From Lingula anatina (Eukaryota > Animalia > Brachiopoda), in assembly GCA_051362555.1 (NCBI GenBank), contig CM120644.1:17382534-17446533 (forward strand): 64,000 nt of DNA, given 5' to 3'. Below, piece by piece: positions 1 to 64,000 of this stretch (position 1 is its first letter; each line of letters begins with the position of its first letter). The translations under genes were made by a program, and so were the position numbers. A model generated the notes under the pieces. That model ran no database searches and had not been told where the DNA came from. It worked only from the letters and a program-made list of their open reading frames with translations.

Positions 1-1188
1 CACCTTCCGTAGATAGTGACTTCTCTTTGGGAAAGTCCATGTGCTCCATTTCAAATGTATGCTTAAATACTAGTATTGTTAACATCACTGTTAAGGCAAT
101 CATTACCCATCGAAGGCTTCGCTTAAACCAGCGCGAACGGTGCAAGTACCTCAGCTCGTTAGTCTAAGTGTGCGCCGGCCTGTAGATGAATAAATCTCCT
201 AATGAGTTTCACCTTATGAGGCTAATGTTTTCAGCTTGTTGTTTTACCCCATACCCTCACTTCAAAGTCTCAAGTTTGTTATTACGAAAATACTACGGCA
301 CAGTTCAAATAGCTTCAAGCCACGGATGCATTACAAATTGAATCCCTCGTACGATTCACACATATGACGTCGGGAAAATGTTTATATGCGTTTCGCGTTA
401 AAGATTAATATTTTCACTGCTGAATGGTTTAACCTTATGATATTGCCTACACCAACACCAACATATCAGAGCGCGGATATTTCCGGCACTTCAGCGAGTC
501 AGAGCATCTTGAAATAACGGGGCCACTCTGCCTATCCTTAGAACGCTCCAATGACTGTATCACATGAAAACATATCACAAATACGCAATTTCCACTTCTC
601 TGAACATTCCTAAATGTAGTTCTTCATGGTGAAGAAATATGAGCATTGCATTTGAGATATGATGGTATTCTCCTCATGACCTTAAGTGGGCTTGCTCATA
701 CTCATAATGGTAACAGCTTATATTCCTCCTCGTTTTGAAATCCTATACAGTAAAGTATATCTTGTTATACTCTCATTATAAGACAATATCAGTTTTTCGA
801 ATTTTGTGAATAAGATAAGTGCGATTCAAGATATACAGTTTATTTTTTTATCTAACATTCGTCAAAGTCGTCAGCTGTTTTTCTGGACTGACTTTCCTAT
901 CTGAAGTCAGCTGGTCAAGAGTGAATCTTCTTTTTCTTTATCTTGTAACATTTTGCAGACCGCTGCAGATTCCATTTGGACCGAACCTTTTTTTAATTCT
1001 CTGGTTTCATTGATATTGTTATGACACCCCCGCACAAAAGATAATGAATTATGCCTTAATAAACGAATGAAACAGTTGATTAATCGAATGCGTAAAATTC
1101 GCAGAGTACGCGTAAATGAGAGTTTATGGCCGCCTTGGATATTTGTTGGTGTAGCACCAACGAAATGGATATGTCATCACAGCACTTT

Positions 1189-1500
1189 CTATACATCTCC
1201 ACCAGATTCTTTCTCAGCTTCAATTGTCATAGAAAACATTTGTAACACAACCCTGGTCGTCACAATCAAGAGCACCGCCAGCACCACGATGAGTATAATC
1301 AGTCTGATTTGTTGAAATTCATCTAATTCCAGTCCATAATCCGCTACGTCCGTTGTGACGTCATCAGTGACGTTCAGTCCCTCACCGGATTTAGAATTTG
1401 TGACGTTTAATGTGGAGTTGACGTAGTCTGACCACCATGTGACGTCATCTGCGGAACCGTTTCCTTTAGTTACAGTCGCTGGTAGACTTAAAACTCCCAT
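1189..1500 (-). CDS. Uncharacterised 103-aa single-pass membrane protein (predicted type III, glycosylated N-terminus)
   Basis: Intact ORF with good start context (acaaaATGG). Ser/Thr/Asp-rich N-terminus with four N-x-S/T sequons (NGS, NST, NVT, NVT), one hydrophobic helix (IRLIILIVVLAVLLIVTT) and a short acidic tail. Plausible upstream non-coding exon (minus-strand donor gtaaga at ~2524, acceptor near 1640). No family recognised. Confidence 0.55.
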   Translation of the reverse strand: MGVLSLPATVTKGNGSADDVTWWSDYVNSTLNVTNSKSGEGLNVTDDVTTDVADYGLELDEFQQIRLIILIVVLAVLLIVTTRVVLQMFSMTIEAEKESGGDV

Positions 1501-3784
1501 TTTGTTAATATTTCTTCACCGATTTCGGCAGGATTATGGATAAAAGGTCAACAACACTTAAGTTGATTGCACTGTTTGTCCTCAGAACAGGGTAGACTGA
1601 AACTTGATATGATTCGATCTCCTTTTCATATACATATTATGTTTTAAAATAAGTTAATCTGTCTGTAATAAAATAATCCATGGATGAATTGGCATTTGGA
1701 CCAATTCCATAACATCACTTCCCGGAGCGTTGCTTAACAATGCTTTCACTGAAAGACGATGGGTTTTCCACGAATTGCCATTAACATAAAAGGCAGACTA
1801 GTCACGTTGCTTGGGATCCAGACTCTCAGACGTTCGATGAAGGACAAACAAGCAATTTGAAAAGCGTCTGTCCCCCACGAGGTGCAGCAGGCGCTTCCTC
1901 ATGTGGTGTAAAATACTCAGCTGCTATAAATATGCGGGGAAATAAGAAATATAAACCGTGTTCTTCAATTAAGAGTCTAACAGGTGTAGTATTCCTTTCC
2001 TCGTGAAGCTGAGCGTGGGTTTTACATGAATCAGATCTGAACGCTGTTGTCGTAGTTCAGAAAACTTGTCGAACTTGCGCAATGGTTCCGCATCCTTGGA
2101 AAGGAGTATCTTAGGCAATGTTTTGCAGTTTAAGTGCCACAGCGGAAATGTTGAAATAAATGATATATAAAGTACGTCACAGTATAGTGCATTTCACTTG
2201 GAATTTACGCTCTTTAAGATTAGAGCAGTCTTTCAAAGATGTCCGGAAATTGCTCACCGATTCCCGATTATTTTGCATGAGTACAAGTGTGAACCATCAC
2301 TATCATTTTTAAGTGTTCCACTTTCGTTCACTCTGCGTGGAAATCTATTTTTTTCGTATTCTTTCTGGTCTTCTCTGAAGTTTTCTGTCTGTGTTCTGAT
2401 ATGCCTACGCGTGTTTTGTGTTATTCATAAATGCCTCTTGTAGACCACAGGGGCGAATGTAGACGCGATAACAAACCCCACCACGTGCGTAATTCAATAA
2501 ACTGACGCACGTGGCTAATCTTACTTAACCGAAGTAAGACAGTGCCAACATTTCAAGAACCTGTTGATGGCTCTGATGCTTGGGATTGCTCTCCGCGCGA
2601 AAATTTCGTTTTGGTTGCCACTTTGAGCTAAACTCATAATGATAGCACGCGTGTAATTCCGAGAGTGAGGCTGCCAGAGGGAGAGTGAGCAGGTAGCTGT
2701 TTGCTTTCAATCAAGGTTTGCCCTTCCTTGACATTTTAAGAAATCTGAACCAACCTTCTCATATGAGATATAACAAGGTGTGTTGCACTTTCTGCACTTT
2801 CTTTTTTTTTTTTCTCAGTGAAAGATGTTGGGTAACCCAAGAGAAAAAATTGCCACTTTTCTTGCAGACGATGGGCTAGGCCTACGTACTATTTGTCCTA
2901 GTGACGAATTTTAGAGCAGTTATTTAATTTTGTCTCAACCTCTGATTAAGCTGATTTTCACGTTAAGAAACAAGGGTACATTTTCTACGCCCTCAGTATG
3001 ATCAAAAATGTATTACATGATTGATGACAGGTCTAAACAGCGGGGATGCATGGAAGAATAAAGAGTTTTGCACCAGACGGCGTCAATTTGAGAAGACGCG
3101 ACAATGCATGCTGGGAAGGGCGGACGCAGAAACTTTGGTGCTTAATGAACGCCTTTATAAATTTCTGACAGCGACTTTACACATCTTGAATTTGGACACA
3201 GTTGGAATCAAACCGCAAACGGGAACGCAGTAAACTTTACGTTTAAAACCGATGGTAATTACCATGCCAAACATTATGTCATACTCTTTGCCTCCTTCCT
3301 ACACACGTACAAGTAGCCTATATGTAGGCCTACCCTCCTAATGGCAGATGAAAAAAAAACTGGTACCATTACTGCCAAAACATGTCTTTTTTTAAACAAT
3401 TGGTAGAATAAACAAATACAAAACACAAAAAATTAACTTGAAAAATAAAAAACCTCTTGTGTGCGCCACCATTTGACGTCTTTTTGTGGAACATTCAGCA
3501 GAATTTCTTTTAATAGTACAGACTGTTAGGTGAAATTTGAAAAATTATATTTTGATAAATTTGATAAACAGTGTTGTATTTTGATCCACAGAGCGACCAC
3601 CTGTTTATTATTGTTCATGTTAATTTTCCTTTATTTTTTAGCAGGTGGCTTAAGGTTGAGTCTGTAACAGGTTTTATATCATGCTGTCAGTTCCAGGTCC
3701 GTGACTGTGTGCACACATCGAAATATATCGCAGCTCTAAATGATTTAACTTAATTTACGTCTGAAAAATTCTGAATATGCTTAA

Positions 3785-4120
3785 AGGGATAACACCTGTT
3801 CGTTTTGGCCAAAATATGAATTTTCCCGGAGTAAACAACAATTTTCCCATACTTACCAATGGTCAATGAATCAATTTCTTCATTCAAAGTTAGTCCCTGT
3901 TTTTTTCTAAAAAGTTTGTTCTTTTTTAATAATCTCTTAAGAGATTATAATAGAGTATAGCCATCTGTGGAGGTCACGTGGTCCGATGACAAACTCAGAT
4001 ATCAGAATAATAGCTATAACTGCCGTTTTTGAGGTAAAACAGAATATATTATATTTCTATGAGTTGCTTATAATGTTTTTATTGTGAAATATAGATCTCA
4101 TACGAAGAGTTATTATCCCT
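3785..4120. mobile_element. Non-autonomous DNA transposon with TTAA target site (Kolobok-like MITE)
   Basis: ttaa|AGGGATAA...TTATCCCT|ttaa: terminal inverted repeat flanked by TTAA on both sides. A second, highly similar copy lies at ~15331-15661. Confidence 0.7.
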
Positions 4121-4879
4121 TTAATTTATGGCATTTCACACGAAAACGGTAGCCAATAAAGCCAACTAATGTAAAGGCCAACCTTTATTGTATTTTCCTG
4201 TTGCAACCTGTGAAAGGGAAGCAGTCTATTTTGTTCCGTATTACATTGCCGTGTTAGACGTTATTTGTTGTGCAGTGGCGGAATGGTCCCCTCTTGAAAT
4301 TAGAATTTTGACTAGCTGAATTATAGTTCTAAACCGTACCAAATGGCACCGTTCGCCCTCTAAAATACCATTTTTGGGGGTGCCTGGGGGTGCGGGAGGG
4401 CGGCTTTGCATCCGCGGACCCCTTTTCAAATAATCCTGGATCCGCCCCTGAGATATATCTCTTATTTTTATTTGATCTTTTTAATCACAATCATCATGAT
4501 ACCCCACCTAATTACGCCACTGTTTATGATAAGTAAATAAAATAAAGTAGAATAAAATAAAATAAGGGAGCAAGAAAATATCTTATGCGGTAGCCTCCAG
4601 CTGCACATATGTGCACGTGTTTATTGTCATAATGGAGAGAGCACGCATACTGAAAGTAAAGTTCGTCAGTATTTAGTTGAAGGTTATGATATCATTCTCC
4701 CTAAAATGCTGAATTTCTCACTTTCTGATGAAATACTATTGAAAGGTAATATTAAATACACCAATATATGCAATTTTACCTCCTATTTTCCACTAAAAAA
4801 GGGTATCTTTACGTCTTATTCCTTTGTCCGTATATGACACCTGGTTACTGTCCTTTCCTGACCTGGTGGCCTGACATAG

Positions 4880-5014
4880 CACGTCCACATGCATGAGCCA
4901 GCGCTGTCTCACGAAAGGTGAATGTTGTGGCCTTTCGTGTCTGCACCTTGATCGACTGTTTACTACCGCTCATAATGCGGCTTTTCTAAAGTCTGTATTC
5001 ATGTTTGAACACCG
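4880..5014 (+). other. MIOS: Probable non-coding first exon / promoter region of MIOS
   Basis: Relatively GC/CpG-richer patch ending in a strong donor CCG|gtaagt (5014/5015). The next acceptor is ctttgcag| at 6033, 18 nt before the MIOS ATG. Start coordinate is approximate. Confidence 0.6.
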
Positions 5015-5817
5015 GTAAGTTCTCCATTAAGGCTAACGATTTTATTGTGTTTTGTACTTTCTGAAATGTAGGACTTCTCTTTCGAAAGTTGGACTTCAAT
5101 GAATGATGACAGTGCATCATGAGTTCATGCACATCTACTGTAGTTTAGTGCCAGGTATGCCCCCCTTTGTTCTTGGAATATAAACTGTTGTCTGTTAATG
5201 CATTATTGGACCAGAACATACGTTTATTATTATGGAATGCAGTTCTTTTTGTTTATTTGAAATTCTAAGTAGTGTAATCACAATCTCCAGTGTTGTTTTC
5301 ACGATTGCAATGATTTCCGCAATTTTAGTGCTTTTTCCTTTTATTAATAATAATAATAAGTTTATTGAGCACTAAATGATGTGAATACATTTGCAGGCTC
5401 TCTAGACTACAATATTTACACAATATATATGTATATACAATTATGTATGTTTACATATGTAGTATGTTAAATTATACATGTGATAATGCAAATTATGCTA
5501 TAATATTAATTAATTAATTAAGCTACTCACAGCATTATTGACAATAAGTGGCTGTGATATACTAGATTTCAGGTGAACTATGTATTTTAACAGCAGTCTT
5601 TACAAATTCTGCTATTACTTTGAGACTTTTATGAGAATATTGACAATATCTGATCACTGTCATCTAGACCCACTACACTGATTTTCAGTAGTTCATCATG
5701 CATTCGTTGCATTTATTGAAGGGGATGTATTTGGATAGTGCTTGAAATTCAGTTTATAAACTCATTAGGGATATGCAGACCGCTGCAATGTTTGGAGTTG
5801 CATGTTTGTGTGCAGGC

Positions 5818-5818
<1 letters not shown>

Positions 5819-5879
<61 letters not shown>

Positions 5880-5897
5880 GGTGTGTGTGTGTGTGTG
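5819..5897. repeat. (GT)n microsatellite
   Basis: Direct dinucleotide run in MIOS intron 1. Confidence 0.95.
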
Positions 5898-6051
5898 GGG
5901 GTAATTAGGGATTGCCTGATGGGCCTTTTGAAATTATACTACATCACATGTACAGATATTTCAACTTGTACACATCGATGTATACTGTATGGTGATTCAT
6001 GTTATTTAAATCCATGCTGGTACTTCTTTGCAGGTTCTAAAAAATAACACA

Positions 6052-9000
6052 ATGAGCCTGAAACTAGACCTTTTGTGGTCCCCAAACAGGGAGGAAGAGT
6101 TTGTAACATTTGGCCAGGAGCTGACTCTATTTCAAGTGGTCAAAACAGATAGCAGTCTTGGTTCTGCACAAGGTAAAGAAATAATAATATATCAGTCACA
6201 ACTAAAGCTTAGTCTGCTAAAAAATTAGCCTGTTGATTCTTTAAGAAACATGGCAAAAACATTCTGGCCCTCGCACTGACAAGTGAAGTGTAAATAAAAC
6301 CAAATATCTTGTAAATTATGATTATATTCACTTCATGAATTTGCAGATTTCAAAGGTTTGAAAATCCACTGATGGACAATTAATGAACAAATAAAATTTT
6401 ACTGGTCTGGTTTCACTTTTGCTGGCACTGCTTATCAACTGCTATATGACTTTTATTTTAATTATAAGACTTGGATTAAAATTTATTCTAAAGCAGAGAC
6501 ATTGTTATGAACAATGGAGTATAAGTTGTCTCGTTTGAAACGTTTGTTGTTATTGTTATTTAAATGTTACATGTAAATATAACCCAGTTTCAATAGATTT
6601 TCAATGAATGAAAAAAGAAAAAAAAGAAGATGGATGTCACATAACTTTTCTTATTTTGTGCATTCTTTTATAATGCTTGATATATTTCATAAATACAGTG
6701 TTTCTTTGCAGGAATGTCACACACAGTCAAATGTAACATGCAATTTAGCTGTAAAATTTGATGAAGCATATTAAAAATGGATTTGATATGTAGTCAACAT
6801 ACAATGAATTCACATGCTAGAACTAATTATTAAGTTTCAGGTGCTACTAGAATCTCTGACAGCACTCTTGCCATCCCACTGTCTGTGAACTCTGAAATAC
6901 AGTATGTAAAGGTGGGTAATCTGATTGCATTCAGCGAGAGTGCCCACGGGGATGGATCAATCTACGTAGAATGATAGTTTCCTTGGAAATGAGTTCTTTA
7001 GACTTATGATAAATGTGTTTTAATGGTACCCATATGTGGAATATGATTATGTTACAGTTGTTGTTACAGTTGTCAATGTCTACTTGTATTTGTTTTAATT
7101 TTGTGTCTTACTCTTTCATTATCACAAGGCTTAAATTCGTGAGTCCATGTTGTAGTAGTCATGCTAATGAAATTTGCAAAAAAAAAAAAAAAAAAAAAAA
7201 AAAAAGAAAAAAAACTTAAACCAAAAGGGAAAAAAGTAAGGCCTGTAATTTGGTGTCTGTGTTTCATGAAGAAGTTCAAATAATTAGTCTAAACAGACAA
7301 TAGGGAAAATCAATTTGCAAATGAATTTTAAAGAACAGCAACAACAGTAATGAAATCACAAATTGATAAATAAAAAAGTTGAGGATTTCTGACTTTTTTG
7401 ATGGTATTGATGCTTACAATAGTAATTAATTTTTTTTGACTATCAGCTGATTTCCCAATTTTTGGGAGTCAAAAAAGTCTCATCCCTGTAAAATGAAAGA
7501 ATAAAATAAACAGTAATAAATGAAGAAAGAAAACCCCTGTCATCCTCTGTCTGTGTTTCAGTGTGTGGCCTGGTACCCAGGACATGACCCTCACCAGCTG
7601 ATAGCCGTTGGTCAAGCTAATGGACGGATTATACTGGTCAGGTAGGTAATGGACACGTATATTATGGTTATGACTCAATCTCTTCAATGGGGAATAATTA
7701 TCTGTCTTTCACATACATGGTTTTGGAGTTATTTAAAATAATATTCTGTATAGCATTTTGATGCATTCACAGTACATTATTGAACCAAAGGGTAGCCAGC
7801 TTTTCAGTATTGTTGCTATCACTCAGTAGGAATGTTCTTATCACGAGGAATTATGGCTTAAAATTTTACAGTGTTTGTGAAATTCACAGTTTCCCCCATT
7901 AAACTGGAAAGATCGAGTCATTACCACATTCTAGTCAGGTATGTTCTTGGTAAAAAGTTTTTATTGTTTTTCTTAATATATCTAATTAGCTTGGGGTAAT
8001 GAATAAGTAGATTCACTCCTAGTACACCATTGTTTCATTAAAGGTTTATTATAACTTACTTAGTAATCCTGATGATGAAAGTATTAAGCCATCAGCAATC
8101 CTTTAATCTCCTTTTCAGTTTTGGTCAAGGAGGAAACAAGGATCCTAATGACTTAGTTGGCAAAGAATTTGGTAAGTATATAAAGATACATGCCACTGTG
8201 TAATATATATATCAAATTAAGTGTGACTAAAAGGTTTATAGGATCTTACTAATTGTTTTTGATAATCAATATAAGCAAAATTTCCCACTTAAGTCCTCAT
8301 CTTCCATTATTGTGGTATAAATCGGTAACACCAGGCAAATTAAATTTTTTTCAAAGGCCCAAGGCATGCACGGCAGTGTAATTCTCTGGTGTGGAATACC
8401 CATGATAACAATCTGGTAAGTCTTTGTGAGGCATGGCCATATTTAAAAATATCAAAATATGATAATTAATATATCAAAATATGATAATTAATGTGATTAC
8501 TTAAAAAAAACAATCCATTTTCCACTAAGAATTTTTCATATTTTTTCGGTGGACAAATGAATCAAATTTTGATAGACACAATTATCAGTTTGGTTTAAAT
8601 CTGTGAGCTGTTAAGCTTAGAAAGATGTGCAGAATATATATTGAGTATGAGGATGTATAAAACAACTTTGAGTTAGAAGTTGCAAAGAAATAGCGTTAAT
8701 TAGAGAAGGGTGATTATAAGGAAATAATTCCAAAATTGTATTGAGAGAATGATAATTTATTCATCATAACTATCCATTCTCCTCATTTTTTACCCCACAG
8801 CTGGCCCAAGGACTGGATAAATATCGTCAGGATGCTTCTCTGTTAGTGTGGGACGTGAATGCCAAGCCAGCATATGGTTCTTCCTATGACTCTACTGCCA
8901 CTCCAGATAGTAAGAGAGGGTCCACCTTTTATGTGGATACCACCCCATCTATAAGACCTGTGGCAGAAATAGGTATGTTGTACCAGTACTGCATTGGTTT

Positions 9001-12000
9001 ACTGTATTTCAAGTATGGGTCTATTTCATTCTTGGTATGGTACACTGTGAATATGAAAAATTTCATTAACATCTTTGAATTTTTGCAATTAACCAAACTT
9101 GATGTGAATGTGGAATCATAAAATTCTTTTATTTCTGTTTTAAATGTGAATGTAGATAAAAAAAAATCTTTAAATTTCTGTTACCAATGTCACTAAATGT
9201 AAATATAGAAAAATGAAAATTTTTTTAAAAGAAAATTAAAATTTCAGTAATTATCTTTACTAGATATAATTTGTAAAAATAATTTTTGATTTCAGGTGCT
9301 GCTGAGAGTGTATACTCTCTGTGTTGGTCAATAAATCAGCCCAAAATTCTGCTGACAGGGATGAACAAATACCTCAGAGTGTATGACATAAGGGGTGAGT
9401 GCTTATCTTCCAAATATTTTTTTTACAATAATAGCTTGTATTTAGTGGCTTGTTAATCTGTTAAACTCAATCCATTCAGGAGGAGTCCCCAGAGAGTTGG
9501 ATAAGTATCAGTATATGGAGACCGTACCTTTTAATGGTAATTAGCCTTAAGACTAAATTTAATATTGTGATTGATTTTTAAACCAGCAATTTTGAGATGA
9601 TTGGAAAACTCTTATTTTTTAATTTCTTCAGAGAGCACCCACCCACAGAATGCGGCTCTGACTAAGAATGTGTTTGGACTTTGTGTGGATCCGCACAGTG
9701 CTGACAGAGTGGCGTCTTTCTCAGAGGTATGGTACTCTGGATAAAAGTTTTTTAAGTAAATTTTTTGACAAAAGAGAGAGGCTAAAAATGGCAGTGAGGC
9801 ACATAATTTACAGGTTCATTTTTATTTTGGGGGAAAAAGATTTTAGAATATTTCAATGAGAAGAGATTTACCAGTTTGGTATGTGTATTAAACATGGGAA
9901 GTTTTACAAGCACAAGGACTTAAAAATTTATATTTCTTAAGATGGCTGCTATCAAGGGTAAGGGACAAGTTAAATTTCACTTTGACCTTCATTTTACATA
10001 TTATGTTGTGTGAAGTTCGATTAAACAAGTCTTTTATTGCCAGCTTTCAAAAAACAATGTACAGTTGGTGATTTAATTGATCGTTGATGAATTTTCACAT
10101 ATCATTTTAGGGTCAAATTTCTGTTTGGGATTTGAGAAACTTTGACAAACCAGTGTTGACGTTTACAGAGAATAGACAGATTATGAAGCTGTCTTGGTGC
10201 TCCACAAGGTGAGTAGTTCCCTATAGATATTGTAGTAGAAGTAATAGTAGAATTTTATTATTACCGTATGTGTATACATTTGATATTGCAAGGCAATGTA
10301 AGCAGAACATGCATACAGGAATTTATCATTTGAAATTGAAGCCAAACTTAATATAGAATAATTGCACTTATCTTCAAATCATTATGTATAGAAAAAAAAG
10401 TGATACTGTCAGTATTGTTCACAAAGTATGATCTTTCTCATTGGTATCTTTCTCATTGGTATGCTTCATTCGCTGTGATTAATTTGTCCATTTTCACAAT
10501 TTAAGGTCAGGCTTACTGACCAGTCTGATGCGTGATTGGCCAGTGGTCAAACTTTACGACATCCAGCACACGACAGGGGGCAGCGATGAGATGGAACCCG
10601 TGATCATTGAGAGGTTCATACAACGTGAGGCACAGTTCTAGTTCTAGTCAGGCGATTTAGTATGGGATTTTTATAAAATTAAGATTTTAATTTCTTTCTT
10701 TTTATTTCTGTTGTGAACCAAACTAGATGTGAACGTAGTGTAGTGTCTAGTGAAGCTGCCTTGTCATTTATTACATTCATTAAGTAAAAGGTGATGGTTT
10801 GGTTAAATTACAAAAAAAGAAAAGAACAAAATCTCACATTGTGTTGGAGTGATCCAGGAAATAAATTTCATAATTAAAATTTGTTTTATTTTCGTATCAC
10901 ATTCAGTATTTAATAGCAACATTTCAGTATTTTTCCTCGACATAAAGTTTCAGACTTCTTTTGTTTTTAAAAGTAACAGAAATTGGGTTTCATCTCGTTT
11001 ATACTTACAAGTATATTATATTATACTTATAATTTCAACAGCTGGTCAGCATGGGGTGGGGTCATTTACCTGGCACCCCACCCAGGAGAACAGAATGCTG
11101 ACCATCTCCTCAGATGGCCAGATCAGGGATGTGACAGTCTTTGAGAGGATTGCTTTGGTGAGTATGGGGTGCAGGTGCAAGCGAGCAGCAAGACGAGGAA
11201 ATTTGCAGTGTAACGAGATGGATTTTTGGGGGTGAAGGGTTAATCTTTAAGTTTGCTTTTATTATTAGAAATTCATGAGATCCACTACTTGACTTGTGGA
11301 GATTTTTGTACCTTGTTGGAAATCTGTATAATTACAGTAATATACACACACTGGACAAAAGAAGTGTCACCCCTACTGAGCCAATACTATGGGGGAGATA
11401 AATGACTGTGGAATGATATGCTCCTGGTATCATTTTATTAACATCAAATTTCACAAAAAATCACAAAATGAGAACAAAATATACATTATACCAAAATATG
11501 CAGTTTCAAGTCCAAAATTAGTACTTAGTGGCATAGCCACGTGACCTAATAATAGGTGCCAGTCTACGAAGCAAGGATTCATATAATTGTCTGTTGTGTT
11601 CAGGGCTTATGCTGGCCCAAGCATGAAACACTGAATATAACAGAGTTTCTCTGCTGGTTAGACGGGCATTTGTCCAAAGTTTTGACATATCATTCCACAC
11701 ATTTTCTATTATGTTTGCATCCGGAGTCTGGGCAGGCCACATCACCCTGCGAATGTCCTGTTGGTCAAACCAATCATCAACTTCTCTGGTCCTGTGACAA
11801 GGAACATTGTCATCCTGGTGAACAAATGGATAAATCCTGTCACCAAACATGTTAGTAATAGATGGTAGCAAGCCTGACTCCAAAACATCGATATATTTCT
11901 AGTGATTCATGTTTTCATCAACCACAATCAATTCGCCCACGCCATGGATGCTGATGCAGCCCCACACCATGATAAATATGCTGCTCCGGATTCGAAAATT

Positions 12001-15000
12001 CAGTGCATGTGGTTCAAATGCTTTACCAGCAGTTCGCCAGCATCGTACCCGTCTGTCATCAGAGGTCAGACCAAAGCGACACTCATCAGAAAAAAATATA
12101 TATAGGACCAATTGTCATGGACTGTCCAGTTCCAGATCCTGTTGACCCTAGTTCACTCTACGTTGCCTGTTTTGTAACGATATAAGAGGTTTCAGTCTTG
12201 CTACCCTGCTGTACACTCTCTGAGCATGTAACCGACGCCTAGCAATTTTCACAGACACATTCTTATGTGTGAAATTTTTCCACTGTGTTGTCAACTGACA
12301 AGCAGTGTCGAACTTTGACAACCTGGACATCAAAATCAGTCGTCGGTCTTCACGGCCAGTAGTTTTTCTTGGACGACCCATCAGAGGCAATTTGTCTCTT
12401 GATCCAGTGTTTCTATACCGAGACCAGACCCTTTGCACGGTTCTGACTAAAAAATTCAAATGTATCGATATACTGACATTGCTTATATTCCGCCTCTTCA
12501 GGTTAATAACTTGCATCTATAACCGTTAGATAATTGCCTGTATCTTGCCATATTGGAGGAAGACAGGAATAACATTTGCTGTACATGTACAAGACCAACA
12601 ATACAATCCCATGGTACAGCGGTTTTATACTCATTAGTCACATTATAAGTAGACCAGGCATTATAATTACCCAACATCTGCCTACTTTTATTACTCTGAG
12701 TTAGGGGGTGACACTTCTTTTGTCCAGTGTGTGTATGTATATTGCATGTCTTTGTATTATCCAAAATTTTGAATATTTTTGATAGTTTTTGTCTTCATGT
12801 ATATATGCATTGTTGCCCAGAAAAATAAGATAATGCTTCCAGTAGTGAAATAACATGATTATGATTTGTGGTTATTAAATATTAAATATGGTCCCACGGT
12901 AAACAACATCTGTAGGCATGTGGAAAAAATGTTGGTGTGCAGCAGAGCCTGTGCCTCCCTCCCTTCCTCTCACTTAAGAGTTCAAATATTGAATTTTTTA
13001 ATACGAAATGTTTTGTGCATTTTTTAGGCCTGGTCGCCCAGTCAGATGTTAGCGTGGTCCTGTGGGAAGAAGCTGATACAGTGCAGTAGAGTACAGGTCC
13101 CCCCAGGAGAGGAGGATGTGGCTGAGAAAATGAAATACAGGGCAATGCGAGGGTATGGTCTCCAGGTAGGCATAATGACCTGTTATAAAAAGTGTGATCT
13201 CTTTTTAAACATCTTGACTAGATGAAATGAATGTGGTTGAGAAAATGAAATGCGGGGTATGAACTTCAGGTGAAGGATAACCTATTAGAAAAAAATAATA
13301 AATTGTAAACAAATCCATTGTAAATGCCATGGTTGTATAAAGCTATCAGATATACTTTCTTCTTACATCTTGGTAACAACTGATATTGAATAAAAATGAA
13401 AAACTTGCTTGTTAAGTTTCAAGTATCACATGAGATTTATTCAATAATTTGAGAAGAACTTCTTCTAATGTTATATTTTTAGACAGAACAGGTATGGCAG
13501 AACACTGAACTTGTGGGAAATGATAGACAGCTGAAAAGTATGTGGAGCTGGATAGATAATATCCTTTGAATGTGGCGAGTTCTTTTCTAGTATTTTACCA
13601 TCAGTTGTACTGTCCCAAAGGAAGTGATTTTAATAAATATGAGAACATGAAAAGAAGTGTTTTTGCAGGTAAAATGTTATTAAAAAATAACAGTAACAAC
13701 GAAAGATCTTTAAATTAAAATTATTTTCAAGAATTTGTAAAAATATTTTTCTGAGGTTGACATATTTGCCTTGATCAACAGCAGTTAATTAGAATGGTCA
13801 AAGAATTGAGAAAATTGAGTTTTTTAAAAATTTTTTTTCAGGCTGTAACTTATCTGATTTTACAAGTTTATAGAAATTAATGCTTATTATGATGAAATAG
13901 GTTGATAAACAATTTCCTTAACAATGATCACCAGTCAGGAGTCTATGGCAAGAAGGGAAACTGAAGACAATGATTAAGAACGCTCCAAAATATTACGGCA
14001 TCAAGTCTATCCTCCGTGGCGAGGTGAGCCAAAATGGAGTCACCAATTTCAGCGAATACAGCTATGCACCATGGGAAGGTGTAGATGGTAAAAATCGTCT
14101 GCAGCCCAAGCTATACAAAAGTGATGAAAGGTACGTTTGTTGATGTCATTGTTTTGTTTGAAGTTTGGATGAAATAAATTATATGTCAAGATTTGTGCTG
14201 TTTAATATCATGGGATTGTGATTCATTTAAGTTGTATAATGAATCTTGGTAAAATTTGCTTTTTTGTCAGTCAGACAAAAAGTTATTGACTGTAAAACTT
14301 AATGATACAGTACATTGACTATTGTAAGGATTTTTAAATTTTTTTCTCCTTTTTTCAGTTAATGTTGTGTTACCAATGTTATTTGCTTTAACAACATTTC
14401 AGCAAAAGCAGAGGAAAAAAAAGAAGTTTCTAATTTTCAAATATTTTTTTTTCATTCTAGGAAAAAATGCCTACAGCTATGTTGTTGGGACTTTGACAGT
14501 GAAGCAGAGTTAAATACAGTAATAGACAGGTAAGTCTATGTTTTTTTTTGTTTGTTTACGAAGGATATAATGCTGACTACCTGAATCTTTCTAGGGACTC
14601 TCATCTGCAAACACGGCTTTCACTTCTTGTGTTTTATATGGCATTTTACTGGAATGGAGTCCCTCTTCATATCAAAGTGAATGAATTAAATTTGATTCAT
14701 CCAGCTATATCATACTGAGATAACGAGAAAATTAAAATTTGGATCTCTATTTCAGTGTAAAGATTCAGATTAGATTCAGTATTAGATTTGATTTTTTTTC
14801 TCATTATCTCAGAAGTTCCTCTTCAGTACAGAATGTTTTATTTTGATAGTTCACATTCTGTATTTTAACTGTATAGATTAGAGTCTGATGGAGAATATGA
14901 GAGAGCAGCACTGGTGGCTTTGTTCAACTTAAAGATCAAGAGAGCACTAGATGTGTTAAACAAGGGGGCCTCTGGAACAGGTAGGTTTTGTCACAGATTT

Positions 15001-18000
15001 TGTGATTAGTTTATTATAAAAAATTTCATTTATTTTGTCATAAAATTTTGGAAGCATTATAAAGATCATAAGAGGATGAAAGCTTGAAGGTATCTAAAAC
15101 TTTTTATGCAAAAAATCGAAAATCAAATATTGCACAAAGGCTAACAGAGGGCTCATCAAGAACAAGTTGAATTGCAGCATAAAAGATCAGTGCATTAAAT
15201 TTAACTGAACCACTTGCTGCATAATTCCCCTATAGACACTTAATAGATTATTCGCAAGGATTATGCAGTTATTTTTCAAGCAGGTCAGCCATATTTGATC
15301 CATGGATCTGTTAGTCTGCAGATTAACAATAATAACTCTTTGTTTCGGCCAAAAAATGAATTTTCCTGGAGTAAACAACAATTTTCCCATACTTACCAAT
15401 GGTTAATGAATCCATTTTTACATTCAAAGTTAGTCCCTGGTTTTTTTCTAAAAAGTTTGGTTTTTTGTTAAAATCTCTTAAGAGATTTTAACAGAGTATA
15501 GCCATCAATGGAGGTCACGTGGTCTAAAGACAAGTTCAGATATCAGAATAAAAGCTATAACTGCTGTTTTTGTGGTAAAACAGAATAAATTATATTTCTA
15601 TGAGTTATTCACAAGGTTTTTATTGTGAAATATAGATCTCATACCAAGAGTTATTATCCCTTTAAGTTGTGAATGCAGCAATATTTATTTAATAATTTTT
15701 ACCGAATTTCAGGTGGTGATGTCAACCTAAGCATTGTTGCCATGGCACTGAGTGGGTTCTCAGATGACAAAAACACACTGTGGCGCGACATGTGGAGTAA
15801 CGCCCTGTCCACGTCACTGAAAAACGCAAATCTTCGTTCCATGTTTGCTTTCTTAACCAGCGGGATGGAGAACTTTGACGCTGTACTTAATGAAGAGGAC
15901 ATGTGCGTCCAGGATAGAGTAGCCTTTGCCTGCATGTACCTTTGTGATAGCAAGGTAGGGTATTCTAACACTGTGGTCAAGTATTCAATAATTTTTTTAA
16001 AAAGTTGACGATCCAAGAAAATGAGACCTCTATAGAAGATTTGATGGAAAAAAATTTGAGGCAGTTAGTTAAGATTTTTGATAAAAGACAAGAACAATTG
16101 TACTCAACAGGTGTCTTATAAGCCTGAAGGGCTGGGTGTTCAAAACACAAGACAGGTAAATAAATAAATGATGATATTCTAATACTCGATCAAGTGGAAT
16201 ATTCCAGTACTGCTGTTTTTATCTGAGTGCATGGGATTATGCCTGATTTCAGAATGTTCAGACTTCATTTTGATAAATTTTTTCGTATGTTCAAAATGCG
16301 ATGAGAAATTGCAAGCTAGATTTTCAGAATTTTCAGTTTTTTTTAACTTTCACCAATGTGAATATATTTTAGTATCAGAAAATGGAATTTTTTCAGGCAC
16401 TTCAAAATGCAATATTCTAGGTACTACAAGATGCAATATTACAATTCTGTTTTCAAATTTGTATATTATAAGACATACTTGTGCTTTAAAATGCGATTTT
16501 TCAGTTCTGTTGTCAAAATGGAATGTTTGAGGTACTTCAAAATAGAATATTTCAGCACTGTTGTCAAATGACACTTTTATAGGTAGTTTGAAATGAAAGA
16601 TTCCAGTTTTTCAGAATGTCATACCTGAATGATTTTGACTGCCTCTGAGATTAAAATCATCACAATCCTCTCTATGTTTTACTCGTTTTAATGAGGAAAA
16701 TTACTTCTTTTATTTGCAAATCATTTTATTATGGCACTTTGCCTGAAATAACAAAAGACATGTACATGTATTTTTAATTTCTGTCCAGCTAATGGAATAC
16801 ATCGACACACTGACAGCTGAAATGATCAATGGGGGAGTTTTAGAGGGAATTCTACTTACAGGTGAGTATAATGGGACAAGACTATCAAAAACACAGGTGT
16901 GTAATAGAGGCACCTGCATTACAGATCCACTGTTTTCCAGACCTTTGTTTGAGTGGAGTTCTTTTATTGTATAACAATTAAATATTAGAAAAATGTAGGT
17001 CTATGGATTTTTTAAAAGTAAATGTAAGCACAGATCCGTCATTATTGAAGTATAATTTGAAAAGAAAGCATTGTTGAAAGGTTTTGATAACACTCGCATG
17101 ACTCAAGATAAAGGTGGGATTTTAACAACTTACCATGTCTCCTCTTTACAAATTTTTCCTTTCTTGTGAACAGGTTTTGGTATTTAAAAGAATTAATGTA
17201 CATTTCTTATGTACAATTCCTCTTTTCCTGTTCTTACAAAGGTGAAATGATTTTTAAATCATTAATATATCTTAAAAGATCTTATATATTATTTAGTATA
17301 TTTTAATTGACTCAATAAAGACAAGATACAGATAACTTATAAATAGTGATTCCTCATTTGATTTTCATATTTTGTATCCAGGTTTCGGCAGAGATGGAGT
17401 GGACCTCCTCCAGAAGTATGTGGACAACACGGGGGATGTCCAGACGGCCTCGCTGGCCGTGGTCCAAGCTCTGCCGGGAGAGATAAGCAAAGATGTCAGG
17501 GTGCAGACGTGGATTGAGAGGTGAGAATTGAGAAGTCAAGATCAGTAATAGTGTAGTAATTCTTCACCAATGTTGGCTGTTTGATATTGATGTGATTTAA
17601 AGGAAAATAAATGCATAAAATCATTGATATAGTAATTGTGATAAAAATGGTAGCAATTTTGATTAAAAGCAATTTTATATTTGTTTGTCAACTGTAAATT
17701 GAGAGATGTTCTCAATGCGGTGCAACATCAAATGATGCATCTTGCTCTTACTTGTCATAAATGTAGCCAAAAAGTAAAAAAAACAGACCTGCTAAGTCAA
17801 GATATATTTGTTTCTCAACTAAAAAATAATAGGACATTCTTAACCAAATGACAGTGTTCAAACAATCTTTTTCTTTCTGAAATTGCTGATATTTTATTTG
17901 ATATTTCTCCTTTAGTAAAAGTAAAAAAAGACCTGTTAAGTCAAGATATATTTGTTTCTCAACTAAAAAAAAAAGACATTTTTAACCAAATGACAATGTT

Positions 18001-18864
18001 TAAACAATCTATTTTTTTCTGAAATTGTTGATATTTTATTTGATATTTCTCCTTCAGTTATCGCAGTCTGTTGGACAGATGGGGAATGTGGTATCAAAGG
18101 TAAGCAGACGACAATTGTTATGAAAAGTGTCAAACACTGTAACATAAACCTAGCTCATCATTTAAAGACCAATTTTCTCATTTAAATGGACGAAGGTCAT
18201 TGTACAAATTTAAAGACTTATTTTTTCAGTCTTCTAGTTAAAACCAATTCTTGTACGTCCTTTTATTTTTGAGTTGAGTATAGATGATACTTCCAAGGTA
18301 AATTTTTTTTAAAATTAAACATTTTGGTTCCAGAATAAAAGAAGGACGACTGTTTTGCCTTCTAAGTGCTTAAAATGTTAATTATCATTTATACCTTGTA
18401 TAAACATTACTGAGAACTGAACAGACTATTAATAATGAAAATCCTGCAAATTCCAGGGCGGAGTTTGATGTGCGCAGAGCGTCATGTGATGCCAGCATAC
18501 GACCTCCAACCCAGGTCTTCGCCAGCTGTAACTTTTGTGGGAAGTCCATCTCATCCTCGGCCAACAGAAGAAATCAGTTTCTGTCTTATGGAGGAGGGCC
18601 TGCAGCTAACAAACCTAAGGTACATGTGGCCAATTTATGAGTTTGATCAGAACTTTTTTTTTTAACAACAAGTAATCTAATCTGTATGCTAAAAAATACC
18701 TATTCGATGTAACTATGTAGTCAGCTACAGGTCCTTTTGTCTTTGTAACAGTTGTCAAATGTTAGAAGATCTAATGTTAGTTTCAGAGAGTTTGTGAAAA
18801 TCATATCTCTCTCCCTCACACCCACCCTTGCTCTGTTTTTCTTTCTCACACAAACACTCTCTTT

Positions 18865-18919
<55 letters not shown>

Positions 18920-19989
18920 ACTCATTCTCTCTCTCTTGCATATATTACAATAAACAAGCCATAGAACTATTTACTCTAGGTAACTGCCTGCCCAGGCTGT
19001 AGAAAACCCTTACCAAGGTGTGCACTGTGCTTAATACACATGGGGACAAGCTCAGGGACAGCCACCTTTAGACACAAGTCAGAAAGGACAGGTGATTATA
19101 AGTGCATCAATCTTTCTTACTATAAATGATTCGGATTTAAGAATTTGTATGATTTTGTTGAAATGATGAGTATTTCGAATGGATTGCTAAAAGAATTGAA
19201 TAAATAGAATGGTTTTATATTCATGATTAGATATATGGAATTGCATACAAATTTTGAATTTATAAATTGCTGAAATTGGACAGAAAATGGGTTTTTATTG
19301 ACAGATCATGATTTATGTTTTAAGATGAAATTGCTGTTGTTCAGAAATTATACAGAAAGTGTTTTGTGTTGCAGGTTCACACCACAGTAACAGTAACATG
19401 ATTTTAGCTCCTTTTTCTGATTGGTTCACCTGGTGCCAGAGTTGTCGTCATGGCGGCCATTCCCAGCACATAGCTGATTGGTTTAGGTAAGAATGGATTT
19501 CCTCTATTTTCTAGATCTTTTTTTGGTTTAGGTAAGAAGGGGCTTTTTTGGTGTGAGATAAGTTACATGTAGTTTCCTCTGTGAAGCTGATGTAAATGGG
19601 ATGATTATGTTTTTTGGCCTCACATTGCTCGTATTTGTACTGTTAGAGTAACAGTTATACGATATCCTTGTCAGAGTACAATTACAGTATTTCACATTTG
19701 AAAGTTTACAGGGTGGGTGGGAGAGAAAATGGTAATCAATTTTTACCCTTCCTTTTCAATATCCTTTATTTGTACATTCATGGTGGTTTCATTCATTTGT
19801 GTGTATTAATTGCATGGTAGAATGGTGTAGTGTAGTGTAGTGTATTGCATTGCATTGCATTGTTTCAGTATTGCATTGTATTATTCCAGAGACCACAGTG
19901 AGTGCCCAGTGACAGGCTGTACATGTAAATGTATGACACTAGACTCTATGTACCAGGCAGTTCACTCTGAGGAACATGGAGCTACATAG
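6052..19989 (+). CDS. MIOS: GATOR2 complex protein MIOS (WD40 propeller, alpha-solenoid, C-terminal zinc-binding/RING region)
   Basis: 24 coding exons assembled in frame: 6052-6172, 6841-6911, 7562-7641, 8119-8171, 8357-8415, 8801-8972, 9296-9394, 9632-9726, 10111-10208, 10506-10624, 11042-11157, 13028-13165, 13483-13558, 13932-14130, 14461-14529, 14877-14980, 15713-15954, 16789-16861, 17382-17520, 18058-18099, 18457-18619, 18980-19091, 19375-19486, 19890-19989. Peptides match MIOS as I recall it: [119 protein letters not shown]. Confidence 0.97.
11345..12733 (-). mobile_element. Tc1-family (DD34E) DNA transposon, full length but decayed, in a MIOS intron
   Basis: 29-bp TIRs (cacacactggacaaaagaagtgtcacccc and its reverse complement) flanked by TA at 11343-11344 and 12734-12735. 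Minus-strand transposase fragments: GRPRKTT..EDR (HTH linker), FSDECRF, MVWGCI, and [23 protein letters not shown] with 34 residues between the second D and the E. Confidence 0.95.
11518..12551 (-). pseudogene. Tc1 transposase pseudogene (frameshifts and stops)
   Basis: Coding sequence is split across ORFs 12498-12764 (MARYRQLS...), 12148-12516, 11899-12111 and 11518-11883. Confidence 0.9.
13559..13931 (+). other. MIOS: U12-type (minor spliceosome) AT-AC intron in MIOS
   Basis: 5' end ATATCCTTT at 13559, branch site TTTCCTTAAC at 13913-13922, and terminal AC at 13930-13931. Splicing here keeps the frame (..[20 protein letters not shown]). Confidence 0.93.
15331..15661. mobile_element. Second copy of the TTAA (Kolobok-like) MITE, in a MIOS intron
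   Basis: Aligns along its length with 3785-4120. Right end gagttattatccct|ttaa is intact and the left end is eroded. Confidence 0.7.
17770..18057 (+). repeat. ~145-bp tandem duplication of a MIOS intron 3' end (acceptor region)
   Basis: 17770-17915 and 17917-18057 are near-identical. They end in ..tttctcctttag and ..tttctccttcag respectively, and the second is the in-frame acceptor. Confidence 0.85.
18868..18916. repeat. (CA)n microsatellite
   Basis: Direct dinucleotide run in a MIOS intron. Confidence 0.95.
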
Positions 19990-21536
19990 AAATAACCCAG
20001 TGTGCAAAGACAGGCCAAGTATGGGAGAGAGAGTGAGGGGTGGGGTTGGTCCTACACCCATGCCCCTAATGTAGAGGAGTCTAAGAGCTGCCAGTGACTA
20101 TGACAGTTCACTGTGTAAACATAGCCCTAGCCCATTGTACCTAGGGACTGCCCATGCTGTGCCCCCTGCGACTGATTCAGAGGCAAAAGTTGCTTTTGCA
20201 ATCCAGCCATGACAACCAGCTTTTAACTATAAACTTGCTGTCTCTGATGACTTATAATGAGAGCCAGTAAATCCAAAGCGTGTTTCTACTTTAAGACAGA
20301 TATCTAAAAGCCATAAACTACACTTCCATACATTAAGGAACTTTCAGGGAAGGGCTTACAGCTTACTGGACCAACCTGTCCAGTTGACGTGTAGGCTAGT
20401 GGCTCCATCTAGGAGTGTGATACTCTTCAGGGAATAGTGGCTCCATCTAGAGTTATGATGCTCTCCAGGGAATGGTAACTCCCAAAATGTCAAAGACATG
20501 CACCAGAATAATGAAGTCAATGTAGTTATCACTGTGCCATTTGCTAAATTATTCTGAAACTTTTAAGTTGAGCTTGAGCAAATAACAACGACCAGTTGTT
20601 TAGTAATTGGTTAAGAAAAATATAATCTTATGTAATTTATAAAGCAGTGAGATAAAAAAATTAATGCATTCCTTTCATAAGCTCCAATATTAAGGATATT
20701 GAGTAATTGTTGTTATCTTGTTTATTGTTATCTCCGAAGGGATAACTTAATTTACCGAAAAGAATTTTATTTGAAGATACACAACATACATTGTTATAAT
20801 TAGAACCAAAGGAAGGTCGATTCATTTGCATCAAAATGTTGTTTTTTAATCGATTTGTATTTACGACATTAATCATATCTTCAAAACTGTTGGACATTTT
20901 TATTATAAGATAAATCATTTGAGTTGTTGAAAGTTGATTCTGCATAAGAGGAAAATTAATGCAAAGTATTTCTTCATGTTTTGGTCTAAAAATTTCCCTT
21001 GTATGCCTTTAGATTTGAAATTAAACAAGATTTACCTGTAACATTGATACTTGGTTAAAAAAGTAATCAAACTTCCATGTGAATGACGAAGGTAGGAGTG
21101 TGCCATAACTAAATGAATGGAAATTAATGTTCAGCAATCTGACTGTTATTTAATAATTAACCGTAAAAACAACAAACTTATCAGTGTATATTGATATTAT
21201 TCAGTGCAGTTTGTAAAGGATACTCTAAAAGGGATTATCTATTTATCACAAGTCAACTTTATGCAAATTTCTCCATAACTTGGAGAGTTAAATTTCCCAA
21301 TTCTTCAGAAAAAAAAAAGATTTTATACAAGTAGTGCTTCTCATATAGAAACAGTTCAGACAGAAGGAGTAAAACAATCCAGTTTAAGTTATTTTTTATT
21401 TCTGAGATACGAAACTGTAAAAGATTTTAATGGGAAACAAAGATTATTGGTGTAATCTCTGTGTCACTGTCAGAAAAGATCACTTAACAATTCATTTCAT
21501 TTCGAGAGAACAGTTTCATTAGCTCTGTATGTATAA

Positions 21537-21736
21537 ATTCAAATTGTTTTTCTTTTTATCAAGAGCTTGTAAAATATGTGGGTATTACCTCCAATATTTC
21601 TGTAGCTGTCAGTCACCATCATCAGGGAGTAAATGACTAGGGTCATTTCACCTGGAATGATTAGGGGCAATTGACCTGGATTTCATTCCCACATATTTTA
21701 CAAGCTCTTGATAAAAAGAAAAACAATAATTTGAAT
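21537..21736. repeat. Fold-back element: 40-bp perfect inverted repeat with ~105-bp spacer
   Basis: 21543-21582 (attgtttttctttttatcaagagcttgtaaaatatgtggg) is the exact reverse complement of 21688-21727. The spacer carries an internal ~25-bp degenerate direct repeat. Confidence 0.85.
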
Positions 21737-22472
21737 CGTTTCATTTCATTTTTATTATTTAGCACAGCATCTTTCAAAACATCTGTAAGATGTAACACCC
21801 GACTATTTTAGAAGTAATAAATATCATCATATATGTACATAAGAAACAAGTCGAGAATCACTTGTACCGAATTAAATACAAATACCATGAATGATGGTAA
21901 ATGAGTACCTTGTAAGGGAATGACAGATTCTATACTTCAACGTCTAAGAATTTCCTTTAACAACAAACAAAAAAGTACATGGGTCAATCCATAGGAAAAA
22001 AAGGAAATATTCCAGTCACCTCGATATTCAGTAATACTTGTTACTGAAACCCCAAGTTAAATGAATGAGAATTTCAAATGGGGCTGACATACAGTTAAGA
22101 AATTCCAGACAACCATGGTTTTAGCCTTGCCATTCTTGTTCACTTTACAGCATAGACATCTTAACAGGTGCTCACAGCACTTCAAGGTGTGTTACTTTAG
22201 ACACAGATGTCACTGCTGAGGTCAGAGGGTCTGGTATTGTATGAATGGGCAAATTGGGTGTGTGGATAAAGATTTCTCTGGTTTGGGGTAAGGTACATGA
22301 ACTGCATGAATATACCAATTAGACTGAACACTAATATTCATAATCTCCAGATTATTCCACGCTACAATTAGTGTGTATCCATCCAACTGGCAATGTCCTA
22401 TTTTTGTCACATTAGTTTCAGATGTATGTATACCAGTTCCCCTGTATGCAATTCTTGTAACCTGAAATTCAG

Positions 22473-22619
22473 GGTCCCGTAACTCGAAAGCATCGCCCAC
22501 TGCAAATAGCTATATCACATAGAGGCTACAGTGTATTATATGGGGCGGGTATGGGCAAGTTATGGAATCAAGACACTTGCGCTCGGTCGCAAGGCGTGAT
22601 GCTTTTGAGTTACAGGGCC
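22473..22619. mobile_element. ~150-bp PIF/Harbinger-like MITE (CWG target duplication)
   Basis: cag|GGTCCCGTAACTCGAAAGCATC...GATGCTTTTGAGTTACAGGGCC|cag. Related copies at 35415-35561 and 38389-38536, and a partial copy at ~44060-44180. Confidence 0.7.
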
Positions 22620-22864
22620 CAGTTGCCTCACCAACCAGTGGTGTCCATTACACATAATTTTTACAATGATGTCCTGAAAAACTCTAGTCTTCCTGCCATG
22701 TCCTTAATTTTCTCCACTGAAAGATCCATTATTTTTTCAATCATCCTCAGTCTGTTCCATTTGACGGGTAAAATGCTTTGTAAGCATTGTCATTAAAATA
22801 TATGCAATATTGTCATATTTTGGCAGGAATTAACTTCCAACAGTTTTTTTTTTGTCTTTTCTTT

Positions 22865-24206
22865 TTATTCCATTGGCTCCAGGGGTCCCCCTTGGATGTA
22901 ATGATCCTTCAAACTGTGGGATAATTTTATGGCTTTGTTATATGTCTCCATATCTGAAATAATTTTCAAAATGATTCTTTATGGAAAAATTGTAAAAAGA
23001 AAAAACTGCAAAAGATGCTTTTTATCAAAGTTTTTAGTGAAATGGGGGGCCAGACCATCCAGGTCAATTAACAAGTGAAAGGTTGCAGCTTCAGTAGGCA
23101 TGACAAACATTTCAGCTGCTTAAGTTGTTTGCAATTTAGCAAGAATCCCCTTGGAGATAGATCGATCCACAGTTAGTACAAAAGGGTCTGGGAATGGTCC
23201 CTTATTCTCTTACCAAATGACTGTGTGACCTCAGGAGTAAAGGGGACATAGTTTTGACAGTTGATGTTGTTCCTGTTATCCACCACGCCATGCACTTCCA
23301 CAAGAAGGCTGGTTAGATCTTCACTGAGCTGGAAAAGGAAAATGAATATTGTATGAACCAAAACTGTCCATTCACTTACTGTGGTTGTGTGAAAAGACCT
23401 TACTTGGTCTACCTACATTATATTTAGATGTTATCTTGAGCAGTATGTCTATCAGGTATTGTATACACTTACCTGTTGATACATGCTTTATCTTTAGTGT
23501 TAAAAAACAATACTTAATGCGGGGAAAAAGACCCCCACTCAACAAAAAATAATTAATCTAAATATAAATAAAAACATACAAATGAAAAAGGCTTATAAAC
23601 ATAAAAGTGCCACCCTACTCACTGGTTCATTCAGAATGATGTGAACAGACTGTCCATCACTACTCTCCATTTGGAATGATGTGCCATTATTGTCAATCTG
23701 AAATAAAATGTAATTCTTCACAGTGTCTGCTGCTTTTACATTGGAGAGGGATCTTTTCAATCACTGATATTGGGCAGTTTTGTTTTGTTTGACAATGTAT
23801 ATAAACAGGAAACATAAAATTAGTGTGCTAGAAACACTGAGTCTGGTAAAAACTTCAGCTTACAGCCTTCTTAAAACAAAATGACATTCTGATCATCTCA
23901 GTCTATTTTCTTACATTATGTTTTCTTACGTTCTACCATTATTGAAGAAAAAAACACGTTATTAAGAAAGGCCTTGAATAAGTTTGTATCTGAAACGTGC
24001 TGCCTCTGCAAAAGTGTCATTGATAATACATGAGCAATTTCTTCGTTTTAGTCCGACATCTTTCTGTATTTTTCATCATGATAAATTTATAATCATAATG
24101 TGAACCGTCTCACCTCTTTCACGACACCCATAAGAGCGACATTATCTCCTTGGAAGGTGTGCAACATGGAAGCATTCACGCGGTGGCGAATATCTTGGCT
24201 ACTCAT
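22865..24206 (-). CDS. RPA3: Replication protein A 14 kDa subunit (OB fold)
   Basis: Four exons: 24206-24114 (MSSQDIRHRVNASML..VALMGVVKE), 23697-23623 (IDNNGTSFQMESSDGQSVHIILNEP), 23328-23214 (LSEDLTSLLVEVHGVV..CQNYVPF..SF), 22953-22865 (DMETYNKAIKLSH..EPME*). All introns are GT-AG and the peptide pattern matches RPA14. Confidence 0.93.
23047..23201. mobile_element. Short dispersed MITE-like repeat (second family) in an RPA3 intron
   Basis: Shares ..cccc(t/a)tggagatagatcgatcca....ggaatggtcc with 35808-36043 and 36541-36738. A reverse partial copy lies at ~50335-50410. Confidence 0.55.
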
Positions 24207-24319
24207 TTTATCAGTGCAGTGTTGATGGCTATTTTTTCCGCGAAATTCGCAGGTGGCGGGTGATAGAATGCGCATGCGTGCAATCCCACAATGCACATCT
24301 CTGGCTATGTCCGGTAAAG
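24207..24319. promoter_or_regulatory. Compact bidirectional promoter region of RPA3/UMAD1 with E2F-, NRF1- and ZNF143(SBS)-like motifs
   Basis: TTTCCGCGAAA at 24235-24245 (E2F-like), TGCGCATGCGTG at 24269-24280 (NRF1-like) and TCCCACAATGCA at ~24284-24295 (Staf/ZNF143-like). A plus-strand donor AAG|gtaaac at 24319 suggests a UMAD1 non-coding exon 1 only ~110 bp from the RPA3 ATG. Confidence 0.7.
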
Positions 24320-25401
24320 GTAAACAATCAAAAGAAAAGGGAAACTGTTGAAAGATAACGATGTTTTCTGTTGGCTAAGTTAATGACATTTCATCTTAAA
24401 CATGACTTAGACAAGAGAATGGTTTCATTTTTATAACATATGTATTTTAACACTATCAGGAAATGTTTATCTTCGTATTTGTCATCATGTTTGACGTTAG
24501 TGTTACTGTCTAAGTGATGACAGTGACAGCATTACACCTGCCATATGAGTCATACATTTGCGACATACGCTTTGTCATCATTCAACAAAGTTTTCTTTAT
24601 TTCTCTGTTATATGTACACGTCAGACTATGACTCCATGCGGGTGAAAGTCCTTGCTTGGGGTATTAGGAAATCAGTTTTGTGATAAAGTCAGAGCCCATA
24701 AAATTTATCATCCACACGTCCCAGAGGTATTGTAATGTGCTGTTGACAGTTCTAGAGAAAATTGAGCAAAGTTGATCCAGCAGCTTAAGTGAATATTGAT
24801 TGTTGAAGGACTTTTTTCTACTTTCTTTCACTCTTTCACCTTTTGTTTTCAAGTAACCTGAATTTTTTGATCCATGTGTTGGCAGACCAATGAGCACCAT
24901 GTACATGCACCCGTGTCTTCATTGGAATAGGGGGTGAACTTAAGGCCTGAGGTATTTTGCTGTTGACCAAAGGTCTTGAATATCTTATTTGGTGAACAGA
25001 AATCAAAAGGTAAGTACAAGTTTACAAAGAACTGAACATGCCATTGAAAAAGAAAGTGACATACATGTATTTGTACTGTACAGATACAGTTTGCTCTATG
25101 TGGGTTAAAGTGAACTGTTTTTCATAGTATGTTACTGAATACCAGTACCATGATATCAAATACCTAGTTGCCCGTTTGTTAAAGTAATTTTTATAAAAAA
25201 AATCAAGGTGTACTCAAAGCTGATAATGAGAAATTCAATATATTGTATATGAGAAGTACTAGTATAACAGTATACTGGGTATGTGCTTCCCGTGTTTCTT
25301 TTATTATTCAACTTATACAGTAATCCAGTTGGGTTTTTGTTTGCAATCAAGTTTCTAGGTAAAGCATCTTGTATATGGGTATTACTTTCAGTATAGACAC
25401 C

Positions 25402-26413
25402 ATGTTTGCCAACCTGTTTGGTAAGGGGAAGAAGAACAAGTCCCCAGCCAGTAACTCGCAGTTCCACGTGGCCAGGGTTGAGGATAAAGAGGAGGACGGG
25501 TTCTTATTGGTTGGAGAAACAGCTGTGGAGAGGACCACGGTTCACGCGGGTCAGCTCAGTCAGCAGAATTTACCACCTTCATATAGTCACTGTGCTTATG
25601 TAAGATATTATGTATATTATATTTATTTGCCACTGGGTCCAAGTTCACATACATGAGAACTTGAATTGGTAGTGGGTCAAAATTTAAAACAGAAAATTCT
25701 GGCCTATTTCAATTTGAAATGAATCTTTAGTAGCCCACTTAAGTGAGGTACAAAATATTGGTCTAAAACTTTGGCCTTTTTTTGCTTTCTATATGCGTGG
25801 TCAAATTTTCCAACTGAATGAACAATAAACTAAATGAAAGTAGTAAAGGAAGTATTGAAAATACATTTCATATCAACTGAGAAACATTTAAATGTGCTCT
25901 TTATTTATTTATTTATTTTCCTTGCAAGCTTGGAATTAACATATTTGTAGGTAAAATAATCAAAGTGGACAGTGTGTACATGTACAGAACCCTGCTCAAA
26001 TAGAGACAATCATACAAAGTTAATTTTTTTTCTTTTTTTAACACCAGGGTGTTTCCCAGCAGTCCCAGGTCAACCCTCCAAATTACAGCTGTGTCCAAGC
26101 TCACATGCAGCAGACGGGAGATTCCGTCCCCTCGCCACACTACTCACAGTACAACAATCAGCCAATGAGAACCTCTGTTACAGATTTCTCAAACTCGGCA
26201 GAATTTTCTGAGGTTGTGACCCCAAACACGGCCTCTGTATTGTCTGGGGTGCCTTTTCAATTGGCATATGGACTGGAAGTGGCTCTAAACACAGACAATC
26301 AAACACAGAGTCAGTTTTCAAGGATACAGTCACAGCCCGACTGGAGTCAATATGACTATGATTTTTCTTTGGAGAGAGGGGTGGTGAGGGAAGCATGGCA
26401 GAGTTGTGAATGA
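25402..26413 (+). CDS. UMAD1: UBAP1-MVB12-associated (UMA) domain protein 1, ESCRT-I associated
   Basis: Exons 25402-25599 (MFANLFGK..EEDGFLLVGET..LPPSYSHCAY) and 26048-26413 (..LSGVPFQLA..YDYDFSLERGVV..), joined in phase 0. The N-terminal DGFxLxGxT and the UMA motifs VPF and YDFxLE match UMAD1. Head-to-head with RPA3. Confidence 0.9.
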
Positions 26414-26455
26414 TCTGAGACTAGTTATTAAAGGGCACTTTTCTGATGTAATTAT

Positions 26456-26630
26456 CAGGGGCGGATTTAGGCCCTCTTCTGGGTCTTCCGGAAGATGGTC
26501 AGATTTTCAAGTTTACATTGACAGGTATCTAATTTTTCATATGTCGGAAGACGGTCAAAATGGAGGATGGATCAACAAAGGTAATTTGGAAGAATGTCAG
26601 AAAATACATGTAGCTCTGTATCCGCCCTTG
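26456..26630. mobile_element. ~175-bp MITE, TIR CAGGGG(G)CGGAT.., 5-bp TSD (attat)
   Basis: attat|CAGGGGGCGGAT...ATCCGCCCTTG|attat, located just after the UMAD1 stop codon. Confidence 0.75.
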
Positions 26631-27678
26631 ATTATCGTTACTTGTTCATCGATCCAACTGCGGGGGACTCTCTCTCTTGTTTCCAACATACTTAGTCACA
26701 AGCTTCTCTGTATTCTACTCAGTGACAATGTCAAGGGGAGGTGTGTTATATCACTTTATCTGATTACATTCAGCTAGAGTCATATTTTTTTCGTTGGAAA
26801 GGAGCCCTAAGACAGAACACTGGTGCAGTTTTAGAACTTAAAATGGGTAGGGGTTAGTAACACTGACTTAGCTCTATGAAAAGGTGATACAGGCATCTTG
26901 TAGCTCTTTGTCAGGGCTCCCATTGTGATCACTCTCCGGCAAGGCCCTGACTGGATCCTCATTCAGATCGCCCTTTGGGACCTCCCCTTCCCTGCCATCC
27001 CAGCTTGGGCCATTCATTACCATAAGCAGTGCTTCATTATCCATGACCAGAATGACCAAAAAAGTATAATGCTGTAGTAAAACTGGGCAGAAATTTACCG
27101 GGTAACTCATAGTAGACATATATTATGAGACTGGTCATTAGGGAGTATCTTCCCCATTGTCACACCCTTTAATGTTACTTGCCCCTTATAATACATATCC
27201 TCTCTCAGGGCTGTAGCCAGCAATTTCATGGGGGGGGGGGAGGGGGGGTTGTTCTGAAAAAGTGGACCTTTTACCATGAAACCTTCATGTACTTTAACTT
27301 AGATTTTTTGCCAACAGTGTACCTTTACCCCGGTAAAAACAGCAGTTAGGATGACCCGACCCCCGTTGCTATTGGCCTGTCTCTTTATGTCCCAATATTA
27401 GTTTATTCATAACAATTTTTACTTTCTTTATTTTAAATTATAACAAAAAATCAGTGGCAAAAGGTAAAAAAAAAAGGAAAATATGTCACACTGGCGAATA
27501 TAATACTGTGGAATGAGCCATTACTTTGAACAGGGATGTTTAGAAGAGTAAAAGAAAGGAGCATGAGTTTGTAACAAATTAATGATTGAAAACTTAAACA
27601 GATGTTGGCACACTGACCAGTTGTATGTGTATTCTGTATGAACTGTGGGCAAACTTTACCTAGGTAAAACAAACATAT

Positions 27679-27849
27679 CAGGGGCAGATTGAGGCTGTCT
27701 TCTGGGTCTTCCAGAAGATGCATCAGATTTTTCAAGTTTACATTATTGGGTATCTAATTTTTTTCTGTTGGAAGATGGTCAAAAATGGAGGATCAATCAA
27801 CAAAGATAAGTTGGAAGTCTGTGAAAAAATATTTCTGGATCCATCCCTG
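27679..27849. mobile_element. Second copy of the same MITE, 5-bp TSD (catat)
   Basis: catat|CAGGGGCAGAT...GGATCCATCCCTG|catat. The interior aligns with 26456-26630. Confidence 0.75.
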
Positions 27850-29597
27850 CATATCTCTTGATCCTCATGCCAACATTTTATGTGACAGTGAACAAAAGAT
27901 TTTGTGCTAGTTAAAAGGTGCCAACTTTTTTTTCCTGTGATATATCTTTTGCCTTTATATGATGTCAGAGAGAAGTTGATTGATTAAGATCTGATTCAGA
28001 TCATGCAATGTATGTACCGGTAATGTGCTAAGTGTCAAGAGGTTAAAATTATCAAGCTATTATATGATAGTATTTATCTTATGACGAATGAGAGTTAATG
28101 AATAACTGATAAGTCTGTAATGATACATGCCATCTTATTTCAATGACACATGGAAGAATGCTTCTTGATTCAACTGATGTAGTATTACTTCTACAGTGAC
28201 AAATTTAATTTCGCCACATAAAATGAGTGTTGATATGTAACTTTTAACTTTGTATAGATTGTATCTTTAGGTGGTGTTTAATGAGTTATTTACACCACTT
28301 CATATCTAAACATTTACTTGTTTATCCCACCTGGTGTATTTATTAATTTGTTTTGATGAATATCAGGAAAACAAGTATTAGTTATGATAGGTAAAATGTA
28401 CCAACATCATAGCTATAAAAATAAAATGTATGAATCAGTAAACAAAATTATAAAAAATGTATCATCAGGGAGTGACCAGGAGAGTTAATTCTTATTTCAG
28501 GTGTTTTTTTTTCCAAGTATTGATTGTTAAATTTTTCTGTATACAATGGCATTCTTGTGTTGCTGTAGGCTTCCATCATTATTTTATGATTATTATACAT
28601 ATCAATTAGTATTCAGTTTCTTGTGTGCAATATATCAGTATTTCTTTTGTATATTTTAATGTGCTATTTGCTGCATCAAGTGTAAGTTGAGATTCAATCC
28701 AGAATTAAGTATAAAACACCATATCATTATACCAATCAAATTTTTGGTGAATGTAAAATACATATTGATATATTCTCATATGTTATGTTATTATTCACAG
28801 TTTTTTCCCTTGATGCTTTGTTGACTGATGCAAGTATCATTTATAAAGAGTAAATGTTATAAAAGTCAAATAAATTGTTTAAAAATTTTTGTTTTTAATC
28901 AGCACTTGATTAATTAGACTGTACACAGTAGTGACTGTAATTTTAGTTCAAATTTAGAAAAAATGATAACATTTGGTGTCCATATATTAAATTCAAATCA
29001 ATTTTAAGTCTGTTTTCTAAAATACTTCTTATTTCTTGAACAGGATGGAGAAAATACTCCTCAAAATTCTAATGTTCATTTCATATTAATTTCAAATTCT
29101 CAAGGTACATAAACTTTCAGAAATACTAGCAAAAAGACATTAAAATAAGATTTGTTAAATATTCCTTTGTTGTTCAGTTATATGAATTAAGTATAACTAA
29201 TATCATTTGAATTTTATAATGGGCAAAAATGACCATACTTTCGGATACATAATTTTATAGTTATACTAAAAAATATTGTTAAATGGCATTTGTGGTGCTT
29301 TTAGTGCACTGAGTATAACTATGGATAACCCAGCTTTTTATGTACAGACACGTTCCTGTACATATAGCTGTCATTTGGATCTGTTGTCTCCAGGGCTGGA
29401 CACCGTTTTACCATTTCTCTTCAAACTTATGGAACTGTTGAATATTTATTTAAGAAACATTAAATGTGTTTATTTACATTTAGAGTCTCATTCAACTAGA
29501 ATGTGAATTTCTGTGGACGTTTGATTCCTGCTTACAAACGCACACACTTAAACAATATGCTAAGCTACCGATTGCAGCAGAGAAGATCATTTCTGTT

Positions 29598-29616
29598 CCC
29601 CTCCAGATGGCGCTAT
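29598..29616 (+). promoter_or_regulatory. CTCF-like binding site
   Basis: CCCCTCCAGATGGCGCTAT closely matches the CTCF core CC(A/T)CYAGRKGGCGC and stands out in AT-rich intergenic DNA. Confidence 0.55.
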
Positions 29617-32600
29617 AGTACGGTTTGCTTTGTCAAACTTGACAAAAACTGCTCAGATTGCAGCATGCAGTAGACCATATAAGGATAGCCAGTGACCTAC
29701 ATAATGCCGTTTTACTTCAAGGTGTGAAAGGGTCTGAGATTTCTTTTAATTAATTTAATCTAGTGAATTCTGAAACATGCTGGAAACAAAAACTTATTGT
29801 GCATTACTATTTTAGTACATTTTTAATCAAAATTTGTCTGGCAAATTATGGTAATTGATAAATAGCAAGGGTGGTCACCTAGCTCTTCCTGCCTCCTACC
29901 CCCATGGATTATTTGAAACCTGAACTCTAGGAGGAGATATCACTTCTTCAGTTTTGAGTGACCAGGGTGTGGATGCCAGGCGGCCAGGATACCAAGTATA
30001 TGGATATTTCAGTTTTAATCGATTCAACTAAACGTTCTAAGGCAAACGTTTTAGGTATTTTTCTAAAACTTATCTTTGATGTATTTAATTTTTTTACGCC
30101 TGCGCGTTGAGCATTGGGTTATGCCATCCACAAATAATTTCCCCGCGTGTTATTTTGTCCTCCATGACTAATTTATTTCATCAAGTACCTCGTGTCAGTG
30201 AAATAGCAGTTTTGCCTTATGTTAACTACGGAATTGTAAACTACAACGATAGAATTAGTAGTGGACGTAAAGTCAAACATGAAAAATAGTCAAGATGGGG
30301 AAAATTCTGTGGAATGGCTCTTCTAGAATTTTTGCTGTTGAAATGTAATGAGTGGTTTTTAATTAAACTATGTCATAATTATAGTGCAGCAAAATAGTCA
30401 CATTTGAAAATTGAAGGTTAAGTGATACTTTCATTTCTAATTTTGGCATGATTTCCCAAATAATACCATAATATGTATTAATATTCCGACTCATTGAAGT
30501 ATGTAAGCAGCCATATTAGAGGCATAGGGGGCGAATTGCTAGCCAATTTATAAGTAATGCTTGAACTAAAGTTTGATATTTCTCATTTAAGACTAAAGAA
30601 ATATAATGTCAATATCACGTCGTCTAATCAAAACGCTCTGTCCAAAGCAATTTACAATGATTTTTACCGCCGAATTTTGAAGCCTTTTGTAAAAGAATCA
30701 AATCGCAGCATATTTAACACTGTGTATTCATTAGTAACAAGATTTGTTTTATTTTCCCAAAGAATAAAACTGCCCCTTGTGCTTTAAACGTCTTTTACTA
30801 TAATGATGAGTCTTAGTTTGCTTTCGTGACATTTATAGAACTATTTATGCTATGCTTTAGCAAGGCTGCAAGTTGTGGCTTGACGTTTATTTTAATGGAA
30901 ATATAATGCTAAAATACGGAATACTTGTTTTTTTTTAGTCCAGGAAATCTCGCAAATGAAGCTCCAATTGACATTTTCACCAAAAGACGAAAAAAAGGAA
31001 CCTTGAAAACTTTGTTCACGTTATTTTGACGTATGGTGATTTATACAAGGTAGAACTTATCCACGTTCTTAAAATTGCTTTGAAGAGAAATAAATCAATC
31101 TGAAGCAGTCTTATGTTATTGATATTACAAATGATACATAATCAGTTCAATCCATCTCTGAAAAATTGTTTAATGCTTAGTTTTCAAATTTTTTCACTCG
31201 GAACTTGGCATATGCAATTTTTAACTCTTTTCGAACTCCTGGAATTAAATTCTTAAGGCAAAATTAAAATCTGGAGATTACAGCAATTTTCCCTTCAATT
31301 TTACTTAAAAAAGGAAAACGACGATCTGAACACCCCATTTGGGCTTACAAATTCCTGTCATTCATGTGACCACGCGTGAAATTCGTAAGTCTTTATCTCA
31401 TCTTATCTTTATCTCAGCGAGGGTAACTCAAAATCTAGTGGCTTAAATCTCGTATCTGTATAATCTTTTAAAGCTTGAAAACTTGCTGTTTTAATTGCTG
31501 TGTGAAAAGTGTCATTTGTTCGGACCACAACTGGTCATTTTGTTTGAGTTGTGTGGTTTGTTAAGTTCACACATTTAAGCCAAATTCTCGAAAATTACAT
31601 TCAGTTGCATACTTTTTTTTCTAATCCAAGTCTACCTGTAAAACTGTACGTACGGTACATATAAAACGACTTTTGTTATTTATCTCTTGTCTGGATTGTA
31701 ATCCTACTATCACCGATTTTCTAAAGTTTAAGTGAAGAGTGTATGTCATTTTTTGTAATTACATGTATTTGTTAATTATGATTATGGCATTAATTTGTTG
31801 ACCAAAATTTCACTTTTGCATAAAGATGGAAGGAAAAGTCATATGTGACCCAGTTTCCCATTTTCAAAACTTTGCTGCTTAAAACAATTCTATCTCAGCA
31901 GTATCTTCAGTATATCGAACAGCAGATGCGGAAATGATGTATATGTTCTCGTAATGCAGAACATTTATGCTCGGAAAGTAACAAACCATTTGTTACAAGT
32001 TTTTGGACTTCAAAATATAAGTGCAAAGTGGTCTAAGTATACAGTATATCATGATTTGTCCTTCCATTTTGCTTAGGTTTGATAATTACAAATGTTGCAA
32101 TTGCTAATTTGCTTTTATTCAATTATCGATGTTTGTATAGGAATTTTTCACATTTCGCATTTGAACGTATCAATTGCTGTTCAATGTTAAATATTTATTT
32201 CACAAACAATAACTGTTGGAATTTTATATCGTATTGAATGTAGGAAAAGCTTTATCCTGGAAATTTTTCACAGGACCTTATGGTTATAATAATAAAAAAA
32301 CAATGGCAGATACATGGTATTTTAAAAGGATGTCATATTTTGAAATGCTTAGCAATTAGGAGTGTTTTGTGACTTTTTGAGTTATATGATATCAGAGCGA
32401 GTATTTTCCGTTTTTTTCCTGCGGCGATTTAAGTGTGATACAGCTACCAGATCTGCCGTAGTTTTTGTTAAAAAGGAAATGATTAAAAAAAAAATGATTG
32501 TCATTTTTATCTGAAATAATTTGTTTTATTTTATAACAAGATCAAACATTAGTCAAGTATTTCGTTAGATTATTATTTATCTAATCAGACTTGAGCGAGT

Positions 32601-35232
32601 CTTTATGCAGATATCAATATTTTTGTTTTTCACATCTGAATGTTCAAAATTTCTTGTGATTAAAATATTTTAACATGTGGATGATTGAAGATATGAGAAT
32701 ACCCCAATGGCAGTTTATTTTGCTCCAAATAAAATATTTTACAATTAGATGCAAAATGGTTTAGCGTTTTTATTGGCTCGGCGGAACTCTAAGGGTGGGG
32801 GTTCGATTCGGGTACCAAGCCTGTCTTTCTCAATCACCCCTTGCCCCCCTCTCCCCCTCCAAATAATTATAATAAAATAAAATATATAAGATTTAATTAC
32901 AGAAGGGCTTTAATTAGAACGCTCATGTGTACGTACATTTGAGGCACTTTTGTCACTTTAGAAATTTCAAACCAAAAGAAGTATTAAAGTTTACATAAAC
33001 TTTGGTAGAATATTGAATTTGCTAATTAGAGGAACAAAATATTTTGAAATTTTAGGTGATAATTCCGTAAAATTCTTAAATGTCCAAACTGTGTGGACTT
33101 TAGCGTAAGAGATGAAATAACAAATACTATAATTTAATTTTAAAAAAATGTTTGAGCAAAATTGACAAAAGTTAACGGTTTAAAATTTCAGTGAATCCTT
33201 TAAGAATTCTTATTACCTCCCGAAAATTGGGCTTTGCGACAGCTCAAGTGATTTTGAACATTTGGAACGCAAAAGGCTATTATTGATATCAGTCCTACAG
33301 TAACATTCAAATGGGCAAACGATATCTTAACAATATCTTAAGTTCTTTTCCCATTTTTAGTTTATAGACGCTTCTGTATTGTAATACAAATCCTAAGCAG
33401 CATTTTTAAATGTTAAATGTTTAAATGATCCCAATCCTGGGATTTTCGTACAGTGCCTTCAGTTGCCAACGCTATGCACAGTTTTCTTATTATATAAGCA
33501 ACAAAGATTTCCATTCTACTACTGCAATATTAAATTAATTTTTATTTCGGATGACAATCTTGACCCCACCCCATGGTTTAACTTTTTTCAGAAAACAGAT
33601 ATATTCGATCCCCGCCCATCACTGGAAACACTGAGAACCAGAGGAAGTTTATTCACAACCAAAGCGCCATATTCGTTATAGTACATGTGGACAATTCTGC
33701 AGTAACGTGGACACATTTTGGTGGTTACCTAATTTTGGTATTTCTAAGACGCATATACATGTACGTTTTACTGACAGAAATAATCTTTTTTTGATAAACA
33801 TTTCTTTCTCTTTTTCGACTGAACTCGCAATAAATGTTATTCACATTTTTGTATATGATTTTTATGTAAAGTAATTGCAATGTCTTTCCTTCCCAGGAAT
33901 CAACACCATTTAAAATGAATAAGAGTACGTACATCTTCAAGTTCACATCGAGGTGTCAAGTTGCAGATTTGCCCACACATATTTTCATTGACAAATAGAA
34001 AACATTTCTCTTCTTGGATATTAATATTTGATAATTTTAAAACAATCCGTTTATCATTTTTAGACAGACATTATTTCTGTTAAATTAGAAATTCAAATCT
34101 AACGTTTCAGGTTTGGAAAGGGTCGCTTATCGACTCCGACCCAAAAGTATACATAAATTACCCTTATAACACTATGATCAGAGAGAACAATGTACTACGA
34201 CATAGTAAGATAAATTAACCAAAAGAAACAAACCAGCATCATGCAGGGCGGGCGCTTAGTATGGATATAATTTCTATGAGAAGTTTCATTAATGAAAAGC
34301 TTATTATATTCGACTTTTAATTTGATATACATGTACCTTTGGTACATCTTAATTACGGCTGAATTGCGATGGTGAATTTAGTGCTTCGGTGAGGAATTCC
34401 ATTGTTTGCTCTACATGTAGTTTGCAATGACACCGTTTAGCACTTTTTACTGGTACGAAGAAAAGTGAGTGCTAGAATCTCCTTATCGGATGTAATGATG
34501 ATGGTATTTTCATTAGGGTGAGACTAAAATAAAATTTTTTTAATATTGATTATGTCAGTGGGCTAAAGAAGTAAAGCAAGCCGTTCATTTTTAGCTTGAA
34601 ACATTCTTGTGCTGAAAACTGCTGGTATGAGTAAGATTTTCAGCGTCATAAATTTATCTCTCATGTTATTCAGAGCATAGGACGCATTATGTGGAAGTGT
34701 GATAACTGCGCCCACCAGTATTTTCTGCCATCCTCTTTTTATTGAAACTTATTGCTTCGACCTGTATATAAAGCTTTTTTAGTTGAACAACGTCAAACTG
34801 TATTTATTAAAACTGAAAAGACGAACATAAAATCATAAGAACATGAAAGCTGTCGATATTTTGTTTTCCGTTGGCTTGGCCATTCACTACTTTAACTCAT
34901 CCCCCCCCCCCCCCCCCCCCGTACCCAGAAAAACGTTTAACCAATGAAACGAGCCAAAACGAAGCAAAAATTTCAGCCTCCCGTATTATGGCAGAAAATC
35001 AGCTGTTATTATAAAACCCGTGCGTCGCGCATCTAGCACATTGTGTTTTCCCATCTTTTCATCTCTCTAACGCAATCATCGTCTCGCAATCCACATCAGC
35101 TGTATTGTTATTCAAATTAGACGAACCCCAGGTGATAGGTAGTCAGGAGATCGTGATGGAGGACACAGATTCCGAAACGTGGTGGTGATTCTCGTGGATA
35201 ATATATGGTATATTCAAAGCTGCTTGCTTGAA

Positions 35233-35248
35233 ATGGACACAACAACTG
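35233..35248 (+). other. Candidate first coding exon (MDTTT, phase 1) of an unidentified gene upstream of the array
   Basis: gaaATGGACACAACAACTG|gtaagt with a perfect donor, downstream of a CpG-richer patch (~35020-35090). A strong acceptor (ttttattctag) follows at 35721. Confidence 0.4.
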
Positions 35249-35414
35249 GTAAGTGAAACATGCATGTTGCTTTTGTCAATATTGTAACGGATACTGGAAA
35301 GTCAACTTCTTGTGAGAAGGACATATTCAAAGTGTACCCTCATGTCAGTTGAGCTCGAGATGATTATGTAATCACCACATTACAAGGGTTGGGGAGTTGG
35401 GGGCAGTTTACCTG

Positions 35415-35561
35415 GCCCCCGTAACTCGAAAGCATCGCGCATTGCGACCAAGCGCAAGCGTCTCTATTCCATAACTCCCCCCTACTCGCCCCATATAATA
35501 CATTGTAGCCTCTATGTGATATCGCTATTCGCAGTGCGCGATACTTTCGAGCTCAGGAGCC
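35415..35561. mobile_element. Harbinger-like MITE (CTG TSD)
   Basis: ctg|GCCCCCGTAACTCGAAAGCATCGC...GCGATACTTTCGAGCTCAGGAGCC|ctg. Confidence 0.7.
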
Positions 35562-35807
35562 CTGGTGGGCAAGTCGAGAAATGTCTACATAAAATACCCG
35601 ACTATCTTTGCATTTCGTACATATTGTGAGGGTTTACTGTATGCTCTTGTAATACTTAAAATGTTTGGCGACATCAAATAAAAATTAAAAAGTACTTATG
35701 TTATATTTCTTTTTATTCTAGTCGCCAATGCCCGCAGGAGACAAGGATGCGCAGGAGAAGTGACAGCGCTTCTGTCGCACCATCTGCTATCAACATCACC
35801 ATGTTAG

Positions 35808-36043
35808 ACTGGGTTCCCATGCTTAGATCGATCCATGCGGATCGACCTAAACCCCTGGGGGTCCATGCTAAATTGCTTAAATTGTTAAATCAGCTTAAAA
35901 GGCTTAAATGTTCGTCACGCCTACCAAATCAGCCAGAGGGGTAATTTACTTTCCTGTACGCTCGGCCAAGTCGATAGCAGATAGCAATTTAGTGAGACTC
36001 CCCATGGAGATAGATCGATCCAAATATATGTAAGAATGGTCCA
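35808..36043. mobile_element. MITE-like repeat (second family)
   Basis: Aligns with 36541-36738 and 23047-23201. Confidence 0.55.
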
Positions 36044-36540
36044 TTAGACGAACAATACACGCATGTGGGATGAAACTGAAATGCAACCGGCGTGAAGTTC
36101 AAAATTTTACTTACTTTTTTTTGGTTTTGTGGGGGTGACCTATTTTTATGTGTATGGAGAAAATTTTATATGTATAGCAATTCTTATCATGTATGAATTA
36201 TAATGCCTGCTCGATTCCTACCTTTGTAACATCAGAACGTTGGAATAGCACACTCATTTATTAATTTTTTGTATTTAGGCCCACAAAACAGTGACGATTA
36301 ATTCGATAAAAGTTCTGAGATTTCAAAGCATGTTTGATGGTATGAAAATCTGTATTCTAGACATAAATTGTTTTGCGCCCTGTTACATAGGTATTTCTTT
36401 TATGAAATAATAGGTCTTTCTGCCCGAGTTAAAAAAATCGGGTCCTAATTATAATTATCACAGCACCTTAGATAATATTGAATTCATATATGTGATACAG
36501 AACATGATTGTAACAGACAACTTTTTTTATTAATTTTTGA

Positions 36541-36738
36541 CTGGGTTCCCATACCTAGATCGATCCATCTGAATCGACCTAACTCACTGGAGGGTTCGTG
36601 CTTAATTGTTATCAGCTTAAGAACTCAAATGTCTGTCACGCCTACCGAATCAGCTCTTGCACACTTAGCCTCGCCTAGCAATTTAGTTAGATTCCCCATG
36701 GAGATAGAACGATCCAAATATCTGTGGGAATGGTCCCT
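36541..36738. mobile_element. MITE-like repeat (second family)
   Basis: ctgggttcccata...tgtgggaatggtccc with imperfect inverted termini. Aligns with 35808-36043. Confidence 0.55.
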
Positions 36739-37880
36739 TTGATCAACTCTGGCCAGCTAAAGAAGCATTTTGCACGTGTCTATCTGCCAATTCTGGAATT
36801 GTGAATGTGCAGCAATCGGAACTCAAAGTGCAGTGCCATTTTGACACTATTGAAGTGCAAAACAATACCCAGTTTTAACGAGTGTGCACATTTAGAAATA
36901 TACTGAAATTATTTGAATGGTGGAGGCAAATGTATTAATCAAGCAAAAATTTGAACGATGTCACATTACCCTTCGATGCATGGTAATTGAATGACGTAAT
37001 AAACTCGAAATCATTCAGGCATATGAAAAAACTGTGCATGCGAAATTCGAGCTATAGAGGTCAAGAAGGTGATATCGCTCCCTCACGGTAATGCCCGCAT
37101 TATGAAGCAGTGTATAATATTTTTGTTAAATGTGGGGAAACCACACCCAACATTCAATGTACGTAGTTACAAACATATATTAATATGTATTTGATGTTTT
37201 TTAATAGAGAAGCCCAAAGCCATTGTGTTGGTCACATTTGTTTAAAATGCCTTTCAGAAAAGGCAGTTATCGATTAACTTAATCAATTGAATACGTAAGA
37301 AAACTTTGAAAATGAGCGACATGTTTTGAGCACCATATGCTAAAGATTGTATTGTAGTCTACATTTAGTACCGTCTCAATGAAGTCACGTGCAATTGTCT
37401 AAAAGATACATTTTCTTCAGTACGTACTGGTCGTAGACTGTAAAAAATATCATGGTAAGACTTAGTTTTTGTGCCACATTAAAATTCTAAATCTGATATC
37501 AGTTGGTATCAGGTCAATTGTTAGCATAGGTTAGCATGCCTCTCTGTAGCAGATGTAATGTTGTAATTCTGATATTGAATCATTCATATGTTCATAAATA
37601 AAATAAATAAATCTAAACAACCTGGGGTAATATTTCAGTAGTTTTTTTTCACATTTCACTCTTCAATGGATGTATATATAAAATTCGAATAAAAGATCAA
37701 AGAAAAAAGTTTTATCGGTTTAATTTTTGTTGGACTCGATCTTCTTCTCTTATACCTCCTCCTCTTGTCCTTTTAAAAGTCGGAAGTGTTACCGACTTCG
37801 CTAATCGGCCAGGGAGAAATCGCACCGTTCAAATGAAACCTTCATAGAAAACTCCTTGGACCACTTTTTTTCTACAAAAT

Positions 37881-37953
37881 GAGAACTCTGTAGGACTCGA
37901 TCCTGTCATCTTCTGGTTCCCAGTCTGACACGTTACCGGTTCGTCTATTCCCC
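37881..37953 (-). repeat. tRNA-like sequence, probably a degenerate tRNA-derived SINE head
   Basis: Minus strand shows an A-box-like tagacgaaccgg and a B-box-like ggatcgagtcc at tRNA spacing. The stems are too poor for a functional tRNA. Confidence 0.35.
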
Positions 37954-38388
37954 CAACCACCCACCCTAAACTTTCGATCTTCCCTTTATAGTTACTGATG
38001 ACGTAGGCCAAACCATTGGCATGTTTCAATAGTAACTAAGTACAAAATGAATCGGTATGGTATTTACAGATTTCAAAGTGAAAAATACGCAAGGAAAAAA
38101 ATAGCTGTTTTTTTAAGTAATCGCTTTAAAACATTTTTTTCGATATTAAAGCAAGTACATGTAATTTAGTAAAATAGTAATATCTTAATTTTACAAAGTG
38201 TTCCTAAAGTTTTTAATCTCCAAACCGAGAAGTTCAGGAATTATGTTTATTGTTAAATTGATGAATATCATCGCTGAAAATTTGGCCCCAGATTTTCTCG
38301 CGCGTTTCAGGTGACACTGGATAACATTTTAATTAAAACTGAGGTCCCAGAGTAAATAATGGATAAAAAAATGCTACACGAACATTAG

Positions 38389-38536
38389 GGCTTCGTAACT
38401 CGAAAGCATCGTGTATTGCGACCGAGCGCAAGCACCTAGATTCCATAATTCGCCCATACTTGCCCCATATAAATACATTGAAGCCTTTATGTGATATCGC
38501 TATTTGCAATAGACAATGCTTTCGAGTTACGGAGCC
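38389..38536. mobile_element. Harbinger-like MITE
   Basis: GGCTTCGTAACTCGAAAGCAT...ATGCTTTCGAGTTACGGAGCC TIRs, same family as 22473-22619. Confidence 0.7.
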
Positions 38537-40669
38537 CTGTACTTTTCTCAGTTTTCGGTCTTACATGATATCGGCACCTCCGGTAAAGGTATCGTTAACA
38601 TATAAGACCGAAAACTGAGGTAACATCAGTACATGTGCCACAACAGATAAAGAAAACTAGGAAAAAGAGGTGAAACTTACAACCGTTTATTCACATTACA
38701 ATAAAAAAGTACTTGCAACAATATCCGAAAAGTATTTATTTATTTTATGATATAAATTTATACTCATTTTAATATTTGTTAATAAGAAAAGAAAAACTAA
38801 AACAAATTTTTGGAATGCTTTCAAAAAAAATTGCCAACTTGAATGAATTTGGTAATATATTAACAAAGCCTACAAGAATGGCGATTTCACTTACGTGAAC
38901 ATCAAAATTAGACACTGTTTCTAGTTTTTTAGTTGACACAGGTCGTAAATATCTTGAATATGTCCTTAATCCTTTCGTAGTCTTATCTCACTGTCACCCA
39001 CCAGTCTAATGCTACGTATATAATATTCCACCAGTAATCATTATCCATAACTCCTGTGTCAATTTCAAGGGTAGAAGATTTGTTCCCATGCACTTGAAAT
39101 GAGCAGCATTATTTTCCACAGAAGCCACGTGGTCTTTTGTCCTCTCTTTTCGCCAACAATTATCATCGTGGTCCTTTGCAATATTCCAAGCCGACTGACA
39201 CAAATAAACAACGAAAATGTCCACAACATTCACATCTTCCACGCCAGTAAAAAATGACATTTATCTTTAGAAGTAGCAATTTCTTCACCGCCTGCATCGG
39301 GGTCTCGCTGCCTATACTATGAAGTCGCCGACTGGTCAATTCTCTGGCATCCTTGACAACTTGTCGCCCTTTCTTGTCAATATGTAGGTCACTCGACAAA
39401 AATGTGAACACATCTTGCGTAATATATGCATACGTCTCACCCCTCTCCCTCATTCATTTTTTTTGCCTTATGATATAGTACCCTCGAATACTGTATGAAA
39501 TCTACAATGGTTTTAAAAATGTACTAATACAATAGCAAATATTACTCAGAATGATAATGTAGAGACTCGAATGATTGATTATTTCATATAACCATTAACA
39601 TCAAATATTACTCGAATTTGATAATAAAGATACTTAAATGATTAACTATTTCAAATCACCCATATGTTAATCTGTACCATTTTTTTAAATCTAATGAAAA
39701 CTGAAAGGAAAAGTACCAATATACATGTATAGCCTACTTTCACAATTGTCATCAACCCCATTTACAAACCCAGAGGAAATTAGTGGTATAAACTTGAACA
39801 AGGCAGCAAAGCTGTCAAACGTACAGACAAAATCAGAAAATAAAAATGCAGAAAATGGTTCATTTTGTCAATTTTGATGCAATAATAAATCATGCCTTCA
39901 ATAGCACAGTCAATCAACACTGAATTTTAATCATGCCAATTTCTCTACATATAGATAAATAGTACTTCTACGAGACGTCTCCTAGTAATTAAAAATAGAT
40001 TTATATTGTCTCTGTTATACGGGTTAGAAACCCTATTTTAGGCATGCTTGTTTTCTTTACCTTGTGTTTCATTAATTTATTAATATTTTACATTAAACTA
40101 GAAAAGAACTCCGAGAACGCAGACCTACGCCAAGGCAGCAGAGTCGCCACCTAATGCCTTTCACCCCTAAATTTTCATTCAATAATGATTTATTTTTTTA
40201 TTTTGAATAATTGATTATTGATTGATTAATGATCCGGATCACCACCAAAAACTAATCATCAGTTCCTTGGCCAACTTCTAGGGCTTACAGGCAGAGTCTT
40301 ACCTTACCAGTTTAAAAAAAAAACGAACTGCGGCCCTGATAATGGGTAACTTAGACTTGCATTGAAAGCTGTGTAAATATCGATATCAAGCTAGAGTGGT
40401 ACATAAGTACGAGCGCTAAAATAGACAAGCGCGACGATTTTAACATTAACTCAGCCGGATTAACTCGTATCAATATAATCATTGTCCAGTGTTTGCCTAT
40501 AATGACAAAAAAAAAAGATAATAAAAAAATAAAAATAAATAAATAAATAAAAAAAAAAAAAATAATAAAATAATAAATAAAAAACGCTATCTCTCACACT
40601 TTATTTTGTCGTTGGCAGTCCTTCATCACAAAAAATACGAACTGTTTCACACCAAACTTTTTCTTACAG

Positions 40670-40990
40670 GACCCACAAGATTGAATGGGAGACTACTAGC
40701 AACCATGGATGTCGGCACACAGACAGATGACTGTAAGTGTTAAATTATTGTCCCTTTTCAATTTTAAAAGCATGTGCACATTTTTCCTATCTCTCCCCCT
40801 TTCATTTTTTCATTTTCATTTTCTGTTTCTGTTTCACTGACTGTGTGTGCTTGTCTGTCTGTCTGTCTGTCTGTCAGTCCGTCTGATTGTGGTATTGGCT
40901 CACTCTTAAAATACACTTTATCAATTGTAATGCAATTGAAGTATGTCAGCACTGTTCTCCATTATTTACTGAGTCACGTCAGTTTCAGAG
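40670..40990 (+). CDS. TQT-microprotein family, copy 1 (partial: exon B plus split stop)
   Basis: Exon 40670-40732 (GPTRLNGRLLATMDVGTQTDD, ttacag|...T|gtaagt) plus AG at 40989-40990 gives TAG. The upstream exon A position is replaced by unrelated sequence. Confidence 0.4.
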
Positions 40991-41721
40991 AATTCTGGAC
41001 ATGGGGGTCAGACTGAACAAGCAGTCCACTCAAGTAATTGTACCAGAGGCCGGACACCCTGTGGCCCGTGTGGCCCCACTAACCAGTGTGACCAAGTATG
41101 ACCATAGTCTGGACACGGATGGCAACACCAGGAAGATAAATAGAGCACCTGCTTTCTGTTATTTCCTATAGCGAACTAGGCTATTATATACTCACAGCTT
41201 CTTAACACTGCATATTGCAATTATAAAACAAAGTTAATGTAGACAAATTTATTATTCTTAATTATTATCTAACAATCTCTAAGCTATTCTGAATTATAGC
41301 TGCTATTAAAAAGTGATTCATGCATCACTGTTTTTGACGTATACCAAACTGTTGATAAAATGTCGGTCATACTGTTGATATAAGCAACAATGTTTTGGAA
41401 CTGCGTGATTCTTTCGTCAAATTTCTCTAGGAAAATTTGCAAGGGCTGCACTTTTAGATTAAAAGAATTTCTTCCGTAGTACGGGACGTCGCCCTAGGAC
41501 CTAGTATTTAAAATTAGCTTACTATTGTCTCTGTTATATGGGTTAGAAAGTCGAAAGAATACCAGCATAGAAAATGTAACTTAGTTGCTTTTTCTAAATA
41601 AAGTTTGATATTCTAGTACTGCTAATTCCAAATTTGTCCAAAAGCTGTCGGTAACCCAAGTGCCATTTTAGGAATGCTTGTTTTCTTTACCTTGTGTTTC
41701 ATTAATAATATTTTACATTAA

Positions 41722-42036
41722 ACTAGAAAAGAACTCCGAGAGCGCAGACCTACGCCAAGGCAGCAGAGTCGCCACCTAATGCCTTTCACCCCTAAATTTT
41801 CATTCAATAATGATTTATTTTTTTATTTTGAATAATTGGTTATTGGTTGATTAATGATCCGGACCACCACCAAAAACTAATCATCAGTTCCTTGGCCAAC
41901 TTCTAACAGTTCCGGAAAATTTCATCAAAATCGGTCCTTCACTTTTTCTGTAATGTTGCTAACAGACAGACAGATAGACAGACAGATAAACAGACAATCT
42001 AACGGAACCAAAAACATAACCTCCTTGGCGGAGGTA
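41722..42036 (-). mobile_element. DINE-1-like / Helentron-associated non-autonomous element
   Basis: Subterminal inverted repeats (acctacgccaagg / ccttggcggaggt), a (GACA)n microsatellite, a terminal hairpin ACCTCC-ttggc-GGAGGT, and ..CTAGT at the other end. A truncated copy lies at 40097-40279. Confidence 0.65.
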
Positions 42037-43381
42037 ATTAATTTTTTTTTCTTTGGGGGGGTAGCTTATTTGTCATGTTTAGTAGCTACTGGCATTTGTA
42101 AGAAAATACCACTTTTCTTTTGGCATTTTTCCATTTTAATCTTTTAAGTTCTTGCTCAGCACCGAACCCTAGACCTCTATAACAGAACGCTATGTACTTT
42201 CTTCATTGAAAATGACGTATTCGTAAATCCTAATATGGTACTGAAATGGTCATACATGTACAGGGGCGGATCCAGCATTTTTTGAAGGGGGGGGGGGGGG
42301 GGGTCTGCGGATGCAAAGCAAACCAGCATCATTCAGGGCGGACGCTTAGGATGGATTTAATTTTTTACGAGAAGTTTCATTAGTAAAAATTTATTCGACT
42401 TTTAATATGATTTACTGTTTGGAACAGAATGCTACTACCCAAAGCAAACATAACACTTCGCACTTCGTCCCTGTAAATTAACGAGCAGACAAACGTCGGC
42501 ATAGGAGGCAATCTTGGCATGGGTGACGGGCTGTATGTGTCGAACACGAAACATGTCACCGAATAGGACGCTTCTGGTATCTTCGTAAACGGTACATAGA
42601 GTCACTGGAATTAAAGGAAAAAATTCACATTCATGAAATAATATCTAAAGATCTGACAAAGCAGTACATGTTCATTATGTACAGTAATTCGTATCAAAAT
42701 TTGTTGCGTTATAGTTAACAAATCGCAATTAAGCTTTGAAATTATATAAATATATACAGTGTACATATTCAAATTGACACCGAAATAGATATATATCTCG
42801 CTTTAATGATAGCATTTGTCTAGGAACGAGTGCACAGAAGATTGTTGATGTTTGACACCAAATCGAACAGTAACCACTTTTTTGTTTGTAAGATTCCTTG
42901 ATATTTTGCCAATCGATATTTTTTAAATTTTATAATTTTCCTTGCAATAAATCCGAAAATGAATACCATACATGGCGTTACGGTGGATAGATTTGCAAAG
43001 CATGGGAATCAGGAGCGCCATAAGACGTGGGGGGTTTACAAGATTATTCAAGTCTTAGCCACATTCAGAATAATATACATATAAAAAATAAAAAGGTTAC
43101 GCAAAAATGAGTGTACTTGAAGTGACTTTTCATAATCACTTAAATTAACTCTGGATTTCGGTTTTTTAGTGCTGACACTAACAGAGGCGGAGCTAGGATT
43201 ATTGGAAGGGGGCTGGGGGTCCGTGGTTGCCAAGCCGACCCCCTCCCCCAACACTTGGCGTGGGGTTCTGGGACCTATAGGCGAACGGTGCCATTTGGTA
43301 CGGTTTAGAACTTTCATTGTTTTTATCTGCTTCTACCTGTGTTTTTTTACTAACTGGTACATGTACGTAGGTGTGCGTGTG

Positions 43382-43646
43382 CAGGGCCGTAGCCTCCTGG
43401 GGGGCAGGGGGGGGGGCAGCTGCCCCCCCCCCTGGGATATGAGGTGCAAAAAAATAATCGCAATTTCTGACTTCCAATTGAGCAATAAATAACAGTTAAA
43501 ATGCAACAGAATGCAGTATTATACATAGTTTTAAAAAAATTCCACACCGTGGGAGGGGGACCTCCCACACCCTCCCCCCTCGGGGGCTCTGCCCCCTCGT
43601 GTCCGCTTACTGCACCCCCTGGCATTTTGCTCAGGCTACAGCCCTG
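43382..43646. mobile_element. MITE with CAGGGCCGTAGCC / GGCTACAGCCCTG TIRs and 5-bp TSD (gtgtg)
   Basis: TIRs and TSD are visible. The paralogous site at ~50430-50450 is empty. Confidence 0.8.
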
Positions 43647-45052
43647 GTGTGTGTGTGTGCACGGGTGCGCGTGTGTGTTTGATAATGTGCACGGATGTGC
43701 TTGAAAGGGAGGGGGGCAAAAGGTTTAAAATTCAGTGGGTCGTTTCACAAGTAACATATACGTATGTGGACGGATGTGTCGGTAAGGTAAATAACTCAAA
43801 CAACGAGCTTCTAAAGTATCGACCGAGTGTTGGAACGTATAGAAAAAGCATGTCCATGCAAACGAAGCGCACTATCAGTTGTAGTAACGTATTTTAAAGC
43901 TCATATGTCAATGTCTGTAGTGGACATGGGTTTAGTTTTAGCTCCGCCTGCTATTGCCTACTTTGTATATATTCACGCCCTGCTCATTGAGTGGGTAGTT
44001 TTTGATCAGTCTCTGTAGATAATAAACGTGTAGTTTTTCAACTCTCGTTTTCTCTCTGAACCGCATATCGACACCGAGCGCAAACGTCTGCTTTCCATAA
44101 CTAGCCCCATACTGGCCCCATACAATACTTTGTAGCCTGTATGAGATATCGCTATTCGCAAATTACGCTATGCTTTCAAGGTTAAGCGTTAAGCGTCGTC
44201 GAGAATCGATAGGGGATTCCCCTTTAAGAAGATGTGTAAAACGTATGAAAGGGCCTACTGGTAGGGGAAAAACCACCAAAATATTTCCCATTGACGACCA
44301 TACTAAGAAATGCCTCCAAAAATGCATGAATAAAAGTATTCTGTGAAACATTTCCCACCCCCATGGACAGCAGACACACTGACATCACTCCCAATGGCAA
44401 AAAAATGTACTGTCATCAGCCTTTCTTGCTTACCGGCATCACTTGAACACGTGCACCCCTCTGTTTGTAAACAAACCACTGCACCACTCACAGTCAGTAG
44501 CCCCTTCCGCCAGAGGTCTCACGACTGCACCGCACATGTGCCTGGTCCTGAAAAAAAAAACTGGCAGTAGTTTACACCCTAGTCTGCTAGTTGATACCAA
44601 AATTAACCCTAGCAACACACAAGAAATGCCAGGAAAAAAATGGAAAAAAGCACTCATTTTTTCTCACTGAACTACATTCGTAATAACAGGCGCTGATAGG
44701 TTGATTTAGTGGGTTTCTGCCCTGGTAGAGTCTAACCTAACCAGTTGTTCGGGTGGATAGGTCCCTTGGTGTGTGTGTGTGTGTGTGTGAGAGTGGAATA
44801 GGTGTAGAAAAGAATGAGATCCAATGGACAAAGGTACATTGTATAGAAGAACGTCCATTGAAACGTGACTGCCGTATGTAGTGTAACTGGAATTGGCAAA
44901 GAATGCTTGGAAAAGCCCCGAACACCGGCACCCATCCGTTTTTAAACTCGCCTCAACGCAAGAAGTATATGAACTGTGACCCTGAAGGATTAACTTCATT
45001 AGACAAACAATGTACATTTTTACGACAGAAACGGTATCACTGAGTAAATAAC

Positions 45053-45135
45053 ATGGCAGATGGACAAGCAGCAAGCGCCGTTGGAAATGGTATGTATAAT
45101 TAATCATTTATAACAATATTAGAAATTAGTAAGAA

Positions 45136-45186
<51 letters not shown>

Positions 45187-45754
45187 TTTATTATAAATAT
45201 ATTACTTTTTCAGAGAATGCTAGAAGCTCAGGAATCATCGCATACAGAGATGTTGGTACAGATATGACCAGCACTGGAGGTAGAAATGGTCACATATTTT
45301 TTAAACCGTATACATTTATTCATTGTCCAGTGTTTGCCTATCATGATAAAACAACACTAGCTCTCACATTATCTTTTGTCTTCGGCAGTCATTCATCACA
45401 AAAAATAAGAACTTTTTCACACCGTTGTATTATACTTACAGGACCCACAAGACTTAATGGAAGACTACTAGCAACCATGGATGTCGGCACACAGACAGAT
45501 CAGTGTAAGTGTTAAATTATTGTCCCTTTTCCATTTTAAAAGAATGTGCACACTGTCCCTATCTCTCCCCCTTTCATTTTTTTATTTTCAGTTTAAGTTT
45601 CACTGACTGTCTGTCTGCTTGTCTGTCTGTCTGTCTGTCAGTCCGTCTGATTGTGGTGTTGGCTCACTGTTAAAATACACTTTATCAATTGTAATGCAAT
45701 TGAAGTATGACAGCACTGTTGTCCATTACTCATTGAGTCACGTCAGTTTCAGAG
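45053..45754 (+). CDS. TQT-microprotein family, copy 2: complete 55-aa protein MADGQAASAVGNENARSSGIIAYRDVGTDMTSTGGPTRLNGRLLATMDVGTQTDQ
   Basis: Exons 45053-45089 (aacATGG; G|gtatgt), 45214-45279, 45442-45504 and 45753-45754 (stop T|AG). All introns are GT-AG and phase 1, and the 168-nt CDS is in frame. AATAAA at 46315-46320. Several synonymous differences versus the other copies. Confidence 0.65.
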
Positions 45755-47607
45755 AATTCTGGACATGGGGGTCAGACTGAACAAGCAGTCCACTCAAGTA
45801 ATTGTACCAGAGGCCGGACACCCTGTGGCCCGTGTGGCCCCACTAACCAGTGTGATCAAGTGTGATCACTGTCTGGACACGGATAACAACACCAGGAACA
45901 TAAATAGAACACTTGCTGTCTGTAATTTGCCATAGCGAACAACGCAATTATATAGTAACAGCTTCTAAACACTGCATATTGTAATTACAACACAAAGTTA
46001 ATTTAATTTATTATTATAAATTATCATCTAACAATCTTAGGTTTTCAGAATTATAGCTGCTATTGGAAAATGATACGTGAATGATTGTTTTTGGCGTATA
46101 CCAAATTGTTGATAAAATTTCGGTCATACTGTTGATATAAGCAACTTCATGTTTTGGCAGTGCGTGATTCTTTCGTCTAATTTCTTTAAGAAAATTTGCA
46201 AGGGCCATATATTTAGATAAATAGTATTTCTAGACGTCTCTTAGTAATTGAAAAATTGCTTAATATTGACTTTGTTATATGGGCTAGAAAATTGAAGGAA
46301 TACCAGCATAGAAAAATAAAGTTTGATATTCTAGTACTGCTCATGCCAAATTTGTCCAAAAGCTGTCAGTAACCCAAGTGCCATTTTTAGGCATTTTTGT
46401 TTTCTTTTACTTATGTTTCATTAATTTATTAGTATTTTACATTAAAGTAGAAAAACACTCCGAGAGCGAAGACTTCCACCGTATTCGTAAACACTAATGG
46501 TACTGAAATGGTTATACATGTTGTACAGGGACGGATCCAGCATTTTTTGAAAGGGGGGGGGGGGGTCTGCGGATGCTAAGCAAACCAGCATCATGCAGGG
46601 CGGACGCTTGGTATGGATTTAATTTCTACGAGAAGTTCCATAAATTAAAAAAGCTTATTTTATTCGACTTTTAATATGATATACTGTTTGGAGCAGAATG
46701 CTACTACCCAAAGCAAACATAACACTTCGTACTAAACGTCGTCCCTGCAAATTAACAAGCAGACAAACGTCGGATAGGAGGCAATCTTGGCGTGGGTGTG
46801 GGGCTGTATGTGTCGAACACCAAACGTGTCACTGAGTAAGACGCTTCTGGAATCTTCGTAAACGGTACATAGAGTCACTGGAAATAAAGGAATAAATTCA
46901 CATCCATAACATAATGTCTAAAGACGTTAGGTTATAATTAACAAATCGCAATTAAGCTTTGAAATTATACAAATATATACAGTGTACATATTAAAATTGA
47001 CACCGCAATAGATATCGCGCTTAAATGATAGCATTTGTCTAGGAACGAGTGCACAGAAGGTTGTTGATGTTTGACACCAAATCGAATAGTAAACACTTTT
47101 TTGGTTGTAAGATGCCTGGCTAATTAGCCTAATCGATATTTTTTAAATTTATAATAAACCTTGCAAGAAATCCCAAAATGAAAACCATACAAGGCGACAT
47201 AAGACGTGAAGGGTTTACAAGATTATCCAAGTCTTTGGAAAAATCAGAATAAGACACATATAAAAAGGGAAAGGGTTAATCAGAAAAGAGTGTACTTGAA
47301 ATGACTTTCCCTAACCACTTAAAGGAATGCTGGAATGCTGGACCCTTATTGAACTCGGTATTATGTGAGAGATATAACTATTCTCAATGTACGCTGTGTT
47401 TTCAAGTTGATGCGTTAATAGATGGCAATAATGTTTGAGGTGTAGCAAAACATATCCTAAACCAAGTAGTAATGATCAATAGGTCGATTTTGTTTGCGTA
47501 GGAAATAAACTTTTTGTAATACGTTTTGTTCTGAATGGAAGCCCCGACCCAAAAACCCAAAAACCCAACGAACCGTACGTAGCCCTGATCAGGATAAAGG
47601 ATAAACT

Positions 47608-47653
<46 letters not shown>

Positions 47654-47685
47654 ATTATACATATAATACATAATTTCTTTTCCAG

Positions 47686-47879
47686 AGAATCCTAGACGCT
47701 CGGGAATTATCGCATACAGAGATGTTGGTACAGATGTACTGATACAGTGTTTGCCTATCATGATAAAAACAACACTTGCTCTCACATTTACTTCTGTCGT
47801 CGGCAGTCATTCATCACAAAAAATACAAAAATTTTCACACCCTTATATCCTACTTACAGGACCCACAAGACTGAATGGA
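47686..47879 (+). pseudogene. TQT-microprotein family, copy 3 (deleted remnant)
   Basis: Exon A starts at 47686 but loses its 3' end and donor. Exon B starts at 47860 and is truncated after ~20 nt by a deletion into 3'-UTR-like sequence. Confidence 0.6.
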
Positions 47880-50800
47880 TTAATATAGCTTTAATATTGT
47901 TATATGGGTTAGAAAACTGGAAGAATACCAGCATAGAAAATGTAACTTAATTGCTTTTTAATAAATAAGGTTTGATATTCTAGTACTGTTCATGCCAAAT
48001 TTGTCCAAAAGCTGTCAGTAACCCGAGTGCCATTTTAAGACATTTTTGTTTGCTTTAATTTATTTTTCATTCATTCATTAATATTTTACATTACATTTTA
48101 CTTTTGGGGGTGGGTTGGGGTGGTAGCTTATTTGTCATGTTTAGTAGCTACTGGCTTTTGTAAGAAAATACCACCTTTCTTTGGGCATTTTTCCATTTTA
48201 ATCTTTTAAGTCATCTTGCTCAGCACCGAACCCTAGACCTCCATAATAGAACGCTATATGCTGTTTACATTGAAAATGACCTATCCGTAAACACTAATAT
48301 GGTACTGAAATGGGCATACGTGCACAGGGGCGGATCCAGCAGTTTTGAAGGGGGGGGGGGGGAGGGGGGGGGGGCGTGGATGCGAAGTCTCTACTTTCAA
48401 TTTTCAATTTATTAAACCTTTGAGCCCTACGGCTCATCAGAAAACTTTCAGAAGACTTATTCCCTACTGAAAATTGGACTTTGGGACAGCTCAAGTGATT
48501 TTGAAAACATGGAATGCAAAAGGCTATGACTTATGTAATTCCTACATAAATATTTTAATAGACGAATGATAGCTAAATGAAGTTCATTTCACGTTTTTTG
48601 TTTTTCGACACTTCTGTTTTGTAATATAAGTCCTAAACGACTTACACGATAAATGTTATTCAAAGTTTCTTATATGCATTTTACGTAATGCGGTTGCAAT
48701 GTCTTTCCTTAAAAGAAGTCAACATTTAAAATGAATAAGAGTATATCTTCAAGTGCGCAGCTGCAGAATTGGTCACACATAAATTTCATTGACAAATAAA
48801 ATAATAATAATAAAAAAACATTTATTTCCTCGGAAATTAATATATGATATATTTAAAAGAATCCCTTTATCATTTTTATGCAGACATTATTTCTGTTAAA
48901 TTAGAAATTCAACTCTAACGTTTCAGGTTCGGAAAGGGGCGGTTATCGACCCCGACCCTAGAGTATACATAGATTATCCTTATAACACTATGAACAGATA
49001 GAACAGAGTACAACGACATAGTAATATACAATTACCAAATGAAGCAAACCAGCAACATGCAGGGCGGACGCTTAGTTTGGACTTAATTTCTATGAGAAAT
49101 TTCATGAATAAAAGGCTAATTTCATTCGACTTTTAATTTGATATACGTTTAGGAGTAGAATGTTACAACCAAAGACAAACATAATATTCCGTAGTAAATG
49201 TCGTCCCTGCAAATTAACGAGCAGACAAGCGTCGGCATAGGAGGCAATCTTGGCATGGGTGCAGGGCTGTATGTGTCGAACACGAAACGTGTCTCCGAGT
49301 AGGACGCTTCTGGTATCTTCGTAAATGGTACACAGAATCACTGGAATTAAAGGGAAAAATTCACACCCATGAAATAATGTCTAAAGATCTGATAAAGCAG
49401 TACATGTTCATTATGTACAGCAATTCGTATCAATATCCGTTGGGTTATAATTAACAAATCGCAATTAAGCTTTAAAATTATACAAATATATACAGTGTAC
49501 ATATTCAAATTGAACCCTCCTTGAAAGCCAATGGCATCAGAAATTAACAGAACGGTGCCCAAAAAAGCACTGAGGGACAGCTAGGAGAAAGTATCCTTCA
49601 CTTGAGTTAGATGTCCCCATGGTCATTATGTCTAGAGTGTACCACACACAACAAAAATAAATAAATGAAAATACAAACGCATTTTCAAAATCGTATACTT
49701 GATATTGCATGGCTGGGCACATATATAGGCCTAAGCTTTAATAGGTCGAATGAACGGACTGGGTGGGGGGATTGTGATAGACCATGATAGAAAAGTTTTC
49801 CATTCAATCTTAGGTACAGCGTAACCGTAAGGTTATTGATGTTTCTTACTTTCTTTCTACTTCTTGGAACATAGATGGACACTTTTAAAGGAAAACGTTT
49901 AGGTTTCACACGTTTATTGAATTGTCTTGAATGTTACATCCATAGGTAATTTTCCATAAGTAAACTCGACGGAATCAATATTTAAACTGTCTTTGCACGA
50001 ATTTTAAAGAATTGGTCTTTATTCGGGAGGGGGGGGGGGCGACAGAACCCCCGCTTTTGCCTGGAAAAGGCCCCCTCTGGGTTAAATTTTATCTGGGGCA
50101 TGAAGTTTCATGGTAAAAGGTCCACTTTTTCAGAACAAGAACGCCCTCCCCCCTCCCCTTTGAAATTGCAGGCTATGGGCCTGCTAAACCGTCAAAAAAC
50201 AAAAGGAATAGGCATACTAGTTAAATATTGGAATTTTGTATGTTTAGTCATTGAGGAAGGACATTTGTGAAGATTGGTTACTCATTTTTAAATTCGGCAT
50301 GCCTGTTTTTAAATGAAAGTGGCCTTTGCTTAAGACCTCATTCCCACAGATTTGAGATCGATTTATCCCTGTGGGGAGTCTCACTAGATAGCTGTCAGCT
50401 TAGCCGGCTAAAACTGTAAGGGGTGTACGTAGGTGTGCGTGTGTGTGTGCACGGTGCGCGTGTGTGTTCTAGAATGCGCACGGATATGCTTGAGAGGGAG
50501 AGGGGCAAAAGGCTAAAATTCACTCATGTCACAAGTAACATATAGGGGCCTACATATGTGGCGAATGTTTCGGTGAGATTAATAGCTCAAATAAAATTGC
50601 TCATAGGTAGCAAAAAAACTTGCAAAAGTTGTAAATTTTTTAAAAATTCAATTTACTTTTAATTTTTATTCATTTTTGAATCTAGTAATATTTAGATTTA
50701 ATTACAAATTAAACGGGAAAATGCAAGTTGTAGCCTACTGGCAGCATATTTATTTTATCTAAATCTACCTTTGTTTTACACTGCATTATAATTGCATAAA

Positions 50801-51667
50801 TGTTTGCCATATTTTTCAGTCTATTTTAAAAGTAGATATCTGATAATAATGTATCTTTTCATATAGATAAATAAAACAATGTTAACATATGCTTAAATAT
50901 GCTAAAAAAAAAAAAAAAACTTCACGTCACACCCGGACTCGGACTATCATAACTTCTTGGTTACACCGAAGCTGTTTTGGCTGCCGTACAACTTGTCTTG
51001 ACCCTTTTATAACCGTGCATGTTAGGGGCACACAAGCCATATAACATGTCCCAGCCTACCCGAGTAACCATATAGGCCTACTGCCTGCCTGGGCCGAATC
51101 TCCCCAAACAACCAATAGACTTGCAGATTCTATGCAAGTAATAACTAAGCTTCCAAAGTAGGCCTATCAACCGAGTCGCTCGGTGAATTTTATCTAGGGA
51201 CATGCAGTTTCATGGTAGAAAGTCCACTTTTACAGAGCCACTCGGTGAATCACGCTATGCTTTCAAGGTTAAGCGTTAAGCGTCGTCGAGAATCGATAGG
51301 GGATTCCCCTTTAAGATGGGTAAAATCGCATACCGGTAGAGTCTAACCTAACCAGTTGTTCGGGGTGTGTGGGTGTGTGGATAGGTCGGTTAGTGGGTGT
51401 GTGTGAGAGAGTGGAATAGGTGTAGAAAAGAATGAGATCCAATCGACAAAGGTACATTGTACAGAAGAACGTCCATTGAAACGTGACTGCCGTATGTAGT
51501 GTAACTGGAACTGGCAAAGAACGCTTGGAAAAGCCCCGAACCCCACATCCGTTGTAAACTCGCCTCAACGTAACAAGAATATGAGCCGTGGCCCTGAAAA
51601 TATAAACTTGATTAGACAAACAACGTATATTAATCTGAAAAGTACTACGGTACTAGCGGGGCATAAC

Positions 51668-51752
51668 ATGGCAGATGGACAAGCAGCAAGCGCCGTTGTA
51701 AATGGTATGTATTATTTTTTATAACAATATTAGAAATGAGTAAAAAACAAGT

Positions 51753-51795
<43 letters not shown>

Positions 51796-52390
51796 AAATT
51801 TTAAAAATTAATCTTTTCCAGAGAATCCTACACGCTCGGGAATCATCGCATACAGGGATGTGGGTACAGATATGACCAGGACTGGAGGTAGATATGGGGC
51901 AGTGGTCACATATTTTTATTTTAAACCGTATACATTTATTCATTGTCCAGTGTTTGCCTATCATGATAAAACATCACTAGCTCTCACATTATTTTTTGTC
52001 GTCGGTAGTCCTTCATCACAAAAAAAGAAAAAGAAAAAACTTTTTTACACCGTTGTATTATACTTACAGGACCCGCAAGACTTTAATAGAAAACTGATAG
52101 CTACCATGGATGTCGGCACACAGACAGATGACTGTAATTAGTGTTTAATTATTGTCCCTTTTCAATTTTAAAAGAATGTGCACACTTTCCCTTTTTCCCC
52201 ACCTTTCGTTTTTTCATTTTCAGTCTCATTTTCACTGACTGTTTGTCTGCTTGTCTATCTGTCTGTCTGTCTGTCAGTCCGTCTGATTGTGGTGTTGGCT
52301 CACTGTTAAAATACACTTTATCAATTGTAATGCAATTGAAGTATGACAGCACTGTTGTCCATTACTCATTGAGTCACGTCAGTTTCAGAG
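51668..52390 (+). pseudogene. TQT-microprotein family, copy 4 (frameshifted; would give 39 aa MADGQAASAVVNENPTRSGIIAYRDVGTDMTRTGGPARL)
   Basis: Exons 51668-51704 and 51822-51887 are intact. Exon B (from 52070) has a 1-nt T insertion giving TAA at 52084-52086, while the DVGTQTDD codons remain downstream. Confidence 0.55.
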
Positions 52391-55300
52391 AATTCTGGAC
52401 ATGGGGGTCAGACTGAACAAGCAGTCCACTCAAGTAATTGTACCAGAGGCCGAACACCCTGTGGCCCGTGTGGCCCCACTTACCAGTGTGATCAAGTGTG
52501 ACCATAGTCTGGACACGGATGACAACACCAGGAAGATAAATAGAACACTTGCTGTCTGTAATTTGCCATAGCGAACAACGCAATTATATAGTAACAGCTT
52601 CTAAACACTGCATATTGTAATTACAACACAAAGTTAATTTAATTTATTATTATAAATTATCATCTAACAATCTTAGGTATTCTGAATTATAGCTGCTATT
52701 GGAAAATGATACGTGAATCATTGTTTTTGGCGTATACCAAATTGTTGATAAAATTTCGGTCATACTGTTGATATAAGCAACTTTATGTTTTGGCAGTGCG
52801 TGATTCTTTCGTCTAATTTCTTTAAGAAAATTTGCAAGGGCCACATATTTAGATAAATAGTATTTCTAGACGTCTCCTAGTAATTGAAAAATTGCTTAAT
52901 ATTGTCTTTGTTATATGGGCTAGAAAATTGAAGGAATACCAGCATAGAAAATGTAACTTAATTGCTTTTTATAAATAAAGTTTGATATTCTAGAATTGCT
53001 CATGCCAAATTTGTCCAAAAGCTGTCAGTAACCCAAGTGCCATTTTTAGGCATTTTTGTTTTCTTTAACTTATGTTTCATTAATTTATTAATATTTTACA
53101 TAAAACTAGAAATGGTACTGAAATGGTCATACATGTACAGAGGCGGCCGGATCCAGCATTTTTTGAAGGGGGGGGGGGTCTGCGGATGCGAAGCAATCAA
53201 GCATCATGCAGGGCGGACGCTTAGTATGGATTTAATTTCTACGAGAAGTTTCATAAATTAAAAAACCTTATTTTATTCGACTTTTAATATGATATACTGT
53301 TTGGAGCAGAATGCTACTACCCAAAGCAAACATAACACTTCGTACTAAACGTCGTCCCTGCAAATTAACAAGCAGACAAACGTCGGATAGGAGGCAATCT
53401 TGGCGTGGGTGTGGGGCTGTATGTGTCGAACACGAAACGTGTCTCCGAGTAAGACGCTTCTGGAATCTTCGTAAACGGTACATAGAGTCACTGGAAATAA
53501 AGGAATAAATTCACATCCATAACATAATGTCTAAAGACGTTAGGTTATAATTAACAAATCGCAATTAAGCTTTGAAATTATACAAATATATACAGTGTAC
53601 ATATTAAAATTGACACCGCAATAGATATCGCGCTTAAATGATAGCATTTGTCTAGGAACGAGTGCACAGAAGATTGTTGATGTTTGACACCAAATCGAAC
53701 AGTAACCACTTTTTTGTTTGTAAGATTCCTGGCTATTTTGCTAATCGATATTTTTTAATTTTATAATTATCCTTGCAAGAAATCCAAAAATAAACACCAT
53801 ACATGGTAAATTGTGGGAAATTAGTGTTACCAGCTGTGTATTGAAAACATAACTTTTCTTAAGCAGCTTTTATTTATTTGGACTTTTCCTTTTATTCGCC
53901 CACTCGCACCGACTTTGGGTACCCCAGAGGATGTTGTCCATAAAAATAATAAATTTTCCCCAACCACCAAAAAGAATGCTGGCTCCCTATTAAATTTTCT
54001 GTTGTGAGCGAGCTATAGCGATTCTCAAATGACGCTATGTTTGCAGGTGCATGCGTTTATTGAATGCGTCCAAGAATGAACAGGGGATGACCCAAAACCT
54101 AACCAAGTTGTACGGATCAATAGATTATCCGTAACCCCGTTGCACCGATCAAGAGGACGCTTTTCTTTGCGTAAGGAGTATATTGTGGTGTATATGTGGT
54201 ATGCTGAATGGCTTTTGTTCCTTATCCGAAACTCACAAGTAACGAACATAAAGGCCCCGAACCCCAGGTCCTACCCGTTGTAAACGCGTGTAAACAAAAC
54301 ATCCCCAGATATGCACTGCATGACGTCACGCCTAGCCCACTGCGCATGCGTGCATTTTTAATGAGTTGCTAGATTGCCATAGGAAAATGAATGGGTTCGC
54401 GATTCGTGGGTAATTCGTGAGAATTGACAAACTAACGGCCTGATGCCGATAGACAGCAACGCTGTGCTATGCTTCAAGCAACTCCTGACCAAATATCGCT
54501 AGGGTTTTTAAAAAAATTCTGTTGTACACACGTACTAAGAAGTTTGCCGTATATTGCCCAGACTACCCTCAGCAAAACGCAAATATTTTCAGTAATAGTG
54601 ATTTTAGACGGTAGATTCACTCAGAAACAAAGGGAAATTAATTCGTTGCCGATAGCACCAGCTGATAGCAGTAACATACAGAGTCTGATTAAAAAATTTC
54701 ATGGCAATTGAAGATTTTTCACCACTGTACAATGGAGTCCAAAAAGAGCACTTGGCACAAATGTAAAACTGCCCAGTGCAAGGCCAAGAACTCAATCAGT
54801 ATTTTCAATCATATTATCAGATTCTACATAAATTGACCGACCATATCACTACTCAGTATTTAACTAATCTCTTAATCCAAAATTCCTATCATCGTTTAAT
54901 AATTATGCAAAATTCTTCTTTCAGATTGCCATTTATTTAATTTTTTAATGCTGCAGCTGTTCCAAAATAATCTTGTAGTAAACGAAAAATGCAAATAAGA
55001 AGTGGAAGACCAATTTTACCCAAGTATTCAATTATTTGAATATAAAAAGAATAAGATCACGATTTAAAAAATTTAAATAATCTTTCATGAACTCTTTCAT
55101 GAATAACATATTAAACAAAAATGAAAGTTATAAATCAGTGGTAATGGCTTATTCTGGAATATATGACCTCTGTACATCATCAGTACCTGACTTGATACAG
55201 TATAGTTACTACTTGGATACAGAGTTAGATTTAATAATGTAACAATAAGAAAAATATATATTATAATAATAAACTTCTCTGCACATATCAGACGCTTGTT

Positions 55301-55471
55301 ACCATGAACTAACACTACTTGACAATGGGCTGAGCACTTATCACAGATTCTTGTGCTGTGATTGGTTAGTTGAGTCACGTGAAGCCCTACTGTGGCGCCC
55401 TCGCGTATCGCGTAAATGCTGCACATTTCTGGCCATGAAACGAAACGAAACGTAGCCCTAAGCAGGATGAA

Positions 55472-55505
<34 letters not shown>

Positions 55506-55537
55506 ATTATACATATAATACATAATATCTTTTCCAG

Positions 55538-56071
55538 AGAATCCTAGACGCTCGGGAATCATCGCATACAGAGATGTTGGTACAGATATGACCAGGACTG
55601 GAGGTAGAAATGGTCACATATTTTTTAAACCGTATACATTTATTCATTGTCCAGTGTTTGCCTATCATGATAAAACAACACTAGCTCTCACATTAACTTC
55701 TGCCGTTGGCAGTCATTCATCACAAAAAATACAAACTTTTTCACACCGTTGTACTATACTTACAGGACCCACAAGACTGAATGGCAGACTACTAGCAACA
55801 ATCGATGTCGGCACACAGACAGATGACTGTAAGTATTAAATAATTGTCACTTTTCAATTTTAAAAGAATGTGCACACTGTCCCTATCTCTCTCCCCTTTC
55901 ATTTTTTCATTTTCAGTTTCTTTTTCACTGACTGTCTGTCTGCTTGTCTGTCTGTCAGTCCGTCTGATTGTGGTGTTGGCTCACTGTTAAAATACACTTT
56001 ATCAATTGTAATGCAATTGAAGTATGACAGCACTGTTGTCCATTACTCATTGAGTCACGTCAGTTTCAGAG
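55538..56071 (+). CDS. TQT-microprotein family, copy 5 (exons A, B and split stop intact; no adjacent ATG exon)
   Basis: 55538-55603 (NPRRSGIIAYRDVGTDMTRTG), 55766-55828 (GPTRLNGRLLATIDVGTQTDD) and 56070-56071. Confidence 0.45.
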
Positions 56072-59000
56072 AATACTGGACATGGGGGTCAGACTGAACA
56101 AGCAGTCCACTCAAGTGATTGTACCAGAGGCCGGACACCCTGTGGCCCGTGTGGCCCCACTAACCAGTGTGATCAAGTGTGATTACAGTCTGGACAAGGA
56201 TAACAACACCAGGAAGATAAATAGAACACTTGCTGTCTGTAATTTGCCATAGCGAACAACGCAATTATATAGTAACAGCTTCTAAACACTGCATATTGTA
56301 ATTACAACACAAAGTTAATTTAATTTATTATTATAAATTATCATCTAACAATCTTAGGTATTCAGAATTATAGCTGCTATTGGAAATTGATACGTGAATC
56401 ATTGTTTTTGGCGTATACCAAATTGTTGATAAAATTTCGGTCATACTGTTGATATAAGCAACTTTATGTTTTGGCAGTGCGTGATTCTTTCGTCTAATTT
56501 CTTTAAGAAAATTTGCAAGGGCCACATATTTAGATAAATAGTATTTCTAGACGTCTCTTAGTAATTGAAAAATTGCTTAATATTGACTTTGTTATATGGG
56601 GCTAGAAAATTGAAGGAATACCAGCATAGAAAATGTAACTTAATTGCTTTTTATAAATAAAGTTTGATATTCTAGTATTGCTCATGCCAAATTTGTCCAA
56701 AAGCTGTCAGTAACCCAAGTGCCATTTTTAGGCATTTTTGTTTTCTTTAACTTATGTTTCATTAATTTATTAATATTTTACATAAAACTAGAAATGGCAC
56801 TGAAATGGTCATACATGTACAGAGGCGGATCCAGCATTTTTTGAAGGGGGGGGGGGGGTCTGCGGATGCGAAGCAATCAAGCATCATGCAGGGCGGACGC
56901 TTAGTATGGATTTAATTTCTACGAGAAGTTTCATAAATTAAAAAACCTTATTTTATTCGACTTTTAATATGATATACTGTTTGGAGCAGAATGCTACTAC
57001 CCAAAGCAAACATAACACTTCGTACTAAACGTCGTCCCTGCAAATTAACAAGCAGACAAACGTCGGATAGGAGGCAATCTTGGCGTGGGTGTGGGGCTGT
57101 ATGTGTCGAACACGAAACGTGTCTCCGAGTAAGACGCTTCTGGAATCTTCGTAAACGGTACATAGAGTCACTGGAAATAAAGGAATAAATTCACATCCAT
57201 AACATAATGTCTAAAGACGTTAGGTTATAATTAACAAATCGCAATTAAGCTTTGAAATTATACAAATATATACAGTGTACATATTAAAATTGACACCGCA
57301 ATAGATATCGCGCTTAAATGATAGCATTTGTCTAGGAACGAGTGCACAGAAGATTGTTGATGTTTGACACCAAATCGAACAGTAACCACTTTTTTGTTTG
57401 TAAGATTCCTGGCTATTTTGCTAATCGATATTTTTTAATTTTATAATTATCCTTGCAAGAAATCCAAAAATAAACACCATACATGGTAAATTGTGGGAAA
57501 TTAGTGTTACCAGCTGTGTATTGAAAACATAACTTTTCTTAAGCAGCTTTTATTTATTTGGACTTTTCCTTTTATTCGCCCACTCGCACCGACTTTGGGT
57601 ACCCCAGAGGATGTTGTCCATAAAAATAATAAATTTTCCCCAACCACCAAAAAGAATGCTGGCTCCCTATTAAATTTTCTGTTGTGAGCGAGCTATAGCG
57701 ATTCTCAAATGACGCTATGTTTGCAGGTGCATGCGTTTATTGAATGCGTCCAAGAATGAACAGGGGATGACCCAAAACCTAACCAAGTTGTACGGATCAA
57801 TAGATTATCCGTAACCCCGTTGCACCGATCAAGAGGACGCTTTTCTTTGCGTAAGGAGTATATTGTGGTGTATATGTGGTATGCTGAATGGCTTTTGTTC
57901 CTTATCCGAAACTCACAAGTAACGAACATAAAGGCCCCGAACCCCAGGTCCTACCCGTTGTAAACGCGTGTAAACAAAACATCCCCAGATATGCACTGCA
58001 TGACGTCACGCCTAGCCCACTGCGCATGCGTGCATTTTTAATGAGTTGCTAGATTGCCATAGGAAAATGAATGGGTTCGCGATTCGTGGGTAATTCGTGA
58101 GAATTGACAAACTAACGGCCTGATGCCGATAGACAGCAACGCTGTGCTATGCTTCAAGCAACTCCTGACCAAATATCGCTAGGGTTTTTAAAAAAATTCT
58201 GTTGTACACACGTACTAAGAAGTTTGCCGTATATTGCCCAGACTACCCTCAGCAAAACGCAAATATTTTCAGTAATAGTGATTTTAGACGGTAGATTCAC
58301 TCAGAAACAAAGGGATATTAATTCGTTGCCGATAGCACCAGCTGATAGCAGTAACATACAGAGTCTGATTAAAAAATTTCATGGCAATTGAAGATTTTTC
58401 ACCACTGTACAATGGAGTCCAAAAAGAGCACTTGGCACAAATGTAAAACTGCCCAGTGCAAGGCCAAGAACTCAATCAGTATTTTCAATCATATTATCAG
58501 ATTCTACATAAATTGACCGACCATATCACTACTCAGTATTTAACTAATCTCTTAATCCAAAATTCCTATCATCGTTTAATAATTATGCAAAATTCTTCTT
58601 TCAGATTGCCATTTATTTAATTTTTTAATGCTGCAGCTGTTCCAAAATAATCTTGTAGTAAACGAAAAATGCAAATAAGAAGTGGAAGACCAATTTTACC
58701 CAAGTATTCAATTATTTGAATATAAAAAGAATAAGATCACGATTTAAAAAATTTAAATAATCTTTCATGAACTCTTTCATGAATAACATATTAAACAAAA
58801 ATGAAAGTTATAAATCAGTGGTAATGGCTTATTCTGGAATATATGACCTCTGTACATCATCAGTACCTGACTTGATACAGTATAGTTACTATTTGGATAC
58901 AGAGTTAGATTTAATAATGTAACAATAAGAAAAATATATATTATAATAATAAACTTCTCTGCACATATCAGACGCTTGTTACCATGAACTAACACTACTT

Positions 59001-59151
59001 GACAATGGGCTGAGCACTTATCACAGATTCTTGTGCTGTGATTGGTTAGTTGAGTCACGTGAAGCCCTACTGTGGCGCCCTCGCGTATCGCGTAAATGCT
59101 GCACATTTCTGGCCATGAAACGAAACGAAACGTAGCCCTAAGCAGGATGAA

Positions 59152-59185
<34 letters not shown>

Positions 59186-59217
59186 ATTATACATATAATA
59201 CATAATATCTTTTCCAG

Positions 59218-59751
59218 AGAATCCTAGACGCTCGGGAATCATCGCATACAGAGATGTTGGTACAGATATGACCAGGACTGGAGGTAGAAATGGTCACATA
59301 TTTTTTAAACCGTATACATTTATTCATTGTCCAGTGTTTGCCTATCATGATAAAACAACACTAGCTCTCACATTAACTTCTGCCGTTGGCAGTCATTCAT
59401 CACAAAAAATACAAACTTTTTCACACCGTTGTACTATACTTACAGGACCCACAAGACTGAATGGCAGACTACTAGCAACAATCGATGTCGGCACACAGAC
59501 AGATGACTGTAAGTATTAAATAATTGTCACTTTTCAATTTTAAAAGAATGTGCACACTGTCCCTATCTCTCTCCCCTTTCATTTTTTCATTTTCAGTTTC
59601 TTTTTCACTGACTGTCTGTCTGCTTGTCTGTCTGTCAGTCCGTCTGATTGTGGTGTTGGCTCACTGTTAAAATACACTTTATCAATTGTAATGCAATTGA
59701 AGTATGACAGCACTGTTGTCCATTACTCATTGAGTCACGTCAGTTTCAGAG
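59218..59751 (+). CDS. TQT-microprotein family, copy 6 (exons appear identical to copy 5)
   Basis: 59218-59283, 59446-59508 and 59750-59751, offset 3680 bp from copy 5. Confidence 0.45.
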
Positions 59752-61753
59752 AATACTGGACATGGGGGTCAGACTGAACAAGCAGTCCACTCAAGTGATT
59801 GTACCAGAGGCCGGACACCCTGTGGCCCGTGTGGCCCCACTAACCAGTGTGATCAAGTGTGATTACAGTCTGGACAAGGATAACAACACCAGGAAGATAA
59901 ATAGAACACTTGCTGTCTGTAATTTGCCATAGCGAACAACGCAATTATATAGTAACAGCTTCTAAACACTGCATATTGTAATTACAACACAAAGTTAATT
60001 TAATTTATTATTATAAATTATCATCTAACAATCTTAGGTATTCAGAATTATAGCTGCTATTGGAAATTGATACGTGAATCATTGTTTTTGGCGTATACCA
60101 AATTGTTGATAAAATTTCGGTCATACTGTTGATATAAGCAACTTTATGTTTTGGCAGTGCGTGATTCTTTCGTCTAATTTCTTTAAGAAAATTTGCAAGG
60201 GCCACATATTTAGATAAATAGTATTTCTAGACGTCTCTTAGTAATTGAAAAATTGCTTAATATTGACTTTGTTATATGGGGCTAGAAAATTGAAGGAATA
60301 CCAGCATAGAAAATGTAACTTAATTGCTTTTTATAAATAAAGTTTGATATTCTAGTATTGCTCATGCCAAATTTGTCCAAAAGCTGTCAGTAACCCAAGT
60401 GCCATTTTTAGGCATTTTTGTTTTCTTTAACTTATGTTTCATTAATTTATTAATATTTTACATAAAACTAGAAATGGCACTGAAATGGTCATACATGTAC
60501 AGAGGCGGATCCAGCATTTTTTGAAGGGGGGGGGGGGGGGGTCTGCGGATGCGAAGCAATCAAGCATCATGCAGGGCGGACGCTTAGTATGGATTTAATT
60601 TCTACGAGAAGTTTCGTAAATTAAAAAACCTTATTTTATTCGACTTTTAATATGATATACTGTTTGGAGCAGAATGCTACTACCCAAAGCAAACATAACA
60701 CTTCGTACTAAACGTCGTCCCTGCAAATTAACAAGCAGACAAACGTCGGATAGGAGGCAATCTTGGCGTGGGTGTGGGGCTGTATGTGTCGAACACGAAA
60801 CGTGTCTCCGAGTAAGACGCTTCTGGAATCTTCGTAAACGGTACATAGAGTCACTGGAAATAAAGGAATAAATTCACATCCATAACATAATGTCTAAAGA
60901 CGTTAGGTTATAATTAACAAATCGCAATTAAGCTTTGAAATTATACAAATATATACAGTGTACATATTAAAATTGACACCGCAATAGATATCGCGCTTAA
61001 ATGATAGCATTGTCTAGGAACGAGTGCACAGAAGATTGTTGATGTTTGACACCAAATCGAACAGTAACCACTTTTTTGTTTGTAAGATTCCTGGCTATTT
61101 TGCTAATCGATATTTTTTAATTTTATAATTATCCTTGCAAGAAATCCAAAAATAAACACCATACATGGTAAATTGTGGGAAATTAGTGTTACCAGCTGTG
61201 TATTGAAAACATAACTTTTCTTAAGCAGCTTTTATTTATTTGGACTTTTCCTTTTATTCGCCCACTCGCACCGACTTTGGGTACCCCAGAGGATGTTGTC
61301 CATAAAAATAATAAATTTTCCCCAACCACCAAAAAGAATGCTGGCTCCCTATTAAATTTTCTGTTGTGAGCGAGCTATAGCGATTCTCAAATGACGCTAT
61401 GTTTGCAGGTGCATGCGTTTATTGAATGCGTCCAAGAATGAACAGGGGATGACCCAAAACCTAACCAAGTTGTACGGATCAATAGATTATCCGTAACCCC
61501 GTTGCACCGATCAAGAGGACGCTTTTCTTTGCGTAAGGAGTATATTGTGGTGTATATGTGGTATGCTGAATGGCTTTTGTTCCTTATCCGAAACTCACAA
61601 GTAACGAACATAAAGGCCCCGAACCCCAGGTCCTACCCGTTGTAAACGCGTGTAAACAAAAAAACGAAACGAAACGTAGCCCTAAGCAGGATGAAGTTGA
61701 GAGAGAGAGAGAGAGAGAGAGAGATTAATTATACATTAATATATCTTTTCCAG

Positions 61754-62287
61754 AGAATCCTAGACGCTCGGGAATCATCGCATACAGAGATGTTGGTACA
61801 GATATGACCAGCACTGGAGGTAGAAATGGTCACATATTTTTTTAAACCGTATACATTTATTCATTGTCCAGTGTTTGCCTATCATGATAAAACAACACTA
61901 GCTCTCACATTATCTTTTGTCGTTGGCAGTCATTCATCACAAAAAATACAAACTTTTTCACACCGTTGTATTATACTTACAGGGCCCACAAGACTGAATG
62001 GAAGACTACTAGCAACCATGGATGTCGGCACACAGACAGATGAATGTAAGTATTAAATAATTGTCACTTTTCAATTTTAAAAGAATGTGCACACTGTCCC
62101 TATCCCCCCCCCTTTCATTTTTTCATTTTCAGTTTCTTTTTCACTGACTGTCTGTCTGCTTGTCTGTCTGTCAGTCCGTCTGATTGTGGTGTTGGCTCAC
62201 TGTTAAAATACACTTTATCAATTGTAATGCAATTGAAGTATGACAGCACTGTTGTCCATTACTCATTGAGTCACGTCAGTTTCAGAG
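61754..62287 (+). CDS. TQT-microprotein family, copy 7 (ends ..ATMDVGTQTDE)
   Basis: 61754-61819, 61983-62045 and 62286-62287. Splice sites are intact and there is no adjacent ATG exon. Confidence 0.45.
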
Positions 62288-64000
62288 AATACTGGACATG
62301 GGGGTCAGACTGAACAAGCAGTCCACTCAAGTGATTGTACCAGAGGCCGGACACCCTGTGGCCCGTGTGGCCCCACTAACCAGTGTGATCAAGTGTGATT
62401 ACAGTCTGGACAAGGATAACAACACCAGGAAGATAAATAGAACACTTGCTGTCTGTAATTTGCCATAGCGAACAACGCAATTATATAGTAACAGCTTCTA
62501 AACACTGCATATTGTAATTACAACACAAAGTTAATTTAATTTATTATTATAAATTATCATCTAACAATCTTAGGTATTCAGAATTATAGCTGCTATTGGA
62601 AATTGATACGTGAATCATTGTTTTTGGCGTATACCAAATTGTTGATAAAATTTCGGTCATACTGTTGATATAAGCAACTTTATGTTTTGGCAGTGCGTGA
62701 TTCTTTCGTCTAATTTCTTTAAGAAAATTTGCAAGGGCCACATATTTAGATAAATAGTATTTCTAGACGTCTCTTAGTAATTGAAAAATTGCTTAATATT
62801 GACTTTGTTATATGGGGCTAGAAAATTGAAGGAATACCAGCATAGAAAATGTAACTTAATTGCTTTTTATAAATAAAGTTTGATATTCTAGTATTGCTCA
62901 TGCCAAATTTGTCCAAAAGCTGTCAGTAACCCAAGTGCCATTTTTAGGCATTTTTGTTTTCTTTAACTTATGTTTCATTAATTTATTAATATTTTACATA
63001 AAACTAGAAATGGTACTGAAATGGTCATACATGTACAGAGGCGGATCCAGCATTTTTTGAAGGGGGGGGGGGGGGGGGGGGTCTGCGGATGCGAAACAAT
63101 CAAGCATCATGCAGGGCGGACGCTTAGTATGGATTTAATTTCTACGAGAAGTTTCATAAATTAAAAAACCTTATTTTATTCGACTTTTAATATGATATAC
63201 TGTTTGGAGCAGAATGCTACTACCCAAAGCAAACATAACACTTCGTACTAAACGTCGTCCCTGCAAATTAACAAGCAGACAAACGTCGGATAGGAGGCAA
63301 TCTTGGAGTGGGTGTGGGGCTGTATGTGTCGAACACGAAACGTGTCTCCGAGTAAGACGCTTCTGGAATCTTCGTAAACGGTACATAGAGTCACTGGAAA
63401 TAAAGGAATAAATTCACATCCATAACATAATGTCTAAAGACGTTAGGTTATAATTAACAAATCGCAATTAAGCTTTGAAATTATACAAATATATACAGTG
63501 TACATATTAAAATTGACACCGCAATAGATATCGCGCTTAAATGATAGCATTGTCTAGGAACGAGTGCACAGAAGATTGTTGATGTTTGACACCAAATCGA
63601 ACAGTAACCACTTTTTTGTTTGTAAGATTCCTGGCTATTTTGCTAATCGATATTTTTTAATTTTATAATTATCCTTGCAAGAAATCCAAAAATAAACACC
63701 ATACATGGTAAATTGTGGGAAATTAGTGTTACCAGCTGTGTATTGAAAACATAACTTTTCTTAAGCAGCTTTTATTTATTTGGACTTTTCCTTTTATTCG
63801 CCCACTCGCACCGACTTTGGGTACCCCAGAGGATGTTGTCCATAAAAATAATAAATTTTCCCCAACCACCAAAAAGAATGCTGGCTCCCTATTAAATTTT
63901 CTGTTGTGAGCGAGCTATAGCGATTCTCAAATGACGCTATGTTTGCAGGTGCATGCGTTTATTGAATGCGTCCAAGAATGAACAGGGGATGACCCAAAAC

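Follow-up and report, generated by a model that had tools for sequence, protein, structure and literature searches.

Does this locus encode a tandem family of microproteins? A preliminary description of the window (the whole 64,000-nt stretch of the Lingula anatina genome analyzed here) proposed that its repeated units hide a family of spliced 55-residue microproteins with a motif, DVGTQTD, of the type bound by the dynein light chain LC8, and that dosage selection could have driven their amplification. The tiny exons are found in no predicted protein on record, unlike the adjoining MIOS gene, whose protein is on record; 100% identity in MIOS marks the window as Lingula DNA. The locus illustrates a gene class missed by annotation. 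Each unit also contains a piece of a second, antisense transcript, and an Rfam scan of positions 33000-64000 gave no matches.

According to the DNA, exons 1 to 3 of copy 2 are phase-1 exons of 37, 66 and 63 nt flanked by AG/GT ends, as had been proposed (Table 1). Joined to an acceptor at 45753, they give the 55-aa peptide. If exon 4 is entered six bases upstream, at 45747, the frame is the same and the TAG stop of the 55-aa product is removed, so that copy 2 would give 94 aa. Judged by composition only, 53% of the residues in this longer product are disorder-promoting and 23% order-promoting, with two aromatics. If intron 3 is kept, the product would be 58 aa and end shortly past the motif. 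The acceptor at 45753 resembles the exon-2 acceptor (DNA P=0.007), and acceptors matching both 45747 and 45753 are present in all six copies.

Table 1. Coordinates of the exons and units in the window
Feature	Position	Strand	Remarks
Copy 1 exon 3	40670-40732	+	63 nt, DVGTQTD; unit 5'-truncated, begins in intron 2 near 40460
Copy 1 terminal exon 4	40983-41602	+	To AATAAA at 41597; putative 3' end
Copy 2 exon 1, coding part	45053-45089	+	37 nt; ATG, in-frame stop upstream, GT donor
Copy 2 exon 2	45214-45279	+	66 nt, phase 1-1; degenerate motif RDVGTDM; donor backed by reads from a related copy
Copy 2 exon 3	45442-45504	+	63 nt, phase 1-1; MDVGTQTD; both ends backed by reads
Copy 2 terminal exon 4	45747-46320	+	Read-backed acceptor (not 45753); to AATAAA at 46315
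Deleted fragment (seventh unit, 47.7 kb)	47686-47878	+	Exon 2 lacking its donor, some of intron 2, and exon 3 up to its nt 19
Copy 3 exon 1	51668-51704	+	
Copy 3 exon 2	51822-51887	+	
Copy 3 exon 3	52070-52133	+	64 nt; frameshift ahead of motif
Copy 3 exon 4	52383-52979	+	To AATAAA at 52974
Copy 4	55476-59155	+	3.68-kb unit from the intron 1 GA microsatellite; no exon 1
Copy 4 exon 2	55538-55603	+	
Copy 4 exon 3	55766-55828	+	
Copy 4 exon 4	from 56064	+	
Copy 5	59156-61661	+	99.8% identical to copy 4 over 2.5 kb; no exon 1
Copy 5 exon 2	59218-59283	+	
Copy 5 exon 3	59446-59508	+	
Copy 5 exon 4	from 59744	+	
Copy 6	61699-64000	+	Runs past the window end; no exon 1
Copy 6 exon 2	61754-61819	+	
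Copy 6 exon 3	61983-62045	+	
Copy 6 exon 4	from 62280	+	

Exon 1 is present in two of the six units that bear exon 3 (copies 2 and 3), and all four exons are in frame in copy 2 only. Exon 1 is missing from four copies, and copy 3 is frameshifted by a 1-nt insertion in its exon 3, which stops the product at 39 aa. Copies 4-6 begin inside intron 1, and no ATG-donor candidate was found upstream of them. Hidden upstream exons 1 and 2 for copy 1 were considered and rejected, none being present in the window. An intact product could come from only one of the six units, and this speaks against functional copies having been amplified for dosage. Besides one single-site copy that is possibly intact, the window contains six duplicates that are damaged or lack a promoter; its copies are mostly broken local duplicates and not a family of 55-residue microproteins.

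The RNA evidence comes from four of nine raw-read runs chosen by their Lingula species label. Splice joints appeared in one of the four, X1 (a poly(A) library, 12.4 million records), each supported by about 10 reads; every joint lay on the sense strand and coincided with AG/GT ends seen in the DNA. Exon 2 was joined to exon 3 at the proposed sites, 45279/45442 (8 reads, 7 starts). From exon 3 at 45504, the reads entered exon 4 at 45747 (10 reads, 8 starts) instead of the proposed 45753, and no joint to the latter was among those listed. Exon 3 was also joined to a further exon 3 through two different joints (5 and 7 reads). These joints stay in frame, as does that between exons 2 and 3, and the 12 reads place two TQT exons on one mRNA. 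The expressed mRNA thus contains at least two, and probably three, DVGTQTD exons. The base ending exon 3 is G ahead of another exon 3 and T ahead of exon 4, indicating distinct genomic exons, not a circle; for this reason, and because the library was poly(A), circular RNA was rejected as the source of the go-back joints. The proposed splicing of exon 1 (45089/45214) was not borne out, exon 1 having zero depth in all four runs and no joint to exon 2. About 10 reads extend into intron 3, which implies that the RNA is partly unspliced there.

The X1 reads match none of the six window copies, from which they are set apart by four fixed-site differences and one deletion. Among the differences listed, those in exon 3 and in the core and end of exon 2 are either synonymous or off-motif. 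Copy 2 exon 4 has a run of five G at 45767-45771 and 34 of 35 reads have four; without one G, exon 4 of the expressed copy opens a frame with an additional TQV site (KQSTQV). Given their differences from all window copies and the status of L. anatina as a species complex (PMC8146825), the reads may stem from a different lineage and so carry no direct information on the window copies.

These results bear on the reading closest to the preliminary description, in which functional 55-aa microproteins with one strong site were amplified for dosage as LC8 decoys. Copy 2 is intact, both acceptors are kept in all six copies, that at 45753 is the one resembling the exon-2 acceptor, and the retention of intron 3 seen in some reads would yield the 58-aa product; against this, 10 reads use 45747 with none listed at 45753, exon 3 is repeated in RNA, a product is possible from one unit in six, and the reads match no window copy. 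We consider this reading very unlikely, the least probable of those weighed here. Of the 55-aa peptide itself, what holds is that joining to 45753 gives it; the RNA points to a longer product in which the motif exon is repeated.

We then compared the copies with one another. The DNA of DVGTQTD is unchanged in all six copies of exon 3, as had been claimed. The claim that GIIAYRDVGTD is invariant holds for AYRDVGTD, unchanged in DNA in all six copies of exon 2, and fails for GIIAY, whose II is changed to SV in the reads of the expressed copy. Under neutrality, the motif would stay invariant with a chance of about 12%. The synonymous differences listed earlier among copies do exist, and exons 2 and 3 together show 8 synonymous and 8 replacement changes; half of the 16 changes are thus synonymous where 25% of the sites are (P=0.03, ratio 0.34). 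The exons are not better conserved than the introns (exon 2 p=0.056 and exon 3 p=0.102, versus 0.058 and 0.063), and replacement changes are not rarer than intron changes (8/92 versus 50/394, P=0.37), in a count without the broken exon 3 of copy 3 and without copy 5, which is identical to copy 4. The selection signal on exons 2 and 3 is borderline. Between copies 2 and 3, exon 1 differs at 1 of 37 positions, against 58 of 368 in the flanks (P=0.03); compared with introns 2-3, its conservation is not significant (P=0.50). Exons 2 and 3 have DVGT in common, written with different codons (protein P=0.03, DNA P=0.03), and this suggests an older exon duplication that preserved the motif. Protein-level homology of exon 4 to exon 2 or 3 was rejected (P=0.36-0.99).

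A spliced non-coding RNA, or a pseudogene family decaying within a mosaic segmental duplication, could also account for the units, the motif being left over from an older gene or matching by chance. Consistent with this are the five of six exon-3-bearing units that are broken or lack exon 1, the low expression in a single run, the partial retention of intron 3, a replacement rate not below the intron rate, the antisense transcript pieces, and an exon-4 frame that is not the same in the reads and the window copies. This account sits less well with the single frame kept at all observed joints, with the symmetric exons, with the synonymous excess in exons 2 and 3, and with the synonymous or off-motif character of the listed read differences in these exons. 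We regard this explanation as unlikely, yet the strongest of the rivals. Without translation of the RNA, the locus would be no more than an ordinary segmental duplication in decay.

The exon 3 motif fits six of the seven positions of the published LC8 pattern (D-4, G-2, T-1, Q0, T+1, D+2; PMC3078936). The claim of a hidden spliced gene with an LC8-type motif is upheld, although not as a one-site 55-aa microprotein. The TQT-type anchor (Q at 0, T/V/I at -1 and +1) is present in all six copies of exon 3 at the DNA level and in frame in five, and the exon 2 site, without Q0, is not an anchor of this type. LC8 motifs favor a hydrogen-bonding residue at -4, a strand-breaking residue at +2 and a large positive residue at -3, and many TQT peptides fail to bind LC8 (PMC6607443). 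The exon 3 motif has D at the favored positions -4 and +2, no proline inside, and V, not K/R, at -3. The chance of the LC8 pattern in a random frame of 55-95 codons is 0.0003-0.0006, a figure per frame and not for a genome-wide scan.

Searches for relatives were negative throughout. Pfam gave no matches for the exon-bearing frames. With the frame running through exon 2, intron 2 and exon 3, no match was found among 1.84 billion representatives in a length-free search, in which the spliced exons 2 and 3 would score E=5e-13, and the one candidate among proteins of 53-170 aa did not score; for the exon-4 frame, none of five candidates among proteins of 166-2000 aa scored. PDB sequences gave no matches, the Atlas only unnamed clusters below 0.9, and metagenome contigs no match to the exact DNA pattern. 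With no protein relative in any search, there is no long-range conservation. Of the 117 ORFs between UMAD1 and copy 2, none had a credible Pfam match (one was sub-threshold, on a poly-C run); an orthologue of ASCIZ/ATMIN was not recognized, with no zinc finger in these upstream ORFs and no match in the protein searches. In the literature, DVGTQT occurred in no paper, no Lingula dynein light chain paper dealt with the subject, and LC8 papers made no mention of brachiopods among the matches listed; the supplements of the Lingula genome paper might list a transcript.

Exons 2-4 could alternatively be the 3' end of a longer protein, for instance a scaffold or transcription factor ending in a TQT tail, with its 5' exons elsewhere and the window copies as duplicated tail fragments. 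The missing exon 1 reads and exon 1-2 joint would agree with this, as would the long proteins in which known multivalent LC8 ligands sit, such as ASCIZ and KANK1. Exon 1, however, carries an ATG preceded by an in-frame stop, is followed by a GT donor, and varies less than its flanks, if not significantly less than introns 2-3; the length-free search retrieved no protein despite its expected sensitivity, and the 117 ORFs upstream yielded no credible domain. We find this explanation quite unlikely, less probable than a non-coding or decaying origin.

The explanation that we prefer, to which we give a little over an even chance, is that Lingula has an unannotated spliced gene family of phase-1 microexons, whose expressed member carries the DVGTQTD exon in head-to-tail copies and probably codes for a short protein, likely disordered, with several LC8 dimers as its predicted partners, with the window holding the single-site copy and the duplicates described above. 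It builds on the exon sizes and phases, the exon 2-3, 3-3 and 3-4 joints in RNA, the reads unlike any of the six copies, and the damage found in the window copies. The mRNA with repeated exon 3 would be translated, and one molecule would contain exon 2, two to three exons 3 and exon 4, each joint having been seen separately in short reads. Each exon 3 would provide one LC8 site, 21 residues from the next, and VGTDM of exon 2 and KQSTQV of the expressed copy's exon 4 may be weaker sites. Two chains would be held together as a ladder by LC8 dimers, in the manner of ASCIZ or KANK1. Exons 2 and 3 are both symmetric (phase 1-1) with lengths divisible by three, so that the gain or loss of one would alter the number of sites without a frameshift, and exon duplication would serve as a valency dial. 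Within a restricted tissue or stage, the protein may act as an LC8 sponge or a short, rigid spacer.

A bolder form of the preferred explanation, possible but doubtful in our view, is a brachiopod orphan protein made almost only of predicted LC8 sites, one per symmetric exon, whose number, one in copy 2 and two to three in the expressed copy, varies among paralogues or lineages by ongoing exon duplication, giving a natural valency series and a tissue-restricted LC8 sponge or tunable rod. To our knowledge, multivalent LC8 ligands are known only within large conserved proteins. A small stand-alone ligand with its valency set by copying a 63-nt exon would, if true, show how motif arrays arise, and would offer a natural series of one, two and three identical sites at fixed spacing for testing valency against LC8 affinity and cooperativity.

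Taken together, the best reading of the sequence is a predicted, lineage-restricted multivalent LC8 ligand, probably disordered, with one motif per phase-1 exon. Control of an LC8 site at the level of a small exon has a parallel in myosin Va, in which the three-residue alternative exon B completes one LC8 site in a large motor, whereas the Lingula gene duplicates whole predicted sites as exons. As given in PMC3078936, the canonical LC8 motif is [D/S]K x [T/V/I]Q[T/V][D/E] and the phage-evolved sequence VSRGTQTE; the predicted site MDVGTQTD matches at -4, -2 (where the evolved consensus also has G), -1, 0, +1 and +2, and differs in having V, not K/R, at -3. The LC8-binding domain of ASCIZ/ATMIN (PMC5963919, PMC10046861) is a disordered chain whose several TQT-type sites differ in strength and which is expected to form ladder-like duplexes with LC8 dimers, and a similar, probably disordered multi-site chain and duplexes are predicted here. 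Unlike ASCIZ, which has a DNA-binding part and controls LC8 transcription, the Lingula gene has no folded domain found, shows no detected sequence relationship to it, and places its predicted sites one per exon at a fixed 21-residue period. In linker L2 of KANK1, weak non-TQT anchors bind solely in a multivalent context (bioRxiv 10.1101/2025.07.16.665182); the series of strong and degenerate motifs is alike, and offers a precedent for the predicted VGTDM site of Lingula exon 2. While KANK1 is a long and conserved scaffold in which about 15 sites are packed closely, the Lingula gene would be short and lineage-restricted, its predicted sites numbering about 3-5 and separated by longer linkers.

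Four (X1, X4, X7 and X9) of the nine raw-read RNA runs deposited under the same species label were aligned to copy 2 of the array (88% likeness), and splice joints were listed at a threshold of 3 reads. For X1, about 6% of the run was sampled (12.4 million records); its sense reads span exons 2, 3 and 4 as far as the poly(A) signal. Eight reads with 7 different starts join exon 2 to exon 3, which bears out the predicted junction 45279/45442. Exon 3 is joined to 45747 in 10 reads (8 starts). Its end is also joined to an exon 3 start, and these joints come in two sequence variants (5 and 7 reads). The preliminary description had joined exon 3 to 45753 and predicted a 55-aa product; no joint at 45753 had the 3 reads needed to be listed. 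Its first junction, 45089/45214, found no counterpart either, exon 1 having zero depth in all four runs. X4 and X9 had zero depth over exons 1-3, and X7 gave 4 reads, confined to exon 2. The hidden spliced gene is thus real and its exon 3 is repeated, but the product model was wrong. About 10 reads extend into intron 3, whose retention was computed to terminate copy 2 at 58 aa, and a short isoform may arise in this way. All four runs contain transcripts of dispersed repeats at 44400-44700 and 46521-46620, matched at 88-95% likeness; these are not locus-specific.

Splicing to 45747 rather than 45753 moves the acceptor six bases in the 5' direction and leaves the frame unchanged. The split codon then becomes TTT in place of TAG, so that the stop of the 55-aa product is lost and copy 2 would yield 94 aa. 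In the reads, the last base of exon 3 is G before exon 3 and T before exon 4, and the downstream exon of the exon 3-3 joints begins in two sequence forms; the genome must therefore hold two or more distinct exon 3s. If the four joints, whose read counts are similar, share one mRNA, a linkage beyond the reach of short reads, the number would be three. No exon 3 ending in G occurs among the window copies. Moreover, at 45764, 45819, 45862 and 45875 the reads carry bases found in none of the six copies, and the run of G at 45767 is one base shorter in 34 of 35 reads, indicating that the expressed gene is a paralogue outside the window or an orthologue in another lineage. Cryptic lineages exist under the name L. 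anatina, according to PMC8146825, and the exon 4 divergence between reads and window copies, about 5%, is above the heterozygosity of 1.6% stated in PMC4595640. Owing to the missing G, exon 4 of the expressed copy enters a frame reading KQSTQV, an additional TQV-type anchor.

The array comprises six units bearing exons 3 and 4, plus one deleted fragment. Copy 2 carries all four exons; copy 3 does too, but its exon 3 carries one extra nucleotide, which ends the product at 39 aa. Copy 1 starts within intron 2, copies 4-6 open with the intron 1 GA microsatellite and so have no exon 1, and the four regions scanned upstream of copies 1, 4, 5 and 6 held no ATG-to-donor candidate. Since exon 1 is missing or the frame broken elsewhere, only one of six units could make the 55-aa product, and a tandem family of such products does not hold. 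AATAAA closes every unit, about 570-610 nt into exon 4. Copies 4 and 5 share 99.8% identity across 2.5 kb; the pair may have arisen by recent duplication or in the assembly. In copies 2, 4 and 5, intron 2 (45280-45441; 55604-55765) measures 162 nt and contains no stop codon, so exons 2 and 3 would stay in frame if it were retained.

Coordinates of genes and exons in the window
Feature	Position	Strand	Remark
MIOS, exons	6052-19986	+	left part of window
RPA3 candidate	right of MIOS	-	weak match, E=0.01
MVB12/UMA-type match	right of MIOS/RPA3	+	E=5e-4
Copy 2 exon 1	45053-45089
Copy 2 exon 2	45214-45279
Copy 2 exon 3	45442-45504
Likely antisense exon, copies	42454-42627, 49190-49363, 53336, 57016, 60699, 63239		about 90% alike, one piece in every array unit

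From about 33 kb onward the window is a patchwork of duplicated segments (78-99.8% identity). Array-unit remnants lie left of copy 1 at 33198-34330 and 39946-40280, placing the start of the duplicated zone near 33.2 kb; the zone continues beyond the window end. On the best reading, the array is debris from local duplication of the expressed gene, with copy 2 a possible one-site paralogue.

The gene order in 6052-26413 is MIOS (+), likely RPA3 (-) and likely UMAD1 (+), as we presume the MVB12/UMA-type match to be, an order also found in vertebrates. A 76-aa MIOS test piece was 100% identical to the Lingula anatina protein on record, which marks the window as brachiopod DNA from the L. anatina lineage. 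None of the 117 ORFs of 26400-45060 matched GLCCI1, an LC8-binding protein whose gene comes next after UMAD1 in vertebrates. A MIOS intron holds a Tc1/mariner-type transposase remnant (11518-12516, minus strand; DDE_3 E=1e-8, HTH_Tnp_Tc3_2 E=3e-8). At 1189-1515, minus strand, lies a 108-aa frame that combines an N/T/D-rich stretch with a single hydrophobic segment; it resembles a small single-pass membrane protein and has no Pfam match.

At 46723-46877 on the minus strand, X1 alone showed about 600-fold antisense depth. Coverage breaks off sharply at 46877, behind a pyrimidine tract and a CAG acceptor, and there are go-back joints of 145 nt and of 155 nt. The region is probably one exon of a further transcript that is strongly expressed and likewise repeats its exons. 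The 42.5 and 49.2 kb copies share an open frame, which the read differences also leave open; it has no Pfam or PDB match.

Synonymous-rich exon differences had been taken as a modest sign of selection. Using exon 2 of copies 2, 3, 4 and 6 and exon 3 of copies 1, 2, 4 and 6, and leaving out the frameshifted exon 3 of copy 3, copy 5 (identical to copy 4) and split codons, we counted 8 synonymous and 8 replacement distinct changes (ratio 0.34, P=0.03). Exons are conserved no better than introns (0.056 and 0.102 for exons 2 and 3 vs 0.058 and 0.063), and neither class of change differed significantly from introns (replacement P=0.37, synonymous P=0.054). Neutrality alone would leave the motif invariant with a chance of about 12%. 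Exon 1 of copies 2 and 3 differs at 1 of 37 sites vs 58 of 368 in the flanks (P=0.03), a rate not significantly different from introns 2-3 (P=0.50). Both exon 2 and exon 3 encode DVGT, using different codons (P=0.03 at the protein level and likewise for DNA). Overall, the evidence that the exons are constrained as coding sequence is weak to moderate, and much of this signal probably dates back to the source gene.

MDVGTQTD fits the LC8 pattern given in PMC3078936 everywhere except -3. The pattern would occur in 0.03-0.06% of random 55- to 95-codon frames of window composition, before any correction for the locus having been picked by its motif, and has no match in the 35,564 residues of 43 MIOS proteins. 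PMC6607443 states that binding is helped by a -4 residue able to H-bond and by D/E/P at +2, that a positive -3 is preferred and that many TQT peptides fail to bind; MDVGTQTD has the H-bonding -4 and a D at +2. The exon 2 site lacks Q0 and should be weak. Protein-sequence, PDB, Atlas and Pfam searches returned no relatives. A spliced exon 1-2-3 product would score E=5e-13 in the protein collection searched, and Lingula MIOS is in that collection. Within these collections, the gene therefore seems to lack annotation and to be confined to its lineage. An ASCIZ identity was considered and rejected, the 117 ORFs of 26400-45060 having yielded no credible zinc finger and the protein searches no hit. 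If translated, the gene would behave as a multivalent LC8 client, a membership predicted from its motif.

We infer that the product is most likely a short, disordered polypeptide carrying one weak site, then two or three identical strong sites spaced by 21 residues, and lastly a TQV site; LC8 dimers would join two such chains into a ladder. As no other domain is evident, we propose that the chain may serve as a sponge for LC8 or as a spacer, limited to certain tissues or stages; its symmetric exons would let valency shift by exon gain or loss. According to a KANK1 study (bioRxiv 10.1101/2025.07.16.665182), sites like that of exon 2 bind only in arrays. The ladder is proposed here by likeness to the two-chain LC8 ladders described for ASCIZ, in PMC5963919 and PMC10046861, and for KANK1.
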